The translations under genes and the position numbers were made by a program. The notes under the pieces are model-generated. The model was not told the DNA's origin and did not search any database. It saw only the letters and a list, made by a program, of their open reading frames with translations. This document shows positions 1 to 64,000 of a stretch of DNA of 64,000 bases, one piece after another. Each line of letters begins with the position of its first letter. Within the stretch, counting starts at the first letter, position 1. The stretch comes from Candidatus Omnitrophota bacterium (GTDB taxonomy: Bacteria > Omnitrophota > Gorgyraeia > Tantalellales > Tantalellaceae): assembly GCA_034723315.1 (NCBI GenBank), contig JAYEOV010000035.1, positions 8,329 to 72,328 of the forward strand. The letters are read 5' to 3'.

Positions 1-87
1 AAAATATTAATCTTGTTAATAGAGTATTTAAACCCAAAGACTGAATTTGACCCGGCCAATTTTGCAATTCAACCCCTATAGCGCCCC

Positions 88-1692
88 ATGAACAAGAGCT
101 TTATAATCTTTTCAGTCGGCAAGCTGCTGGAAATCCTTGCTTTCATTCTCCTTATCCCGGCGATAATCGCTTTTTTCGAAATCCCGTCAAAAGTGTTCCC
201 CGACATCATTTTCAACTGTAAGCTCCTGGGATTTGTAATCGCGATAGTTTCCTCTTTCGTATGCGGAAACTTTCTTAAACTTATTGGCAGCAAAGAATTA
301 ACCGGAACCGGTATCAGGGAGGGCTTTGCTATCGTTACTTTCGGATGGCTTATTTTAACCCTTTTCGGTTCTATGCCCCTCTTCGTCTATTTCATCTCCC
401 AGGCTGAAACTGTTACGATGAACGTGGGGATCCGCGCGGTGACCGACTCCTATTTCGAGATCATGAGCGGTTTCACTACCACCGGAGCAACCATCCTGAC
501 AAATGTCGAAGCGCTTCCCCGCGGGATACTGTACTGGCGCAGCATGACTCACTGGCTCGGCGGCATGGGAATCGTGACAATGGCCCTCGCAATACTGCCA
601 GCTTTCGGCATCGCCAGTTATCAGATGTTCCGGGGTGAAGTGCCGGGGCCGACTTCCGAACGGCTCAAACCGCGTCTTGCCCAAACCGCCAAGATCCTGT
701 GGGGGGTCTACGCATTGCTGACCCTGGTCGAAATAATCCTTCTGAAATTCGGCGGCATGTCGTTTTTTGACGCGCAGTGCCACGCCTTCGGCACCATGGC
801 TACCGGCGGATTTTCCACGAAAAACACGTCTATCGGGGCCTACAACAGCGCTTACATTGATTGGGTCGTCATCGTTTTCATGTTCTTCGCCGGCATGAAT
901 TTTATCATTCACTACCAGGTTTTATTCGCCAGAAAATGGAACTTTCTAAAGAACAACCGGGAGTTCCGCTTTTACGCCGCAGTTCTATTAATAGCGATCT
1001 TACTCAGCACCGTTGTCCTTCAAATACGCGGTATTGCTCCGGAGGAACAGATCACTAACAGCTTCCGGAGCCAGCCCCTTTCGGAAAACGCGCTCACGAA
1101 AAAAATCGCCACAGAAGAAGCGAAGATCCGGCCGCCCTTTGACACGCTGCGCTACGCGGCGTTTCAGGTGGTATCCATAACAACTACTACCGGATACTCA
1201 ACAGCTGATACGGACATATGGCCTAATTTCATCCGTTTCATGCTTGTGGTCCTCATGTTCTTTGGGGGATGCGCCGGCTCTACCGGCGGCGGGATAAAAA
1301 TGACAAGGATCATGGTGGGTATCAAGGCCGCATGGCGAGAGGTGAAGACGCTTATTCAGCCACGGCTTATTTCGCCCATAAAGATAGCACGTAAGGAACT
1401 AAAGGAAAAACAGGTGGCTAATATCGTAGGGTTTATAGCGCTTTTTTTGGGATGCTTCGTGATCTTTTCTGCGATCATGAGCTTTCTGATAGATGATTTT
1501 ACCACGGCTGTCACATCGGTTGTTGCGACAATGTGCAATATCGGTCCCGGCCTTTCCGGCATCGGCACAACAGAAAATTATGCATGGATCCCGATCTCTG
1601 GAAAATGGATCCTCGCCCTTTGCATGCTCCTCGGACGACTGGAAATCTACACCGTTCTTATCGCCCTTTCCCCGATATCATGGAAAAAATAA
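88..1692 (+). CDS. trkH: TrkH/KtrB family K+ uptake transporter
   Basis: 534 aa polytopic membrane protein with repeated TTTGYS / GGCAGSTGGGIKMTR selectivity-filter-like motifs typical of TrkH/KtrB. Confidence 0.8.
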   Translation: MNKSFIIFSVGKLLEILAFILLIPAIIAFFEIPSKVFPDIIFNCKLLGFVIAIVSSFVCGNFLKLIGSKELTGTGIREGFAIVTFGWLILTLFGSMPLFVYFISQAETVTMNVGIRAVTDSYFEIMSGFTTTGATILTNVEALPRGILYWRSMTHWLGGMGIVTMALAILPAFGIASYQMFRGEVPGPTSERLKPRLAQTAKILWGVYALLTLVEIILLKFGGMSFFDAQCHAFGTMATGGFSTKNTSIGAYNSAYIDWVVIVFMFFAGMNFIIHYQVLFARKWNFLKNNREFRFYAAVLLIAILLSTVVLQIRGIAPEEQITNSFRSQPLSENALTKKIATEEAKIRPPFDTLRYAAFQVVSITTTTGYSTADTDIWPNFIRFMLVVLMFFGGCAGSTGGGIKMTRIMVGIKAAWREVKTLIQPRLISPIKIARKELKEKQVANIVGFIALFLGCFVIFSAIMSFLIDDFTTAVTSVVATMCNIGPGLSGIGTTENYAWIPISGKWILALCMLLGRLEIYTVLIALSPISWKK

Positions 1693-2011
1693 TGTCGGGA
1701 AGGGAGGAATTCGGTTAAAGCGTTTTCCCTATCTCCTTTGGAAAACTTGTGTCGTTTGCGATTTTAAAGCTTAATCTGTCCCCTTTTTTGTTCTCAAAGA
1801 TATCCCCAGGAATATTTGCCCGATCAATTTTTCAAACGATACAAGAACTTGAGAACTTCCAGGCTACAGCGGGTATCAAACAAAGTCCAACGGAGCCCTA
1901 TTAACGCGAATATAAAGGCGAAGGTGGACGCGATCTCCATATTCTTAAAAATTCTTAAAATCTTTGGTTTTCAAGCTGTAGGGTGGTACCTAATGGGGCG
2001 TCCCCGAATAT

Positions 2012-3285
2012 TTACATGTCGGGGATCTGGCTGGAGTCGGCTTTGGAAGATCTTGAAACATAACATGTAAAATTATATTTCACATATCGCACGCCGGGTT
2101 TGATGTTAATGACCCCTGTTTCCTTTCCAATTTTAAAAAGGATAACTATCATGAAGATCAAGAATGTAATGAGGCCTAAAAACGACTTTTTACCTGATGA
2201 GCGTGCTCGAAGGACAGCAATTATACTGGGCAAGATCCCAAAGAGTACCGCTATTCCCAACGCGCCTACCATATCAAGAGCCGTAAGGAATATTTTCGGA
2301 AAGATAAGCGTCACTATGAGCGGCGGTCCGAAAGATAACAGGACTATAAGCAACCTGTTCGACTTTTTGAAATAGTTTGTCAAAAAATCGTCTATAAACT
2401 CCATAAGACCGTATCCGTTGGTGAGATATGAAGTTATTATCGCAAGGAGAGCAAACAGCAGCGAAAATGTAATAAATGCCGGTGATCCTATGATCTGCGA
2501 TAACGGCACGGTGGACGGTAAGTTATTCTGAAAAGCCTCTGTTATGCTTATATTGCCATCGATCGGAAGCGCGCCTAAGCTGACCTGAACCCAAAGGGCC
2601 GTTATAGCATATCCTGCGAGAACACCTATAAGCATTGATGTTAATATAGCGGGTCGCCTCCACCCGAGATCCTTACAAATGTTCGGAATAATGTTATGAA
2701 AGCTTAGCGCGGTTATCAGGACCGGAACGGTACAAGGCAGGAATTTCCAGTCCATGTAACGAAGGCGTTCGGGTCTATATGTTTTTCTGCCATAATTACA
2801 AGAACAGCGAAAGACAACCACAATAAGATCACGAACAAAGCAGTATAGTTCTTAAGTAAGCGCGGATTCATTATGGTGAGCCCCGTGATTATTACAAAAA
2901 ATGTTAAAGTAACTACGACTCCGGGGACGGGAATGGCGATCAGATCTTTTATGATAATTGTGGCACCTGAAAGATAAACCATAAGAAAACCGTAAAAGAT
3001 TATAAGATTTGATATGACAGCGATCCATTTACCCGTAGAACCCAGGTAGGCCTGGTAAAGGCTTGGATAATGGAATTTGGGGTTCCTGGTCATGATCGCC
3101 TCATTCCCTAACGTAACTGCTGTAAAGAACAGAGCCGCTCCTATCAAAAGAATACCTAAAATGGAAGGGATAAATCCGGCAAAACCTGCTTGTATAGGCA
3201 AGCCTAAAATTCCCGCGCCGACAAGATTCCCTGTAATAAAAAAGGCCATCAATATTACTGTTAAAAAAGCAGGCTTTTCATTCAT
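2012..3285 (-). pseudogene. HAAAP-family aromatic amino acid (Tyr/Trp) permease, frameshifted
   Basis: Two overlapping ORFs (2716..3285 and 2012..2821) in different frames. Together they give a ~420-aa TyrP/Mtr/TnaB-like permease (N-term GAGILGLP motif). The frame switch is near 2765-2790. Confidence 0.55.
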
Positions 3286-3443
3286 TTTTAAAACGCTCTT
3301 TAAAATAATATTCGGAAAACAGAACCTGTTCTATCCTGCCCCCTGAACTTTTTTCTGTCTATATTGTTCAAAAACCCTGGTATCAAGTTGTATTACTATT
3401 TCTTCGCACAGTTCACGTAGATCGTTTTTTCCAATAAGAAAGT

Positions 3444-6158
3444 TTATTTTTTCTCCTTGAGCTCTATCAAGGCCTCTCTTGCGCCAAGGCATAGCGCTTC
3501 ATAACCATCTTTAGCGCCCGATTTATAGCCCTCTTTTTCCATGTCTTCGGGATCCAGGGCCTTGCCAAATCTTACTTTTATTGGATGACGTTTGGGGAAT
3601 TTAGACGTTCTTGGCCAGGCCTGATATGTTCCTTCTAATACAACCGGCACGAGTTTTGCTTTTGACTCCTTTGCCAGAATACCGAATCCTTTCTTGAACT
3701 CGTTTATATTTCCGTTCAGCGTGCGTAGACCTTCCGGGAACAGGCACAAATTTCTGCCTTTCTTCAGCACATAATAACAACTTCTCAGGGCCTCCAAAAA
3801 GTGTGAATAAAAATCAAGAGGGATAATTCTTCCTATTTTTATAAGGTTACGGATGATGGGAACAGCAAAATACGGCCTGAAACCAACAAAAAACAGATCC
3901 AATTTAGGAAAATTGGGCAAAGAAGTCGCGACAAGAAACCCATCCAGATAGCTTGTATGGTTTACGTATAATATATACGGGCCGCTTTCGGGGACATTAT
4001 TTCTTCCTTCCACTTTCATGCTGAAAAATATCTTGAAGATCATATAAAACGGGCAAAGAAACAGGAAACAACCCAGCCATACTACGAATCCCGGCTTTAA
4101 ATCGATCTTGTCCAGATTTTCCTTTTTGGGCAGGAGCTGAAAAAGAGTTTTCCAATATTCAGGACCGGAAGTTATCACCCTTTCAGATACAGGCAAAGCT
4201 TCCGTTTCCTCTTTTAAAAGCGCTTCAATGCCCACGATCAGGTCTTTAACGGTAAATGCCCTCCCGACGATCTCAGCCTCTATTTTTATGCCAAATATTT
4301 TTTCAAGACCTGAAGCAAGCTCGATCCTGCCCAAAGAATCTATACCAAGGTCAAGTTCCAGTAAGTCTCCCGGTGTAACGGCCCTCTTGATGGCGGTCTG
4401 TTCTTCAAGATAACTCATTATTTTCCTGCCGGCCCCCGACTCCATTATTTCCAGATCTTCTTTTGACAATTCCCCTGGTCCCGGAACGTATTCTTTTTCT
4501 TCAAGTATTTTAGGCGTATAAAGCTCTTTAACAGCGAACCTCTGGATCTTACCCAGGACAGTGCGCGGAAGCTTTTCAAGCGTTATAAAAAACCCCATGA
4601 TCCTTTTATGAGGAGGCAAGCTTCTCGAAACATTATCGAGTCTTTCCTTGATCACGCTCCTTAAGTTTATTTCTCCGAATTTTCTGAAAAACTCGAGATC
4701 GGGCACAATGACAGCCCACAATACCAGGTTCTCTTCCAGGCCTTTTTTAGCGGGAAGTTCGAATACGCACATCTCCTTAACCGGCGTGTGACTGGAATAT
4801 GCTTCTTCTATTTCTTCAGGGTAAATATTCAAACCAGAACTTAAGACAACCACCTCTTTTAACCTCCCGGTTAAAAATAAATACCCGTCTTTATCAATAT
4901 ACCCGAGATCGCCCGTATGAAACCATCCGTCTTTTATGGCCTGCGCGGTCAGGTCTTTTCTCCGATAATACCCTTCCATGACATTCGGCCCGCGCACGAT
5001 AACTTCGCCTGTGCCTTTTTCGTCTTTATCTATGATCTTTAATTCTACATCGGGGATAGGCAGCCCGACTGAGCCGATCTTCGGCTTCTTTAAAGGATTT
5101 GCGGTCAGGATCGGCGATGTCTCAGTTAGACCGTAACCCTCTAATATCGTAAACCCGAGTTTAAACAACATTCTCTCGGCGCCTTCATCAAGTTTCGCGC
5201 CTCCACTCATAAACAGCCGCATTGACCTTCCGAACCTCCTGTGAATACCATAAAGAAAATAACGCGGCAAATTAATGCCTGTCTTCACCCTGATCTTATA
5301 TAAAACTTCAAGGGTTAGCCTGAACAGAAGATCAACCGGAAAAGGTATTCTTTTTAACGTCTCTGTGATCTTTTGATAAAACGAGTAAAAAATCTGCGGC
5401 ACGGCAACAAAAACGCTCGCGTTCAGTTGTCTCATGGCTTCCAGAACGGTTTCTCCCCGCATGGTCCCGGGATATATAATCCTGCCGCCGCACAAGAACG
5501 GAAATAACATTGTCACCGTTAACGAATAAGCGTGATGCAGGGGAAGGATCGAGATAACGCTATCATCCGGCGTAACCAGGTTCAGCCTGTGTAGAGAATC
5601 GCAGTTAGCGAACAAATTCCTGTGCGAGAGCACAACGCCTTTTGGTTCAGCGGTAGTGCCTGAAGTGTATAAAATACACGCCGGATCATCGCCTCCGATC
5701 TCCACATCCTTAATCTGTTCGGGCGACCTTTTTACCGCGTCCTTAAACGCGTCTGAATCCACAGAAATGACCCTTTTTATTGATGGACATCTCCGGCAGA
5801 TCTCTTCCATTAATCTGAAGGAGGACTCGCCCGTAAAAGCAAATTTGCATTCAGAATCCTTTAAAATATTCTCGACCTCTTCCCGGGTAGATTCGGGATT
5901 GAGGGGGATAGAAATCGCTCCCGCGGATACTGTGGAGAAAAATATCAATGGCCATTCGGGTCTGTTATCCAGCAAAATGGCGATCTTATCATGTTTCTTA
6001 ATGCCCTCTTCTAATAAAGACGCAGAGAGCCTTTCCACGTCTTGTCTGAATTCGCCAAAAAGAACATCGCCCCATTCATTACCTTTATTGTATTGAATTG
6101 CCACTCTGCCGGAATATTCTAACGAGATAGCTTTAAACTTGTCTCTTAAATTCCGCAC
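3444..6158 (-). CDS. Tri-domain fusion: long-chain acyl-CoA/ACP synthetase (AMP-binding) - acyl carrier (PP-binding) domain - PlsC-type lysophospholipid acyltransferase
   Basis: AMP-binding signature YTSGTTAEPKG, GYGLTETS, TGDLG; carrier domain LGIDSLGRIEL; hydrophobic segment, then NHTSYLDG (HX4D) and FPEGLRT acyltransferase blocks. Confidence 0.75.
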   Translation of the reverse strand: MRNLRDKFKAISLEYSGRVAIQYNKGNEWGDVLFGEFRQDVERLSASLLEEGIKKHDKIAILLDNRPEWPLIFFSTVSAGAISIPLNPESTREEVENILKDSECKFAFTGESSFRLMEEICRRCPSIKRVISVDSDAFKDAVKRSPEQIKDVEIGGDDPACILYTSGTTAEPKGVVLSHRNLFANCDSLHRLNLVTPDDSVISILPLHHAYSLTVTMLFPFLCGGRIIYPGTMRGETVLEAMRQLNASVFVAVPQIFYSFYQKITETLKRIPFPVDLLFRLTLEVLYKIRVKTGINLPRYFLYGIHRRFGRSMRLFMSGGAKLDEGAERMLFKLGFTILEGYGLTETSPILTANPLKKPKIGSVGLPIPDVELKIIDKDEKGTGEVIVRGPNVMEGYYRRKDLTAQAIKDGWFHTGDLGYIDKDGYLFLTGRLKEVVVLSSGLNIYPEEIEEAYSSHTPVKEMCVFELPAKKGLEENLVLWAVIVPDLEFFRKFGEINLRSVIKERLDNVSRSLPPHKRIMGFFITLEKLPRTVLGKIQRFAVKELYTPKILEEKEYVPGPGELSKEDLEIMESGAGRKIMSYLEEQTAIKRAVTPGDLLELDLGIDSLGRIELASGLEKIFGIKIEAEIVGRAFTVKDLIVGIEALLKEETEALPVSERVITSGPEYWKTLFQLLPKKENLDKIDLKPGFVVWLGCFLFLCPFYMIFKIFFSMKVEGRNNVPESGPYILYVNHTSYLDGFLVATSLPNFPKLDLFFVGFRPYFAVPIIRNLIKIGRIIPLDFYSHFLEALRSCYYVLKKGRNLCLFPEGLRTLNGNINEFKKGFGILAKESKAKLVPVVLEGTYQAWPRTSKFPKRHPIKVRFGKALDPEDMEKEGYKSGAKDGYEALCLGAREALIELKEKK

Positions 6159-6232
6159 TATAGTAAAGTCCTCTTTATATCAAAAATAAATTCAGTGGAT
6201 ATCTATTATAATAATACCTGAACTCTTTGGCC

Positions 6233-6913
6233 TTACACAGGCAATACATAAAATAATATTGCAAAATAATGACACATACTGCCACCCAGAACAAATAAAT
6301 GCCATATCGTATGGTGAAAAGGGAACTTAATAAAAAAATGAAAGATCCCCAAGCTATAGAACATTCCACCTGCGACCAGCCAGCTGATCGCCCCGTAAGG
6401 AATGTTTTTTACTATCGGGTATAAGATAACAAGCGCAAGCCACCCCATTATCAAATAACTGACAGTAGATAGAACTACAAACCTGTCTACAAAGAACATT
6501 TGAAATATTATCCCCGCTAATGTTAGCCCCCAGATCGCGCCCAAAAAAGTCCAACCCAGTTTACCTCTTAACAAAACAAGTATAAAAGGAGTGTATGAAC
6601 CGGCGATCAAAAGATAGATGGTAGAATGGTCTATTTTCTTAAATATGTATTTTAAACGCGCTAAGGAAAAACTATGATATAACGTAGAGGCAGCATATAA
6701 TGCGATCAAACAACCGCCGTAAATGCTGAAACTAACAACCCGCCATGTGTCCCCATGGAGGCTGGCCGATACAACCAGAACAAGAAAACCTGCAATGCTC
6801 AACAAAAAGCCAATGCCATGCGTGGCGCTGTTCGCTATCTCTTCCTTTAAAGACTGCTTGTATTTCTCCATAATTTTCCCTTTTATTCTACCCCAAACAA
6901 AAATCCCCTGCAA
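6233..6913 (-). CDS. Hemolysin III / PAQR family 7-TM protein
   Basis: 226 aa, 7 predicted TM helices, conserved His-containing motifs (HSFSLARL, HLFVLGGSMCHY). Confidence 0.7.
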   Translation of the reverse strand: MQGIFVWGRIKGKIMEKYKQSLKEEIANSATHGIGFLLSIAGFLVLVVSASLHGDTWRVVSFSIYGGCLIALYAASTLYHSFSLARLKYIFKKIDHSTIYLLIAGSYTPFILVLLRGKLGWTFLGAIWGLTLAGIIFQMFFVDRFVVLSTVSYLIMGWLALVILYPIVKNIPYGAISWLVAGGMFYSLGIFHFFIKFPFHHTIWHLFVLGGSMCHYFAILFYVLPV

Positions 6914-6955
6914 CGAAAAGAAATTGCTCCAGCGGCTTTAACAATTCGCCAGAGG

Positions 6956-7003
6956 CCATTTCATAACCCCGTTAGAAAATAATTATTCTAACGGGGCGAA
7001 CGG
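6956..7003. repeat. Mini/solo copy of MITE terminal sequence (CCATTTCATAACCCCGTT ... AACGGGGCGAACGG hairpin)
   Basis: Matches the left TIR plus an inverted copy of the CCGTTCG segment of the element family seen at 26489, 33403, 42657, 48573. Confidence 0.4.
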
Positions 7004-7025
7004 TAAAAAATCCACCAAAACGTTA

Positions 7026-7553
7026 TTGTATCCTGCTCAAATTAATGATAAATTTGTATACATGAAGAACATATCATGGGGCAAAATAACCCTTGTAAGT
7101 ATAATTGCACTTACCGCGCATATAACCTGCTGTCTTTTCAATACACAGTTCGCAAAAATCACAATAGATTACTTTGCTTTTATAACAGGAATATTCTTAG
7201 TGACCGAAGGACTTTACAAGATATCCAGATCAAAAGCCCCTTTTTTCCCGGACCAGTTCCTGAGAGGTTTCCGGGTCGTGATCGGCTTCTGGATCTTCAC
7301 GATACATCTCTTTCAATTTATGAAGTACCGGGTTTTCTCCGCGCAGATAGCTGAAATTACAATAGATTATAAAGATTACTTTCCTTTTTTGGCAGGAATA
7401 ATTTTAGTAGCGGATGGTCTTTACAGGATATCCAGATCAAAAGCCCTTTTTTTCCCGGACCAGTTCCTGAGGATCATCCGCATTGTCATCGGCACATGTC
7501 TTTTCACAATACACCTTTTGCAATTCATGCACAGCGGCGCAACTTACTTTTAA
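7026..7553 (+). CDS. Hypothetical membrane protein with internal tandem duplication (2 x ~85 aa, 4 TM)
   Basis: Two repeats: ITIDYFAFITGIFLVTEGLYKISRSKAPFFPDQFLR... and ITIDYKDYFPFLAGIILVADGLYRISRSKALFFPDQFLR...; also visible at DNA level (7230-7265 vs 7435-7470). Confidence 0.4.
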   Translation: MYPAQINDKFVYMKNISWGKITLVSIIALTAHITCCLFNTQFAKITIDYFAFITGIFLVTEGLYKISRSKAPFFPDQFLRGFRVVIGFWIFTIHLFQFMKYRVFSAQIAEITIDYKDYFPFLAGIILVADGLYRISRSKALFFPDQFLRIIRIVIGTCLFTIHLLQFMHSGATYF

Positions 7554-7576
7554 GCCTAACAGTTTAAATTCCTTCT

Positions 7577-7990
7577 TTAAACCGGTTTTCGCTTAAACAT
7601 TTTCTTTATTTTTGTCGGTGGTTTAATAATAAATACTACTGTAGTAAGTAAAGCAATAAACACTGTCGGAATCAATATTATTAGAGGATTGAAGTCCGGG
7701 TAAACTAATTTTTCAATATAGTGAACCACGAACGACCCGGGATACCTTAATTTAGAATCGTATCTTGTCCTTAAGCTGTTTTCCAATATTGTTAAAGGAC
7801 AATACTGTCCCAAGACCGCCAAAAGCCCGACATAAACTATACCGCACAGGTGAAGTATTCTAAACAGACACCAATCGAAAAATCTTTTCCAAAAGAAACC
7901 AAATAAAGTAAGAATAAACCCTGCTAACATAAATAATATCCAGATAAGATGTACAATTACGATCAGATCAGCGAGGACTTTATATAACAT
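7577..7990 (-). CDS. Hypothetical membrane protein (DUF2784-like)
   Basis: 137 aa, 3-4 TM helices, downstream of CPBP protease on same strand. Confidence 0.35.
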   Translation of the reverse strand: MLYKVLADLIVIVHLIWILFMLAGFILTLFGFFWKRFFDWCLFRILHLCGIVYVGLLAVLGQYCPLTILENSLRTRYDSKLRYPGSFVVHYIEKLVYPDFNPLIILIPTVFIALLTTVVFIIKPPTKIKKMFKRKPV

Positions 7991-8111
7991 TTTTTTGCTC
8001 AGCGATTTTTTTAGAAAGTAAGGGGCAGGTCTTAAAATTTAACTTAACGAATTTAGGGAGCACATAATAACTTAAATTTTAAGACTTGACCCCTTTTTCG
8101 GCATGGATCTC

Positions 8112-8831
8112 TTACGAAAACACGAAATATCTCCACACAAGAAACGCGGTGATCCCGTGAGAAAGGGCCGGACCCCATATATTGCCGAAATATTCATACA
8201 GATATCCCCAGATCGCTCCGGTTAAGGCTATGAGCCCCAGTAAAAAAAGCCCCTCTTTGAAAGGGATGATAAAGAATATGTAGAAATGCACCAGGCTGAA
8301 AAGGACCGCTGTTATCCATATTGAGGCGTTTTTTGGGAGAGCTTTTGAGATCTTCCTCTGGATGAATCCCCGCCAGAATATCTCCTCGCCCAATCCTACC
8401 AGAAAAATAGAAAAGATCAGGGACGAGAAGACCCATATTAGTTCATTCCCCGCTGTAAGAAGCCTGAACCCCAACTCCCCTTGAAAAGAGATCCTTAGGC
8501 CAAAAGATTGAAGAAAGTTGTTTATTTCACCCGCCCTGTCTATATGGTAGCACGTCATTCCCAGAGCCCTCAGGATAAATCCTCCGAAAAAAGCGATGAT
8601 GAGGCCGGTCAAGATGCCTGCGGTGATGGAAGGCCACAAAGATCTTCTTTTAAGGCCGAGAGAGCGCAGGCCTTCCCCTAGAATGCCGATTTGCCAGACC
8701 AGGGGGATGGAAAACGTAAAGGAAAAGGAGCCGTACACGCCGAAGGCCAGAAGCAAAAGGGGCGCGGCGATCGCCGCGATAGAGACAGCGAAACGGCCTG
8801 TTACAGGTATTTTATATCCGTGGTGTGTCAT
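8112..8831 (-). CDS. CPBP (CAAX/Abi) family intramembrane metalloprotease
   Basis: EEIFWRGF (EExxxR), FSLVHF (FxxxH) and ALSHG motifs in polytopic membrane protein. Confidence 0.7.
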   Translation of the reverse strand: MTHHGYKIPVTGRFAVSIAAIAAPLLLLAFGVYGSFSFTFSIPLVWQIGILGEGLRSLGLKRRSLWPSITAGILTGLIIAFFGGFILRALGMTCYHIDRAGEINNFLQSFGLRISFQGELGFRLLTAGNELIWVFSSLIFSIFLVGLGEEIFWRGFIQRKISKALPKNASIWITAVLFSLVHFYIFFIIPFKEGLFLLGLIALTGAIWGYLYEYFGNIWGPALSHGITAFLVWRYFVFS

Positions 8832-8973
8832 CTTACTTATTGTATATCAGGAAAGCGGGAATGACAATGTTACTTATTTCGGCGGCAGGCGACGGACATT
8901 GTCATCCGCATGATCTTGTGATGATGCGGCCACGGCTACTGATACTGCTGAGTGCATAAAAACGGCATTAAGA

Positions 8974-9204
8974 TCACCGCCGCCAGTATCCGGGGATCCA
9001 TACATATACCCTACATTTTCGTTTCCATTTCCAGTGCCCTGGCACCCAGACAGCCCTCCTGTAAGGGCATCGGGGACGGATCTCGATCTTAAGGGGAGGA
9101 GGATCGGGTCTGTCTTTTATGATAACCGTTTTTCTCGTAGTGCATCCGCTGGTAAGGACCGCGGCAAACAAGATCATTAAAACAGCAAAATGCCCCTTTT
9201 TCAT
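8974..9204 (-). CDS. Small lipoprotein with two W-x-PG-x-W repeats
   Basis: Lipobox LTSGC; VWVPGHWKWK / YVWIPGYWRR repeats; probable start at internal Met (MKKGHF). Track ORF 8974..9216. Confidence 0.4.
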   Translation of the reverse strand: MKKGHFAVLMILFAAVLTSGCTTRKTVIIKDRPDPPPLKIEIRPRCPYRRAVWVPGHWKWKRKCRVYVWIPGYWRR

Positions 9205-9641
9205 CAGAACCTCCATTTTTCAAGTTTTCTCGTAAGCTTCCTGTATTGCCGGGGGGTAAGGATCTCTTTTATCGCGAGCATCCCTTCTATCCGGACAAGC
9301 AGGATCTCCCCTTTTAACCTGGCAATCCTCCTCACAAGGGCGTCCACTTTCTCATGATCAACAGCATACCTTTTCATTTCTTCGCCCAGCGCTTCCATCC
9401 GGGCCTGAAGCTTGAGCGCCAGCTCTTTCAATATTCTTCTCTGCCTTCTTCGCTGCCTGTCGATCTGCCGTTCCTGTTTCGCGGCAAGGTCAAGTTCATC
9501 GAGGACGTCGTCTATCGTTTCCTCCTTTCTCTCCCATCCCTTGCTCTTTCCTTCGCAGGGATAAGCCCGGGCATCTACCGACGTAAGAAGCAGTGCGGCT
9601 ATCAGCATGGGGACTAATATTTTCGATCTTCTCATCTTCAT
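9204..9641 (-). CDS. Periplasmic LTXXQ-motif protein (Spy/CpxP family)
   Basis: Signal peptide MKMRRSKILVPMLIAALLL, coiled-coil, LTPRQ motif. Start is reassigned to ATG 9641 (good SD AGGAGG) because a sigmaE-type promoter lies inside the track ORF N-term (track ORF 9204..9698 uses a TTG). Confidence 0.6.
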   Translation of the reverse strand: MKMRRSKILVPMLIAALLLTSVDARAYPCEGKSKGWERKEETIDDVLDELDLAAKQERQIDRQRRRQRRILKELALKLQARMEALGEEMKRYAVDHEKVDALVRRIARLKGEILLVRIEGMLAIKEILTPRQYRKLTRKLEKWRF

Positions 9642-9663
9642 TTCAACCACCTCCTTTGTCTTT

Positions 9664-9693
9664 TTAGACAGAAGGAAAGGGAAAAAAAGTTCC
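9664..9693 (-). promoter_or_regulatory. ECF sigmaE-type promoter GGAACTT-N17-GTCTAA
   Basis: Minus-strand GGAACTTtttttcccttccttctGTCTAA about 20 nt upstream of SD/ATG of the LTXXQ gene. Same motif as at 32237 and 33335. Confidence 0.5.
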
Positions 9694-9768
9694 CGCAAAT
9701 TGAAGAATATCCAGGGATGGGTATGGGTTTGGTTTTGTAATTAGGTAATTAGGCCTGACACTTTATTA

Positions 9769-12700
9769 TTACGCGCAGATAGTTAGAATTGTATCCTGAA
9801 GATGATGTGTATCCTCGATATCATCCACGATCGGCGGGCAACTGTCAAAATCGGAGAAGAGCTTCTTGATGAGTTCTTCAAGGTTTTCATTTGTCGTGTT
9901 AATGATAATGTCGAATCGTTCGCCCGAAGTCAACCGTTCTTTAAGCTCGTCCGCGTCTCTGGCAGTGACGATATCACCTTTGAATCCTATAACCTTGAGT
10001 TTTCTTATCCCTTCTTCAAAATCGCTTCCATATACCAGGGCCACCTTATTGGCCGAGGCTATCTGCAGTTCCAGGGCTTTCTCATTTCTGGGAAGACTCA
10101 CTTTTAACGCTTCTTTTATATGACAAAATTTTTCATCCATGCGCATCGTTTTCGACATTATCCCTGAGATCAGGCCTTCATCTTCCAGCTGCACAAACCG
10201 TTCATCACCTACCGCATGGCCGGTGGAAATAAGGATCGGGAACTTATGGCCTCTTTCCCGGACTTTTTTCGTCAATATCAAGCCGTCAATAATATCACTT
10301 CCCCTGGCCGGCGGCATGCTCACGTCAAATATGGCAAGGTGGAACTTTAACCCCGCTTTTTCCGCCTCTTCTATCAGATCAAAGGCTTCCTGACCATTCA
10401 CGGCCAGCCAGACATTACAGCCTTCCTCCTCAAGCATGCTTTTAAACTGGTCTCTCTGGAGAAGCTCATCGTCAGCAACGATAATATTCGGCCTGTCTTT
10501 TACGATCTCCTCCGGCTTCCCGTGCAATTCTTCTTCTTCTTCTTCCATCTTAACCGGGACTCGTCTTTTACCCGGCTCAGCTTCCGCCTGCCGCAGATAA
10601 GGAATAAACATCCTGACCGCGGAACCGTCCTTCTCATTGTCAACCGTTATCCTTCCGGCAAGATACGTCAGTATCCTGTGAGCAAGCGCCAGTGAAATAT
10701 TTTTATTTTTCTCCCATTTAAGAACTTCTGCTCCCTTTTCCCCGGCTCCGAGCTCTACCCTTTCCAACTGGCTCTCAGTAAACCGGCAGTAATTATTTCT
10801 GAAAGAAACAATTACTTCTCCGCTTCTTCTGTTACGCTCGAGTTTTATGCTTAATCGTTTTTCCTGCGGATCCAGTCCCTCAACCGGGACCTCGTTAGTT
10901 TCCATCCCAAGGGTCAGGATGTTATATAATGCGAATTTAAAGGCCGCTTCGTCGGCCATGATGAAAATATCCTCTTCCGGCCGGTATAATGTCTCGACTT
11001 CATCAAAGGTGATCGTATATTGCGGGAAAAACCTTTTTGATTTCTTGAATGCAGACGCGATATCCTTAAGGACTTTTGCCACTTCTACCTGCCCCGGCTT
11101 TTTCTCAAAGCTGTCTCCTGCCGGCAGCAGAAGGCGCCCGTCGTCGATTCTTTCTTGTGTCGTGTGGAAACCTGTATATATCTTCTCAATATATTGCCTT
11201 AACTTTTCATTATCAGATCCGGCTGTTTCTTTTATAAGCTTTTCAATCGACGACAACATACCTACCATATTTATCTCTATGATCCTGAGCGTTTCAGCCG
11301 GGGCAACATTTTTTAACATAGCCTGCACCTGCCTTACCGACTCTGCCAAACGAGGCTCATGTAAAGCGGTATCCAGGTCAATATCTTTCATTATGTTCTC
11401 TACCTGTTCCATCAGGTTTTTCACTTTAATGGCCAGGACCGGATCAACGCTCTCCATTGCGGTCTGCATTTGTTTTACCAGGATCATCGCATCTTTAGCC
11501 TGGAGAAGATCAGTCGGGTCCTTGAGGATAATTGTCGGTATATTCTGCATCATCCTTATCATGTTTACTGCCTCATCCATCTGTCCGCTGATCAATTTGC
11601 ACTTTGCCAGGATATCCTCAGGCAGGTCCGGCATAAAAGTCATTATCAATTCAAGATAACCTCTACTTCCGGCTATCGCGTTGTTAAGGTCATGCCACAA
11701 GCTGCCGTATATGTTGTCCTGCGCTTCAGACGCACGGAGTTTTATCCTGTCCAGTCGACGTTCAACCAGAGGGAATTCCATTGTAAATGTCGTCCCGTGC
11801 CCTAACTGACTTTTCGCTTCCGCTGTGCCGTTATGCTCCTGGGCGACATCCCTGACGACAACAAGCCCAAGGCCGGTCCCCATACCGTCATCCCTTTTCG
11901 TATAAAAGGGTTCCCAGATATTTTGCAGGTCTTTTGCCGTGATCCCGCATCCTGTATCTCTAAAAGATACACGCATTACGTCCCTGCCTTTCTCATCCTT
12001 TGTTTTTTCCGTACCGAGAGTCAATTCCTTTGTCTTCGAGTCTCTCATAAACGATACAGCATTCATGATAATGTTAAGGAAAGCCTGTCTTAACCTGCTT
12101 CTATTGGCAATGACCACCTGCCGGTGTTCGCTTAATTCCAGTTTTACCGTTATACCCATACTCTCTATCATTGTCTTTCTCATCTCCAGGACATCCAGCA
12201 GGACTTCTTCGACGGAACAGGGGAGGTTCCCCAAATCCGGCGATCTCGCGAAGCCCAGAAACCTGTCCGTGATATCGGCAATACGCTCTGCTTCCTGTTC
12301 AATAATCGCCAGCGTCCGGATAATCTCTTCCTCTTCCACAAATCCCCCTTTGTACAGGCGGGTGAGGATCCCGTCAACAATATTAATTATGTTAGACGTG
12401 GGATTGTTTATCTCGTGAGTCAGCGCCGCTGTGTTTTCTCCGATCGCTGTAAGCCTTTCAGCCTGGACCAGGAGCGCTGTCTTTTCCTCCAATTTCGCAT
12501 AGGCGTTCTTCAGGGCGTTTTCAGCCTGTCTCCGCTTTGTAATATCCTGCATCTGCACTAAAAAACCAGACGGAACGCCGTTTTCCACGGCCAGGGGCGT
12601 TACCCTGTAATCTATGAAGACCCTCCCTGACTTTGCCTCTCCGGACAATCCGGCTTTTTTAGGCTTATCAAAATCAATTTCGTTTTCGAAGCTGATACAT

Positions 12701-15405
12701 TCTCCTTTACGAACCCTGTCTTTTTCCGTACCTATGATAATATCAAGAAAATCGAAGAGATTTAATACTTCTCTTTCTTTCCCAAAATCGGCAATGCCGT
12801 TTTCTTCTAAATACGCTCTGTCTACATATAGAAACGCCTTGTTCACATAGGTCAAGCGGCCGTCAGAATCAAAACGGGCGATCCCGATCGGCGATTCTTC
12901 GGAAATTTCCCTGAATTTCTGCTCGCTCTCCCTCAACGCTATCGCCGCGTCTCTGCGCTCTTCTTCCCGTGTAACCGCTTCCGCAAGGATCCCGAAAAGT
13001 TTCATATCACTATCATCAAGTTCAACACTTTCCTTGTATAGCACACAGAGGCTTCCAACGCGCTGCCCGGCGCTATATACCGGAAATCCGATATAGGTCC
13101 TGAACCCGTACTTCGCCACATTGGGATCGGTTTTGGAATAAGCGGTCTCTTTTACATTTCTAACAATATAAGGAAGCCCTCTAAGGCCTTTTTTGATAAC
13201 ATCATAACAGATATGGCCATCCGGTTTATCAACCGGATTATAGTCAGGTGGAGTCTCCCACTGACCTACCGAGCATAACATGCCGCCTTCCATCCTGTTA
13301 TACAAAGCACAGTCTCCGTTTAAAAATTCCCCGCAGGTCCTGGTAAGTATTTGAATATTCTCGTCATAATCGGTCCCGAGCCTGAGAAGTGCGTCATTCA
13401 GCATTAAAATACGTTCTTCTGCCAGCTTGAGCTCTGTGATGTCGCTACCCACACACAGGATCCCGGAGATGTTCCCCTTGGCATCAAAAATCGGCTTATT
13501 GGTCCATGCGATGTAGACCAGTTCGCCATCCTTACGCAAATTTGCGGTCACGTTATTGACATAATACTCGGGGTATTTTCTTATATTCAGGATCATTTCC
13601 TCGAGGTCCTGTCTGGATTTTTTTGTTTCAGGCATGATCGTGCCGATCATATTCCGGCCGAGCAATTCTTTCTCCGAATAGCCCAGAAACATCCGGGTGA
13701 ACTCATTCGCGAAAGTAATTTCTCCGTTCAAGTTCATCCTCAAAATAATGCTGTTGGCGTTCTGGACCAGATCGCGGTATTTAAGTTCACTTTCCCTGAG
13801 CCTTTCTTCCGCCTGCCTACGTGCCATCCCTCTTGAAATAATATCGCCTGCCACACGGAGGATCCTCGCGTCTTTATCACACCAATCGCGGTGCTTTTCT
13901 GTGTCTTCAATACCCATATATCCGACAAGTTCTCCATCTATCGAATACAGAGGCACAATAATAAGAGAAAAAACATTCTGATCCCGCATACTCTCCTTTT
14001 CCGCGGTCGCATCCTCCGGAAGATCATCGGTGCCCCGAATAATTATGTTTTCATTGTTCCTGAGTTTTTTCATCAACCACGGGTATATGGAAGAAACCTG
14101 ATCCTTACGGTTCTCTATCTGCGGTTCTGTATCCGGATCGCACCACTCATATGTGTTATCCATTATGCTGCCGTTTTCCCGGAAGCGAAAAATATACGCC
14201 CTATTCACGTCGACCGCTCTCCCTATAATTTTGAGGATCTGATCAAGGTCAGGGATGGGGCCTTCAACGAACATACTTGATACCTGCGCAAGAGCTTTCT
14301 CTATGTCAAGACGATATGTTAATTCTTCCTCAACCTGACGCTGATCGGCAGAATAGTCTCTGGTGGTTATTTTTTCGGTAAGATCGATAAATTCCGAGAC
14401 CCTGGCCTCATTGAGCAGATTCATCTCTCTTCCTGTCAGGTTCATCTCAGAAGGGAAAGTGCCGGGAAGGTCTATTTTTCTATCGCTAAAGCATTGAACA
14501 AAACGCTTGAATATATCCTGGAACAGGTTAGACTCCTCGTGTGTAAACCCGGCTTTTGCGAATATTTCATGAACAATTGTATCGGCATTTAAATATACCA
14601 GTTCATTTGGAAGATAAATGCCGCGGCCGCCCGCATGCGGCTCTTCTAACCTGTATTCCTTCCTCGTCTCAGTGATGAGCATAAGCTGGCTAATGCTGAC
14701 AAGTTCCCTGAAGTCTCTGGAAAGCCCGGTAGATACAATATCAAGGAACGCGTAAATACAGGAAAGGGGAAGGCCATAATTTTTCTCTGTTACAATCATA
14801 CACTTGCCGGCAAGTATGGCTTCCCGGATCTTCTCGTCATGTTTTTTTTCGCTCTCCGCAGCCATGGATATCGCGCGACCTTCCAGTCTTTCGGCATACT
14901 TTAACTGTTGGAGCTTTTCGAGAAGATCCTTTTGATTTTTTTCACGTTGCGTCAAAAACGTGATCTTATATTGAGGATCCGTACCGGGACTATCGGTTAT
15001 ACAACACCAGTAATCAGCCACCCTTTCTACTGTTCCAAATGTACACGGAACCAGGCGTAATCCAGCTTTTTTGCAATTGACCGCCCGGCTGAAATAAAAC
15101 CTTATCCTAATGTCTTCTATGTTGAAATTTATGCCCAATGATGAAGCGGAGTGGTCGCCCCATTCATTCATTACGTCTATTTTTTTATTACGCATACCTG
15201 AAACAAGGACATATTCGAGTAACGCGATATCTTTGATCTCCTTGTTAAGCAAGGGAAGAAATATGGATTGCGGCGCTATGTTTCTACCAGCAAATCTCAT
15301 GGCATAAGCCGGACTTACGCTTGTTGAAGTAATCAATAATAAAACCGTAATTATTATACTGGTTGCCTTTATTATTAAGCTATTTTTTCTTTTAAACAAT
15401 ATCAT
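9769..15405 (-). CDS. Giant hybrid sensor histidine kinase (1878 aa): N-terminal unknown domain, GAF-PAS-GAF-PAS, HisKA+HATPase, second HisKA-like+HATPase, receiver, C-terminal pseudo-receiver-like domain
   Basis: H-box THEINNPTSNI; G-boxes DTGCGI...GTGLGLVVV; second H-box SLWHDLNNAIAGSRGYLEL and second ATPase-like core; REC domain IIVADDELL...FDVSMPP... Confidence 0.85.
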   Translation of the reverse strand: MILFKRKNSLIIKATSIIITVLLLITSTSVSPAYAMRFAGRNIAPQSIFLPLLNKEIKDIALLEYVLVSGMRNKKIDVMNEWGDHSASSLGINFNIEDIRIRFYFSRAVNCKKAGLRLVPCTFGTVERVADYWCCITDSPGTDPQYKITFLTQREKNQKDLLEKLQQLKYAERLEGRAISMAAESEKKHDEKIREAILAGKCMIVTEKNYGLPLSCIYAFLDIVSTGLSRDFRELVSISQLMLITETRKEYRLEEPHAGGRGIYLPNELVYLNADTIVHEIFAKAGFTHEESNLFQDIFKRFVQCFSDRKIDLPGTFPSEMNLTGREMNLLNEARVSEFIDLTEKITTRDYSADQRQVEEELTYRLDIEKALAQVSSMFVEGPIPDLDQILKIIGRAVDVNRAYIFRFRENGSIMDNTYEWCDPDTEPQIENRKDQVSSIYPWLMKKLRNNENIIIRGTDDLPEDATAEKESMRDQNVFSLIIVPLYSIDGELVGYMGIEDTEKHRDWCDKDARILRVAGDIISRGMARRQAEERLRESELKYRDLVQNANSIILRMNLNGEITFANEFTRMFLGYSEKELLGRNMIGTIMPETKKSRQDLEEMILNIRKYPEYYVNNVTANLRKDGELVYIAWTNKPIFDAKGNISGILCVGSDITELKLAEERILMLNDALLRLGTDYDENIQILTRTCGEFLNGDCALYNRMEGGMLCSVGQWETPPDYNPVDKPDGHICYDVIKKGLRGLPYIVRNVKETAYSKTDPNVAKYGFRTYIGFPVYSAGQRVGSLCVLYKESVELDDSDMKLFGILAEAVTREEERRDAAIALRESEQKFREISEESPIGIARFDSDGRLTYVNKAFLYVDRAYLEENGIADFGKEREVLNLFDFLDIIIGTEKDRVRKGECISFENEIDFDKPKKAGLSGEAKSGRVFIDYRVTPLAVENGVPSGFLVQMQDITKRRQAENALKNAYAKLEEKTALLVQAERLTAIGENTAALTHEINNPTSNIINIVDGILTRLYKGGFVEEEEIIRTLAIIEQEAERIADITDRFLGFARSPDLGNLPCSVEEVLLDVLEMRKTMIESMGITVKLELSEHRQVVIANRSRLRQAFLNIIMNAVSFMRDSKTKELTLGTEKTKDEKGRDVMRVSFRDTGCGITAKDLQNIWEPFYTKRDDGMGTGLGLVVVRDVAQEHNGTAEAKSQLGHGTTFTMEFPLVERRLDRIKLRASEAQDNIYGSLWHDLNNAIAGSRGYLELIMTFMPDLPEDILAKCKLISGQMDEAVNMIRMMQNIPTIILKDPTDLLQAKDAMILVKQMQTAMESVDPVLAIKVKNLMEQVENIMKDIDLDTALHEPRLAESVRQVQAMLKNVAPAETLRIIEINMVGMLSSIEKLIKETAGSDNEKLRQYIEKIYTGFHTTQERIDDGRLLLPAGDSFEKKPGQVEVAKVLKDIASAFKKSKRFFPQYTITFDEVETLYRPEEDIFIMADEAAFKFALYNILTLGMETNEVPVEGLDPQEKRLSIKLERNRRSGEVIVSFRNNYCRFTESQLERVELGAGEKGAEVLKWEKNKNISLALAHRILTYLAGRITVDNEKDGSAVRMFIPYLRQAEAEPGKRRVPVKMEEEEEELHGKPEEIVKDRPNIIVADDELLQRDQFKSMLEEEGCNVWLAVNGQEAFDLIEEAEKAGLKFHLAIFDVSMPPARGSDIIDGLILTKKVRERGHKFPILISTGHAVGDERFVQLEDEGLISGIMSKTMRMDEKFCHIKEALKVSLPRNEKALELQIASANKVALVYGSDFEEGIRKLKVIGFKGDIVTARDADELKERLTSGERFDIIINTTNENLEELIKKLFSDFDSCPPIVDDIEDTHHLQDTILTICA

Positions 15406-15863
15406 GTTTTCCGAATTCTTCCCTTCTTTTTACCGTATTTCAATACTAGATTTTTTAGAATAATAAGTTATTTGCCTTTTTTTTGTGCTAACTCTAATAT
15501 ATTATCATAATTATTTTAAAAGTCAACAAAAATATTTACATATAGTGTATTTGTAAAAAATGAAATATTTAGCATGTTTAGGAGTAAAACTGCGGATATT
15601 TATCTAACTCAGTACTTCAGAAATATTAACAAGGAAAATATTGGAAGTTCAAAAAAACACATATTTATCTCATAACTTCTTTATTGCCCGATATTTAGGT
15701 TCGTAAGCCGCACTGAGGCATTCTTTGACAGACTGAAATCCTTGATCAAATGAAACAGCTATCTGAAGAAATGAAACTCGTCAATGCAAAGCTTTAAAAG
15801 TGGATTAGAATTACGGCCGCATTATAACTTTTTTATTAATAAAAATTGTTAACCTCGAATTGT

Positions 15864-15891
15864 TTGTTATGCTTGTACTAGGTGGGATTTG
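15864..15891. repeat. 28-bp direct repeat (left copy) TTGTTATGCTTGTAnnnnnnGGGATTTG
   Basis: 22/28 identity with 18478..18505; the right copy overlaps the 3' end of the amidase gene. Confidence 0.4.
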
Positions 15892-16181
15892 CATTATTGA
15901 ACACTCTCAAATTGGTCCAAAACTTTATGCAAAACGCGGAAGTCGGGTTAACAATCTCTTACCGTAATGAAGTAATGTTAAATTTACAATAGATAGAATA
16001 ATCCCCTTGTATATTAATAATGTTAAGGTATAGTTAATATGTTGATATTAAATGTATTTGGCTTTGTAATTTTTTACAAATTTATTAAAGGTTTGCTTAG
16101 AAGAAGAAAACAGCCTTGAAGATTTATTTTTTGGTTTTTAAAAAGTTTTTGAAAATGCCGAAACTAAAAAGGCGAATTACG

Positions 16182-17420
16182 ATGAACAAAACAAGAACAA
16201 AGAACAATGGGTTTGCCATGGCGGTCATGGCAGTAATGGTTGTCCTGGTCATGGCATGGGTGGTGATCATAACGCCTGTCCCGCGAGCGCATGCCGACGA
16301 ATGGGTAACGCGGCAAATATCGGATAATACGTATATTGACGCCGAGCCATCTCTTTATAACGGCACCATAGCCTGGGTGCACCATATACCCGCGGGAGAC
16401 TGGCAGCAACGTCATATCTACTACTGGGACGGGACCTCAACCACGCAGATAACGCCGTATGAGAAGTCGACCTACGAAGAGCCATCTCTTTATAACGGCA
16501 AGATAGCTTGGAGGGATGGTTATGTCTACTACTGGGACGGGACCTCAACCACGCAGATGCCGATTCCGGGGGGTGGTCAGCACTCCCCGTCACTTTATAA
16601 CGGCAAGATAGCCTACATTGTCGGAGGCGGTGTATTTGATGTCCACTACTGGGACGGGGGTACGGCTACAAATATATCTAATAATACGGCTGGTACTTGG
16701 TCCGGGTCCCCATCACTTTATAACGGCACCATAGCCTGGCAAACCTGGCAGGATGGTGGTTACGGTATCAACTACTGGGACGGGGGTACGACTACACAGA
16801 TATCCGTTAGTGGCGCCAACCCGTCACTTTATAACGGGACGATAGCCTGGGCGGACAATGGTATCAACTACTGGGACGGGGGTACGACTACACAGATATC
16901 CGTTAGTGGCGCCAACCCGTCACTTTATAACGGGACGATAGCCTGGGCGGGCAATGGTATCAACTACTGGGACGGGGGTACGACTACACAGATATCAGGC
17001 AGTGGCACCAACCCGTCACTTTATAACGGCGATATAACCTGGCAAGGCTCGGATGGTAATGATGATGAGATCTTTTACGCGCGGCTGGCGTCGGCGTGGA
17101 TAGGTGACGCGATAGACTCACTCGGCCTGGCAGGATACACAGAAGCGGAGATACTTGATCTTGCGGACCTGTTCAGTGGTCAGACTTCCGGTCTGGTAAA
17201 CAGCATGGACTGGACATACCTGGCAGGGAACCTTCCGGGAGATACAGGGGGCGAGGTCTATGACATAGGAAACAGCTGGGAATATGACGGTAAATACTAT
17301 ATCAAGCTGGGGAGCGGGCTTGAAGGAACCGGAGTACCTGAGCTGCCGGCAGGCGCGATACCGTTTATCGGTGCGATCTTGTGTTTTGGATTAAGACGGT
17401 TAAGACGTTTTCACAAATAA
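16182..17420 (+). CDS. Tandem-repeat secreted protein with variant PEP-CTERM-like sorting tail
   Basis: Signal peptide; ~9 repeats of PSLYNG[TK]IAW...YWDG[TG]TTTQI; C-terminus VPELPAGAIPFIGAILCFGLRRLRR (PEL-P + TM + basic cluster). Start at the internal Met (MNKTRTKNNGFAMAVMAV) instead of track 16116. Confidence 0.6.
   Translation: MNKTRTKNNGFAMAVMAVMVVLVMAWVVIITPVPRAHADEWVTRQISDNTYIDAEPSLYNGTIAWVHHIPAGDWQQRHIYYWDGTSTTQITPYEKSTYEEPSLYNGKIAWRDGYVYYWDGTSTTQMPIPGGGQHSPSLYNGKIAYIVGGGVFDVHYWDGGTATNISNNTAGTWSGSPSLYNGTIAWQTWQDGGYGINYWDGGTTTQISVSGANPSLYNGTIAWADNGINYWDGGTTTQISVSGANPSLYNGTIAWAGNGINYWDGGTTTQISGSGTNPSLYNGDITWQGSDGNDDEIFYARLASAWIGDAIDSLGLAGYTEAEILDLADLFSGQTSGLVNSMDWTYLAGNLPGDTGGEVYDIGNSWEYDGKYYIKLGSGLEGTGVPELPAGAIPFIGAILCFGLRRLRRFHK
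16764..17045 (+). repeat. 3 x 96-bp near-identical tandem DNA repeats inside the repeat-protein gene
   Basis: Units 16764..16859 and 16860..16955 differ at ~1 position; the third unit is diverged. Confidence 0.7.
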
Positions 17421-17462
17421 AACGGGAAAAACCAAAAGGATGAAAAATCCCCGTTCAAAAAG

Positions 17463-17492
17463 AAACCCGGGTAAGTGCCCGGGTTTCTTTTT
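17463..17492 (+). terminator. Rho-independent terminator
   Basis: AAACCCGGGTAAGTGCCCGGGTTTCTTTTT stem-loop plus T-run immediately after the repeat-protein gene. Confidence 0.6.
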
Positions 17493-17658
17493 GAAACGTT
17501 ATACCTCCCCTTCCCTTTTCTCCGGGACCCCTTCAGGTCCTTGCTCTACTCAGGGTAAACTCTGGCCCTTCCTACGGCTTCCGGAGCACCTTGAATACGT
17601 CTATTTCGCCTGAATCAAGCACAAAATACCCAAAATACGCACGGACTCCTGCCAGAAT

Positions 17659-17747
17659 GTTAGCGGAATGCGGCAGGTACTTTTAGCGAAATACGGCAGT
17701 TTTTATAGCGAACCGCGGCAGTTATCTGTGGCAGAATCCGTCAGTTG
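17659..17747. repeat. Four imperfect ~22-bp direct repeats (TTAGCGRAWNCGGCAGKT), iteron-like
   Basis: TTAGCGGAATGCGGCAGGTAC / TTAGCGAAATACGGCAGTTTT / TAGCGAACCGCGGCAGTTATC / TGTGGCAGAATCCGTCAGTTG, just upstream of the transposase remnant. Confidence 0.4.
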
Positions 17748-17775
17748 TCTCCCCCGGTAAGATCGCTCACCATAG

Positions 17776-18477
17776 TTGACGGAATATCGCTGAGGTAATA
17801 TTATCTTTTCCATAAAACTAAAAAAACCCGTCCTGCATTCGCCAAAACCAAAAGAAATATCCTGCCCCTACTGCGATTCGAAAGATATCATAAAAGCCGG
17901 GACAAGGAAGACCAGGTTCAGGAAAATACAAAGATACTTCTGCAAATATTGCCGCAGACAATTTACGGAAGAAAGATTAAAAGCTAAATCGTACCCGGCC
18001 CCGGCGAAAATAATTCTGAAGGCCAACTCACTTTATAATCTCGGGTACTCGCAGGAAATTGCCGCAAAGTTAATCGATCAACATTAGAAGAGGAAACCCC
18101 CGCAAAGAACGGTCAGCGACCGGGTGAACAAATATTCAAACCCCTGCGCGTATTAGACCTTAAGAAAAGAAGCCGTTAAGCTCCATAAGCCGCGGGAGAT
18201 AATACCGAGCGAAAAACTCCAGCACGGACAAGTCTATAATTTCAAGGTCCATCTGGCAAAGCTCGACCTCATCGAGAAAAGAAAAGTACTGCCGGAGAGA
18301 AAACTCAAAAGGCTAAGGGAATACCTGGAAAGGGTAACCGGCAAAGATCCAAAAGCCAGGCCTTTCCCCCACCATATATTTTCCATAGCGCCGGAAAACA
18401 CACATCAGGAAAAACGCGCCTCAAAACTGAGCGTAGAACTCCTGAAAATAACAAAACAGAGCAAGAAGAACTACGCT
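17776..18477 (+). mobile_element. Decayed IS-like transposase remnant (IS1/IS1595-type N-terminal zinc ribbon, then out-of-frame fragments)
   Basis: Frame 17776..18087 encodes ...CPYCDSKDIIKAGTRKTRFRKIQRYFCKYCRRQFT... with no ATG start. Downstream coding-like sequence (18180..18480) is in another frame, so no intact ORF. Confidence 0.45.
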
Positions 18478-18505
18478 TTGTTATGCTTGTAATTGTTGGG
18501 ATTTG
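18478..18505. repeat. 28-bp direct repeat (right copy)
   Basis: TTGTTATGCTTGTAATTGTTGGGATTTG; pairs with 15864..15891. Confidence 0.4.
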
Positions 18506-19092
18506 TGAGCTTTTTCTACTTGCTCTAGATTTGAGCTTTTTGCTATGTCGCCAGGAGATGTTATTGCCGCTTCGGGAACTTCCGGAACTATATCAAGATT
18601 ACCACCTCTGTAGAAAGCTTCGTAACAAAGCTCTGAACAGAAATAATCGCGTTTTATTTGCCAGTTGTTAGCCGCATTTCTAAGAGGCAGACCAATTTTG
18701 GCCAGGAGCTTTAAAACCCCGAGCCAGATCACGCCTTTGAGGTCATATTTCTTATTTAATTTGTCCACAAGATAGGATATTGTTCCATTCAAATTATATG
18801 TGTTCTCTTGCCTGACCCTGAAAACATCATACTCTTGCATTATTTTTCTTATGTTCCTCGCTCTTACTCCACTTCCATTTATTGCCTCTATTGCCAGATC
18901 CATATCCGGTGAAACACAAATAGCAACGTGTGAATACTTGCTGTTTGTGCCCCATGCGATCCACCAGGAAGCGGAAAACATTTTTTCGGCCTTAAATAAT
19001 AAAATGTCGCCGGCTTTCATGTTGATCTCCTGTTCTTTATAGACAGATCTCCCTACTTGCTTTGCTTGTTTCACTCGGGCTTGGATTGCCAA
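18481..19092 (-). CDS. Permuted papain-like amidase, YaeF/YiiX (C92) family
   Basis: Catalytic His in YSHVAICV precedes C-terminal Cys in YFCSELCYEAF, the permuted order typical of C92/LRAT-like NlpC/P60 enzymes. Confidence 0.5.
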   Translation of the reverse strand: MAIQARVKQAKQVGRSVYKEQEINMKAGDILLFKAEKMFSASWWIAWGTNSKYSHVAICVSPDMDLAIEAINGSGVRARNIRKIMQEYDVFRVRQENTYNLNGTISYLVDKLNKKYDLKGVIWLGVLKLLAKIGLPLRNAANNWQIKRDYFCSELCYEAFYRGGNLDIVPEVPEAAITSPGDIAKSSNLEQVEKAHKSQQLQA

Positions 19093-19243
19093 TTTCTTGT
19101 AGATGCCCGGTTTCCGGCTCCTGAGTATAACTCTAAGAGCCGCCCTTCTTCTGTGCTCGCGCAGTGTCGCGGGGATAACAGAGGGGTTGGACCCCGCAAT
19201 ATCGCAAGAAAAACTTTCCCAAGAATTTCATACCCTTTCGGTT

Positions 19244-19906
19244 TTATACTAAGAAGAAAAATCCTGCCAGCATCATTGCTACCTTTGCGGCGGTAGTGAG
19301 ACCTGTTACTACAACAGATCCGACTGTATCCCATGTTTGTTTTATGTTGTCCCTTCGCTTACGTTCACCTTCGACTGAGTAAAACGCGGTCAGTTGTATT
19401 ATTTCAAGTGTAGTCTTATTGTCGGCTGTTGAGGAAATTTCTTCATTTTTTTCCGTTTCCGGCGTGTTCGTAAAGGACCAGTAAACCTTTCCTGCGGCAT
19501 CCATTGTTTCTTCGGCATTTACATCGTCAGTGTCTTTTTTCATGCGTTCTTCGCTCAAGGAATTATAAAAACTCAGAAGTTCATCATCGGTCCATTTATC
19601 CAGCTCGACCTTTTTGTATGGCTTCTCCAGGACCAGTGATTCCTCTATAAGTTTAGATCGGCGGGACTTCAGGGCGATCATAAAGGCCGTTACCGTTATA
19701 TCTTTAGCGGTCTTGTCAATTTGTGTTTGCACAGGTTCATTATATATCCGGTGAAAGAGTATGAGCGCTTGTTCATCGTTAAGTCCCTTGAAATGCATCT
19801 TATTCACAGCGCTGCCCATATGACCATATTTCATGGAAGTGGCGGCACATCCGGACGCCCCGATACATATCAGGATCAACAGAAGTATTTTGATCTTCTT
19901 CAGCAT
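19244..19906 (-). CDS. Lipoprotein with C-terminal TM anchor (paralogue of 34972..35526)
   Basis: Lipobox GASGCAAT; shared motifs KVELDKWTDDELLSFYNSL and RRDNIKQTWDTV with the second copy. Confidence 0.5.
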   Translation of the reverse strand: MLKKIKILLLILICIGASGCAATSMKYGHMGSAVNKMHFKGLNDEQALILFHRIYNEPVQTQIDKTAKDITVTAFMIALKSRRSKLIEESLVLEKPYKKVELDKWTDDELLSFYNSLSEERMKKDTDDVNAEETMDAAGKVYWSFTNTPETEKNEEISSTADNKTTLEIIQLTAFYSVEGERKRRDNIKQTWDTVGSVVVTGLTTAAKVAMMLAGFFFLV

Positions 19907-20319
19907 TATTGATAACCTCAGGGAGTATACATTTACAAATTTACGCTCTTTCTTGCGATCTTTATGTGTTTATACCAGTTGCCTTATATCCCCTTGCTCC
20001 CATTTCTTCCCTTCGATCCATAACGATACTGCTTTTGGGGACAAGCTAAAGAGACAGGTTTACACTTGATCGCAGCTGTTTCGAGAGAAATAGAGCTATT
20101 AAGATCTCCTGAAATTTTGCCTTGACCTGTTTCCGCCTCCTGACCTGGCTTTGTACTTTATTATTATATCGTCAAGTCGGCTTTGTCGCAAGGATTCCAG
20201 AATGACACCAAGCAAAGTGCCCATAATTCTTGACACTCCTTGTATTGCTCAGGTATGGACATAAAAGCGGGTTGCATGATCTTAATATAGAGCTCCCTTG
20301 ACATATCTTACTAACCGGA

Positions 20320-21225
20320 TCATGTTTCTCCCAGGATAAGCTTGTATCCTTCAATGATACTATCACATACCATCTGGACTATGTTGTTGAGGTCTCCGTA
20401 GTCCGCCTTTCCAAGGGCCATGTAGTATTTGTAACGGTCGCCGATCTTAATTATGGCAGGGGCGAAGCCTTTACTGAGGAGCTGTGTGATCAACAGAAGC
20501 CGCCCCACCCGTCCGTTACCGTCGAAAAATGGATGGATAGCTTCAAATTCGTAGTGATCCCGGGCGATCTTGCCTATCGGGTCTTTGCCGTAAACCTTGA
20601 TGTCTTTTATCAGTTTTCCCATTTTAAGCGGCACTTCCTGCGCTGAAGGAAGTGCTTTTTCGGTGTTGGTCAGGTTTACGTAACCTGTTCTGAATTTTCC
20701 GGGGAGCATGTTCGGGAAATTATACATGACTATCGAATGCAGACGCAGGACATATTCCTTGTCGATCCTGAATCCCGGCCTTATATTATCCAACAGGAAT
20801 TCCATCGCGTTTTTGTGGTTTATGGCCTCGAAGACCTCGAAAAGCTCTCTGCCTCTTACCTGTTTTCCCTCAAAGGCCCGCCGGGTTTCTTTGATGGTCA
20901 TACGGCTGCCTTCTATGGCGTTCGAATGATATGTCATCTCCAGGAGGAATTTTTCTCGTATCGTTTTGTTGTTTATGATAAGGCGTAGAGGGTCTTTTAC
21001 CTTCTTGAAAAGACACTTTATCTCTTTTCTAAGGTCAACGTAATCTTTAAAGAGCTGGTCTATATCCCTTGACTGACCAGGGTGCGGTTTTATGTCTTTA
21101 TCCAGCCATCTGTAAACCGTCTTGTAACTTATCCCAAGACGGCGCGCCATTTCGGAGCGTGTTATACCGGTTTCCTTCATAACCATTTCAAGCTTCTCTT
21201 TATCGGAAAAAAAGTACTTATTCAT
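20320..21225 (-). CDS. Fic/Doc family protein with N-terminal HTH
   Basis: Fic motif HPFFDGNGRVGR; N-terminal HTH ITRSEMARRLGISYKTVYRWL. Confidence 0.8.
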   Translation of the reverse strand: MNKYFFSDKEKLEMVMKETGITRSEMARRLGISYKTVYRWLDKDIKPHPGQSRDIDQLFKDYVDLRKEIKCLFKKVKDPLRLIINNKTIREKFLLEMTYHSNAIEGSRMTIKETRRAFEGKQVRGRELFEVFEAINHKNAMEFLLDNIRPGFRIDKEYVLRLHSIVMYNFPNMLPGKFRTGYVNLTNTEKALPSAQEVPLKMGKLIKDIKVYGKDPIGKIARDHYEFEAIHPFFDGNGRVGRLLLITQLLSKGFAPAIIKIGDRYKYYMALGKADYGDLNNIVQMVCDSIIEGYKLILGET

Positions 21226-21247
21226 TGTAGAAGCCTCCCTTAATAAT

Positions 21248-21298
21248 AGGACATATGTCCTGAATAATACTACATATAGAATATACCATATGTCCTAT
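21248..21298. promoter_or_regulatory. Palindromic operator pair upstream of fic gene
   Basis: Perfect 14-bp palindrome AGGACATATGTCCT (21248..21261) and half-site repeat CCATATGTCCTAT (21286..21298) about 25-75 bp upstream of the Fic start. Confidence 0.45.
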
Positions 21299-21555
21299 CC
21301 AATTGTCAAGTTTTTGGTGTGTATTCGCCCGGACCGGTAGAGGTTCGCTTCCGGATCTGTGAACGGTTTTGATATAATGGGGTCTTGACATTTGACATTT
21401 TATTAAGAATACAATATTGTCAAATGTCAAGGTGACCCCTAAACCAATAAACCAACATTGTACCAGTTGCCCGAAATTTATAGTTAATTTGCGGCTGAAA
21501 GAGTATAATTATATTATATGCCTGTAATTTTTTTTAATCCAAAAGGAGGCGCAAA

Positions 21556-21918
21556 ATGATAGAAATCCTTGCTGAAAGCCATGATAACGTTTTAGGCATT
21601 AAGGGCAGCGGAAAGATCACGGACCAGGATTATAAGGAAGTAATAATCCCTAAAATTGACAGCATTTTATCCAAATACGGCAGAGGCAAGTTCCTGTACT
21701 ACCTTTCCGAAGAATTCGAGGGGTTCGAGCTGGGCGCGATGTGGGATGACCTCAAATACGCAGGCAGTTACAGCGATAAGTTTGATAAGATCGCCCTCGT
21801 AGGCGGCCCTAGATGGGTTGAATGGACCACAAAGGTCTTCGGCCATTTCGTTAAAGCCGAGATGAAGACATTTGCAGAGGATCAGCTTGATGACGCCTGG
21901 CAGTGGATCGAATCGTGA
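21556..21918 (+). CDS. STAS/SpoIIAA-like domain protein (DUF3478-like)
   Basis: 120 aa; MIEIL...GIKGSGKIT...IALVGGPRW pattern typical of SpoIIAA-like DUF3478. Confidence 0.45.
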   Translation: MIEILAESHDNVLGIKGSGKITDQDYKEVIIPKIDSILSKYGRGKFLYYLSEEFEGFELGAMWDDLKYAGSYSDKFDKIALVGGPRWVEWTTKVFGHFVKAEMKTFAEDQLDDAWQWIES

Positions 21919-21935
21919 TCCACAGGGTTCAGTCC

Positions 21936-22688
21936 TTACTTCTTTAATGTTTCAAGAAGATCTTTAGCGGATTTTGGCATTTTCGCTTTGTTTTTTACAA
22001 GTATTTCTTCCGCTGACAGATCTTTGCCATAAAGCGCCTTGTTGCCTTCCCAGTGCTGGTTGATAACATCGCCTTCCAGCTTAATGCCGGCAAATAATCC
22101 CCGGCTCCTCGAGTAGGACAATATCCCTCCAAGATGAGCGTCCGTTGACGCCGCAGCATTTCTTCCGACAGGGCCTGCAGCGACAGAAGCGTCAACGCCA
22201 AGCTTGAATTTTCCTTCCAGGATGGCTTCAACGCTTCTCCTGGTCATAATAAGCAGGACGATGTCTGTCGCCTCTCCGCCGATCTGGAAACCGATGCTTG
22301 CTCCCACTAGAGTGAAAATAGCCGGAGACGACCATTTTCCGCTCTTTTCGTTACGCACCATGATTATGCCCTGGCCGTATTTTCCGCCTATACCCAGACC
22401 GGCTGATATTGTGCTGGGGAAAATGGCAATAGCGGAGCATTTTTTCATGAGTCCTGACGGGATGTTCTCATCGGGCATTTGTTGTATCTCGGATAAAACC
22501 GTGCCGCATTCTTCGACAAGCGCTGTCCATTTATTATCTGCACTTGCGTTCGGGCAGCAGAAAATAATTGATATCAGATAAATGACACTGAAAAGAATTT
22601 CGAACCTTTTCATATTTGACCTCCTTTTGAGCGCCGATCGTTTTTTAAATAAATAGGGGCGCTGTCCCCTTATTTCCCTTATTTTCAA
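21936..22688 (-). CDS. SYLF (Ysc84/DUF500) domain lipoprotein
   Basis: Signal peptide; GASIGFQIGGEATDIVLLIM and YSRSRGLFAGIKLEG motifs of the SYLF lipid-binding domain. Confidence 0.6.
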   Translation of the reverse strand: MKIREIRGQRPYLFKKRSALKRRSNMKRFEILFSVIYLISIIFCCPNASADNKWTALVEECGTVLSEIQQMPDENIPSGLMKKCSAIAIFPSTISAGLGIGGKYGQGIIMVRNEKSGKWSSPAIFTLVGASIGFQIGGEATDIVLLIMTRRSVEAILEGKFKLGVDASVAAGPVGRNAAASTDAHLGGILSYSRSRGLFAGIKLEGDVINQHWEGNKALYGKDLSAEEILVKNKAKMPKSAKDLLETLKK

Positions 22689-22882
22689 TTGTAGCTCCGG
22701 ATGCGTGACATTTCAAGGATAATAAAGCAAAACCGGGAAATAGGGCTCTGTCCAGCTAGTGTCCTGTTAAATAAAGCATATTTTCTGATGAATTGCAGAA
22801 AAATTTGCTAATTATATTATTGTTGAATATACTTACTTTAATATTAAATATTTAAGGCCCTCAAAAATATCCGAAGGAAAAA

Positions 22883-23929
22883 ATGGCAATGAAATTGAGT
22901 GACAGTCCGCACAGGAGATACAATGCCCTCACCGGGGAATGGGTGCTGATTTCGCCGTATCGGGCGGAACGTCCCTGGCTTGGCGAGCGTGAGAACCCGC
23001 CGCGGGAAGAACGTTCCTCGTATGATGAAAAATGCTATCTGTGTCCCGGGAACGTCAGGGCCAAAGGGCAGCGAAATCCGGATTACGAAAGTACTTATGT
23101 TTTCACGAACGATTATGCCGCCCTTCTCCCCGAAACGGATCCCTTTCGTGACAGAGAGGATCCGTTATTAGTTGTTGAACGCGTGAACGGCACCTGCCGG
23201 GTAATATGCTTCTCTCCCCGTCATGATCTGACACTGGCGGAGATGCCGCCGGAAGATATAAGAAAGGTCGTTGATGTGTGGGCGGAACAGGTCCTGGATC
23301 TGGGAAAAACTTACCGCTGGGTGCAGATCTTCGAGAACAGGGGTGAGATCATGGGTTGTTCAAACCAGCATCCTCATTGCCAGGTCCGGGCGGAAAGCGT
23401 TTTGCCCAATGAGCCCTCCAGGGAGGACAGGCGGCAGTCGGAATACTATGAAGAGAACAGGACGGTTCTCCTGATGGACTATTTGAAGATAGAACTGGAG
23501 CTCGGGAAGCGGATAATAATAGAGAACGAACACTGGGCGGTGCTGGTCCCCTTCTGGGCCGTCTGGCCGTTCGAGACCTTTATTTTGCCGAAAAGAAACG
23601 TCAAAAGCCTCCCCGATCTTTCGGGCGAAGAACGAGACGCACTGGCAGACATTCTCAAGAAACATCTGACCAGGTATGATAATCTTTTCAATTGCCCGTT
23701 CCCCTATACTATGGGATGGCACGGCGCACCGGCGGACAATGGTGATCATCCTTACTGGCAGCTACACGCTCACTACTACCCTCCCCTACTGAGATCCGCC
23801 ACGGTAAAAAAGTTCATGGTAGGTTATGAAATGTTATCGGAACCGCAAAGGGACATAACCGCTGAACAGGCAGCGGAGCGTTTGAGACGATTGCCGGACG
23901 AACACTACAGGGTGAGAAAAGATCAATAA
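22883..23929 (+). CDS. galT: Galactose-1-phosphate uridylyltransferase
   Basis: Zn site CYLCPGN, active site HPHCQV (HxHxQ), FSPRH, very close to E. coli GalT throughout. Confidence 0.85.
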
Positions 23930-23953
23930 CTTCACGGGCGTGAAGACAAATAT

Positions 23954-24907
23954 ATGTTTAAGATCAGGGAAGACAGCTCCGGCGGCCTCAAAAGATTAAA
24001 GATACAGAACACCGCCACGGGCGAATTTGTCTCGATCGTTCCGGGTTTCGGGGCGAACATAAACGAACTTGTCCTGCATAAGAACGGCACACTGCACCCG
24101 GTCATAGCGGGTAATCGGGATATAAGCGGTTTCAGAGGAAAAGGCGTCTTTAAAGGCGCGAAACTCATCCCCTTCCCTAACAGGCTGGAGGATGGGACCT
24201 ATACTTTTGAAGGCGAACGGTATCAGCTTGAGTTGAATTATCCTGAAGAACTCAATGCCTGTCACGGTTTTATCTACGATAAAGAGTTCATCATCGAAGG
24301 ATCCGCCGAGAAAACTGATCATGCGTCCGTGAAACTTGTTTACCATTACAACGGATTCTTGCCGGGATACCCTTTTAACTGCAAAATAGAACTGGATTAT
24401 ACGTTAGGCGGGTCCCGAGGGTTCAGGTGCCGGACATGTATCGAAAATCTGGGTGAAAGATCGATGCCGGTCGGAGACGGGTGGCACCCTTTTTTCGGTT
24501 TTCAAAGAAAGGTTGATGAACTTCTGCTCCGGTTCCCCGCGGAACAAAAGATCATTGTAGATGAACGATCAATACCTTCCGGGGAATCGTTGCCGTATGA
24601 TCTGTTTGACAGCTTGAACAGGATCGGGGATATTGAACTTGATACGTGTTTCAGGCTAAAACCCGGTAAAGACGGGATACGGATCTCCGAACTTTATGAC
24701 CGGCAGAAAGACGTGAAGTTACAGCTGTGGCAGGAAACGGGCGAAAATAAATATAATTATCTTCAGATATATATTCCGCCGGACAGAGGTTCGATCGCGA
24801 TGGAGCCAATGACATGCAATATAAACGCGTTCAATAACCGTGAGGGGCTGATAATTTTGCGGCCGGAACAAAAATTTGAAGCCGGATACGGAGTGAAACT
24901 TGCCTGA
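23954..24907 (+). CDS. Aldose 1-epimerase (galactose mutarotase) family protein
   Basis: 317 aa; position between galT and the gal transporter; conserved HGF / aldose-epimerase-like pattern. Confidence 0.55.
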   Translation: MFKIREDSSGGLKRLKIQNTATGEFVSIVPGFGANINELVLHKNGTLHPVIAGNRDISGFRGKGVFKGAKLIPFPNRLEDGTYTFEGERYQLELNYPEELNACHGFIYDKEFIIEGSAEKTDHASVKLVYHYNGFLPGYPFNCKIELDYTLGGSRGFRCRTCIENLGERSMPVGDGWHPFFGFQRKVDELLLRFPAEQKIIVDERSIPSGESLPYDLFDSLNRIGDIELDTCFRLKPGKDGIRISELYDRQKDVKLQLWQETGENKYNYLQIYIPPDRGSIAMEPMTCNINAFNNREGLIILRPEQKFEAGYGVKLA

Positions 24908-24966
24908 GTCGAAATATCGGATGAGGAAAACTTTTGTGACATATAACCCGAAAGGAGAAACGGATC

Positions 24967-26388
24967 ATGGAAAATAATTTTGCCGGGACTGAAGAGCGGC
25001 TTGCCGGAGAGATCAAGGATGTCAGGAAGTTCAAAGTCCTTGTTTACGTAGTCGCCCTGACAGCCGCCTTGGCGGGATTGCTTTTCGGGCTTGACATAGG
25101 GGTCATTTCCGGGGCACTTCCTTTTATCGCCAAACAGTTTAACGCGAGCACAGAAGCGCAGGAATTCGTGGTAAGTTCTCTCCTGGCAGGGGCCGTGCTG
25201 GGGACACTGATAAGCGGACTGATATCCCGCAAATACGGCAGGAAGAACGCGCTTTTGGTAAGCGCGGTTGTCTTCGCGATCGGGGCGCTCCTGTCCGCGT
25301 TATCCGTCAGCACCAAGATGCTTATAATGGTCAGAATTTTCCTGGGTGTGGCCGTCGGGATGGCGTCGTTTACCGCCCCGCTCTATCTGTCGGAGATGGC
25401 CCCTCGACGGATCAGGGGAGCCCTGATATCAATGTACCAGCTGATGATCACCATCGGGATACTGATGGCGTATATGAGCGACACCTTTCTAAGTTACGGG
25501 AAACACTGGCGCGTCATGCTCGGAGTGCTGGTCATCCCCTCAACGTTCATGTTTATCGGAGTTCTGCTCTTGCCGAAGAGTCCCCGCTGGCTGGTCCTTG
25601 CCGGCAAGAAGGAACGTGCCAGGAAGGTGTTGAACAAGCTGAGGCATATCGATGAAGTTGAAGGAGAACTTGTCGAGATAGAAAATACGCTTGAAAACAA
25701 ACAGAGCGGATTCCAACTGCTGGTCGAAAATAAACAGTTCCGTAAAGTGCTCCTCCTGGGGATCGGGCTGCAGGCCGTGCAGCAATTCACCGGCATGAAC
25801 GTGATAATGTACTACGCTCCAAAGATCTTCAAGCTCGCCGGGTTCACCACCACATCACAGGCTATGTGGGGAACGGTGCTCGTCGGCCTGATAAATGTTC
25901 TGGCGACTTTTATCGCGATCGCTTTTGTCGACAGGCTGGGACGAAAGCCGATCCTGTTCACAGGCTTCGTTGTAATGGGCCTGAGCATGGGGACACTTGG
26001 TCTGATGTTCAATATCGGAATAAAGGTCTCTCAGACGGTGCAGTTTGCCGCTATAGGAGCCCTGCTTGTATTTATCGTCGGTTTCGCGATGAGCGCCGGG
26101 CCGATCATCTGGGTCATCTGCTCGGAGATCTATCCTCTGGCCGGCCGCGATCTTGGTATCACCACCAGCACGGCGACTAACTGGGTGTGTAATACGATCG
26201 TCGGCGCGACTTTCCTGACACTGCTTAACGTTATGGGTCCCGCCCACACATTCTGGCTGTACGGAGGGTTGAATCTGCTGTTCATTTTGTTCCTATTCCT
26301 CTTCGTCCCGGAGACCAAAGGAGTATCGCTGGAAAAGATCGAAAGAAACTTGTTGTCGGGTAAACGACTGGTCAGGATCGGCCGCTGA
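24967..26388 (+). CDS. MFS sugar porter (galactose/H+ symporter-like)
   Basis: 12 TM; GRK/GRR motif; PKSPRWL and PETKG sugar-porter signatures. Confidence 0.8.
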   Translation: MENNFAGTEERLAGEIKDVRKFKVLVYVVALTAALAGLLFGLDIGVISGALPFIAKQFNASTEAQEFVVSSLLAGAVLGTLISGLISRKYGRKNALLVSAVVFAIGALLSALSVSTKMLIMVRIFLGVAVGMASFTAPLYLSEMAPRRIRGALISMYQLMITIGILMAYMSDTFLSYGKHWRVMLGVLVIPSTFMFIGVLLLPKSPRWLVLAGKKERARKVLNKLRHIDEVEGELVEIENTLENKQSGFQLLVENKQFRKVLLLGIGLQAVQQFTGMNVIMYYAPKIFKLAGFTTTSQAMWGTVLVGLINVLATFIAIAFVDRLGRKPILFTGFVVMGLSMGTLGLMFNIGIKVSQTVQFAAIGALLVFIVGFAMSAGPIIWVICSEIYPLAGRDLGITTSTATNWVCNTIVGATFLTLLNVMGPAHTFWLYGGLNLLFILFLFLFVPETKGVSLEKIERNLLSGKRLVRIGR

Positions 26389-26488
26389 TATGAAAGAAGT
26401 GATGAAGAAGAAGACGACATTTATACTTATCGCCGCCATGATCTGTTTTCAGATTAACGGCATGGTCGGGTTTTGCCCAGTACATTAC

Positions 26489-26606
26489 TAGAACCCATTT
26501 CATAACCCCGTTCGTTACGAGGCTGAGCGAAAAGGCCATTGACAAGGCCTGAGGGGCAAAATGCCCGGAAACGTAGCCGTTGCGCTACGTTGATGATATT
26601 TTGTCC
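26489..26606 (+). mobile_element. MITE-like element copy (left TIR + core, right end truncated)
   Basis: AGAACCCATTTCATAACCCCGTTCGTTACGAGGCTGAGCGAAAAGGCCATTGACAAGGCCTGAGGGGCAAAATGCCCGGAAACGTAGCC...GCTACGTTGA core shared with the 48573 copy. Confidence 0.55.
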
Positions 26607-26650
26607 GGATAGCAGGGAACCTTTTCACGGTCCCGGAGTAGGGAGCAAAA

Positions 26651-27805
26651 ATGAAAACGGCTGAAATTGCCGAAAAATTCGGACGATATTTTTCCGACTC
26701 GCCGCGGCTTTTCTCCGCCCCCGGACGCGTCAACCTGATCGGGGAGCATACCGATTATAATGACGGTTTCGTTTTTCCCATGGCGCTCGAGTACTGCGTT
26801 GTGGTCGCTGTTTCCCGCCGTTCCGACAGGCAGGTAAATATCCGATCCGAAAACATGGGCGATTCGATCTCTTTCTCCCTGGATGATAATCTCAAGAAAA
26901 GAAACCACTGGAGCGATTACACCGCGGGAGTGGCCCGCATGCTCGAGCTGGAGGGTATACGGCTGCCCGGCGCGGATATGCTGGTTGACAGTTCCGTGCC
27001 TCTCGGCGCGGGACTGAGCTCTTCGGCCGCTATCGAGATCTCATCAGCGCTGGCTTTCCTGAGCACCGCGGACCAGGAGATGAAGCCGGCCGATCTGGCC
27101 TTGCTGGGGCAGCGCGCGGAGAATCAGTTCGTCGGCATGAACTGCGGTATAATGGACCAGTTTATTTCCGTGCACGGAAAAAAGGACCATGCTCTATTTC
27201 TGGACTGCAGGTCACTTAGCTACAGGCAGGTCCCGCTGCCCTCCGGCAAGGTAAAGATCGTTATCTGCAATACAATGGTTAAACATGAGCTGGGCGCTTC
27301 GGAATACAACAAAAGGCGGACTGAATGCGAGGAAGGTGTCCGCATCCTCAAGGAGTATTACCCGGAGGTGCGGGCCCTGCGAGATGTTACTATAGAGCAG
27401 TTCAGGGAAGCGGAGAACGCCCTGCCGGATGTAGTGAGAAAACGCTGCCGGCATGTCATCTCTGAGAACCAGCGGGTCCTTGATTCCCTGGATGCTCTCC
27501 AGGGGGACGATCTTGATCGTTTCGGCCATTTGATGGACGGCTCTCATGACAGCCTTAAGGCTGATTATGAAGTAAGCTGCCCGGAACTTGATCGCATGGT
27601 TGAAATAGCCCGGCGACTGCCTGGCTGCCTGGGAGGACGGATGACAGGCGGCGGTTTTGGCGGCTGTACGGTCAACCTTGTCGTAAAAGACGTGGTAGAT
27701 GATTTTTGTTCACAGATCAGCGGCTCCTATGAAGAAGCGGCCGGTATCAGACCGCAGATATATATCTCCACTCCTTTTCCGGGAGCGCATGAGATCGTCA
27801 GATAA
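26651..27805 (+). CDS. galK: Galactokinase
   Basis: PGRVNLIGEHTDYN signature, GAGLSSSAA ATP-binding motif, GHMP kinase. Confidence 0.85.
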   Translation: MKTAEIAEKFGRYFSDSPRLFSAPGRVNLIGEHTDYNDGFVFPMALEYCVVVAVSRRSDRQVNIRSENMGDSISFSLDDNLKKRNHWSDYTAGVARMLELEGIRLPGADMLVDSSVPLGAGLSSSAAIEISSALAFLSTADQEMKPADLALLGQRAENQFVGMNCGIMDQFISVHGKKDHALFLDCRSLSYRQVPLPSGKVKIVICNTMVKHELGASEYNKRRTECEEGVRILKEYYPEVRALRDVTIEQFREAENALPDVVRKRCRHVISENQRVLDSLDALQGDDLDRFGHLMDGSHDSLKADYEVSCPELDRMVEIARRLPGCLGGRMTGGGFGGCTVNLVVKDVVDDFCSQISGSYEEAAGIRPQIYISTPFPGAHEIVR

Positions 27806-27929
27806 TAAGTGAATATACTTCTACTGGTTTATACCCGTTGTATTACACGGGTCAGGTTTTTACCCGGGAACCCTACACAACACAACCCCGGACTCACAGC
27901 CGGGGAACTTCTGAAGCGTATCACAAAAG

Positions 27930-29105
27930 ATGAATAAAGGATTTCGCAAGAAGGAAAACTCCAAGGACACGGTACTGGTTACCGGCGGTGCCGGGTATAT
28001 CGGCAGTGTAACCGCCCGTGAGCTTCTGGATAACGGCTACGATGTGGTCGTGCTGGATAATTTTGTGAAGGGAAGAAGATTCGCGGTCCAACGCAACCTG
28101 TCTTTCGCACGTGAAAAGGATAAAAAGTTTATCCTCGAGGAGGGGGATATGGGAGATACGGATTTCCTGGGGGAAGTTTTCGTCCGCCGCAGGATCGGCG
28201 CCGTTATCCATTTCGCGGCTTTTATCGAGATGAGCGAATCCGTCCAGCGCCCAGCTCTATATTTCTACAACAACATCGTCAATACCATCCACCTTCTTGA
28301 CTCAATGGTTGAAGCCGGGGTTAAGAGGATCATTTTCTCGTCCTCAGCGGCGGTTTACGGCAATCCCGCAACGGTCCCGATACGGGAAGATGCCCCTGCC
28401 CGCCCTATCAACCCGTACGGATACACCAAGCTGACAATGGAGCGGATGATCAGGAACTATCATGACCGATTCGGCCTTGAATGGATCGCGTTCAGGTATT
28501 TTAACGCCGCCGGCGCTTCACTTGACGGGAAGCTCGGAGAGGCACATTTCCCCGAATCGCATCTCATCCCTAATGCCATTGATATGGCATCCCGTGGCAA
28601 GAAAGTGAAAATCTTTGGCAAAGACTATGATACCGCTGACGGGACCTGCCTGCGGGATTTCATCAGTATTTCGGATCTGGCCCGGGCACATCGGTTTGCT
28701 CTGGAGCTGACCGGCAAGGAAGCGATCAACAGGCCGTATAATCTGGGAAGCGGTAAAGGGTTTACCGTGGGGACAATTGTCCGGGAGGTCGGAAAAGCCA
28801 TGGGGATTAAAACAGGTGCCCAATACGTTGATAGAAGGCCAGGCGATCCGGATAAGCTTGTAGCTTCATCAGAAGCGTTCCGGAGAGCGACCGGCTGGGA
28901 GCCCCGTGACAGCGATATCGGGATGATACTCCGGACGGCGGCAGAATGGTACCGCCACAGGCCGAAAGAAACGCTGGAGAATAAACCTTTGCCTTTGGTG
29001 GATGAAGAAGAAATTGCCGGGAAGATAAGGGATGAGCTGACACGGAATCGCGTTATACCTCAAACTCTGAAAAACGAGATACTGGAGAAGCTGAACCATT
29101 CGTAA
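27930..29105 (+). CDS. galE: UDP-glucose 4-epimerase with ~60-aa C-terminal extension
   Basis: VLVTGGAGYIGS Rossmann motif, YGYTK (YxxxK) catalytic motif. Confidence 0.85.
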   Translation: MNKGFRKKENSKDTVLVTGGAGYIGSVTARELLDNGYDVVVLDNFVKGRRFAVQRNLSFAREKDKKFILEEGDMGDTDFLGEVFVRRRIGAVIHFAAFIEMSESVQRPALYFYNNIVNTIHLLDSMVEAGVKRIIFSSSAAVYGNPATVPIREDAPARPINPYGYTKLTMERMIRNYHDRFGLEWIAFRYFNAAGASLDGKLGEAHFPESHLIPNAIDMASRGKKVKIFGKDYDTADGTCLRDFISISDLARAHRFALELTGKEAINRPYNLGSGKGFTVGTIVREVGKAMGIKTGAQYVDRRPGDPDKLVASSEAFRRATGWEPRDSDIGMILRTAAEWYRHRPKETLENKPLPLVDEEEIAGKIRDELTRNRVIPQTLKNEILEKLNHS

Positions 29106-29115
29106 CGGCGCATCC

Positions 29116-29262
29116 TTATTTTTCTAGCTCCTGTTCTCTCTCTTTCAGGTAGCGGTTCAGGAGAAAAAGGGCTGCTTTTTCACATTCATGTTCAGTGCGG
29201 TCCTGTTCATCCTGGGAGATGAATTCTTTCTCAATTTCAAGAATTTTTTCTGCTTGCTTCAT
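29116..29262 (-). CDS. Small 48-aa helical protein (unannotated small ORF)
   Basis: ATG with GGAG upstream; MKQAEKILEIEKEFISQDEQDRTEHECEKAALFLLNRYLKEREQELEK; below the ORF-track length cutoff. Confidence 0.25.
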   Translation of the reverse strand: MKQAEKILEIEKEFISQDEQDRTEHECEKAALFLLNRYLKEREQELEK

Positions 29263-29281
29263 ATTTACTCCTTTAGAAAGA

Positions 29282-29374
29282 CTAAACTTTCAATAACAAT
29301 AATCTAACATATCCTGCGTACGCAGTAAAGCATATTAACATAAATATCCAAGCGATGATTATTATTTTCTTCAT
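29282..29374 (-). CDS. 30-aa hydrophobic peptide with strong SD (unannotated small ORF)
   Basis: GGAGGACAC-ATG; MKKIIIIAWIFMLICFTAYAGYVRLLLLKV. Confidence 0.25.
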   Translation of the reverse strand: MKKIIIIAWIFMLICFTAYAGYVRLLLLKV

Positions 29375-29585
29375 GTGTCCTCCAACCAGTAAAAAAAGGC
29401 AATTCCCCCCTTTCAGAAGAATTGCCAAGTTCCATAAATTTACTTACTTTTCGTTATTATAATCTTTTTTATGTTTTTGTCAAGAAAAAAATGACGTTTT
29501 CCATGCAAAAAGTGAAAAAGTATGATATATTTGAGAAAAGGTTTTATTCAATGAAAATCATGAAATTAATACCACAGGCTAAAAT

Positions 29586-30023
29586 ATGAAAAAAATCATC
29601 TCTATTCTCCTGATCAGCCTTATCCCTGTCAGCGCTTTCGCTCAATACAAGGTTATCACTTCAGACGAGGGGCAGCAGGTTGTCCTGGACGATAACAGAA
29701 GGTTGACCGTGTTTATGGACGAACCCATAGATATAGGAGATCCCATCTGTGTTTATCTGGATACTTCGGAACTGGATACACGGGGATACGACAAGGTTGA
29801 ATGGTATTATTTGAGAGAATACGGCCTGAATGAAGTGCTCATCCAGATGAAAAGCTCCGAACTGAGACTCCCGACCTTTGTGAACGTGAACGAAAAGGTA
29901 TCAATCTTATCCGTTCCTCTGACCGCGGATCCGAAAAGATCAGGGACATTTATTGTTCACGGAGTAGAGATCAAGGTCACTATAGAGCAATCCGGCCATA
30001 TTTCAGCGGAGATAGTTAATTAG
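29586..30023 (+). CDS. Secreted hypothetical protein
   Basis: Signal peptide MKKIISILLISLIPVSAFA; no recognised domain. Confidence 0.4.
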   Translation: MKKIISILLISLIPVSAFAQYKVITSDEGQQVVLDDNRRLTVFMDEPIDIGDPICVYLDTSELDTRGYDKVEWYYLREYGLNEVLIQMKSSELRLPTFVNVNEKVSILSVPLTADPKRSGTFIVHGVEIKVTIEQSGHISAEIVN

Positions 30024-30101
30024 CCCCCGCCCATTTTTTAAAGAAGCCCTCTCAAATAAATTTGAGAGGGCTTCTTCATGAGATATAAAGACGACCGATC
30101 G

Positions 30102-30335
30102 TTATTTAATTTGTTCCTTGCCTCTTCCTTCGGTCTGTTCCCAGATCGTATGGGTCTGGCTCTTCTGTTCCATTGTTTCCGGGATCTGTATCCTGAAAAG
30201 GTCCGCGAATTCATTCCAGAATCCGCCCCTGCCCGTGGTCCCTTTAGATGTAGTGGTGCTTGCCTCTTCAGCGAACCCAGCCGAAGCGCTGATGAGAAAC
30301 ACAATTACTGCAATAAGCGCGATTAGCTTCTTCAT
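30102..30335 (-). CDS. Small secreted hypothetical protein
   Basis: Signal peptide MKKLIALIAVIVFLISASAGFA; 77 aa. Confidence 0.35.
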   Translation of the reverse strand: MKKLIALIAVIVFLISASAGFAEEASTTTSKGTTGRGGFWNEFADLFRIQIPETMEQKSQTHTIWEQTEGRGKEQIK

Positions 30336-30465
30336 TGATACCCCCTTTTTGAAGTATTATAAAATTATCATATAAAATATTATATATTATACACTCTCAA
30401 TAAGCATAATTGCAATAAGAAATGTTAAATGTTAAATTTATTATGGGCATGATCTTATTTAAGAG

Positions 30466-30521
30466 GGGCTAAGCCCTATGGGGGCCCCTTTTTTTTTAAC
30501 CTGGTTAAATCTAACCAGGTT
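30466..30521. terminator. Terminator cluster
   Basis: GGGCTAAGCCC; GGGGGCCCC followed by T9; then AACCTGGTTAAATCTAACCAGGTT + A-run. Confidence 0.4.
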
Positions 30522-30546
30522 AAAAAAAGAAAACTAGTGTCTGTCC

Positions 30547-31293
30547 CTAGTTTTTCAAGAACATTTTTACAGAGAAGAAAATTACAAAAAAGCCGAAAAT
30601 GTAGCGAAGTGTAACAGGCGTTAACATGTTCGACAGTATGGCTCCCAGGATCGCTCCCAGAAGTGATGCGGGGATCAGAAATCTTACCGCCCTGCGGTCG
30701 ATATTATTGAGTTTCGCGTGAAATATGGCACCGGCCGCTGAAGTCGGGACTATAACGGTAAGGGATGTTGCGATGGCCTGGTGCATTTGAAATCCGAAGA
30801 AAAGATCAAGCGACGGGACCATTATGGCGCCTCCGCCGATACCGAAAAGAGCCGATGATATACCCGCGATAAGGCCCAATATTACGAAAAAGGGATACGA
30901 GTTTATGCTCAGGACGCTCTCTGTGGGGATCCTTATAAGTCCGACCTGTTTCAGGCCAACGAAGAGAAGAAGCGCGGCGAACAGGACCCTGATCAGATCT
31001 CCTCTGATCCTGTCCGCGATGGCCGCCCCGATTTTCGCACCGGCGACCGATCCGAGAATGATGAACAAAGCGGAAATGAACAGTATATTGTCGCTGTTCA
31101 GAATATAGTGAGTGCTCACCCCGACAAGAGCCGCGGGGACTATTGTCGTGAGGGATGTGCCTACGGCTTTCTTTATGTCATAGTCCAGCAAAAGGACCAG
31201 GGACGGGACCATTACAACGCCCCCGCCGATACCTAAAAAGGCGCTGCCGAAACCCGCGAAGAAACCCAGGATAAGGAGATAGGAGTTTTTCAT
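30547..31293 (-). CDS. TauE/SafE (DUF81) family sulfite/anion exporter
   Basis: 248 aa, two internal repeats each with GIGGG(VI)(VM)(VM)P motif. Confidence 0.75.
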   Translation of the reverse strand: MKNSYLLILGFFAGFGSAFLGIGGGVVMVPSLVLLLDYDIKKAVGTSLTTIVPAALVGVSTHYILNSDNILFISALFIILGSVAGAKIGAAIADRIRGDLIRVLFAALLLFVGLKQVGLIRIPTESVLSINSYPFFVILGLIAGISSALFGIGGGAIMVPSLDLFFGFQMHQAIATSLTVIVPTSAAGAIFHAKLNNIDRRAVRFLIPASLLGAILGAILSNMLTPVTLRYIFGFFVIFFSVKMFLKN

Positions 31294-31609
31294 TTGGCTC
31301 TTTAATAACCTGTAAGGATCAAAACCCGTGCGGTTCTTTTTTTATTCAGTTTGCGGACACTTTGTTCGCGAGGCGCCTCATCCACATCGTTGTCACCATG
31401 GCGAGTAACCTGGAAGATGCGTTTTTCAAGACCGGCTGCTTTCGGGTTTTATTATACAGTATACCAGGAGCTGTAAAAAGAAATAATTTCTGGCGGCGTG
31501 ATGAATTGCGGGCTGCGGCAAGCCCCTCTCACCGCGCTGAAAGAGGGGCCTTCCTTTATAATCGGAGTAAAGTTCCACGGACTTACGTCCGCGGAACTTT
31601 AAAGGTGCA

Positions 31610-32110
31610 TTAGAACCTTTCCCTGAACCTTCCCCAGTGAGATTTCCGGCCGTGATCGCGCCGGTGGTGTTTTCTTTCCTCTTTGAGTTCCATGAACTCC
31701 TCGAACTGATCGGGGGTCAAGATCTTTTTCATGTCCAGGAAGTTATCCACCCTTTGATCTATCTGTTTCGCCTGCAGCTTTTTCATGTCGGATACGACCC
31801 TTTTTATTTTTTTTCTGCTGGAGTAGGTTTCCTGCAGCTCTTCGCTGAGATCATGGCGTGTATCTCTCAGTTCTTCCATCAGAGCTTTCATCATTTCCCT
31901 GTTCTCCCGGCGGAGTTCTTTGAGCTGTTCTCTTTGTTTTGGGGACAGGTCAAGCCTTTCCGATATCTTGTCGAATATCTCCGATCTTCGAGCGTTCATT
32001 CCTTCCGGACCGTCCCCGCCATAGGATGGTTGCGAATATGCCGCCGGAGCCGCGCACAGAACCGTGATCACAGCCAGGATGACCGACAATTTCAATACCG
32101 TGTTCTTCAT
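31610..32110 (-). CDS. Periplasmic LTXXQ-motif protein (Spy/CpxP family)
   Basis: Signal peptide, coiled-coil, LTPDQ motif; paralogue of 9204..9641. Confidence 0.6.
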   Translation of the reverse strand: MKNTVLKLSVILAVITVLCAAPAAYSQPSYGGDGPEGMNARRSEIFDKISERLDLSPKQREQLKELRRENREMMKALMEELRDTRHDLSEELQETYSSRKKIKRVVSDMKKLQAKQIDQRVDNFLDMKKILTPDQFEEFMELKEERKHHRRDHGRKSHWGRFRERF

Positions 32111-32236
32111 TTTTTCCTCCTTCTTTTTGTCTTTCTCAATTCTGTCCCTTCACTGCTGGATCCCCGCTTCCGCGGGGATTAAATTCGCATTATGATTTAC
32201 TCTCATTTCAATCGCGTAAATCATGTGCTCATTTAA

Positions 32237-32265
32237 CTTAGACAGAAGGAGATCCAAAATAGTTC
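32237..32265 (-). promoter_or_regulatory. ECF sigmaE-type promoter GGAACTA-N16-GTCTAA
   Basis: Minus strand GGAACTAttttggatctccttctGTCTAA upstream of the LTXXQ gene 31610..32110. Confidence 0.5.
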
Positions 32266-32271
32266 CCTCTA

Positions 32272-32287
32272 TGAACCCATTTCATAA
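32272..32287. repeat. Solo MITE terminal inverted repeat (GAACCCATTTCATAAC)
   Basis: Identical to the left TIR of the element family; overlaps the stop codon of the anti-sigma gene. Confidence 0.45.
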
Positions 32288-32767
32288 CAAAAAATCCTCC
32301 ATCGGGATGCCTATATCCGTATAAGAGCCGTTCTCCCGGTCCCCGTTGTTTAGCGCGTCAATGAATGAGAGCTGTTCCTCAAGATACATGTTAAGCGAGG
32401 CCCTGTCGAAGAGGTACGTCCTGGCGACTAATGCCGCTATAACGATAAGTATGGATGCCGTCAGCACGGCGAACGCGGGTTTTCTCTCAGCAAGGATCTC
32501 CCGGAGGCGCTCTCTTAAACCGGAGAGCGGGCTCTCGGGCCGGTTCGCCTCAATGACGCCTTTTATGCCGTGCCAGGTCTCTTCAGGGGGCTGCAGGCGC
32601 TCCGCTCTCTTCAGTGGATCCACGGCTGCGTCACGGACGATCTGCAGCAACTCCCCGCAACGGGGACACGACCTTATGTGGTCTTCGACGACCTTCCTCT
32701 GACCGGGATCAAGTTCTCCGTCTATGTAGTCTGTCAGGATCATTTTCCGTATTTTTCCGCATTTCAT
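32282..32767 (-). CDS. Zinc-finger (zf-HC2) anti-sigma factor, membrane-spanning
   Basis: HIRSCPRCGELL motif near N-term, single TM helix, 4-nt overlap with the upstream ECF sigma gene. Confidence 0.6.
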   Translation of the reverse strand: MKCGKIRKMILTDYIDGELDPGQRKVVEDHIRSCPRCGELLQIVRDAAVDPLKRAERLQPPEETWHGIKGVIEANRPESPLSGLRERLREILAERKPAFAVLTASILIVIAALVARTYLFDRASLNMYLEEQLSFIDALNNGDRENGSYTDIGIPMEDFLL

Positions 32768-32769
32768 GG

Positions 32770-33318
32770 CTACCCCCTTTTCCGGTATCGGGAGATAAGT
32801 TTTTCACGGGCTCTCTTGAGCCTGGTCCTTACCGTATTTATCTTTATGTTAAGGGTCTCGGCGATCTCTTCATACTTCAACCCCTCGATCTCTTTCAGTA
32901 CCAGACATGCTCTCTGCTCGTCGGGCAGGCTGTTCAGCATGGACCTTACAAGATCCTGGCTGTGTTCTTTTTCAAGCAGGTCCGTTCCGGTTTCTTGAAC
33001 GGGTCCGGCGTCTATCGCGTCATCGAAAGCGACCGTTCTCGCGCGCTCTTTTGACCTTTTCCTGTATACGTTGATCGCCTTGTTCGTGGTTATCCTGTAT
33101 ATCCAGGTCTTGAAAGAGGACTTGAACCGGAATTTCGAGAGGTTCCTGTAAACGCTCACGAAAACGTCCTGGGTAACTTCCTGAGCGTCCTCCCTTCTGC
33201 CTGTAACCCTGAAAGCTATTGTATATACGTAGCCGGAGGCCCTTCTGTATATCTCTTCAAAAGCGTGCATATCGCCTTCAGACGCTTTTATTATTATTTC
33301 CTCTGGTATCGGCTGCAT
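32770..33318 (-). CDS. ECF (sigma-24/sigmaE-like) RNA polymerase sigma factor
   Basis: Region 2 (DMHAFEEIYRR...YVYTIAFRVTG) and region 4 HTH (YEEIAETLNIKINTVRTRL). Start is reassigned to the internal ATG because the promoter -10 lies inside the track ORF N-term (track 32770..33351). Confidence 0.8.
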   Translation of the reverse strand: MQPIPEEIIIKASEGDMHAFEEIYRRASGYVYTIAFRVTGRREDAQEVTQDVFVSVYRNLSKFRFKSSFKTWIYRITTNKAINVYRKRSKERARTVAFDDAIDAGPVQETGTDLLEKEHSQDLVRSMLNSLPDEQRACLVLKEIEGLKYEEIAETLNIKINTVRTRLKRAREKLISRYRKRG

Positions 33319-33334
33319 TTTCCCCTCTATTATA

Positions 33335-33363
33335 TTAGACAAAGGGAGCATCGAAAAAGTTCC
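33335..33363 (-). promoter_or_regulatory. Autoregulatory ECF sigmaE-type promoter GGAACTT-N16-GTCTAA
   Basis: Minus strand GGGAACTTtttcgatgctccctttGTCTAAtataatagaggggaaaATG; classic sigmaE spacing. Confidence 0.55.
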
Positions 33364-33402
33364 CCGGTAGTGCGTATTATATCATACGCACCCCGCTTTT
33401 CT

Positions 33403-33700
33403 AGAAGCCATTTCATAACCCGGTTCGTAACGAGGCTGAGCGAAAAAGCCTTTAGCCCTTCGACTCAGGCCCCGGCTTTAGCCGGGGCCTTCGCTCCCTT
33501 CGGCTTCGCTCAGGGCAAGCAGGATTCCGCCCCACCCGGGCGGTAAGGGTGGTGCCCCGGGTTTGCCGGGGGCTCCACAAAGCCTGAGCGGCAAAAAGCC
33601 CGGAAACGTAGCCCCAATCTGCTACGTTGAGGACTTTTTGCTGCGAAAACGCAGCTAACGGCTTTTGCAGCCAGCCGCAGTAGAACAGGGTTTTGTAGTT
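33403..33700 (+). mobile_element. MITE-like element, long variant (~300 bp) with GC-rich insert module
   Basis: Left TIR AGAAGCCATTTCATAACCCGGTTCGTAACGAGGCTGAGCGAAAAAGCC..., internal CCGGAAACGTAGCC...CTACGTTGA hairpin, right end TTTTGCAGCCAGCCGCAGTAGAACAGGGTT. Confidence 0.55.
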
Positions 33701-33715
33701 CGCAGTTACAGGGAG

Positions 33716-33976
33716 ATGACACACGAGATCTGGGAGGATAAGGATCGCACGAAATTGAGAGATAACCGGAAGGTTTTTAAACTGTTTCGCGAAGGGCTCG
33801 AGCCGCTCATACAGGAAGGAAGACTCGGGTGCGTGCTCCTGCAGTTCCCCTATTTTTTTCTGTCCAACCGGGATAATTTTGATTACCTTCAGAGATGCAG
33901 GGACAGTCTTGCCGGAGTAGATGCCGTAGTTGAATTCAGGAACAGGTCGTGGGTAAAGGAACGGACCTTCGAGTGA
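33716..33976 (+). pseudogene. DUF72 (YecE-like) family protein fragment
   Basis: Only the central/C-terminal LGCVLLQFPYFF ... AVVEFRNRSW region is present, ~85 aa of a ~250-aa family. It begins at the MITE edge and ends prematurely. Confidence 0.4.
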
Positions 33977-33980
33977 TAAG

Positions 33981-34088
33981 TAGAAGTTCTGGGGACACGC
34001 CTGTTATAGGCGATAAGCAGACACTACTGAAGTTCCGGGGACACGCTTGTTGTATATGCCTATTTTGCTCGCCCAAGCATGTCCCCGG
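33981..34088 (+). repeat. Structured ~110-bp repeat element (family 2), copy 1
   Basis: Contains 2 x GAAGTTC[TC]GGGGACACGCYTGTT plus inverted CATGTCCCCGG. About 80% identical to the reverse complement of 44792..44905. Confidence 0.5.
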
Positions 34089-34240
34089 AATATATTTTTA
34101 TACATAACCGATAACAGATAACCCATAACCGAGATACCCATAGCGAGCATACGTGCACAATACGAGATACCCAAAGCGAGCAAACACGCACCATACCCGG
34201 CACCCAAAACCAGACTTTGCGCCTGCTTCAACATCCACCC

Positions 34241-34744
34241 CTATATAATTTCAAGGATATCCTCAAGGATACTGTTGCGGTTGTCAGGATCGATGGTGTA
34301 TATGTTGACGTCGGCGCGCGATTTAACGGCATCAATGAACCCGGAGCCCTTCAGTTTTATTGTCGCGATCACGTTGCCGGGAGAATCGAGCGCTTTAATT
34401 ACCGTTTTTTTGAACTTCGCTGAGAACAGTTCCATGGGGCCTATCTCGTCAATAATGACCGTCCTGGAATCGTTTATAGCCGATTCGATCGCCGGCAGGG
34501 CGACATCTTCAAAATTCGCCAGATCCACTTTATACTTGCCCACCCTGCAGGGACTTGTGATGTCGATCCCCGACAATATCCCGGTTTTCCCGTCAAGGGT
34601 TTTTATGCGGAATCCGGTCCTTATACCGTTTTTTCGTATTTCCTCAGTATAAAATCCGCCGGCCCTGCCCGCGAAACTCATGGCGATCTTTCTGACCAAC
34701 GTTGTCTTTCCTATTCCCGGTCTTCCCGTTATCAGCACGTTCAT
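34241..34744 (-). CDS. Nucleoside-triphosphatase THEP1 family
   Basis: 167 aa; Walker A GRPGIGKTT at N-terminus; size and pattern of the THEP1/MJ1559 NTPase family. Confidence 0.7.
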   Translation of the reverse strand: MNVLITGRPGIGKTTLVRKIAMSFAGRAGGFYTEEIRKNGIRTGFRIKTLDGKTGILSGIDITSPCRVGKYKVDLANFEDVALPAIESAINDSRTVIIDEIGPMELFSAKFKKTVIKALDSPGNVIATIKLKGSGFIDAVKSRADVNIYTIDPDNRNSILEDILEII

Positions 34745-34971
34745 TTGAATACCCCGAAATTCATAATATCGGCTTTTTTTGCCGTGAGGACAGGTGTTGC
34801 TTCCCGCTCAGAACCGTCCCTGTCAGGTTTTGGCGTGGTGGAGGACCGCTCGTAACCATAGAATTTCAGGGAAAGCCCCCTGCTTGTCCGTAGATCCTTT
34901 TTTCTGTTCCTTGCCATTATTGCCGCCTTGTTTTCTTTTCCCCGGGTGTCCCCGTTCCGGAAAAGGTGTCT

Positions 34972-35526
34972 TTATATCGCTGCTAAAGCTACGTTCAAAG
35001 CCACGACCAGAACCTGCGCCAACACGTTCCAGGCCTGCCGCGTGTTACTCCTTTTTCGCAATTCTGATACGACCGCGCTCATGCCTGTCAGGCGGACTAT
35101 CCTTGCGGCGTTTTCCCTGTCGGAAAGTTCGGACACGGGTTTGAGGTAGTGCGCCGATACCTTGGGTTCCAAAGCGTTGTAAACCGCCAGAAGGTCATCG
35201 TCGTTCCAGTTTTTAAGCTCCACTTTTTCATGGGCAAGTCCGAATACCCCGGAATTTTTCAGATAGGCGGACTTTCTTTTCCCGAGGGTCTCCATGAACC
35301 TGGAAATGGTTATGTTCTTCGCCACGCCGTCCTCGAAGGTTTCCGCGGGAACGTTGAAGATCATCACGATCATCATAAGGGCATGTTCGTCGTCGAGTTC
35401 CGCAAATGTCTTGTATTCCTTCCCTTCCAGCTTGTAACCGTAGTGGTGTTTTGTCGTGGCGCATCCCGATAAAAGGGCGCAGAGACAAAAAAATAAGATG
35501 ATAAAACTGTTCTTCTTCAGTTCCAC
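34972..35526 (-). CDS. Lipoprotein with C-terminal TM anchor (paralogue of 19244..19906)
   Basis: Lipobox LLSGCATT; KVELKNWNDDDLLAVYNAL and RKRSNTRQAWNVL motifs shared with the other copy; immediately downstream of the secretin-like gene. Confidence 0.5.
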   Translation of the reverse strand: MELKKNSFIILFFCLCALLSGCATTKHHYGYKLEGKEYKTFAELDDEHALMMIVMIFNVPAETFEDGVAKNITISRFMETLGKRKSAYLKNSGVFGLAHEKVELKNWNDDDLLAVYNALEPKVSAHYLKPVSELSDRENAARIVRLTGMSAVVSELRKRSNTRQAWNVLAQVLVVALNVALAAI

Positions 35527-35550
35527 TGGAAAAGTCCATGCAAAAAACGT

Positions 35551-36381
35551 TTACTCTGAAACGGTCGCCGTAACGAACATAATGACCGTTCTATATTTTT
35601 CGGCCCCCCTTAGAGGCACGGATACTCCCAAAGGCGTTACGCCCGCCTGTTCAAGGCGCCGTTCCACCCTGTCCATTCCGCCTATAGCGATGGTATCGCC
35701 GCTGTTGATCACCACCTGTGTGATGACGGACCTTTCGTATATGCTGTGGTCTTTGCGGATCTCCCCGATGGCCGGCCTCAGGATCATGGTGATCGAACCG
35801 TCGTTATTCACCCTGGGCAGGACTTCAAGGATGTTCCCGACGGGTTTTCTGTCGACCCAGTTGACGCCTATATTGCCTTTATCCGTTATGATCGTTCTGG
35901 GGAAGACCTCTTTGAGGGCGACCTGTGTCCTTGCGGGCTCGCCGCTGAGCGTCTTTACCGTCATCTGTGTGCGGATATCCGCGGATTCGCTTTTACTCAG
36001 CAGCCAGAAGATCTCATCGAACCTCTCCGGGGGAATGACGCTCTGACCGGCGTCTAATCCCGCCTCACCCATAAGGGTATCGGTCATTTCCACGACAAGA
36101 AGTTTTATCTCGACCTGTTTTCGCGGATTGTCAAGCCGGTCCAGCACTTTCCGGATATGTCTCAAGTTGGCCGGGTAATCGCGGACGATCAGGCTGTTGG
36201 TGGCAGAGTGAAGTGTGGTCTTCCCCTCTTTGCTGTTGAGATGGACTACTGCCGGGTAAATAGATACGGCGTCACCATGCTGTATCTTGAAGACCTCGAC
36301 CTGAAGGTCTTCGGAACCGGCGGATGCCGGAGGAGCCGTGATAAAAAAGGATATTATTATGATAAAAAGTGTTTTTCGCAT
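35551..36381 (-). CDS. Minimal secretin-family protein (NolW-like N domain + secretin C domain, 276 aa)
   Basis: Signal peptide; N domain ...NSLIVRDYPANLRHIRKVLDRLDNPRKQVEIKLLVVEM; C domain SVITQVVINSGDTIAIGGM...VTPLGVSVPLRG resembling the secretin core. Confidence 0.5.
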   Translation of the reverse strand: MRKTLFIIIISFFITAPPASAGSEDLQVEVFKIQHGDAVSIYPAVVHLNSKEGKTTLHSATNSLIVRDYPANLRHIRKVLDRLDNPRKQVEIKLLVVEMTDTLMGEAGLDAGQSVIPPERFDEIFWLLSKSESADIRTQMTVKTLSGEPARTQVALKEVFPRTIITDKGNIGVNWVDRKPVGNILEVLPRVNNDGSITMILRPAIGEIRKDHSIYERSVITQVVINSGDTIAIGGMDRVERRLEQAGVTPLGVSVPLRGAEKYRTVIMFVTATVSE

Positions 36382-36394
36382 GATTAGCGGCTAT

Positions 36395-36565
36395 CAACAA
36401 ACTTCCCTGCAGCTTGCTGCGGGGAAGTTTACCCCGCACCGAACCGCATTGGGTTCGGGGTTCTCGTCCCGTACCCAAAGTGGTACGGGAGATTCCGCCC
36501 TACAAGTGGAATCCCGCAGAAAAAGGAGCCGCGGACTCAAGTCCGCGGGACTCCATCCGATCAAC
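36395..36565 (-). repeat. MITE-related internal module, inverted orientation, no recognisable TIRs
   Basis: GATTCCGCCCTACAAGTGGAATCCCGCAGAAAAAGGAGCCGCGGACTCAAGTCCGCGGGACTCC matches the reverse complement of the insert in copy 42657..42838. Strong hairpin GGAGCCGCGGACTCAAGTCCGCGGGACTCC. Confidence 0.45.
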
Positions 36566-37160
36566 CGGTTTGTTCTTTTTTTCTGAACAGAAACCCGAAA
36601 ACCTTTTTAAGAGAACGGAACATGACTTTCAGGAACCATATCGAGAAAACAATAAAGGACAATACCAGCAGGCCGGCTATTACGGGGTGCTTGGCCACCA
36701 GCCATAATGCTACCAGGACAAAACTGTCCTCAGCGACGCTGGCAATAATGTTCGTTACAGGTTCAGGTGAGGTGTTTATGGCAACTCGCGCGGTGGCCTT
36801 TGTAAGATGCGAGTCTAACGCCACCACCCCGCAGATCAGGGCTACGGAAAGCTGAACGGATTCGTTCGATCCGGACATGGCCATGAAAGCCAGAAGCGCG
36901 GCGCCTGCCGGCCTTACCATTGTATGAAAGGAATCCCAGGCCGAGTCAACATACGGGATCTTATCCGCGAAGAACTCAATGATAAAAAGAAGCAATGCTA
37001 CCGTTATTATAATGGGATTTGATAAGACATCAAGTTTCCCGGGCAGGTCGATAAATCCAAGCCTGTCAGCTATGCCCAGTACCGCAATAGTAAGATAAAG
37101 GTTAATGCCGGAAGCCCAGGACCCGCCTAATATCATCCCGATATTGCTTAAAGTATTCAT
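36561..37160 (-). CDS. DUF4126 family membrane protein
   Basis: 199 aa, MILGGSWASGINLYLTIAVLG N-terminus and 4-5 TM pattern typical of DUF4126. Confidence 0.5.
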   Translation of the reverse strand: MNTLSNIGMILGGSWASGINLYLTIAVLGIADRLGFIDLPGKLDVLSNPIIITVALLLFIIEFFADKIPYVDSAWDSFHTMVRPAGAALLAFMAMSGSNESVQLSVALICGVVALDSHLTKATARVAINTSPEPVTNIIASVAEDSFVLVALWLVAKHPVIAGLLVLSFIVFSIWFLKVMFRSLKKVFGFLFRKKEQTG

Positions 37161-37168
37161 CTTTCCTG

Positions 37169-38539
37169 TTATTCCCGGGGTTCATCCTGTGCGCCGCCAA
37201 ACAGGGATTTGATGGAATCAAGCGCGTTCGTTCCTTCTTCGGTGGATGAAGGGCTGTCTTTTGAAGTTCCTCCGGTCTGGCCCTTAAAGAGATCACCGAT
37301 GGCTTTTACGCCCTGTTTCTTTATATTTTCGGCAATATTGGTGAGATATGGTTTTATAATGGCCATAAGAGTATCCTGGAATCCTTTGAACTGGGGCTTG
37401 TCTACTGTCCCGGTTATCTGGAACCTGAGGGTTACAGGGTCTATCTGGTTCAACGCTTCACATACGGCCGGTAAAGGGATGATCCCTACGGTGAGCCGCC
37501 GGTCTTTCGGAACGAGATTCTGTTCACGGAGAGTGAGCACGTTCTTTGAGTCTATCGCATCATTTAAGAAAGCCGTTCTGGACTTTATGGAGATCCGGCC
37601 CGCCGTGAAATCCACCGGAAGTGAATCCTCGTAAATAAACCCGACGGCTGTAAGGTCAACATTGTCGGCCGTCAGGTCGCAGGCCGCTTTTTGTGTGTTT
37701 CGTTTGTAACTTTTCGAGTACTGAAAATTGAAAGTGCCCGCGTGAGCGCCGTCTTTGTTTACCCTGCCTTTTATATCCAGTCTGTTGAATCTGGCGCCTT
37801 TTACGGGATCCAGGCCGAGCCCTTTTATTATGATCTTCACGCCCTCTACGCTGACGCCTTTGGCCGTTTTTGTTTCAATATCCAGGCGGGAGTCTTTTAT
37901 CACAAAGTCCCTGATCTGGAAAAGATGTTCCTCTCCAACCTTTTTAAAGAATACTCTTCTGCCTTTTGGAAGTTCCTGGACGTCCCTTTCGATCCTTTCG
38001 GATTCCTTTTGTTCGACTCTTTCCTTTTCTATGGCTTCTTTGGAGGAGGTGCTTTTTATCATGTTCCAGATCCTGCCGAACCAGTCCTTTTTCGGCCTGA
38101 AGCCGGTTACGGTCCAGCGTCTGGGTGCTGCTTTTTGTTCGGCTTTTTGGCTCCGGGCAAGCTTTTGCACGTTGAAAGTTCCGTCAGGCTCCCCTTTCAG
38201 GTCGATCTCAGCCCCGGATATGCTGACGCGCGCAAGGACAAGACGCTTTGAAAGAAGGCCAAGAGGGCTGACGCGGATCGACGCCTTTCGTATCAGGACC
38301 ATCCTCTGTTTTTCGTTATCCGGATCGAACACCTTCAGGCCTTTTAAGGAACACGACAGGGTCAGCGGCCATATAGTGACCTTTTCCACCGTGACCTTCG
38401 CGTCAGCGTGTTCATTAATACTGTCGATGATAGCAGACCCCAGGATGGGAGATATGATCAAGGCGAAGGCTATCTGAAAGACGATCAGCAGCGCCGCAAG
38501 TATGGCTATTCCTTTTATATTGAGGAGCTTCATTGTCAT
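37169..38539 (-). CDS. AsmA-like / DUF748-like outer-membrane-assembly protein
   Basis: N-terminal TM anchor, long beta-rich periplasmic region, C-terminal ...QITGTVDKPQFKG motif resembling the AsmA C-terminal signature. Confidence 0.45.
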   Translation of the reverse strand: MTMKLLNIKGIAILAALLIVFQIAFALIISPILGSAIIDSINEHADAKVTVEKVTIWPLTLSCSLKGLKVFDPDNEKQRMVLIRKASIRVSPLGLLSKRLVLARVSISGAEIDLKGEPDGTFNVQKLARSQKAEQKAAPRRWTVTGFRPKKDWFGRIWNMIKSTSSKEAIEKERVEQKESERIERDVQELPKGRRVFFKKVGEEHLFQIRDFVIKDSRLDIETKTAKGVSVEGVKIIIKGLGLDPVKGARFNRLDIKGRVNKDGAHAGTFNFQYSKSYKRNTQKAACDLTADNVDLTAVGFIYEDSLPVDFTAGRISIKSRTAFLNDAIDSKNVLTLREQNLVPKDRRLTVGIIPLPAVCEALNQIDPVTLRFQITGTVDKPQFKGFQDTLMAIIKPYLTNIAENIKKQGVKAIGDLFKGQTGGTSKDSPSSTEEGTNALDSIKSLFGGAQDEPRE

Positions 38540-39084
38540 TCCTCCCCCTTTAAACGGCCAATGATAGACAGTATCTTGCTGATAAGAGGTATGTTTTTAA
38601 ACCATTTTACAAAAGCCGAGTTCTTTATCCTGTCAAAGTATTTTTCCCTGATAATGACTATACCTTTTTTCGAGAAAATATAGACAGGAATACATAATAC
38701 CCAGGAAAGGAAAAGCCCCCCGGCGACGAGCGTGTTATTGAGGTCCAGATAAGCGACTACCGGCAAATGCGTCAGCTGTCTCCAGAAAAAGATAAGGTAA
38801 TCGGCCTGTATAAGAAGGTATCCCCCGATGATATCGGCCAGGCCGCTTACCCCAAGCACATACAGAAGTTTAAAAAGCGGCAGCACCAGCATAGCCGCCA
38901 GCCTGTTGATCCTGAAGATGAAAAAACAAAGCAATAACAGGATCGCCATCGGGCCGTTAAGAGGGATGAATCCCATGAACATTCCAAGGCATACGCCGGC
39001 GGCGACTTCACTCGCGGAAGTATTCGAGCTGAACAGTTTGACGATCTTGACCGGAAGATTGATCAAAGGTAACATATTTTTCAA
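38536..39084 (-). CDS. DUF2062 family membrane protein
   Basis: 182 aa; AAGVCLGMFMGFIPLNGPMAILLLLCFFIFRINRLAAML; 4-nt overlap with the downstream AsmA-like gene. Confidence 0.5.
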   Translation of the reverse strand: MKNMLPLINLPVKIVKLFSSNTSASEVAAGVCLGMFMGFIPLNGPMAILLLLCFFIFRINRLAAMLVLPLFKLLYVLGVSGLADIIGGYLLIQADYLIFFWRQLTHLPVVAYLDLNNTLVAGGLFLSWVLCIPVYIFSKKGIVIIREKYFDRIKNSAFVKWFKNIPLISKILSIIGRLKGEE

Positions 39085-39486
39085 ACCTTTCAGAAATAGA
39101 ACACGTTTATTAAACCAGGTCCGATCTTATCAGGATTTCGCCGCGCTTACGTCAATTACCGAACCGGCCCAGGATTCCACCCATCTTGATATTTTTACGC
39201 CGAGAACTCCGGCCATTAAAAGCAGCACCTCTTTTTGGCTTCCGCGGGAGTGAGTCCTTCGGGGCTGCTTTCGAGTTGCTTGAGGACTTCTTCTTTTTCC
39301 AGAGAATGCCAGTTTACGGTTTTTTTGTCTTCCGCCATTTTCTCTTCCATTTTACGAAAATTATTTTTTAAATATTGTTTATATTATAATTAGTATAATT
39401 ATACAATATTTACTGCCTTTTCCAATTTTTATTTGTAAACTTATCCTGTGAACAAAATCCGGAGAACCCGGCACATGACCCGAGAC

Positions 39487-40386
39487 CTAAAACCCTCTAT
39501 GCAATCCCGCCTTTACCGCGTGATCAAGCACTTCCTTGAACTCACCCATCGTGATCCTGCGTGAGAGATCTTCATGTCTGTCGGCCTTGAAACACGGATG
39601 GTACTGTTCCATGATGTTCACGTAAGAATCCCTTGAGAGTTTTTCAGCGATGAAATCCAGGATCTCGAACGATCCGGCGATACCGTTCGGCAGGACAAGG
39701 TGGCGGATGAGCAGGCCTCTCTCGGCTATGTCTTTTTCGTTTATCACGAGACCCCCAACCTGTTTATGCATCTCAACGAGCGCTTTGCGGCATATTTGCC
39801 AGTAATCACCGGCGCCGGAATATTTCCCGGAATGATGTTCATCGGAATATTTCGCGTCAGGCATGTATATATCAAATATTCCGGCTATCTTCATCAGCGT
39901 CTCCGGCTTGTCGTAACCGCCGGAATTATACACCAGAGGCAATTTTAAGCCCTTTTCGATCGCGGGGATAAGGGCTTCCACTATCTGGGCTATAACGTGA
40001 GTGGGTGTGACAAAATTTATATTGTGCGCGCCTCTTTGCTGAAGGGATAACATGATATCCGCCAGATCCTGCGGTTTGACCTCATGTCCTTCCCCGAGAT
40101 GTGAAATGGAGAAGTTCTGGCAGAAAATGCAGCCGAGATTGCACCATGTGAAGAATATGGTCCCCGAACCGCCCGTTCCTACGAGCGGGGGTTCTTCCCC
40201 GAAATGCAGGTTATAGCTTGAGACAAGAACGTTCCTGCCGGTTTTGCAGAAACCGGTTTCTCCCTTCAGCCTGTCCACTTTACAATTTCTCGGGCACAGC
40301 TCGCAGTTTTCCAGTTCCGAGATCAGACGGTCCTTAATCTTCGCAAGTTTACCGTTCTTGTGCAGTTTCAAATACGAAGGTATCAT
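39487..40386 (-). CDS. Radical SAM enzyme, AmmeMemoRadiSam-system (AmrS)-like / PFL-activase-like
   Basis: N-terminal CELCPRNCKV...GFCKTGRN and radical SAM cluster motif CNLGCIFCQN. Confidence 0.55.
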   Translation of the reverse strand: MIPSYLKLHKNGKLAKIKDRLISELENCELCPRNCKVDRLKGETGFCKTGRNVLVSSYNLHFGEEPPLVGTGGSGTIFFTWCNLGCIFCQNFSISHLGEGHEVKPQDLADIMLSLQQRGAHNINFVTPTHVIAQIVEALIPAIEKGLKLPLVYNSGGYDKPETLMKIAGIFDIYMPDAKYSDEHHSGKYSGAGDYWQICRKALVEMHKQVGGLVINEKDIAERGLLIRHLVLPNGIAGSFEILDFIAEKLSRDSYVNIMEQYHPCFKADRHEDLSRRITMGEFKEVLDHAVKAGLHRGF

Positions 40387-40407
40387 ACAAAATGGTATCT
40401 TTAGGGG

Positions 40408-40836
40408 TCAGACCCCTTTAAATTTCATAATGCTTATTCTTGAAGGGTCTTTGCACTTGTGGCGTTTTTTATGTTCGAGAGCTTCGGGCCCGGAGGCTAT
40501 TTCTTCGAATCCCGCTTTTCTGACGAATTCCGGCCTGTGTGTGACACCGTATATCTCTTTTCGCCCGTCCAGTCTTTTTGCCTCTTCGACAAGGAACTTA
40601 AGCAGTTTAATGCCTAAACCCTTCCGCCTGTGGTAATAATCAACGCCAAGGGAACCGATCTCAAAATAACCGCCGTGGTCGATTATCCTGCCGAAGGCGA
40701 CTGTCCTGCCGCAATTCTTCGCTACGAAGAACTTCTGCCAGGTCGCCCCGTCGGCGTCCAGGATATATTTCTGGAGCTTTTCCCGGATGTACGGCCAGTC
40801 TTTTTTTTCCGCGGGCTGTATCGTTATGTTATCCAT
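40408..40836 (-). CDS. GNAT family N-acetyltransferase
   Basis: HRRKGLGIKLLKFLVEEA acetyl-CoA binding motif. Confidence 0.7.
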   Translation of the reverse strand: MDNITIQPAEKKDWPYIREKLQKYILDADGATWQKFFVAKNCGRTVAFGRIIDHGGYFEIGSLGVDYYHRRKGLGIKLLKFLVEEAKRLDGRKEIYGVTHRPEFVRKAGFEEIASGPEALEHKKRHKCKDPSRISIMKFKGV

Positions 40837-40988
40837 ATTTCATCTTTCATAAAAGCCTCTTTCAAAACCCGGTATTAGAAATCAGGCGGGGAGTTTTTCG
40901 GAGATATCATAAAGAACGGCGATCATGAATTTTTTCATGTATTTTTCTCTTTTCTTATCAAACAATATTGCTCCCTTTCAGGGATGTC

Positions 40989-41243
40989 TTATGACCTCTC
41001 GCGTGATAGCAAGCTTCTCAGGTGATCGACAAAGGCTGCCAGACGCGATTTTGAATGCCTTACGGGCTTGTAAGACGCGCGGAATGCCTTTATCGCGGCA
41101 TAAATACCTGTCACGATACCAGCTGCTATAAAAATAAAACCGAAAATAAAGCGATCCCCCACAAGAAAGAACAGCCCCAGCATGTACAGCATGGCCGCGA
41201 TAAACGGAAAGTAACTTGCATATTTGTTCTTTTTATGAGACAT
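40989..41243 (-). CDS. Small membrane protein, hypothetical
   Basis: 84 aa, 2 TM helices. Confidence 0.3.
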   Translation of the reverse strand: MSHKKNKYASYFPFIAAMLYMLGLFFLVGDRFIFGFIFIAAGIVTGIYAAIKAFRASYKPVRHSKSRLAAFVDHLRSLLSRERS

Positions 41244-41420
41244 CTTTTTTAATATTAATAATAGTTATATACACCTTAAATAATATTATTATAGCGGCAT
41301 TTTCAAGTTTGACCACTGTGGGCCGTAGACAATTGACAATAGGCCGATCAGCGGGTCTTTTCTATTTCAAGTATTTCTACCGGTACGCCCCAGGAATGAA
41401 AAAGGAACTTTCTTTCTAGG

Positions 41421-41467
41421 CCCCGTTCGTTACGAGGCTGAGCGAAAAGGCCATTGACAAGGCCTGA
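41421..41467 (+). repeat. MITE core fragment (CCCCGTTCGTTACGAGGCTGAGCGAAAAGGCCATTGACAAGGCCTGA)
   Basis: Identical to the core of copies at 26489 and 48573; no TIRs. Confidence 0.5.
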
Positions 41468-41483
41468 CACCAATAAAATATTA

Positions 41484-42059
41484 TCAGAGACGGGGCCTGT
41501 GGCGCATTCTGCGCGTGGTCCCGGTACCGACTTGTTGTTGGGTTCCGTAATGGCCTCCGCCGTGGTAAGGGCCGCCTGCATATTCGCCGGCGGAATATAT
41601 GCCGGCGCTTTTATATAGATCTTTTAACTTTTCCAGCTGGTTTTTTGTGTATATTTTTATGAGCTTGTCGTGGACCGAGACGAGATACTGGCTTTTCTTT
41701 TTTTCCAGTTCGTGTTTTTGGGCTACAAGCGGGGTTATCATCTCGGTGTTCACGGGGACCTCCCACATCAGGGTGTTTATCTCAACCGTGAGCGTCTGAA
41801 TGTCGGCGTCCTGACGGATGAGGCTTTTACTTACCTCTTTTGACAGGTCTTTTATCTGCTTGACTTGTTCGTCCGAGAGCTCAAGCGCCATGCTGCTGTT
41901 CATGGCAAGGTTCACCTCGCTAAAGAACCTGTGTTCAAGGTCCTGCCCGGTTGATACGCCCGGACCATATCTGCCGGATTTTTGCGCGAGTGTTACACAC
42001 GTTCCGATAAAAAACATCATTGCGGTTAATACTAAGACTATTAGAACTCTCTTATTCAT
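41484..42059 (-). CDS. Periplasmic Spy/CpxP-like protein (weaker LTXXQ-like)
   Basis: Signal peptide, coiled coil, LSDEQ motif, Gly/His-rich C-terminus. Confidence 0.35.
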   Translation of the reverse strand: MNKRVLIVLVLTAMMFFIGTCVTLAQKSGRYGPGVSTGQDLEHRFFSEVNLAMNSSMALELSDEQVKQIKDLSKEVSKSLIRQDADIQTLTVEINTLMWEVPVNTEMITPLVAQKHELEKKKSQYLVSVHDKLIKIYTKNQLEKLKDLYKSAGIYSAGEYAGGPYHGGGHYGTQQQVGTGTTRRMRHRPRL

Positions 42060-42267
42060 AATCTCCCCTTTCGTCCCAAAATCTTAACGCGGACCGACCC
42101 GGTCGGACATGCCCGGGCCGCGCGATATTATTATATGTCATACTCTGGCAGGAGAAAACTTCTAAAATAGAAACAGCGCCAATTTTTTTTCTGGATTTAA
42201 ACCGTTCGTCGCTTTTACCCCGTTAGAGAAGCCTGCTCTGGGCTTCTCTAACGGGGTTCACCTGATT

Positions 42268-42606
42268 TCAATAAATTACAATAAAGGATTCAAATTCTCC
42301 GTTATAAGTCTCCCAGTTGATTTCCACGTTGTCAACACGCGCCATGGGCGGACCATGATAACACCAGTTTGTCATTTTATCTATATCTTCCTTTTTTCCT
42401 TCAAAAACCGCCTCTACCCTGCCGTCCCAGGAGTTCCTTACCCACCCTGTAATGAATAACGTCATGGCTTTTTCTTTTGTATAGCTCCTGAAAAAGACAC
42501 CTTGAACCAGCCCTGATAAAAATACATGCGCTCTTGCTTTAGCCATTTCTTTTGTTTTCGATAAATTAAATCCAAAAAAACTATCAATTACAATTTTATT
42601 ATACAA
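42268..42606 (-). CDS. acyP: Acylphosphatase
   Basis: VFLSGLVQGVFFRSY and GWVRNSWDGRVEAVFEG signature motifs. Confidence 0.7.
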   Translation of the reverse strand: MYNKIVIDSFFGFNLSKTKEMAKARAHVFLSGLVQGVFFRSYTKEKAMTLFITGWVRNSWDGRVEAVFEGKKEDIDKMTNWCYHGPPMARVDNVEINWETYNGEFESFIVIY

Positions 42607-42656
42607 TAATCTTTTTTATAAAAAAGCCAATTTTAACCTTTATTATTATTGACTAT

Positions 42657-42838
42657 AACCCCGTTCGTTACGAGGCTGAGCGAAAAAAGCATTGACAAGG
42701 CCTGAGGGGTGGAGCCCCGCGGACTGAAGTCCACGGCTCCTTTTTCTGCGGGATCTCACCTGTAGGGCGAAATCCCGAAAACGCAGCCAATGGGTTTTGC
42801 AGCCAGCCGCAGTAAAACAGGGTTATGAAATGGGTTCT
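42657..42838 (+). mobile_element. MITE-like element copy (left TIR missing, right TIR intact)
   Basis: Core CCCCGTTCGTTACGAGGCTGAGCGAAAAAAGCATTGACAAGGCCTGAGG, GC-rich hairpin insert, right end TTTTGCAGCCAGCCGCAGTAAAACAGGGTTATGAAATGGGTTCT. Confidence 0.55.
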
Positions 42839-43069
42839 AAAGAAGAACTGGAGAATATCTTTGACAAGCACAAAAAACTTTACACGGCTAAAGAAAAACT
42901 GGGGCCTGGACTTGCGATCATACAGGATATTGTGAACATGCACAAAGGAAAAATCTGGGCCGAAAGCAACCCCAAGAAAGGTAACAGGTTTATTGTAGAA
43001 CTCCCCAAAAACATAGCATCAAAAAGCTGCGCCCTTAAGTGGATTCACTCCTCGTCGTCCACTTTATAA
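42830..43069 (+). pseudogene. Sensor histidine kinase C-terminal fragment (HATPase_c G2 box only)
   Basis: ...ELENIFDKHKKLYTAKEKLGPGLAIIQDIVNMHKGKIWAESNPKKGNRFIVELPKN; begins exactly at the ATG within the MITE right TIR; the rest of the kinase is absent. Confidence 0.5.
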
Positions 43070-43734
43070 CCGATGCCTCTCACGTTCTTGATAAGCTTGC
43101 TCGTCTTACCGAGTTTCTCCCGCAGATGTCGTATATGGACGTCAATGGTGCGTGTTATCACCACTTTCTCTTCACCCCACAGGTAATCCAGGATCCTGTC
43201 CCGCGTGAAAACCTGTCCTTTCCTTGAACAGAGCAATTCCAATATCTTAAATTCCGTAGGGGTAAGAGCTACTTTCTTTCCTTCGGCTGTTACCTGATAT
43301 TTCTGTTGATCTATTACCAGCAAATCACTTATATTGATCACTTTAGGCTTTTCTTCCGGTTCCAGCCTTCTCAGGACCGCCTTTATCCTTGCCCCCATCT
43401 CTTTCAATGAAAAAGGTTTAACTATATAGTCGTCGGCTCCGATCTCAAGGCCCAGGACCTTGTTGGTCTCCTCGTCCCTGCCTGAAAGGATTATGATGGG
43501 TATAGTGGAAAGTTCCTCCTTAACCTTCAATAACCTGCATATCTCAAAACCGTCCATTTCGGGCAGCATCAGGTCAAGGATAATAAGATCGGGTTTTTTT
43601 GTTTCCAGGAAATTGAACAGGCTATGTCCTTCCAGAAATCCTTTGACCTTGAACCCCTCGTCGGTAAGATATTCCGTCACCATATTTACTATAGCGTGTT
43701 CGTCATCCACTATAACTATCAGTTTTTTGTCCAT
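43045..43734 (-). CDS. OmpR-family DNA-binding response regulator
   Basis: REC domain (DDEH...DLIILDLMLP), winged-helix C-terminus (VFTRDRILDYLWG...). Confidence 0.85.
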   Translation of the reverse strand: MDKKLIVIVDDEHAIVNMVTEYLTDEGFKVKGFLEGHSLFNFLETKKPDLIILDLMLPEMDGFEICRLLKVKEELSTIPIIILSGRDEETNKVLGLEIGADDYIVKPFSLKEMGARIKAVLRRLEPEEKPKVINISDLLVIDQQKYQVTAEGKKVALTPTEFKILELLCSRKGQVFTRDRILDYLWGEEKVVITRTIDVHIRHLREKLGKTSKLIKNVRGIGYKVDDEE

Positions 43735-43770
43735 ATCACTTCTTTCGGTATGGCTATTATTTTATCTGTT

Positions 43771-43980
43771 TTAGGTCTTCTTTCTGATCAAAGATTCAAT
43801 TACCCTTACAAGCAAATACAAAGAAAGAGAACAAAAGATCCCTTTTGCAAGGAAATACCAGGCAACCGCATCGTTTGAAAACTCACCCTTAAAAACACCG
43901 TTGCCGAGCAGGAAGGAATAAACGCATATAAGAAAAACGGCCACCGCCGCAGCATCCACTAATGCCTTTTTCTTTTTCAT
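43771..43980 (-). CDS. Small membrane protein, hypothetical
   Basis: 69 aa, 2 TM. Confidence 0.3.
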   Translation of the reverse strand: MKKKKALVDAAAVAVFLICVYSFLLGNGVFKGEFSNDAVAWYFLAKGIFCSLSLYLLVRVIESLIRKKT

Positions 43981-44227
43981 CTTCTCACCCCGGACTCAAA
44001 AAAATCAAGAAAATAAAGCCCTGAAAAGAGGGGCTTATGGACCACTTTTACGATGATATTAAGGGTAGAGATCTCCTTATTACATTTTCTATTGAGTATA
44101 AGGAAATCTTGTGCCAAGTCAAGGTAAAGCAGGGATTACTGGTGTCAAAGATTATGTGTACTTTCATATTAACAGATCCCAGCCGGAGTTTATCCCCGTA
44201 AAAGCAGGGGAGGGAATAACAGAGTAT

Positions 44228-44767
44228 TCATTCCTGCCTCGCCTGATCCTCTTTGTCGATCTTGTCCAGCTCTTTCTTTATCGCCTGCATCGCCTGAATG
44301 GTCTTGCCAAGCTTATCGCTTATATCCCTGGTCAATTCAGCCTTTTCCTGCTCTGTTGCCGGCACACCGCCTGCCGCGCCCCCGGTTATTTTCCGCACTT
44401 TCCGCCATATCCTGACCATTTTCGCCGTTATCTTTGCATAATTCTCGCTCCAGCCCTTCTCGCCGGCAGCCGGTGCCTTTACACCGCCTTTCGGCGCAGC
44501 CTTCTCAGCTGGCTGAATGTCCTTGACCTCCTCTTTTATCACCTGGAGTATCTTTATGGTCGTATCTATCTTCTTGTCAAGGTCTTTTGACCATACTGTT
44601 TCTTCACCCGCGGTATTCTCCTGTTTCTCGTCCCCACCGACTGCGGCGTAAAGCGGCCCAACGCTTATAAACAACACGAAGATGCTCAGCATCGTCATTA
44701 TCGTCGTGCGCCTGCCTCGAGCGAAGTCAAGGGGTATTGCGTATATTGTATTGCGTTTTTTATTCAT
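44228..44767 (-). CDS. Hypothetical secreted/anchored coiled-coil protein
   Basis: N-terminal hydrophobic segment, Lys/Glu-rich coiled coil. The track ORF start (44809) lies inside the family-2 repeat, so an internal Met is preferred. Confidence 0.35.
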   Translation of the reverse strand: MNKKRNTIYAIPLDFARGRRTTIMTMLSIFVLFISVGPLYAAVGGDEKQENTAGEETVWSKDLDKKIDTTIKILQVIKEEVKDIQPAEKAAPKGGVKAPAAGEKGWSENYAKITAKMVRIWRKVRKITGGAAGGVPATEQEKAELTRDISDKLGKTIQAMQAIKKELDKIDKEDQARQE

Positions 44768-44791
44768 CGTAAACCTCATTGTTTTGTTAAA

Positions 44792-44905
44792 AATATATTC
44801 TGGGGACATGCCTGGGCGAGCAAAATTAGCGTCTACAACAGGCGTGTCCCCGGAACTTCATCAATGCCATAGTGTCGTCTGCAACAAGCGTGTCCCCAGA
44901 ACTTC
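44792..44905 (-). repeat. Structured ~110-bp repeat element (family 2), copy 2 (inverted relative to copy 1)
   Basis: ATATATTCTGGGGACATGCCTGGGCGAGCAAAAT...CAACAGGCGTGTCCCCGGAACTTC...CAACAAGCGTGTCCCCAGAACTTC. Confidence 0.5.
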
Positions 44906-44948
44906 CTGAGCATAGCCGAAGGGTCAGTCGCGTAAGCCATGCGCTCAT

Positions 44949-45455
44949 TTAACTTGTTATTCTGTAAATCACTATCGAAAGCATGGCAAAGGCTATCACC
45001 AGTTTAGCCGCTATTGACCCTAACCTTCCCAGGACCCCTCCCGTACCTGCCTTCATTGACTTGATCAGATCCCTCTGAAGAATCAATTCTACCAGAAAAG
45101 CGCCTAGAAAAATACCCAAAAATGTTCCTGCGATCAGCCCAACTCCAAAAAATGCCGTTCCCGCAACCGCTCCGAGAACACCGCCAATAATGGCCCCAAA
45201 AACAGCCGCGTTGGATGCCCCCAGATTCTTGGCGCCCAGAACAATAAAAACGTATTCCAGGACCTCGCCAAAAAGGTATAAAGCGCACAGGATCACAAGT
45301 ACTTTCAGTGTGATAACTGAAAATCCTGTCATCAGCGCGTAAAGAATTGTGCCGACCAAGATCAACAGGGTCCCGAACGTAGTGAAGAAGATGGCGATAA
45401 TACCGGCCAATGTGAATATCAACAATACTGATAAGGCCAGAATATTCATGATCAT
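44949..45455 (-). CDS. DUF456 family membrane protein
   Basis: 168 aa Gly-rich polytopic membrane protein with the DUF456-like pattern. Confidence 0.55.
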   Translation of the reverse strand: MIMNILALSVLLIFTLAGIIAIFFTTFGTLLILVGTILYALMTGFSVITLKVLVILCALYLFGEVLEYVFIVLGAKNLGASNAAVFGAIIGGVLGAVAGTAFFGVGLIAGTFLGIFLGAFLVELILQRDLIKSMKAGTGGVLGRLGSIAAKLVIAFAMLSIVIYRITS

Positions 45456-45482
45456 GATCCGGTACCCTTATATCCCCATTAT

Positions 45483-45839
45483 TTAAACGAATATCAGCAT
45501 CAGGCCGATCGCAAGAAAAAGTATGGCCCAGATCCTGAAAAAAATCAGAGGCCTGTCCGCCAACCATGTGGCTATCTTTAACGATGCCTTCGAAGTCAGC
45601 AGCATTATCGCTTTTATCGTTATTATCATCCCGATTATCCCAACCACCTTCGCAGACAATCCCGGGGCTTTGATCACGCTGCCGATCATGAGAAAACCGA
45701 ATACAATCACAAAGACGTAAACGACTCGCTTTGTCCTTCGGCCCATTTTTCTCTTAAGCCGGTCTTTCAAGGTCTGCGGCCTTACCAGCCAGAATGCACC
45801 AAGAACGATCCATATCGCGCCAAGTATCTTAGAAAGCAC
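45483..45839 (-). CDS. Small membrane protein, hypothetical
   Basis: 118 aa, 3-4 TM. Confidence 0.35.
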   Translation of the reverse strand: MLSKILGAIWIVLGAFWLVRPQTLKDRLKRKMGRRTKRVVYVFVIVFGFLMIGSVIKAPGLSAKVVGIIGMIITIKAIMLLTSKASLKIATWLADRPLIFFRIWAILFLAIGLMLIFV

Positions 45840-45849
45840 TTATTACTCC

Positions 45850-47061
45850 TTAACGGTTATTTCCCTCGGGGACTTTTCTTGTAATTAATATTCCCGCAAT
45901 GATGAAAACGGTCTGTATGAGCATAGCGACCCTGTATTTAGATGCTCCCATAAAACCGAAGACAAGGATCGATAGCCCCCAGATAAGCGGCCCCAAAATA
46001 GCGGAAGACTTTCCGACCAGCCCGAGAAGGCCGAATATCTCGCCCAGCTTTTCCTCCGGACAGAGCTTTACCGCCAAAGCGCGGCTGGTTGTCCAGACCG
46101 AACCAAGGGCCACTCCGATCAACGGTCCGACGATCCAGAACATTATTCTGGAAAAAGCGCAAGCTGCCAGGACAAGACACACGAACCATAAAAACAAGGA
46201 GATCATAAGGGACCTTTTCGCTCCTAGCCTGTCCGCCATGAAGCCGAAAAAGAGCGATCCGAATATGGCCATTACAGTTGAAAAAAGAAACAGGGCTATC
46301 AGCTCACTGTCGCTGAACAGCGCAACTTTCTTCATATATACCGACATGAACACGATAAGAGTATTCACGGCGTTGAGGAATAAAAAGGCCCCCAGAAGGA
46401 ACAGTAACAGCCCCGGGTATCGGTCCCGGTTTGAAAACGTCTCTTTTATGCGGGATACTACATTCCCCATACGGAATTTATCCGCAGGCCTCTTAACAGC
46501 ACTTTCTTCTCTAACCAGGAAAAAGCATGGCAGCGAAAATATGAAAAAAAGCACCGCCGTCGGGACAAAAGCTGCCTGGTGGCCGTACCTTATGACAAAA
46601 GGCCTGGTAATGAGCATACCGACAATAGCGCCTACATAACCGAACCCTGTTCCCAGGCCGGATACCCTGCCGATCTCATTATGGCCACATATCCTCGGGA
46701 GCATCGCATTATAGAAGATGGTCGCTACCTGGTAGAAAAGATTGGCCATGAAAAATATGAGAAGACCCGAGAAAACATCTTTTGCCAACCCGAGAAAAGC
46801 CGTAAAGGCGCATGCAAGAACCGTGAAAAACACAAGAAAAGGTATCTTTCTTTTGAAAATATCGGAAACCGCGCCCAAAAACGGTTCCAGGAGAGCCGCC
46901 ATCAAGAGCGAACCGGACAGCGTTATACTGTAGAATATGTCCTCCCTGCCCTTGTCCACTGTTACCCAAAGGACAAAATACAGGGATATCACGTTCATTG
47001 AAAAGATCGTGTTGGCAAAATCGTATAAAGCCCAGCCGAAAACAGGCAATCTTTTACGCAC
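45850..47061 (-). CDS. MFS transporter
   Basis: 403 aa, 12 TM, MFS motif A-like GRVSGLG. Confidence 0.7.
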   Translation of the reverse strand: MRKRLPVFGWALYDFANTIFSMNVISLYFVLWVTVDKGREDIFYSITLSGSLLMAALLEPFLGAVSDIFKRKIPFLVFFTVLACAFTAFLGLAKDVFSGLLIFFMANLFYQVATIFYNAMLPRICGHNEIGRVSGLGTGFGYVGAIVGMLITRPFVIRYGHQAAFVPTAVLFFIFSLPCFFLVREESAVKRPADKFRMGNVVSRIKETFSNRDRYPGLLLFLLGAFLFLNAVNTLIVFMSVYMKKVALFSDSELIALFLFSTVMAIFGSLFFGFMADRLGAKRSLMISLFLWFVCLVLAACAFSRIMFWIVGPLIGVALGSVWTTSRALAVKLCPEEKLGEIFGLLGLVGKSSAILGPLIWGLSILVFGFMGASKYRVAMLIQTVFIIAGILITRKVPEGNNR

Positions 47062-47418
47062 TTTAAACCTCCTGCATAATCAATTATCCTATCTCTTGTT
47101 TATCTTGTCAAAGAACTTCTTACAGATCCCCGCTTTCCCTGAGGGCCTCTGGCCTCAGGATTTCTTGGCCAACACTATAACTCCAATGCCAAGGCCCCTT
47201 TTGTGCGCGCCTCGGGTGCTCGCACGGTGTCCTCGGGCCTTCGCCCTCGGTCACGCGGGAATGACACTGAGGAAAGTGCCGACAATATGTTACACTATCC
47301 TTTTACAGATTTCTCGACTCGCCCCTATTGGTATCAGGTGTCAGGGCTCTATAAAAAAAAGGGGACGAAACCCTATTTTTTAAATAGGATTCCGTCCTTT
47401 TTTTTCAAACCATCGATC

Positions 47419-47796
47419 TTATGCTTCGACCTTTTTGTCGATAAGGAATAACTCCTCGACGTTCTCCTCCGCCCAGCCGAGGCTATAACCGGGTCTTCCG
47501 GGCTCGCTTGACATATCCGGTCTTTCCGGGGCATCCTCTATGGCGGGTATTTCCGGGTTGCCCTCTGTCCAGGGGACCGAAGGAAGACATGCTATAGCTT
47601 CTTTCTGGAAGGCAAACGTCCTGTTATATTCGTCATACAAAACATCATTCTCGAACCAACCTATATGCTTTCCCCCAAGCGAATAGACATTATTATTCAC
47701 CAACCAGCCAAGGTTTTTTCCTTCCCTGCTGATAAAGCGGTCTTCATAAAGAAAAAGGCAAGGGTTTCCCTTTCTGTTGAAAAGCCACTCAGCCAT
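47419..47796 (-). CDS. Hypothetical protein with repeated G-x-H/N-[IL]-GW beta motifs
   Basis: GKNLGWLVNNNVYSLGGKHIGWFENDVLYDE repeats; no confident family. Confidence 0.35.
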   Translation of the reverse strand: MAEWLFNRKGNPCLFLYEDRFISREGKNLGWLVNNNVYSLGGKHIGWFENDVLYDEYNRTFAFQKEAIACLPSVPWTEGNPEIPAIEDAPERPDMSSEPGRPGYSLGWAEENVEELFLIDKKVEA

Positions 47797-48029
47797 TTCA
47801 CCCTCCTCACTGGTTAGAACTCAATCCGTGACTTTATAAAAGTCGAAAAAATGATAATATATAAATCTTTTAACCATATTAATAATAGCATATATTAATT
47901 AATTTTTATATATAATTTAGCTAATTTTTGGTTAACTTTTGGTGTGAAGATCACAGGCGGGAAACAAGTGCCGAAAGCATTTTCGATTATATCGTATGTC
48001 GTATTGCGTTTTTTTCTTTTTATTTTTTT

Positions 48030-48581
48030 TTATATATTACGCCCCTCTTTTTTGGCCTTTATATATTCCGGAGGCACATTTTTTGCAAGGAATAGTTTTC
48101 CTTCCCTGTAGAACTTTATATCTTTAAGGGCCGCCTCTTTTGCCATTACCTCCAGAATAACCGGAGTCTGAGCATGCCGCATGCCGACCATGTATGCATC
48201 TTTCTCGTTCGAGCTGAGATGGACGAACTGCCTGCTCATGGGCTTCAGGCCTTCTGCAAGAATCTTTTCAAGATCTTCCGGAGATGTTCCGTGATAGAGA
48301 ACTTCCGGAGGTATTATACTTTCCGAGCCGGGCCGGACTTCGAGGGAATGGCCGTAAGTGGCCCTTATCTTTTTTGCCGAGACCTCAAAACGCCCTTTCG
48401 GTTCATTTTTTACGAGTTCAAAAAGGTCCTCTTCCTTAAACTTCCTGAATCTTTTCCTGAGGACCCGCAGGACATCGGCTAACGGGGCGTACCCACACCC
48501 GTCCAGCTCAAGATCCCAGCTGCCGGGATCATGACGAAGTATATATGACAGGAACTTGCTCAGTTTTATCTTAGAAACCAT
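48030..48581 (-). CDS. kptA: RNA 2'-phosphotransferase KptA/Tpt1
   Basis: SKFLSYILRHDPG...LDG.GYA N-terminus, YHGTS, VHLS motifs. The start codon lies inside the MITE left TIR. Confidence 0.75.
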   Translation of the reverse strand: MVSKIKLSKFLSYILRHDPGSWDLELDGCGYAPLADVLRVLRKRFRKFKEEDLFELVKNEPKGRFEVSAKKIRATYGHSLEVRPGSESIIPPEVLYHGTSPEDLEKILAEGLKPMSRQFVHLSSNEKDAYMVGMRHAQTPVILEVMAKEAALKDIKFYREGKLFLAKNVPPEYIKAKKEGRNI

Positions 48582-48752
48582 TTCATAACCCGGTTCGTAA
48601 CGAGGCTGAACGAAAAAGTCATTGACAAGGCCTGAGGGGCAAAATGCCCGGAAACGTAGCCGGTGCGCTACGTTGAGGACATTTTACCCCGAAAACGCAG
48701 TCAATGACTTTTGCAGCCAGCCGCAGTAGAACGGTGTTATGAAATGGTTTCT
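48573..48752 (+). mobile_element. Complete MITE-like element (180 bp) with 17-19-bp terminal inverted repeats
   Basis: Left AGAAACCATTTCATAACCC; right GGTGTTATGAAATGGTTTCT; core GGTTCGTAACGAGGCTGAACGAAAAAGTCATTGACAAGGCCTGAGGGGCAAAATGCCCGGAAACGTAGCCGGTGCGCTACGTTGA. Confidence 0.65.
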
Positions 48753-48921
48753 ATAGCTTGACACCTTGCCGTCTACCATCTGCTGGCCGCACGTCCTGCT
48801 ACATTGCTCGGCCAATTTTGTCAAATGTTGACAGGCTGACCAGGAATATAAATTTTCAAAAATTAGATATTAAAAATAAAGGACTTACAACAATAATCTA
48901 TTCGAAAAAGGCTATTCTCGG

Positions 48922-50445
48922 TCAGCCTGTTGAGCCCTGACCCCCTAATGGGGAGACGGTGATCGCCCTCGCCGGACGGACGGGACATTTCGTCTGGCAT
49001 ATCCCGCAACCGATACAAAGATCCGGATCTACAACCGGTCTTCTTACTGACCGGCCGCCTATATTGAATTCTTTTATCCGTATAGCTTTTTCAGGGACCG
49101 GACAATGTTCTTCACAGATCAGACATTCGGCGTTCCAGACCCATGCTATGCAGCTCGACCGGTCCACGTTCGCGACACCGAGTTTTGTTTTTTTCTTCTC
49201 TTCAAGCTTAAGCCTCGGAATCGCTCCGGTTGGGCACGCACTGCCGCAAAGAATGCAGTTGTATTCACAATACCCTATTTCGGGAACGAGATGCGGCGTC
49301 CAGATCCCCTCCAGCCCGGCCTGGAACATCGCAGGCTGAAGCCCGTTGGTCGGACAGACCTTCATACAGTTCCCGCAACGCACGCAACGGCTTAAGAACT
49401 CATCCTCCCTCAAGGCCCCGGGCGGTCTTATAACCGGAGACGCGTTTTCCTTCTTTTTACCCCACTTGAATCCCGACACGAACACAGAGGAAAAGACCAT
49501 AAAGAGAAACTCCCGTCGGGATATCCCCCTCTTGCCGTTTTCATCCTTTTTCAACACCGATGATCGTCCCGCGGGAAAAAACGTGAATCTTGTACCTCCA
49601 TGGAGGCAATCGTACACGCAGTCCATGCAGAGAATACATTCGCCCTTAACATAGCTGTTGTCGTCATTTATGGCCCCCATCCGGCAGTTCCTAACGCATT
49701 CTCCGCAAGAGACGCACTTATCTGCAACCCGCCGTAAAACAGCGAATCTCGAAACAACCGAATAAAAAGCTCCCAGAGGGCAAATGAAGCGGCACCATAA
49801 CCTTGAGACAAGAAGAGCCGTGATACATATTAAAACGAAAAACACGAATATTATTCCCGAATTCGCGAAATAATGCGCTTTTACGCCCAAGAAAGACATC
49901 TTAAGAGAACTATAAAGATCTTGTACCGGCCCGTACAGGTTGAGATCCCGTATCAAAAACACGAAAAATCTGTCTGTCACGGACGTAAAGGCCGGTATAA
50001 GGTTCAACGAAACGAAACGCGCCATTATCACCATCGGATCAAGCACCCACGCGGCCTGCACACCGAAAAGGGCGCTAACGAGAACCGCCCCCAGTAAAAA
50101 GAACTTGATCTTACGCAACTTCGCGCCGGCGCGCCCTTTTACCGGTATTTTCTTTTTTCTTGCAGCGCCCGTAAGGTCTATGACCGTTCCCAGGGGGCAC
50201 ACCCACCCGCAGTAGAATCTGCCAAGGAACAACGTAAGAACCAGCATTCCCAGACAAACGGCCAGTCCCGGCAGAAACAGCCGTTCGCTTACGGAAGTGA
50301 ATATCACTATGTTGGGGTTTGTCCTGAAAAACGTTTCCGGCGGCAGGATGCCCTTCAATGGATACGTCGTCGACCAGAGTATATATACGAAAAGCAGCAG
50401 GAAAAAAGCCTGTGAAGATCTCCTCAGAATTATCAGCTTTTTCAT
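48922..50445 (-). CDS. Membrane-bound polyferredoxin (NapH/MauN-like TM domain + multiple 4Fe-4S ferredoxin domains)
   Basis: Two CPLG(T/A) motifs in the TM region (GWVCPLGT, RFICPLGA), then 6-7 CxxCxxCxxxCP clusters. Confidence 0.65.
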   Translation of the reverse strand: MKKLIILRRSSQAFFLLLFVYILWSTTYPLKGILPPETFFRTNPNIVIFTSVSERLFLPGLAVCLGMLVLTLFLGRFYCGWVCPLGTVIDLTGAARKKKIPVKGRAGAKLRKIKFFLLGAVLVSALFGVQAAWVLDPMVIMARFVSLNLIPAFTSVTDRFFVFLIRDLNLYGPVQDLYSSLKMSFLGVKAHYFANSGIIFVFFVLICITALLVSRLWCRFICPLGAFYSVVSRFAVLRRVADKCVSCGECVRNCRMGAINDDNSYVKGECILCMDCVYDCLHGGTRFTFFPAGRSSVLKKDENGKRGISRREFLFMVFSSVFVSGFKWGKKKENASPVIRPPGALREDEFLSRCVRCGNCMKVCPTNGLQPAMFQAGLEGIWTPHLVPEIGYCEYNCILCGSACPTGAIPRLKLEEKKKTKLGVANVDRSSCIAWVWNAECLICEEHCPVPEKAIRIKEFNIGGRSVRRPVVDPDLCIGCGICQTKCPVRPARAITVSPLGGQGSTG

Positions 50446-50505
50446 CCTATATCTCCACCCCGCGATGAATCAGGGGGGTCATGAATCAGGAACAATAATA
50501 TACCA

Positions 50506-50524
50506 GGGTTATAAAATTGGTTCT
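50506..50524. repeat. Degenerate solo MITE right TIR (GGGTTATAAAATTGGTTCT)
   Basis: 15/19 match to GGGTTATGAAATGGGTTCT; overlaps the stop of the malic enzyme gene. Confidence 0.3.
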
Positions 50525-51800
50525 AATAGGTCGGGATCTCCTTAAGCCCGGCCACACCTTCTTTTATGGCGGCTTCAGCTACCGCCTTTGACTCCCATTC
50601 TTTTATCCTGGGATCAAAAGGTGTCGGGATCAGATAATCCGGGGCGAACTCAAAGTTCCTGCCGTAAGCGGTCTTTACTTCTTCGGGAATATAACTCTCA
50701 CGCGCAAGAGCCGCAAGAGCCTCCGCTGCAGCTATTTTCATGCCCATAGTTATTTTTTTCGCCCGGACGTCAAGGGCCCCACGGAATATGAAGGGAAAGC
50801 CCAGAACGTTATTTATCTGGTTCGGAAAATCAGACCGCCCTGTCGCCAACACGTACTTTCGGCCTTTCATGCATTCTGCGACATCCTGCGGCATTATCTC
50901 AGGGACCGGGTTGGCCATCGCGAAAATGGCCGGATAATCGGACATCGAAAGGACCATCTCGGGCCTCACGCATCCAGCGACCGATACGCCGATGAAGACG
51001 TCCGCGCCGGCCATCGCGTCCGCAAGCGTCCTCTTTGCGGTATCAATCGCATGCGGTCTCTTATACTTATTGAGGTCCTCTCTGTTTTTACTCAGCACGC
51101 CTTTTGAATCACATAGAATACAATCCCTGACCCCGTCGGTTTTTATCATCTCGGCTATCCTCAGGCCCGCCGCCCCCGCGCCGTTTATCACTACTGAAAG
51201 GTCCCCCGCCTTCTTGCCGGAGAGCTTGCTATAGTTCTTGAGAGCCGCCAGGGTGATTATGGCTGTGCCCCACTGGTCATCGTGGAACACGGGTATGTCC
51301 AGCATCTCGTCAAGCCGGTCTTCTATCTCAAAACAGGCCGGTGCGGCGATATCTTCCAGATTGATCCCCCCGTACATGCCCGCTATTTTAACAGTAGTAT
51401 CTATGAACTTTTCTATATCCGTGCGCCCGTCCGGGCCCAGTACGCCTTCAAGAGGAACTGGCCAGCCGTCAACCCCGGCAAAGGCTTTGAAAAGAACGGC
51501 TTTACCTTCCATTACCGGTATGGACGGTCCGGGGCCGATATTTCCAAGACCCAGCACTGCCGTGCCGTCGGTAATTACAGCCACGAGATTCCCCTTCGCG
51601 GTCAGAGAATAAGCAAGGTTCTCGTCCCCTGCGATAGCTTCGCATATTTTTGAAACACCGGGAGTATAGGCCATGCTGAGATCTTTCTGATCGGTAAGTT
51701 TCTTCAGGAGTTCCAGACCGATCTTCCCCCCCATATGATATTCAAATACCTCTTCTTCTGTTATGATTAATTTATTCTGTTCCAAGTTGATACCTTTCAA
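50523..51800 (-). CDS. NAD(P)-dependent malic enzyme (short form)
   Basis: LSMAYTPGVSKICEAI, dinucleotide fold GAGAAGLRIA, 425 aa. Confidence 0.8.
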   Translation of the reverse strand: MKGINLEQNKLIITEEEVFEYHMGGKIGLELLKKLTDQKDLSMAYTPGVSKICEAIAGDENLAYSLTAKGNLVAVITDGTAVLGLGNIGPGPSIPVMEGKAVLFKAFAGVDGWPVPLEGVLGPDGRTDIEKFIDTTVKIAGMYGGINLEDIAAPACFEIEDRLDEMLDIPVFHDDQWGTAIITLAALKNYSKLSGKKAGDLSVVINGAGAAGLRIAEMIKTDGVRDCILCDSKGVLSKNREDLNKYKRPHAIDTAKRTLADAMAGADVFIGVSVAGCVRPEMVLSMSDYPAIFAMANPVPEIMPQDVAECMKGRKYVLATGRSDFPNQINNVLGFPFIFRGALDVRAKKITMGMKIAAAEALAALARESYIPEEVKTAYGRNFEFAPDYLIPTPFDPRIKEWESKAVAEAAIKEGVAGLKEIPTY

Positions 51801-51839
51801 ATAAATACAGGGCCCGGGTTAACCCCGACGGCTGCCGCC

Positions 51840-52118
51840 TTATGATCCGGTGACGCTCCTGTACGAGCAGCCGGGCCTCAAAGCGCCTTTTGCTATATGT
51901 TCCCGGATAGGAACGCAATTAAAAGCCTTTCCGGAAACCGTTTCCCTCCGGCCAAAGCGTTTATCATATATCATGCAGAAATATGTCCCGTTATCCAGCT
52001 TAACCAGATCCCGACAGGGATCATCAAGCGCCCCGCAGCATTGACCGCACCTCCCGCAAAGTTCATCGAACTTTTTTTCTTTTTCGAGCGAATATTTTTC
52101 GTAATTTAACGAATCCAT
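51840..52118 (-). CDS. YkgJ-family (UPF0153) Fe-S/zinc cysteine-cluster protein
   Basis: CGRCGQCCGAL cysteine cluster, 92 aa. Confidence 0.45.
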   Translation of the reverse strand: MDSLNYEKYSLEKEKKFDELCGRCGQCCGALDDPCRDLVKLDNGTYFCMIYDKRFGRRETVSGKAFNCVPIREHIAKGALRPGCSYRSVTGS

Positions 52119-52216
52119 TCCTCTTCGCCGTAATAATGCATTAAAAGGACCTGAAACATGTCACCTGATGCCTGGAACAGGACTCTGCGGGTCTTTATTC
52201 CTGGAATGTTCCGGAG

Positions 52217-52447
52217 CTACGGAAGATGCTGCCGCGCCTTGTTTCCCCTTACCAGCTGACGGGCGATGTAGCCGATAAGCACTATAATGTAGAATATGAG
52301 TATAATGAAAAGGACGGCAGCTGCTATTGAAAGAAGTATTGAGCTTATTCCGATAAGTATCGGCCAGGTCAGAAGAACGATCCCTATAATTACCAGCGAC
52401 ATTATAACTATCGCGAGTCCTATAAAAAAATCTTTCAGCGTTTGCAT
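52217..52447 (-). CDS. Small membrane protein, hypothetical
   Basis: 76 aa, 2 TM. Confidence 0.3.
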   Translation of the reverse strand: MQTLKDFFIGLAIVIMSLVIIGIVLLTWPILIGISSILLSIAAAVLFIILIFYIIVLIGYIARQLVRGNKARQHLP

Positions 52448-52700
52448 AGCCCTCCTCCCAACCTGGATGAGCCAGAACCAAAAAGGGATAAGGGATGTTC
52501 TGGCTCATCCATGTTGGTATATTGAAACCGTGCGAGCCCTATGGGCTATAAGAAGGTTCCCCGGCCCAAAGCTATGACTCAGCGGCCGGGAAAACCTACG
52601 GTTTTCAAACTTTCCTTTACAGAATTTTCGCAAAGTTGAGTTCTAAAAATATTGTTGCAACCAATTCATCATAACGGAATTTCAATAAAAAGGGGGATTT

Positions 52701-52722
52701 TAAGGGGGCAAAGCCCCCTTGC
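52701..52722 (-). terminator. Candidate rho-independent terminator
   Basis: GGGGGCAAAGCCCCC hairpin followed on the minus strand by a T-rich tract. Confidence 0.4.
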
Positions 52723-52771
52723 CATAAATTAAGCGCACCATGCAGCTCCAAAGTTGCGCGAAGCGCTTAAT

Positions 52772-53158
52772 TTATCCCGATATAAGAGCCTTTATCTCTT
52801 CTTCCGTCATGTCCTTTTTTCTGAGGAAACATATCCCGACATCATATGATTTGCCGGGCTCCCCCTCTGCAATACGGACCACGCGGCCGAAGATCCCGCT
52901 GTTGTGAATGATCAGATCGTCTTCTATCTCAGCGCATATGTTCATCATGCGATCGTCCAGCTCCAGCCAGACGATACTTGACAGCGCCGGTATGGAAAAC
53001 TCCGTGGATGTCCTGAAAAGCAGACCGCACGCGCTGATGTTTCGTGACGATATATCGGACTTCTGCGCGAGTTTATCTCCTGTAAGAACTTTACAATTCA
53101 AAGGTTTCTCATAATCGACCCTGAGAAATTCCCGTTTTTCTTCAAAGTCAGCATTCAT
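52772..53158 (-). CDS. PilZ domain c-di-GMP-binding protein
   Basis: REFLR (RxxxR) and NISACG (D/NxSxGG) motifs. Start is reassigned to MNADF (SD AGGAGGA 7 nt upstream), 1 nt after the LOG stop; track ORF 52772..53197. Confidence 0.6.
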   Translation of the reverse strand: MNADFEEKREFLRVDYEKPLNCKVLTGDKLAQKSDISSRNISACGLLFRTSTEFSIPALSSIVWLELDDRMMNICAEIEDDLIIHNSGIFGRVVRIAEGEPGKSYDVGICFLRKKDMTEEEIKALISG

Positions 53159-53159
53159 C

Positions 53160-53822
53160 TTATAATCCTCCTGTCTTGTCATAGAATTTATCCACATAAT
53201 CGACTATCTTCTTTGGATCGTCTATTACCGTGAATAGTTTCATGTCGTTTTCGTCTATGGCTCCGAGCTTCATACAGGAGCTTTTCAGCCAGTCCAGCAT
53301 TCCTTTCCAGTAGGCCTTGCCTACAAGGACCACGGGAAAAGGTTCCATCCTCTCGGTCTGTATCAGGGCAACCATTTCAAAAAATTCATCCAGGGTCCCG
53401 AACCCGCCTGGAAAGGCTATAAACGCTTTGCTGTACTTCGCGAACATCAATTTACGCACGAAGAAATACCTGAACTCCAGGGGGATCGTAACGTACCTGT
53501 TGAACTTCTGTTCAAGAGGTATGGTTATATTGAGCCCTATCGATTCCCCGCCGGCCTTCTTCGCGCCCATATTGGCCGCTTCCATGATCCCCTCCCCGGC
53601 CCCGGTGAGAACCGCGTATCCGTCTTTAGCGAAAAGCTCGGCGGTCTTTCTCGCCATTGGATAATACTTATGGGACTTTTTCAGACGGGACGAGCCGAAT
53701 ATGCTAACAGCCTTCCCTATGCTTCTCAGGGACTCGAAACCGTCGACGAACTCGCTCATTATCCGGAACACCCGCCAGGGTTCTTCAATGGGATGATCGT
53801 GCATTATACTTTTTTCTTTCAC
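53160..53822 (-). CDS. LOG family protein (TIGR00730; cytokinin riboside 5'-monophosphate phosphoribohydrolase-like)
   Basis: AVSIFGSSR and PGGFGTLDEFFE motifs. Confidence 0.75.
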   Translation of the reverse strand: MKEKSIMHDHPIEEPWRVFRIMSEFVDGFESLRSIGKAVSIFGSSRLKKSHKYYPMARKTAELFAKDGYAVLTGAGEGIMEAANMGAKKAGGESIGLNITIPLEQKFNRYVTIPLEFRYFFVRKLMFAKYSKAFIAFPGGFGTLDEFFEMVALIQTERMEPFPVVLVGKAYWKGMLDWLKSSCMKLGAIDENDMKLFTVIDDPKKIVDYVDKFYDKTGGL

Positions 53823-54042
53823 GCCTACCTCTCCTTCTGACTTTATGAAGTGATTATATTATATATAATTCTGCGCGAAATTCATACTTATTTTGAAAAA
53901 ATCAGGATCCGAGGGATATCTTTCTCTTGTATAAGACAGGTCATATGTTTGCAAAATAAAGGGCTAATACCCGTGTCCTTCCCGCAGGATCACGGATACA
54001 GGCCGGATTATCCTCAGGGCCATTAGAACTCCGGATTATCCC

Positions 54043-56271
54043 TTATTTTTGCAATCTCGATGGAATAGCATTCCTCCAGGTATCACTTAAAGCAGCTAAA
54101 GTCAGGTCTATTACTGTTGTCTGCCCGAATCGAACAGTAAGCTTTTCCCCTCCGACCTTACCCAGAACACTGTATTGAACAGAATGCTTTTTTGCTATGT
54201 TTTCCAGGTCTGCAAGTCCATCCTTGCCAACGGATACCACTATCCTCGACGGCGCTTCACCGAAAAGAACAGCATCTTTTCTAATACCTTCGTCTATTTT
54301 TATTTCCGCGCCCAGCATTCGACCCCTGTCAGCTATGCACGATTTGGACAGAGCCACGGACAAGCCGCCCTTTGAGCAGTTATGAGCAGAATTGATGATG
54401 CCTGACTCGATTGCCTCAAGGCATGTCTTCTGGACCGCTATTTCCCTGGTCATATCTATCCGGGGATCTCCTTTTTTCAGTTCATGGACCAGATATAGAT
54501 ATTCGCTGCCCGAAAGATCGTCGGTGTTTTCACCCAGAAGAACTATTATGTCGCCTTCATTCTTAAAATCCCGGGTCACATACCTGTCCGCGTCTTCTAT
54601 GAGCCCGACCATCCCGACCATCGGCGTTGGGTCCACTGCCCCCTTCGGGTTTTCATTATAGAAGCTGACGTTGCCGCTAATAACGGGAGTTCCCAAAGCT
54701 TCACATGCTGCCGAAAGCCCCTCTATGCATTTTTTAAACTGCCAGTAATTTTCGGGTTTCATTGGGTTGCCGAAATTCAGGCCGTCCGTAATGGCGAGAG
54801 GCCTCCCGCCTGCACAGGTTATATTCCTCGCCGCCTCAGCTACAGATATCATGGCGCCATTGTAAGGATTTAAATAACAATACCTGCCATTGCAGGTCAC
54901 GCTAATTGCCAGGGCCTTCTTCGTTCCTTTGACCCTGACAACGGCAGCGTCCGAACCCGCGCCTGCCAGCACTCTGTCCTTATCCATGAAGGTGAACTTT
55001 TCATGCATCGATTCTTTGCTTGCAACAGTCGGAGAATCCAGCAGCTTCAATATCACCGCGTTAAAATCATCCGGCTCTTTGATAGAACCTTGATCCAGAT
55101 TTTTGGTCTCTTTCAGGTATGCCGGCTCTTTTGTTTCTCTTTCATAAAGCGGAGCTTTTTTTGTAAGCGCCTCGGCCGGGACCTCGCAGACCACAACGCC
55201 GTTCTCTTTTACCCTCATTATGCCGTCATCGGTGACTTTACCTATCTGAACCGCATTAATATCCCACTTTTTCATTATGCCAAGGGCCTCTTCCTGCCTG
55301 TCGCCCTTTAAAATAACAAGCATCCTCTCCTGTGATTCCGACAGCAGAATCTCATAAGGCGTCATGCCTCTTTCCCTCTGGGGCACAAGAGATACATCTA
55401 TCTCAATGCCGGTCCCGCTTCTTGTAGCTGTTTCACATGAAGAACAGGTAAGTCCAGCTGCTCCCATATCCTGCATCCCGACAACAAGACCTTTTTCGAT
55501 CAACTCAAGGCAAGCTTCCCTTAAACGTTTCCCGAGTTCCGCATCCCCTATTGCGACCGCATTTTCTATCGCGGCAGACTCCTCGGTTATCTCCTTCGAA
55601 GCAAAACTTGCTCCTCCTACGCCGTCTCTGCCCGTATCTCCACCGATGTAATACACGGGGTTCCCGACCCCGGAGGCGACGCCTCTTATGATATTTTCTT
55701 TCTTCACAACCCCTACGACGAAGGCATTAACAAGAGGATTGCCCTCATAGCTTTCATCAAAACAGGTATCCTCGCCGACCACGTTGACTTCCGCGACATT
55801 GGAGTAATGGGCCAATCCCCTGATGACCTCACTGAACAAGAATTTAACCCTGTCATTATCAAGATTTCCAAATCTTAACGCGCCAAGCCCCGCGATCGGC
55901 CTTGCCCCTATCGTAAATATGTCTCTGAGACAACCGCCTATGCCCGTAGCCGAGGCCTCGAAAGGCTCAACTGCAGATGGATGATTGTGAGACTCCATTT
56001 TGAATGCAACGCCTAAACCGTCCCCTATATCAACGATCCCACTGTTTTCCTCTCCTGCGCCGACCAACACCTGCCTGCCCTTCGTCGGAAACAGGCTGAA
56101 AAGCCTTCTTGAGTTTTTGTAACTGCAATGTTCTGACCACATTGCCGAAAATACGCCAAGTTCAGCAAAATTGGGGTCTCTGCCAAGTAATTTCTTTATC
56201 TCGTTAAACTCGGCCTCGGTAAGCCCCATCTCTTTAGCCAGTTCCACATTGACCTTAATAGCTGTCGTCAT
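54043..56271 (-). CDS. purL: Phosphoribosylformylglycinamidine synthase subunit PurL (FGAM synthase II)
   Basis: 742 aa; N-terminus MTTAIKVNVELAKEMGLTEAEFNEIKKLLGRDPNFAELGVFSAMWSEHCSYK typical of PurL. Confidence 0.9.
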   Translation of the reverse strand: MTTAIKVNVELAKEMGLTEAEFNEIKKLLGRDPNFAELGVFSAMWSEHCSYKNSRRLFSLFPTKGRQVLVGAGEENSGIVDIGDGLGVAFKMESHNHPSAVEPFEASATGIGGCLRDIFTIGARPIAGLGALRFGNLDNDRVKFLFSEVIRGLAHYSNVAEVNVVGEDTCFDESYEGNPLVNAFVVGVVKKENIIRGVASGVGNPVYYIGGDTGRDGVGGASFASKEITEESAAIENAVAIGDAELGKRLREACLELIEKGLVVGMQDMGAAGLTCSSCETATRSGTGIEIDVSLVPQRERGMTPYEILLSESQERMLVILKGDRQEEALGIMKKWDINAVQIGKVTDDGIMRVKENGVVVCEVPAEALTKKAPLYERETKEPAYLKETKNLDQGSIKEPDDFNAVILKLLDSPTVASKESMHEKFTFMDKDRVLAGAGSDAAVVRVKGTKKALAISVTCNGRYCYLNPYNGAMISVAEAARNITCAGGRPLAITDGLNFGNPMKPENYWQFKKCIEGLSAACEALGTPVISGNVSFYNENPKGAVDPTPMVGMVGLIEDADRYVTRDFKNEGDIIVLLGENTDDLSGSEYLYLVHELKKGDPRIDMTREIAVQKTCLEAIESGIINSAHNCSKGGLSVALSKSCIADRGRMLGAEIKIDEGIRKDAVLFGEAPSRIVVSVGKDGLADLENIAKKHSVQYSVLGKVGGEKLTVRFGQTTVIDLTLAALSDTWRNAIPSRLQK

Positions 56272-56384
56272 TGCTTACCCCCTAATGTTTCTTTTTCCCA
56301 TTCAACAGTAGTCATTAATTTTCAAAAGACATATTCAGTACACGAGACCCGATATTCATTTCCGGAAAAATCCGCGACTCGCAC

Positions 56385-57350
56385 CTACACCGCCTCTATC
56401 GTTGAAGGGGGTTTTTTGGTTATATTATAGGTCACGCTTACCACAGCCGGCACTTCTGTTGTCAACCTGCCGGCTAATTTTTCCAGAACTTCGTAAGGCA
56501 ATCTTGTCGGCGAACCGACTATCGCGTCCCTGCTCTCCCAGCATCTCACTTCTATCTGCAGCCCATAATCCCTTTTGCCTTCTCTTAAACCTGTTACACG
56601 GTCCTGATGCAAGATCGCCAGGTACTGAAAAGCGCCTGTTCCGGACAATTCTTCTTCGACGATCTTCGTTGCTTTTCTTACAGTTTCTACTCTTTCCGGA
56701 GTTACTTCGCCTATCACTCGCGCCGCCAGGGCAGGCCCCGGAAAAGGCGGTCTTTTGTAAATAGCTTCCGGTAACCCAAGGGCTTTTCCGACCTCTCTCA
56801 CGCCGCTTTTCCGAAGCTGTATTACAGGCTCTATCACTTGATAACCGTAGGCTTCCTGAGTATCAATACCAAGTTGTTCCAGTATGTTATGCTGTCTCTT
56901 TACCCCGGCAACCGTCTCCTCTACGTCCGTGTAGTTAGTCCCCTGCAACAAATACTTCGCGCCGCTATCCTTTACCAGCTTGCCGAAAACCTCCTTATAA
57001 AAAGCCTGTGTAATGGCTTCCCTTTTTTCTTCAGGATCCGTGAGTCCTTTTAAAGCGCTGAAAAATTGTTCCCTGGCATCGATAATTTCAACAAGGACAC
57101 CGAGTTCCTTAAACCATTCCACGATCATCTGCGGCTCATCCTGCCTCATCAGTCCGTTCTCAATAAAATATGTTTTAAGCCTTTCGCCCAGGGCTTTATG
57201 CCCCAGCATTGTAACCACGGAAGAATCCACTCCGCCTGACAACGCATTGATGGTCAGACCATCTCCTGTCGCATTGGATATCTCGTTCACCTGTTGTTCG
57301 ATAAATTTCTTAGGTTCAAGATCGGTCAATTTCAGTTCCGTAACATTCAT
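56385..57350 (-). CDS. guaA: GMP synthase ATP-pyrophosphatase subunit (subunit B), stand-alone
   Basis: PP-loop SGGVDSSV; aligns over its full length to E. coli GuaA residues ~210-525, ending ...KPPSTIE; no GATase domain. Confidence 0.75.
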   Translation of the reverse strand: MNVTELKLTDLEPKKFIEQQVNEISNATGDGLTINALSGGVDSSVVTMLGHKALGERLKTYFIENGLMRQDEPQMIVEWFKELGVLVEIIDAREQFFSALKGLTDPEEKREAITQAFYKEVFGKLVKDSGAKYLLQGTNYTDVEETVAGVKRQHNILEQLGIDTQEAYGYQVIEPVIQLRKSGVREVGKALGLPEAIYKRPPFPGPALAARVIGEVTPERVETVRKATKIVEEELSGTGAFQYLAILHQDRVTGLREGKRDYGLQIEVRCWESRDAIVGSPTRLPYEVLEKLAGRLTTEVPAVVSVTYNITKKPPSTIEAV

Positions 57351-57517
57351 TTTATTTCCTCCTTCTCGATTTTTTAAAAAAAAAGGCGCTCTTAACCATA
57401 AGGTTCAGAACGCCTTTGTCCTTCTCCGAATACTAACATTGTATCAGTAATTGTATTATGTACATTGTTACAGGATGTGTCAAGAAAAATCCTATTTCTA
57501 TCACATGTCAGTGGAAA

Positions 57518-58726
57518 TTATACACCGGCGTATTCTTTCCATTTCTTCTCAAGTTCCGGATCTTCCACCCATTCGAGAAGATACGAGGTTACCGCCTCGC
57601 CCGTCGCTCCCGTATCCCGTCCGGTTATGACAAGTTTTTTTTCGAACTGCCCGCAGATCTCAAGGGCCATATCCAGATGCCTGGCCCTTTCCGGGAAACC
57701 TATGTGTCTCAACAGCATCGCGCTTGCCCGTATCATAGAGGACGGGTCCGCGTAGACATCACGTCCTTCTCTGACCATCCTGGGCGCGCTGCCGTGTATC
57801 GCCTCGAACATAGCCCAGCGCTTGCCGACATTGGCGCTGCCTGCCGTCCCGACGCCTCCCTGAAGCTGGGCGGCTTCATCAGTGAGAATATCCCCGTAAA
57901 GATTGGGCAACACTATAACCTGGAAACCCCTGCGCCTTGCGGGGTCTATGATCTTGGCGGTCATGATGTCTATGTACCACTCGTCCTGCTCTATCCCGAA
58001 TTCCCTGTATTCTTCCGCTATCCTTTTGGCAATACGCGAAAATCTTCCGTCCGTTGTCTTAATGACGTTCGCTTTTGTGACCGCGGTAACCCTTTTCAGG
58101 CCGTTGTTCTTCGCATATTCAAACGCCATACGGATTATCCGTTCGGCCCCCTGTTCGGTTATTACCTTAAAATCGATACTCAGGTCTTCGTCCACGTCGA
58201 TCCCCCTGGACCCGAGGACGTAAGCGCCTTCAGTGTTTTCCCTGAAAAAGCACCAGTCGATGCCTTCTTTCGGGATCTTTACCGGCCGCACGTTAGCGAA
58301 AAGATCAAGCTCGCGGCGCATGGCAACATTGGCGCTTTCAATGTTTGGCCATTCATCACCTTCCTGGGGTGTCGTGGTGGGACCTTTCAGGATCACGTGA
58401 CAATTTTTTATTTCCTCAAGGACGTCGTCCGGAATCGCCTTTCCGCACTTTGCCCGGTTCTCAATCGTCAGTCCTGAAATTGTCCTGAACTCCACAAGGC
58501 CTGACACGACCTCCTTGCGAAGCATATGTTCCAGAACCCGCTGAGCGTGGTTTGAGATCGTCTTACCGATCCCATCCCCCCGGCAAACACCGATTATTAT
58601 GGGTTTTACTTCCTTGTAATCGACCCAGTCAGTATCTTTCTTCATCATTTCAATACGGCTGAGCTGTTCGCGTATCAGCCGGGCAAAATGATCTTCGGCT
58701 TTTCTTATTAAATCGTCTTTTCCCAT
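57518..58726 (-). CDS. icd: Isocitrate dehydrogenase (NADP)-type beta-decarboxylating dehydrogenase
   Basis: KGPTTTP...ANVAMRRELDLFANVRP and NLYGDILTDEAAQLQGGVGTAGSANVG motifs. Confidence 0.6.
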   Translation of the reverse strand: MGKDDLIRKAEDHFARLIREQLSRIEMMKKDTDWVDYKEVKPIIIGVCRGDGIGKTISNHAQRVLEHMLRKEVVSGLVEFRTISGLTIENRAKCGKAIPDDVLEEIKNCHVILKGPTTTPQEGDEWPNIESANVAMRRELDLFANVRPVKIPKEGIDWCFFRENTEGAYVLGSRGIDVDEDLSIDFKVITEQGAERIIRMAFEYAKNNGLKRVTAVTKANVIKTTDGRFSRIAKRIAEEYREFGIEQDEWYIDIMTAKIIDPARRRGFQVIVLPNLYGDILTDEAAQLQGGVGTAGSANVGKRWAMFEAIHGSAPRMVREGRDVYADPSSMIRASAMLLRHIGFPERARHLDMALEICGQFEKKLVITGRDTGATGEAVTSYLLEWVEDPELEKKWKEYAGV

Positions 58727-58819
58727 AATATTTTCTCCGTTTCAAAGGTTTCCACGGGTTCTAGAAAATTATTATATTATTTTAGGAGCTGATTTGCAAT
58801 GTGAAATAGCCTCTATCGT

Positions 58820-58876
58820 AAAAAAGGGGACGAAGCCCTGTTATTCATTAAAAAACAGGGCTTCCGCCCCCTTTAT
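58820..58876 (-). terminator. Rho-independent terminator (long stem)
   Basis: Minus strand AAAGGGGGCGGAAGCCCTGTT-loop-AACAGGGCTTCGTCCCC + T6. Confidence 0.55.
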
Positions 58877-58920
58877 CATTAGAGCTCCGGACGCAGTAGA
58901 ATGGAATTATGAAATGGCCT

Positions 58921-59106
58921 CTAGTTTATGACAGCCCTGTAAAGATCGGCGACTTGATTCCTGTAATACTTGTTATATATATCCCTGAGGATCTTTTTAC
59001 TCACTCGTTTGTTTAAATGGCTTACCTTCTTGCATGGTTGGTTCCTTTTCCCTTTAACCGACCCACTAAGATCGCAGGACTGTACATAGTTCTTCTTTTT
59101 TCTCAT
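58921..59106 (-). CDS. Small basic hypothetical protein
   Basis: 61 aa, Lys/Arg-rich; 4-nt overlap with the upstream AbrB-like gene. Confidence 0.3.
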   Translation of the reverse strand: MRKKKNYVQSCDLSGSVKGKRNQPCKKVSHLNKRVSKKILRDIYNKYYRNQVADLYRAVIN

Positions 59107-59309
59107 GTTTCACCTCCACTCTTTTTTGCGAATAAGACCCTGCCGTCATACTCGACAATGAATTTTACCTTGTCCCTGCTTTTAATGCTGAAATAGTTCT
59201 GCAGGGCCTTTGGTATGAATATCTGCCCCCTGTCAGAAACTGTCGCAAAAAATCTGAATTTTCGTTTTCGCTCCATCCCCCCTCCTTGCTTATAGCAAGT
59301 ATATAGCAA
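59103..59309 (-). CDS. AbrB/MazE/SpoVT-family DNA-binding protein (antitoxin-like)
   Basis: FFATVSDRGQIFIPKALQNYFSIKSRDKVKFIVEYDGRVLFAKK swapped-hairpin motif. Confidence 0.55.
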   Translation of the reverse strand: MLYTCYKQGGGMERKRKFRFFATVSDRGQIFIPKALQNYFSIKSRDKVKFIVEYDGRVLFAKKSGGET

Positions 59310-59364
59310 GTATTTATACTTGTCAAATTAAAACAAAAAAAATATAACCGTTCAGCCATTCACA

Positions 59365-59520
59365 GAAATGTTTGACCAATTCCTCGCGGGGACGCGAGAT
59401 TTTCCCGGCGAGAAAATCTCGCTTGAAGGTTGTCCTCGCTCTCCCTCAGGCCTCCGGCCTTCGGGAACCATGCCCGCTCGGACAACCAACACCCCACTCA
59501 AAATCGGTCAAACATTTCTC
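59365..59520. repeat. 156-bp palindromic structured element bounded by 14-bp inverted repeats AGAAATGTTTGACC
   Basis: IRs at 59365..59378 and 59507..59520; internal perfect 11-bp hairpin GCGAGATTTTC-CCGGC-GAGAAAATCTCGC. Confidence 0.5.
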
Positions 59521-59610
59521 GCAAAAGATAAATTTTGTGATGAACTCATTCACCGGGGCATCAGCCCCGCCCCGGCAACGTGTCTGTCTGGATAAACGAC
59601 TGCAAAGGAA

Positions 59611-59786
59611 AAGTGCTGTTTGGGCTACTCCGTGCAGGGATTTTGATCGACGAGCAAGCTTGGTCCCGCCGAAGCCCGATAGCATAAAATTATTTGGCGG
59701 AGGCGGGTTGCGAGGAGATCATAGAGTAAAATTTGCCGCTGGAGCAAATTTTACGTCCCCTGGTAGGAGTGGTCCAAACAGCACTT
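59611..59786 (+). ncRNA. Candidate structured ncRNA (~176 nt; 6S-like long irregular hairpin), strand uncertain
   Basis: 21-bp closing helix (AAGTGCTGTTTGGGCTACTCC / GGAGTGGTCCAAACAGCACTT, 2 G-U) encloses internal stems GTAAAATTTGC/GCAAATTTTAC and CCCGCC/GGCGGG. Confidence 0.25.
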
Positions 59787-59940
59787 ATTTGTGCTTGGTA
59801 TGCCGCCGGAACAACTGAAATGTTACGTGATTTTTTTAAAGCTGAACTATTACGAAAAAATTGATAAATTAAGAAAAAGTGGACAGCATTTTTTTATTAA
59901 ATTTTAAATGTTTATGAAGATATGTCTTCGGAAGGGGTGC

Positions 59941-60081
59941 TCAAGGGTTTTTTTTCTCACTCTTGAGTTTTTTAACTTCATCCTTTAGCTTCTTTATCTC
60001 TTCCCGGAGAGATTCTAACTCTTTCCTCAGATTTCTTGTTTTATGCTCTATCTCGTAATATTCCCACCAGTCCAGCCCCAT
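59941..60081 (-). CDS. Small 46-aa coiled-coil protein (unannotated small ORF)
   Basis: GGAGctgttcATG; MGLDWWEYYEIEHKTRNLRKELESLREEIKKLKDEVKKLKSEKKNP. Confidence 0.25.
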   Translation of the reverse strand: MGLDWWEYYEIEHKTRNLRKELESLREEIKKLKDEVKKLKSEKKNP

Positions 60082-60148
60082 GAACAGCTCCTTATCTCTT
60101 TACGTTCGCATTGGGCATAATATCTCATTACCGGTCTTTTACCTTTAA

Positions 60149-61717
60149 TTACCCCACAAACAGGCTTTTACTCGAAAAATTAGGTTCACTTGTAAGCTTT
60201 ACTCCCAGCTTTCTCAGGCCGGCCTCATCTCCAGGGGTAGGCATATGGGTCATATGCGCTTCGCATCCCTGCAATTCAACAAGTTTTTCCATAACTGCTT
60301 TCCCTGTCGGATTCGTCGCCGCGCTTATGCTCAATGCTATCAGCGCTTCCTCAAGGTCCAGGCTAACGTTCTTTGAATTTATAATACTCTCTTTAAATTT
60401 TCCTATAGAGCTTATGATCTCAGGGGATAAAAGGTGAATATTGTCCGGTATCCCCGCGAGCTTCTTTATCGCGTTCAGAACAAGGCTCGAGGCGGAGTGC
60501 AAAAGGGAGGAATTCTTTCCCGTGATTATAGCTCCGTCCTTGAGCTCCATTGCCGCTCCGCAAAAGATCTCTTCGTTCCCTTTTCCTTTCTCCCGCGCCT
60601 CCCTGGCGGCTTCCCTCGCAGGCTCGACAACATTCCTGTCCTCGGGCATGACCTTGAGCTCTTCCATTAACAGTTCCACCCTTTGCACGGTGTCCTTTTC
60701 AACAAACCCCATGACATACTCGCATGAAGCCCTGAAATATCTTCTTATCACTTCCTGTCTCGCCGCTTCTTTTACCGCTTCGTCATCCACGATACCAAAA
60801 CCTGCCCTGTTGACTCCCATATCGGTGGGAGATCTATATATAGACTCGGCGCCGGTTATCTTCTCAAGTATTCTTTTAAGCACCGGGAACACTTCCACGT
60901 CACGGTTATAGTTGATGGCAGTTTCATCGTATGCCTCAAGATGAAAAGAGTCTATCAAGTTGAAGTCCTTAAGATCCGCAGTTGCGGCCTCATAAGCGAC
61001 GTTCACCGGATGTTTCAAAGGTATGTTCCATATGGGAAAAGTCTCAAACTTCGCGTAACCTGAATTTCTGCCTTTCCTGTAGTCGTGATAAAGTTGCGAA
61101 AGACATGTCGCCAGCTTCCCGCTTCCCGGACCCGGACCCGTCACGATGACAAGAGGGTTCTTCGTTTCAATATAATCATTGGCGCCGTACCCCTCGTCGC
61201 TGACTATTGTGTCCACATCCGTAGGATACCCTTTTGTATAGCGATGCGTATAAACTTTTATACCCCGGCGTTCAAGCTTGTTCCTGAATATCCTGACCGA
61301 TGACTGATCATCGAAACGCGTTATCACGACGGCCGAGATATCTATGTCCCATTCCCGCAGATCATCTATCAGTTTCAAGGCGTCCGCGTCATAGGTAATT
61401 CCGAAATCCGCCCTTACCTTTCTTCTTTCAATGTCTCCCGCGTATATGCATAAAATTATATCAGCTTTATCCTTGAGTTTCTGCAGCAGCCTCATCTTGA
61501 CATTGGGTTCAAATCCAGGCAGGACTCTCGACGCATGATAATCGAATATGATCTTTCCGCCGAACTCAAGATACAACTTATCCTCAAACTGTCCCACCCT
61601 TTCCAGTATGGATGAAGTCTGTTCTCTCAGGTATTTTTCATTGTCAAAACCTGCCCTTGCCACCATGATCTTACTCCTCCTTTTTCCCGTGAGGACCACA
61701 GCCCCGCGTCCCCGCAA
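60149..61717 (-). CDS. DUF1846 / UPF0371 family protein
   Basis: 522 aa; N-terminal [19 protein letters not shown]...[25 protein letters not shown] typical of UPF0371. Confidence 0.75.
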
Positions 61718-61720
61718 TTT

Positions 61721-63124
61721 TCAACGGCAGAATGGGTCCTTGACCGAATTACTTTTCACCTTGGTGGGATAAACACCGCTGAAGCACGCCGAGCAAAAAC
61801 CGTTCTTCAAATCTTTCACCGCCTCCAGCATTCTCTCAAGACTGAGATATTTCAGGCTGTCCACCCCTATAAACCGCCCTACCTCCTCAACTGACGACAA
61901 CTCGTTCGCTATAAGTTCTTTCCTGCTCGGAAAATCTATGCCGTAAAAGCAGGGGAACCTGATCGGGGGGCAGCTTATCCGCATGTGGATCTCTTTGACC
62001 CCGGCCTCCCTTATCGCCGTTATTCTCCCGCTTGTTGTGGTGCCCCTTACGATGGAGTCCTCCACAATGACCACCCGTTTACCTTTTAAAACATCCTTGA
62101 TCGGATTAAGCTTTATCTTCACGCCGTGTTCCCGCATTTCCTGCGACGGTTGTATGAAAGTCCGGCCTGTATAGTGATTCCTGACCATGCCAAATTCAAA
62201 AGGGATACCGCTCAATTCGGAATAACCAAGCGCGGCATAGTTGCCGGAATCGGGAATCGACATGACCAGATCCGCTTTGACCGGGTGTTCCCGGGCAAGC
62301 TTCATCCCAAGCCGTTTCCTTACCAGGTACACACTGGCCCCGAAAATATGGCTGTCGGGACGTGAAAAGTAAATGAATTCAAAGATACACTGCGAAACCG
62401 CCCTGTCCTGAAAAGGTCTTCTTGACTCTATGCCCTCCCCTGAAATGATGACAAGCTCTCCGGGTTCAATATCGCGAACGTATTCCGCGCCCATAAGATC
62501 CAGCGAACATGTCTCGCTTGCCAGAACATACGAACCGTCTTTCATCCCAAGGCAAAGGGGCCGGAACCCCCGGGGATCCCTTACGCCAATAAGCTTATCC
62601 TCGGTCAAAAAAAGCATCGTAAAGGCGCCCTCGCAGCGGTTTAGGGCCTCTATCAGCCTTTCCTCGAACGTATCCTTATCCGACCGGACGAGAAAATGAA
62701 GCACAATTTCGGAATCCATTGTTGTCTGGAATATGGCGCCGTTCTTTTCCAGCTCCCTCCTGAGTTTGACGGAATTCGTCAGGTTGCCGTTATGCGCTAT
62801 GGAAACAGAAAATTTATGGTGGCTGATCACAAAAGGCTGGGCGTTCTTGATAATACTCGAACCCGTGGTGGAATACCTTACATGGCCGATAGCGCTGCGC
62901 CCCTTCAGCTCTTTGAGCTTCTTCTTGTCAAGAACCTCGGAAACGAGTCCCATCCCCGTAAGCTGGTGTATCCTCCTTCCATCGGAGACCGCCATGCCGC
63001 AGGATTCCTCGCCTCTATGCTGCAAAGAATAAAGGCCAAGATAGGTCAGGTTGACGGCAAGTTCGTGGTCGAAGATGCCGAAAACACCGCAATATTCTTT
63101 TTTATCGACCGTTTCAGAAAACAT
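61721..63124 (-). CDS. purF: Amidophosphoribosyltransferase
   Basis: N-terminal CGVFGI Ntn-GATase II start, PRTase domain, C-terminal Fe-S Cys ligands. Confidence 0.9.
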   Translation of the reverse strand: MFSETVDKKEYCGVFGIFDHELAVNLTYLGLYSLQHRGEESCGMAVSDGRRIHQLTGMGLVSEVLDKKKLKELKGRSAIGHVRYSTTGSSIIKNAQPFVISHHKFSVSIAHNGNLTNSVKLRRELEKNGAIFQTTMDSEIVLHFLVRSDKDTFEERLIEALNRCEGAFTMLFLTEDKLIGVRDPRGFRPLCLGMKDGSYVLASETCSLDLMGAEYVRDIEPGELVIISGEGIESRRPFQDRAVSQCIFEFIYFSRPDSHIFGASVYLVRKRLGMKLAREHPVKADLVMSIPDSGNYAALGYSELSGIPFEFGMVRNHYTGRTFIQPSQEMREHGVKIKLNPIKDVLKGKRVVIVEDSIVRGTTTSGRITAIREAGVKEIHMRISCPPIRFPCFYGIDFPSRKELIANELSSVEEVGRFIGVDSLKYLSLERMLEAVKDLKNGFCSACFSGVYPTKVKSNSVKDPFCR

Positions 63125-63154
63125 AACCGCATCGCGAAAAACGCTTCACCCCTG

Positions 63155-64000
63155 TCATTTTTGAGTAGTTGTTTCTGTCGTCTTGATCTCCTTATAATAA
63201 TCCTGAAGGGACTTCGGCAGAACTTCTTCAGCCTTCATGGCGCTTATGCCTTCCACGCTTGCCTCAGCGGCGGCAAGCGACGTTATGTAAGGCAGCTTGT
63301 GCTGTATTGCCATCATCCGGATATAACTGTCGTCATGCTTGCTGTAACGCCCTACCGGGGTGTTTATTATCAGGTTGATCTCCCCGTTCTTGATGGCATC
63401 AGCAAGATTCGGGCGTCCCTCGTGCAATTTTTTCACCATTTCATTTTCAACACCGTTCTCCCGAAGAAAACGGCTCGTTCCATCCGTCGCGCAGAGCTTA
63501 AACCCGAGACCATGAAGCTTTTGCGCTATGGGAAGAAGACCTTTCTTGTCCTTGTCGGCCACGGTAAGTAGAACGTTCCCTTCCATGGGCAACCTCGTGC
63601 CGGCCGCTTCCTGAGCCTTATAAAAGGAGCTGCCGAAAGAATCAGCGATCCCCATAACTTCCCCCGTAGCCTTCATCTCCGGGCCGAGCAACGGATCCAC
63701 CACGGGAAACATGTTGAACGGGAACACGGCCTCTTTGACCCCCACATAAGGCACCTTGCGCTCCTGGGCAAGTTCCGGAAAGTCTTTTATCTTTTTTCCG
63801 AGCATTACCTGTGTCGCTATGGCCGCCATCGGGATGCATTTTATCTTGGAAACGATCGGGATCGTCCGCGAAGCCCTTGGGTTAGCTTCCAGAATATACA
63901 CCTTGTCATCACAGATCGCGTACTGGATATTGGTCAGCCCGACAACGCTGAGCTCCTTTGCTATGGCGGCGGTATACTTCTCTATCGTCTTAATATGTTC
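63155..64000 (-). CDS. carB: Carbamoyl-phosphate synthase large subunit, C-terminal part (gene continues beyond window end)
   Basis: ATP-grasp C-terminal region + MGS-like domain (LLTVADKDKKGLLPIAQKLHGLGFKLCAT). Reading frame is open through 64000. Confidence 0.8.
   Translation of the reverse strand, partial: EHIKTIEKYTAAIAKELSVVGLTNIQYAICDDKVYILEANPRASRTIPIVSKIKCIPMAAIATQVMLGKKIKDFPELAQERKVPYVGVKEAVFPFNMFPVVDPLLGPEMKATGEVMGIADSFGSSFYKAQEAAGTRLPMEGNVLLTVADKDKKGLLPIAQKLHGLGFKLCATDGTSRFLRENGVENEMVKKLHEGRPNLADAIKNGEINLIINTPVGRYSKHDDSYIRMMAIQHKLPYITSLAAAEASVEGISAMKAEEVLPKSLQDYYKEIKTTETTTQK

Follow-up and report, generated by a model that had tools for sequence, protein, structure and literature searches.

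Probable MITEs with the ends of IS5-type insertion sequences in a Candidatus Omnitrophota genome

A hairpin-forming repeat that recurs along an otherwise unremarkable piece of bacterial chromosome raises the question of whether it is a mobile element, and of which kind, or rather the template of a structured RNA. The repeat considered here was found in a Candidatus Omnitrophota genome, in a stretch of 64,000 nucleotides that we refer to as the window (64 kb). With a G+C content of 46.8% and housekeeping genes that include purL, purF, a guaA-like gene, icd, malic enzyme, galT, galK and trkH, it is an ordinary chromosomal stretch, and its PurL shares 74-78% amino acid identity with proteins of Candidatus Omnitrophota MAGs and ~50% with everything else. 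The repeat family makes up ~1 kb (1.6%) of the window. The original prediction described a family of MITE-like elements around one complete copy, and left two readings side by side, i.e., an active or recently active non-autonomous mobile element or a structured-RNA-encoding repeat.

The complete copy of 180 bp predicted at 48573..48752 is indeed present. Together with its flanks it spans 48572..48753 (+), i.e., TA, a 178-bp body and TA, within codon 4 (TAT) of kptA. Its size (178 bp plus the TA flanks) is within the MITE limit (< ~500 bp, non-coding), and its coding capacity is nil, as stops occur in six of six frames. The terminal inverted repeats (TIRs), predicted to be 17-19 bp long, are there but are longer: they extend over 25 nt (48572-48596 versus 48729-48753; TAGAAACCATTTCATAACCCGGTTC / GAACGGTGTTATGAAATGGTTTCTA) with 92% complementarity. 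The outer end reads TA-GAANCCATTTCATAACC, and TA is seen at both flanks.

The position of this copy within a recognizable gene allowed its insertion to be reconstructed. The gene kptA (RNA 2'-phosphotransferase, Pfam PF01885) is annotated at 48030..48581 (-) with an ATG (48581-48579) that sits within the left TIR, giving a protein of 183 aa that begins MVSKIKLSKF and is identical to the NCBI protein (P0001). The original codons 1-3 and the T of codon 4 are found at 48754-48763, beyond the element. In silico deletion of 48574-48753 (the body and one TA, 180 nt) yields MSSYKIKLSKFLSY, where the minus-strand junction becomes GTG TCA AGC TA + T AAG ATA AAA and the protein starts with MSSYKIKLSKF. 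This restored N-terminus aligns gap-free with 12 homologues (58-69% identity; several from Omnitrophota MAGs) whose N-terminal consensus is MxxY[KR][IV][KR]LSKFLSY, and 12 of 12 begin M-x-x-(Y or F)-(K, R or S)-x-(K or R)-L-S-K-F-L-S. Position 4 is aromatic in all 12 and in the restored KptA, whereas the annotated protein requires a gap in the alignment and has Ser at position 4. As the restored N-terminus matches all 12 homologues, we consider this a true insertion: judging from the sequence, the element at 48572 is inserted into the TA of kptA codon 4, and the duplication is TA, 2 bp. The suggested look for target-site duplications is thus answered by the restoration of kptA, for the single copy in which a TA duplication can be verified together with both TIRs.

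The insertion also appears to have changed how kptA is read. Translation initiated at the native start would terminate 26 codons into the element, and the ATG of the TIR lies in frame with the native start, 60 codons downstream of it. A match to a sigma-70-like promoter is seen further upstream, at 48873-48845(-), from which transcription would proceed across the element; given this promoter-like site, the hairpin is probably included in full in the kptA transcript, and the start codon in use would be located inside the TIR stem. The gene would now depend on the in-frame ATG supplied by the TIR.

The core of the complete copy is common to five loci of the window (26489, 33402, 41413, 42655 and 48572), extending over 47-180 nt in each. 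An nhmmer profile search of the window retrieved the same core loci (E = 1e-16 to 1e-58), and no further core locus turned up in the window beyond the nhmmer and self-BLAST inventory. The conserved core of the original prediction therefore recurs at four loci besides the complete copy, with 84-100% identity between loci (26489-26602; 33402-33450 + 33577-33686; 41421-41467; 42655-42709 + 42774-42839). Given that the copies are diverged, have distinct flanks and lie on one contig, an assembly artefact is ruled out.

Each of the four other core-bearing copies is incomplete in its own way. In the copy at 26489..26660 (+) both the left TIR and the core are intact (92% identity with 48572 over 114 nt), and the right arm has decayed, its collinearity with the right arm of the family being only weak (59 of 5000 shuffles score as high or higher in global alignment); the copy extends to the galK start codon (26651). 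In a long variant at 33402..33697 (+), which has left TIR and core, the left arm is interrupted by a GC-rich hairpin block of 121 nt (33456-33576). The right TIR of this variant is not degenerate but missing, lost where the coding sequence of an N-truncated DUF72 fragment begins (33665-33976, spanning profile positions 49-127 of 217). Only core is left at 41413..41468 (+), where 47 nt are 100% identical to 26506-26552. The copy at 42655..42839 (+) has no left TIR and carries a 65-nt GC-rich module (42710-42774) in place of the central hairpin; its right TIR is intact, with TA at its end. The ATG of this TIR opens an ORF (42830-43069) that covers a histidine-kinase ATPase domain in its C-terminal half only (HATPase_c positions 51-110 of 111) and is convergent with a gene for an OmpR-type regulator, the remaining kinase gene being absent together with the left TIR of the element. 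The view that all copies are intergenic or at gene boundaries has to be given up, since 48572-48753 is inside the kptA coding sequence and the 33402 and 42655 copies abut truncated gene fragments.

Apart from these, the window holds four solo ends (6951, 32273, 50508 and 58887), so the end motif is present at nine loci and the predicted density of at least eight loci in 64 kb is confirmed by five core-bearing copies and four solo ends. The TIR 16-mer GAANCCATTTCATAAC occurs six times exactly in the window, and 11 times when up to three mismatches are allowed, versus 2.6 +/- 1.7 in shuffles (0/100 shuffles reach 11). This excess lends credence to the solo ends at 6952, 32273, 50508 and 58906, while chance probably accounts for the 16-mer matches at 23823 and 53368. 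The left-type end at 6951..6975 (+; AGAGGCCATTTCATAACCCCGTT; nhmmer E = 0.014) is followed by an unrelated hairpin, with a HlyIII-family gene downstream. At 32271..32290 (+) the solo TIR TATGAACCCATTTCATAAC includes the exact 16-mer, and the TGA of its motif TTATGA is the stop codon of an anti-sigma gene (32282-32767, -). A degenerate right-type end at 50504..50525 (+; CCAGGGTTATAAAATTGGTTC-TA; two mismatches to the 16-mer) has a terminal C-TA that overlaps the stop TAG of the malic-enzyme gene. The fourth, at 58887..58923 (+; CCGGACGCAGTAGAATGGAATTATGAAATGGCCTC-TA), is a right end that retains sub-terminal sequence and matches the right arm of the complete copy with 81% identity.

GC-rich stem-loop blocks are seen at three places: inside the 33402 copy (33456-33576), in the 42655 copy, where one replaces the hairpin tip (42710-42774), and in an array of five hairpins at 36395-36560. 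The locus at 36395, though, has to be struck from an otherwise sound list of copies (five core loci and four solo ends): TIR and core are both absent from the array, which lies between genes, and the hairpin module at 36491..36558 (-) does not itself belong to the MITE family. All that the array has in common with the 42655 copy is a 65-nt GC-rich module, matched in reverse orientation to the centre of that copy (88%, self-BLAST). These GC-rich blocks may constitute a separate small repeat class.

The overall picture is that of a family that transposed into and beside genes and later suffered deletions, and a current burst is not obvious. The notion of an active or recently active element can be kept in so far as one copy has intact TIRs and a duplication; against it, most copies are truncated, divergence among copies is 5-16%, and no transposase or remnant of one was found within the 64-kb window (tblastn, all E > 0.1).

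Clues to the origin of the family came from insertion sequences with the same ends. In a JGI metagenome search the TIR pattern TAGAANCCATTTCATAACCC matched 52 contigs, and at least eight of these have the inverted partner TIR 838-928 bp downstream and thus represent full-length ISs. Over 19-20 nt, the ends of these ISs do not differ from the window TIR. They carry two overlapping ORFs, of which the first begins MARR..LTD..W..I.PLLP and the second ends with a TGA inside the right TIR. In L092, L109, L104, L086, L094 and L135 the two ORFs overlap at an A6G slippery motif, where frameshifting presumably takes place. The fused ORF products that were tested (L109, L092) contain Pfam DUF4096 and DDE_Tnp_1, and that of L109 scores 252 bits against the NCBIfam model NF033580, "IS5 family transposase" (IS5_3), for which the cut-off is 110. 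The nearest named element to the partner-IS transposase is ISDds9 (~47% amino acid identity), a Leptospira IS5-family element has a related TIR (TAGAACCCATCTCAAAAA), and relatives of the transposase are scattered across many phyla. In most other matching contigs the same TIRs enclose non-coding interiors of 80-150 bp, i.e., short MITEs of several unrelated interior types, some perfectly palindromic. All ISs and MITEs of both classes are flanked by TA...TA, mostly C-TA...TA-G, and one IS found at two sites (L086, L127) has nothing in common between the sites past its ends except TA. Closer to the host, an Omnitrophica MAG (GCA_020430105.1) harbors an IS of 838 bp with TIRs TAGAAGCCATCTCATAAATACC / GGTATTTATGAGATGGCTTCTA, flanked by C-TA...TA-G and encoding the transposase P0196; its TIR matches that of the window at 17 of 19 positions. 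Candidates for the autonomous partner that the original prediction suggested looking for are therefore seen among metagenome ISs and, with a near-identical TIR, in an Omnitrophica MAG, and not in the window itself.

The IS427 group of the IS5 family consists of elements of 832-865 bp in which two ORFs overlap, a frameshift motif is present and insertion creates direct repeats of 2 bp, examples being IS1248, ISPpa2 and ISPaes1 (PMC3281130). The TIR-sharing ISs from metagenomes and Omnitrophica resemble this group in size (838-928 bp), in their A6G-overlapping ORFs, in DDE_Tnp_1 and in their 2-bp repeats, and we assign them to it by architecture rather than by ISfinder comparison. Unlike IS427 ISs, the window element is without a transposase, and hence is a derivative or hitch-hiker and not an IS.

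The TIR was recovered in 52 metagenome contigs and the core in none of the collections searched: exact searches with the left-arm core GTTCGTWACGAGGCTGARCGAAAA gave no match in GTDB genomes or JGI metagenomes, the right arm had no match in viral contigs, and no related repeat occurs at the PurL-anchored loci of the nearest Omnitrophota MAGs (74-78% aa identity). Weak BLAST matches (66-69% identity) were seen at a Nitrospiraceae locus (L023).

As the window TIRs are the ends of IS5-type ISs, the window elements can be regarded as MITEs with the ends of that IS type. It is very probable that the family as a whole consists of MITEs with ~20-25-nt TIRs of an ~840-930-bp, two-ORF IS of the IS5 family (IS427-group type) around a non-coding interior that is self-complementary almost throughout. 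All MITE features that could be tested here were found, i.e., short and non-coding sequence, TIRs, a TA duplication, dispersed copies and the TIRs of an autonomous IS. The non-autonomous, MITE-like nature that was originally proposed is thereby supported by the IS5-type TIRs and the TA-duplicating insertion in kptA, and the earlier statement that no mobile-element family name applies is superseded by the identification of these TIRs as IS5/IS427-type. We envisage that a DDE transposase made from an autonomous IS elsewhere, in the same genome or in an ancestor, would bind the TIRs common to IS and MITE, so that the MITE would be mobilized in trans by an IS427-type transposase. The element would be inserted at TA, often within CTAG, with duplication of the TA. 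Truncated copies beside gene fragments could have arisen through later deletions or through recombination between copies. The long hairpin, finally, may be a by-product of the origin of the element, or may be kept by intrastrand templated repair, and not owe its existence to a cellular RNA function.

This last point needs to be weighed with care, as the main competing explanation takes the hairpin to be the reason for the repeat: a structured RNA or cis-regulatory hairpin, e.g., a domesticated MITE that stabilizes transcripts, is a substrate of RNase III or gates translation by sequestering the start codon, whose spread and conservation would reflect function, as has been proposed for Correia, ERIC and REP elements. 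The complete copy folds as one long imperfect hairpin with an RNA dG of -86 kcal/mol for the plus strand and -98 for the minus strand (DNA dG -50), the fold z scores are about -9 to -14, and 0/200 shuffles are as stable. Such extreme stability (z -10 to -14) is what a structured RNA would display; however, the more stable strand is inconsistent between copies (-99 versus -87 in one, -71 versus -72 in the other), most copies are so truncated that the hairpin cannot form, and the potential to form a hairpin resides in the DNA just as much as in the RNA. Rfam gave no match in the window at gathering thresholds, the best permissive match reaching 18 bits versus a threshold of 38. The start codon used by kptA within the TIR stem, possibly that of galK too, and the promoter match that would carry transcription through the element are in keeping with a regulatory role, but the element is not oriented consistently with respect to the neighboring gene, with the plus version upstream of galK (+) and the minus version in kptA (-).

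Double changes at paired positions also bear on this question. Between 48572 and 33402 (the latter without its insertion) three compensatory pairs are seen in the MAFFT register, and five if a single-base indel is placed, by inspection, at the inner end of the stem (T:A to C:G, G:C to A:T, A:T to G:C, T:A to A:T and G:C to C:G), while controls in which the partners were slid by 1-3 columns gave 0-1 compensatory pairs; resting on two sequences, this count is an indication and no test. The changes could result from selection that favors pairing, from repair in which one arm of a quasi-palindrome serves as template for the other, or from independent palindromization of the founders of subfamilies. 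Concerted changes of the arms are not predicted for a purely neutral, decaying MITE, so some pairing constraint or homogenizing mechanism must be acting. Against a functional RNA, the covariation comes from two copies only, and quasi-palindrome templated repair would give the same pattern without selection. All in all, we regard the structured-RNA explanation as improbable, and the alternative named in the original prediction, a structured-RNA-encoding repeat, is disfavored.

A related and bolder proposal, which we consider rather unlikely, joins several of these observations. Under it the TIR (ATG-AA-ATG-G) would be a portable start codon, the only start for kptA, for the histidine-kinase fragment and possibly for galK, the hairpin would be selected as a translational or RNA-stability switch, and the GC-rich blocks (in two copies and at 36395-36560) would form a second, independently mobile class of nested hairpins.

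Two explanations concern the type of mobile element, rather than mobility itself, and both are far less probable. The first would make the family a TA-duplicating MITE of IS630/Tc1-mariner type, Correia- or RUP-like and not IS5-related. The TA target-site duplication would suit it, and the element size and overall hairpin shape presumably recall Correia and RUP as well. Yet 19-20 nt of the TIR are shared without mismatch with DUF4096 + DDE_Tnp_1 ISs, one of which encodes a product reaching 252 bits against the NCBIfam IS5 model, and every same-ended IS whose ORFs or product were read is of IS5 type, with no IS630-type element among them, which leaves this explanation very little room.

The second, hardly more credible, invokes a REPIN-like doublet of REP hairpins moved on single-stranded DNA by RAYT, an IS200/IS605-like tyrosine (HUH) transposase. 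The long hairpin with its imperfect pairing, the GTAG close to the right end (GCAGTAGAAC) and the GC-rich, REP-like stem-loops nested in two copies all have a REPIN flavor, and so does the fact that all five core-bearing copies share one chromosomal orientation, although the two-sided probability of five out of five is only 1/16. The TIRs, on the other hand, match a DDE IS, Pfam scans of the window ORFs revealed no RAYT gene in the window, and a 2-bp duplication is present, whereas the RAYT/IS200-type mechanism is not known to make one. An integron attC array was rejected as well, given that housekeeping genes separate the copies at a spacing of 1-8 kb.

The IS5-related MITE that we favor is not without precedent. 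MITEAba12 of Acinetobacter is an AT-rich element of 113 bp with 9-bp duplications, and its trans-mobilization by ISAba12 was argued from common TIRs and a common duplication length (PMC6382973). The window family resembles the MITEAba12/ISAba12 pair in being short and non-coding, in having the TIRs of a DDE-transposase IS, in its location in or beside genes and in the start codons contained in its ends. It differs in its length of ~180 bp, its 2-bp TA duplication, its almost fully palindromic sequence and its GC-rich nested modules, and whereas MITEAba12 has the IS5-family ISAba12 as a co-resident, ISs with the ends of the window family are known from metagenomes and, with near-identical ends, the Omnitrophica MAG.

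Correia elements (NEMIS) of Neisseria are MITEs of ~100-155 bp with long TIRs and a TA duplication, dense near genes, co-transcribed as hairpins and able to supply expression signals; an IHF site, promoters and RNase III processing are among their features. The TA duplication and the hairpin shape of the window family are Correia-like, while TIR, interior and host lineage differ, and its TIR, unlike that of Correia elements, belongs to an identifiable IS5-type transposon. In eukaryotes, Tourist MITEs are moved by PIF/Harbinger transposases, relatives of the IS5 family, and form swarms that have only the TIRs in common with the autonomous element. The occurrence of many unrelated interiors under one TIR type, as seen in metagenomes, is similar to this situation. 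Tourist/PIF-Harbinger elements, however, duplicate 3 bp (TAA/TTA) and require a second protein, and the window element is bacterial and duplicates 2 bp (TA).

A literature search found no published account of MITEs in Omnitrophota, and IS5, IS427, Omnitrophota and hairpins all go unmentioned in a 2024 survey of MITEs in NAR (PMC11602168). Nevertheless, the element kind is already known, even if TIR, interior and host lineage differ from those of MITEAba12 and Correia, and the current understanding of MITEs is unchanged by what is an ordinary, well-documented example, albeit one in which the TA duplication is cleanly confirmed at the sequence level. There are practical consequences for how Omnitrophota MAGs are annotated: KptA in its present annotation begins within a transposon end and its true N-terminus is 180 nt away, the histidine-kinase and DUF72 ORFs beside other copies are fragments, and pipelines will mis-call such genes unless the family is masked. 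More broadly, one IS427-type TIR is common to many unrelated MITE interiors across environmental bacteria, in parallel to the eukaryotic Tourist/PIF system.

The decayed right part of one core-bearing MITE copy (26489) holds a case in which the element may have contributed a signal to a host gene. This part, at 26603-26661, is weakly collinear with the right arm of the family (the collinearity score was reached by 59 of 5,000 shuffles), and this weak collinearity places the start codon of galK (26651) at the position where the ATG of the right terminal inverted repeat (TIR) would be expected. A good ribosome-binding site, GGGAG, lies 5' of this codon. The galK start may be a co-opted TIR start.

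Among the JGI metagenome contigs matched by TIR pattern (loci L081-L132), a single IS427-type TIR encloses at least eight different MITE interiors, which are short (80-150 bp) and share the TA flanks, and one interior of ca. 80 bp was found in about nine contigs (L082, L090, L097, L110, L111, L123, L128, L130, and L132). A metagenomic MITE family that differs from the family of the window but has the same TIRs carries next to its right TIR the hairpin ATTCCCGC-TTTC-GCGGGAAT (loci L083, L088, L105, and L116). A similar hairpin, ATCCCCGC-TTCC-GCGGGGAT, is present in the window at 32160-32179; the nearby solo TIR (32273) is 93 nt away.

GC-rich multi-hairpin blocks occur both within MITE copies and outside them. 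An intergenic array of five hairpins (36395-36560) has a predicted RNA dG of -86 kcal/mol, and its right-hand 65 nt reappear, reversed, within MITE copy 42655, where a block spans 42710-42774. The 121-nt block inserted in the left arm of MITE copy 33402 (33456-33576) is unrelated. Three near-perfect intergenic palindromes (17454-17495, 30041-30076, and 30491-30528; 36-42 nt, 90-95%) may be terminators.

Gene fragments adjoin two of the MITE copies, i.e., the C-terminal half of the ATPase domain of a histidine kinase (42830-43069, plus strand; HATPase_c positions 51-110 of 111) and an internal segment from a DUF72 protein (33665-33976, plus strand; positions 49-127 of 217), and ORF calls are to be expected for both. 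The window encodes a very large hybrid sensor kinase of 1878 aa (9769-15405, minus strand) with GAF, PAS, HisKA, HATPase, and receiver domains.

Two 118-nt copies in opposite orientations (33983-34100, plus; 44788-44905, minus) that share 83% identity make up a second repeat family, each containing two direct GAAGTTCYGGGGACACGC boxes and an inverted partner GCATGTCCCCRGAATAT. As the first copy starts 7 nt past the point where the DUF72 fragment is truncated on its 3' side, this family may be another mobile element. Other repeats were seen in or near ORFs: a 157-nt direct repeat (7166-7322 and 7373-7529; 79-87% identity) lies within or adjoins ORF 7026-7553, and ORF 16116-17420 (434 aa, no match in Pfam) contains, at 16300-17070, tandem 96-nt (32-codon) repeats of 83-99% identity together with related units of 105-135 nt.

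Follow-up and report, generated by a model that had tools for sequence, protein, structure and literature searches.

Correia repeats of Neisseria and ERIC repeats of enterobacteria are co-transcribed with their neighbours and form long hairpins, with effects on the processing of mRNA and on expression. These cases concern UTR structure and processing by RNase III or RNase E, and not the replacement of a start codon. Delihas (2011) reviewed in-frame fusions of small repeats to chromosomal ORFs, at their 5′ or 3′ ends, and a REP2 cassette of Neisseria that contains a ribosome-binding site together with an ATG (PMC3184786). REP2 has no terminal inverted repeats (TIRs) and is a complete expression cassette. 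In Acinetobacter, the terminal repeat of the ISAba12-derived MITEAba12 holds an outward start codon, which in some insertions gives neighbouring CDSs their first four residues (MQQS); other insertions fuse to 3′ ends and create premature stops (PMC6382973). The hairpins of MITEAba12 are weak (-24 to -27 kcal/mol), and it possesses an outward promoter with transcript support (PMC6382973).

The locus studied here lies in the window, which is the whole 64-kb stretch of DNA that was analyzed and comes from an uncultured bacterium of the Omnitrophota. In this window, the ORF of kptA (tpt1) opens inside the terminal repeat of a MITE, named copy A. As in MITEAba12, the terminal repeat, read outward, holds a start codon. 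However, copy A comes from another IS lineage, its hairpin is very stable, no outward promoter was seen in it, and the native start of the gene can be reconstructed. In contrast to REP2, copy A is a TIR/TSD MITE that interrupts an existing gene, and its contribution is limited to a start codon with a weak Shine-Dalgarno match. RNA processing of the Correia or ERIC kind at copy A would be speculation by analogy. Starts donated by TIRs are already described (MITEAba12), and kptA is a further case from a different IS lineage and phylum. The kptA case adds that the pre-insertion allele is recoverable from the same sequence. Since both halves of the interrupted N-terminus are readable, the insertion can be retraced with nucleotide precision, and as a natural case in which a transposable element has replaced a start codon, kptA is unusually clean. 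The best explanation, to which as a whole we assign a probability of roughly 0.6, is that copy A is a non-autonomous MITE of the IS5 family (IS427-like) and that kptA received its start through the accident of a single insertion rather than through a function built into the element.

Structure of the Element Adjoining kptA

The inverted repeat of copy A has 25-nt arms (48572-48596 and 48729-48753), which are 92% complementary. The + strand of 48572..48596 reads TAGAAACCATTTCATAACCCGGTTC. The outer portion of this arm, 48573..48591, is AGAAACCATTTCATAACCC on the + strand, and its reverse complement is GTTATGAAATGGTTTCT. The arms delimit a 182-bp segment with a second, internal inverted repeat of 46 nt. 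No ORF or transposase gene of its own was found in copy A, and TA is present at both borders. Copy A therefore shows the features by which bacterial MITEs are recognized, namely TIRs, a TA duplication, small size, absence of a transposase and multiple copies. As RNA, copy A was predicted to fold into one long, near-perfect hairpin of -112.3 kcal/mol (z -8.4); the 3′ arm folded alone gave a predicted -36.9 kcal/mol. The coordinates of the features are collected in Table 1.

Table 1. Features of the kptA locus and of the related repeats in the window (positions are those of the window).
Feature	Position	Strand	Remarks
MITE copy A	48572..48753	.	182 bp counting TA at each end (48572-48573, 48752-48753)
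Left terminal inverted repeat, copy A (GAAACCATTTCATAACCCGGTTC)	48574..48596	.	Carries the outward-facing ATG
Right terminal inverted repeat, copy A	48729..48751	.	ATG facing outward (48744, + strand), with an open frame of only 5 codons
kptA/tpt1 ORF, 183 aa, predicted RNA 2′-phosphotransferase	48030..48581	-	Opens MVSKIKLSKFLSYILRH
Present kptA ORF start ATG, inside left repeat	48579..48581	-	6-8 nt inside the element end
Displaced native kptA 5′ end, GTG TCA AGC TA (11 nt)	48754..48764	-	With TA gives GTG TCA AGC TAT = (M)SSY
Residual upstream ORF	48684..48779	-	ATG 48779 or GTG 48764 to TAA 48686..48684
Sigma-70-like promoter match, TTAATA-17-TATATT	48845..48873	-	Only one facing kptA; consensus match only
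Fe-S (Fer4_5/Fer4_7) protein gene, 507 aa	48922..50445	-	Directly upstream of kptA, as in orthologous loci
MITE copy B	26489..26602	.	Left half only, 92% identity to copy A
MITE copy C	33402..33695	.	About 128-bp internal insert, degenerate right repeat
MITE copy D	42655..42839	.	Right repeat intact; outer 14 nt of left repeat missing
Internal MITE fragment	41421..41467		BLAST with copy A
Solo repeat ends	6951, 32273, 58906
Solo repeat remnant, exact 16 nt	32273..32288	.	Holds TGA of the anti-sigma ORF
ORF opened by copy D repeat ATG (42830), 79 codons	42830..43069	+	HATPase_c profile positions 51-110 of 111 only
Anti-sigma (zf-HC2) ORF	32282..32767	-	Ends ...TTG TTA TGA, the TGA being inside the solo repeat

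The 16-nt core of the repeat, GTTATGAAATGGNTTC, occurs seven times in the window at one mismatch or fewer (0.00 expected), and the repeat 17-mer occurs ten times at three mismatches or fewer (0.28 expected). These counts are far above expectation. Thus, the terminus of copy A is not a chance similarity. The relatives of copy A were located by BLAST of the element against the window, which holds four long MITE copies or fragments and several solo ends. Since nearly all complete repeat ends adjoin TA, they belong to a family of MITEs that duplicates TA (2 bp). An autonomous IS copy was not found within the 64-kb window, and an Rfam search of the whole window matched no family.

The kptA ORF and Its Present Start Codon

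The initial annotation had placed the start codon of kptA within a MITE terminal repeat and had noticed no alternative in-frame ATG for about 110 codons. Both observations were confirmed. The ATG (48581..48579) lies in the left repeat of copy A, and no in-frame ATG, GTG or TTG is present ahead of codon 115. In gene orientation, the junction reads ATG GTT TC/T A/AG ATA AAA CTG, where the slashes enclose the TA. The element supplies codons 1 and 2 as well as the first two bases of codon 3, which the T of the TA completes, while the A opens codon 4. A conserved gene thus has its start codon within the terminal repeat and lacks any alternative start.

PF01885 spans residues 4-160 of the kptA product (profile positions 3-168 of 177, E 1.3e-38). 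The NCBIfam RNA 2′-phosphotransferase models also match the product, and solved Tpt1 structures align from residues 3-6 (E 4e-36). When columns conserved in at least 90% of 119 homologues were compared, 45 of 46 were kept in KptA, all invariant Arg and His included (retained residues: R16, H17, R64, R73, H78, H97, R117, H121 and R135). The sole deviating column is G154D, in which 96% of the homologues have Gly. These matches indicate that the ORF encodes a full-length Tpt1/KptA domain, predicted to be an RNA 2′-phosphotransferase. NCBI nr contains an identical 183-aa protein from a Candidatus Omnitrophota MAG, annotated as 'RNA 2′-phosphotransferase'. Thus, public annotation already uses the repeat ATG. 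Because gene callers accept this ATG while the element goes unnoticed, MITE-aware annotation of uncultured phyla is needed.

Reconstruction of the Pre-insertion Allele

The element and one TA (48574..48753) were removed in silico. The excision joins ...CAG CAG ATG GTA GAC GGC AAG GTG TCA AGC TAT AAG ATA AAA CTG AGC AAG TTC..., and the rejoined frame is uninterrupted, reading ...QQMVDGKVSSYKIKLSKFLSYILRH. The empty-site junction predicted from this excision is GGCAAGGTGTCAAGCTATAAGATAAAACTGAGC. From GTG 48764, the reconstructed allele begins M-S-S-Y-K-I-K-L-SKF. This N-terminus, (M)SSYKIKLSKFLSY, has the modal architecture of the closest orthologues, MxxY[RK]I[RK]LSKF. The upstream ATG at 48779 is an alternative native start (MVDGKVSSYK...).

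The closest KptA orthologues show 57-69% identity and are mostly from Omnitrophota; their N-termini include MTIYKTRLSKF, MTIYSVKLSKF and MFDYRIKLSKF. Positions were counted in 37 orthologues, the closest ones with a located motif. Met is placed exactly 8 residues ahead of the Ser of SKFLS in 22 of the 37, Tyr occupies position -5 in 22/37, and the reconstruction agrees with both. Arg or Lys is found at -4 in 33/37. The orthologue alignment also supports the N-terminus given by the initial annotation: KptA begins here, one residue shorter than the modal form, with Ser replacing Tyr. The N-terminal residues that were replaced are variable across the family. Two orthologous genes (P0002 and P0003) begin ATG ACN ATT TAC AAG/AGT, and at both loci a Fer4_5 gene lies immediately 5′ of kptA on the same strand. 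This gene order is conserved in the window, which argues against a chimeric assembly.

By simple counting, which gives only a rough estimate, the chance of an in-frame start at the orthologous position together with a TA that completes the Tyr codon is about 0.003. Since the far flank restores an orthologue-like N-terminus in frame, the MITE was inserted in codons 4/5 and displaced the native start. Judging from these alignments, the insertion swapped the MSSY of KptA for MVS. The native start and the first four codons are recognizable across the element, and therefore the case is stronger than the initial annotation had stated. Furthermore, the displaced 11-nt piece and both TA copies are still perfect, suggesting that the insertion is young. 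An insertion-free allele was not found; the nearest KptA in the protein collection shows 69% identity, and a single member makes up the P0001 cluster. Exact-protein look-ups gave no match for KptA, for the Fe-S protein encoded upstream or for the 125-aa ORF downstream.

Expression of kptA from the Repeat ATG

The DNA itself shows the element with its borders and TA duplication, the 5′ codons that were displaced, the frame and the absence of another start. The following course of events is proposed. An IS427-like MITE would have transposed into the TA spanning kptA codons 4 and 5, and 180 bp would have come to separate the rest of kptA from its native start (GTG 48764 or ATG 48779), from its first four codons and from the native upstream region. 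The repeat of the family ends ...GGGTTATGAAATGGnTTC-TA, and its outward ATG would have landed in frame by chance; for any insertion, the chance of an in-frame ATG is one in three. With the outward ATG in frame, M-V-S-K-I-K-L-S-K-F replaces (M)-S-S-Y-K-I-K-L-S-K-F. The chimeric kptA is probably expressed, and KptA would still be made from the repeat ATG.

No promoter-like site facing kptA was detected inside the element, nor was any outward promoter or terminator. The only promoter-like site facing kptA does not belong to the element but lies upstream of the native start, and therefore the entire hairpin would be transcribed. Transcription would come from above the element, either from this site (48873..48845) or by read-through from the Fe-S gene. 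In the predicted -112 kcal/mol hairpin, the kptA ATG and the bases upstream of it are paired with the opposite repeat, so that initiation would need an opened hairpin. This pairing of the start codon, as modelled, counts against efficient use. The most plausible means of opening would be ribosomes that start at the native site and translate the residual upstream ORF, which has 27-32 codons and runs across almost the whole 5′ arm. RNase III cleavage would be an alternative to opening by ribosomes. To our knowledge, KptA is dispensable in the bacteria where this was tested, which also weighs against an expressed chimera.

One may go further and suppose that the insertion created a coupled two-cistron switch, in which translation of the orphan native-start ORF would unmask, on the 3′ arm, the Shine-Dalgarno-like sequence and the ATG. 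In a wider sense, the outward GGGT-N6-ATG that is conserved in this repeat across phyla could make insertions into early codons survivable, and the family would be a recurrent source of N-terminal replacement. We consider this extension unlikely.

As for translation signals, GGGT (GGGU in RNA) is located 6 nt ahead of the kptA ATG and is a weak Shine-Dalgarno match (duplex -3.7 kcal/mol). The duplex of the native GTG is as weak (-3.6 kcal/mol). The background median of the window is -2.9 kcal/mol, and many genes in the window possess strong GGAGG sites, with duplexes of -8 to -12 kcal/mol in many of them. Because the repeat ATG and the native GTG are equally weak, the Shine-Dalgarno comparison is uninformative.

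Starts and Stops at Other Repeat Ends

The initial annotation had also proposed that the element, as a property, donates translation starts and stops to flanking genes. The frames were surveyed at 102 non-redundant repeat ends, from which duplicates and matches apparently inside unrelated coding sequence had been removed. Frames open for at least 100 codons from the junction numbered 9, 11 and 3 (frames 0, 1 and 2), and those open for at least 60 codons numbered 15, 15 and 17. Thus, no enrichment of long ORFs was observed in the ATG frame (frame 0) over the 102 ends, and the proposed property is not borne out, the kinase ORF being a remnant and the lpxK, rplU and rlmK-like products matching from a downstream Met.

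These genes had been candidates for a repeat-encoded start. The profile match of rplU (L048) starts at its own Met9, and that of the rlmK-like gene (L026) begins near residue 48. In lpxK (L073), position 4 of the TIGR00682 profile corresponds to residue 34, giving Met33 as the start, and residues 9-11 of the Aquifex LpxK structure align to residue 31. Since the Pfam match reaches residue 25, lpxK is ambiguous, leaning against a repeat start. On inspection by eye, a HIBADH-like match (L037) and the matches in Flavobacteriia resemble chance hits within coding motifs, and by eye only, the other long frame-0 ORFs look chance or non-coding.

Two further junctions in the window had been mentioned in the initial annotation. 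The outward ATG of copy D was said to start a kinase-fragment ORF, and as a sequence this is correct, as 79 codons are opened. However, the copy lacks its outer left end, and no kinase 5′ part was found beyond copy D. The 79-aa product, which matches only the last half of the HATPase_c domain, is a C-terminal histidine kinase remnant and a pseudogene fragment. The other junction, the stop codon of the anti-sigma gene, was found as described, since the TGA (32282..32284) is within an exact 16-nt repeat. Since kptA is the single clear case, start donation looks like an occasional accident. The kptA case opens no new mechanism; donation of starts and stops by MITE ends was reported earlier, and the survey gave no sign of a selected property.

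Alternative Explanations

An alternative to an expressed chimera is that kptA is a recently disrupted gene, a young pseudogene whose start and expression signals were cut off, whose ATG is in frame by luck (1/3) and which is too young to have decayed. The predicted hairpin would sequester the start codon, the Shine-Dalgarno match is weak and no promoter is present inside the element, all of which agree with a silent gene. G154D, at a column that is nearly always Gly, may reflect relaxed constraint. The other in-frame case in the window is a dead kinase remnant, the repeat family has no frame enrichment, and the perfect 5′ piece and TA copies suggest a young insertion. However, all the invariant catalytic-type residues and all but one of the conserved columns are intact over 183 codons, and the native GTG had a Shine-Dalgarno sequence no better than the present one. 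In addition, translation of the residual upstream ORF would be a route to opening of the hairpin, and selection for the gene would yield just such a surviving in-frame insertion. A young pseudogene is a serious possibility, although we do not think it probable.

Another alternative, which is the general proposal of the initial annotation, is that the IS427-like repeat is a selected, portable translation-start module (a weak Shine-Dalgarno match with an outward ATG) that would systematically allow the element to enter the 5′ ends of genes and to donate starts, and stops, to its neighbours. Its outward ATG is indeed conserved across several phyla with GGGT 6 nt ahead, and three junctions with coding sequence occur in one 64-kb window. 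However, the open frames are distributed without preference for the ATG frame, lpxK, rplU and the rlmK-like gene match their profiles from a downstream Met, the HIBADH-like match is apparently due to chance (by eye), and the copy D kinase ORF is a remnant. Moreover, binding of the transposase explains the conservation of the repeat more simply, and the complete IS described below has no ATG at its left end. Such a module is very unlikely. Least likely of all, and hardly credible to us, is an artefact, either misassembly of the MAG at the junction induced by repeats or a chance similarity to the repeat. MAG contigs can be chimeric at repeats, and the allele is known from one genome only. Against this, the far flank gives the missing in-frame N-terminal codons with Tyr and the start at orthologous positions, the conserved Fer4 neighbour follows upstream, and the repeat family is far above chance. 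We thus prefer the accidental donation of a start codon to kptA by an inserted IS427-like MITE.

Origin and Spread of the Terminal Repeat

A scan with GKGTTATGAAATGGNTTCTA returned 24 loci from the genome collection and 62 loci from metagenomes. The genome of the window was not among the genome-collection matches, as no locus returned from that collection had more than one match. TA always adjoins the repeat terminus, which caps MITEs of 45-351 bp (modes at 80-83 bp). The hosts include Pirellulales, Planctomycetia, Phycisphaerales, Bdellovibrionales and an actinomycete MAG, and another Omnitrophota MAG carries five 83-bp MITE copies with the repeat. The internal sequence of the MITEs varies between lineages, and the repeat alone is common to all. 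TA was present at 98 of 101 family ends, where the search pattern had forced TA at one end per element only, and the base following TA was G or A in 79% of cases. The outward ATG, with GGGT ahead at 6-nt spacing, is conserved across several phyla.

The origin of the repeat was indicated by a metagenome contig (L060) from an organism other than that of the window. At 213-232 of this contig, the exact repeat TAGAAGCCATTTCATAACCCG ends a partial IS, and a DUF4096 ORF starts about 70 nt inside. The same contig contains a complete 867-bp IS (1396..2262) that has related repeats and is flanked by TA. The two ORFs of this IS overlap; they correspond to positions 2-105 and 109-257 of NCBIfam transpos_IS5_3 (NF033580) and also match DUF4096 and DDE_Tnp_1; the IS5_3 transposase is thus split by a frameshift. 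No ATG is present at the left end of this complete IS.

ISs of the IS427 group of the IS5 family, for example IS1248 and ISPaes1, measure 830-865 bp, have short repeats, are flanked by a 2-bp direct repeat and carry two ORFs that overlap and are joined through a frameshift (PMC3281130). The 867-bp IS is like this group in its size, short repeats, 2-bp duplication and frameshifted ORF pair. The MITE in the window differs from these ISs in being a 182-bp derivative without a transposase. By these comparisons, the repeat end of copy A matches that of IS5-family (IS427-like) ISs. A search of the plasmid database with the 867-bp IS matched no named relative. The IS427-type terminal repeat is hereby documented as common to MITEs of Omnitrophota, Planctomycetota, Bdellovibrionota and other lineages.

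An IS630/Tc1-mariner origin had been suspected from the TA duplication. It was rejected because the repeat in L060 bounds IS5_3/DUF4096 transposase genes. The IS630-type transposase that is also found in L060 belongs to a separate element, nested beside these genes.

Terminal repeat of the MITE family in several phyla

The loci matched by the repeat pattern in the genome-collection and metagenome scans were compared. TAGAAGCCATTTCATAACC with TA flanks was found to be the terminal repeat common to MITEs of 45-351 bp in several bacterial phyla, and most of the elements bounded by it are 80-83 bp long. The interiors of these MITEs showed no relation to one another. Because the repeat and the TA are common and the interiors are unrelated, the sequences suggest that an IS427-type transposase group is widespread and mobilises many independent MITE lineages. 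At L060, a locus with IS relatives of the MITE, positions 1..2262 consist of several insertion sequences nested together.

Repeat-pattern loci, insertion sequences and genes beside MITE copies
Feature	Location	Remark
TAGAAGCCATTTCATAACC MITE loci	L009, L011, L017, L022, L026	Omnitrophota nzgw302
TAGAAGCCATTTCATAACC MITE loci	L019, L031, L032	Pirellulales
TAGAAGCCATTTCATAACC MITE locus	L024	Bdellovibrionales
TAGAAGCCATTTCATAACC MITE loci, further	L014; L033-L094	
Partial IS5-like copy	L060, end at 213-232	
IS630-family transposase gene	L060 223..1398	starts directly at end of partial IS5-like copy
Complete 867-bp IS5_3/IS427-like IS	L060 1396..2262	after IS630-family gene
165-bp MITE	L073 89..268	14 nt from divergent gene start; directly upstream of lpxK
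Kinase remnant	window 42830..43069	converges with regulator gene
OmpR-type response regulator gene, intact	window 43045..43734	strand opposite to kinase remnant

Genes adjoining MITE copies

At L073, the lpxK frame can be extended upstream without a stop through 32 codons, as far as the ATG of the repeat, which is the only canonical start upstream of Met33 in this interval. Gene callers would probably place the start of this essential gene too far upstream, inside the MITE.

The kinase remnant, a HATPase_c fragment opened by the repeat ATG of MITE copy D, and the convergent OmpR-type regulator gene overlap by 25 nt. The deletion that took the 5′ part of the kinase gene together with the left end of the MITE may have left the regulator an orphan.

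KptA residue 154 (window 48120..48122) is Asp, whereas Gly occupies this position in 96% of 119 homologues; it is the sole departure of KptA among 46 highly conserved columns. The change could reflect relaxed constraint following the MITE insertion, or it could be harmless. Directly 3′ of the kptA stop codon, window positions 47850..47930 are extremely AT-rich.

A possible nested repeat and a hairpin sequence

In the Rfam search of window 1..64000, no family, tRNA included, reached the gathering score. MITE copy C contains a GC-rich insert of about 128 bp (window 33449..33576), packed with short palindromes such as CCCCGGCTTTAGCCGGGG; the insert may represent another small repeat lying within the MITE. 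Immediately after a solo repeat end, in window 6951..7000, comes the palindrome CCCCGTTAGAAAATAATTATTCTAACGGGG, a hairpin made in part of inner repeat bases.
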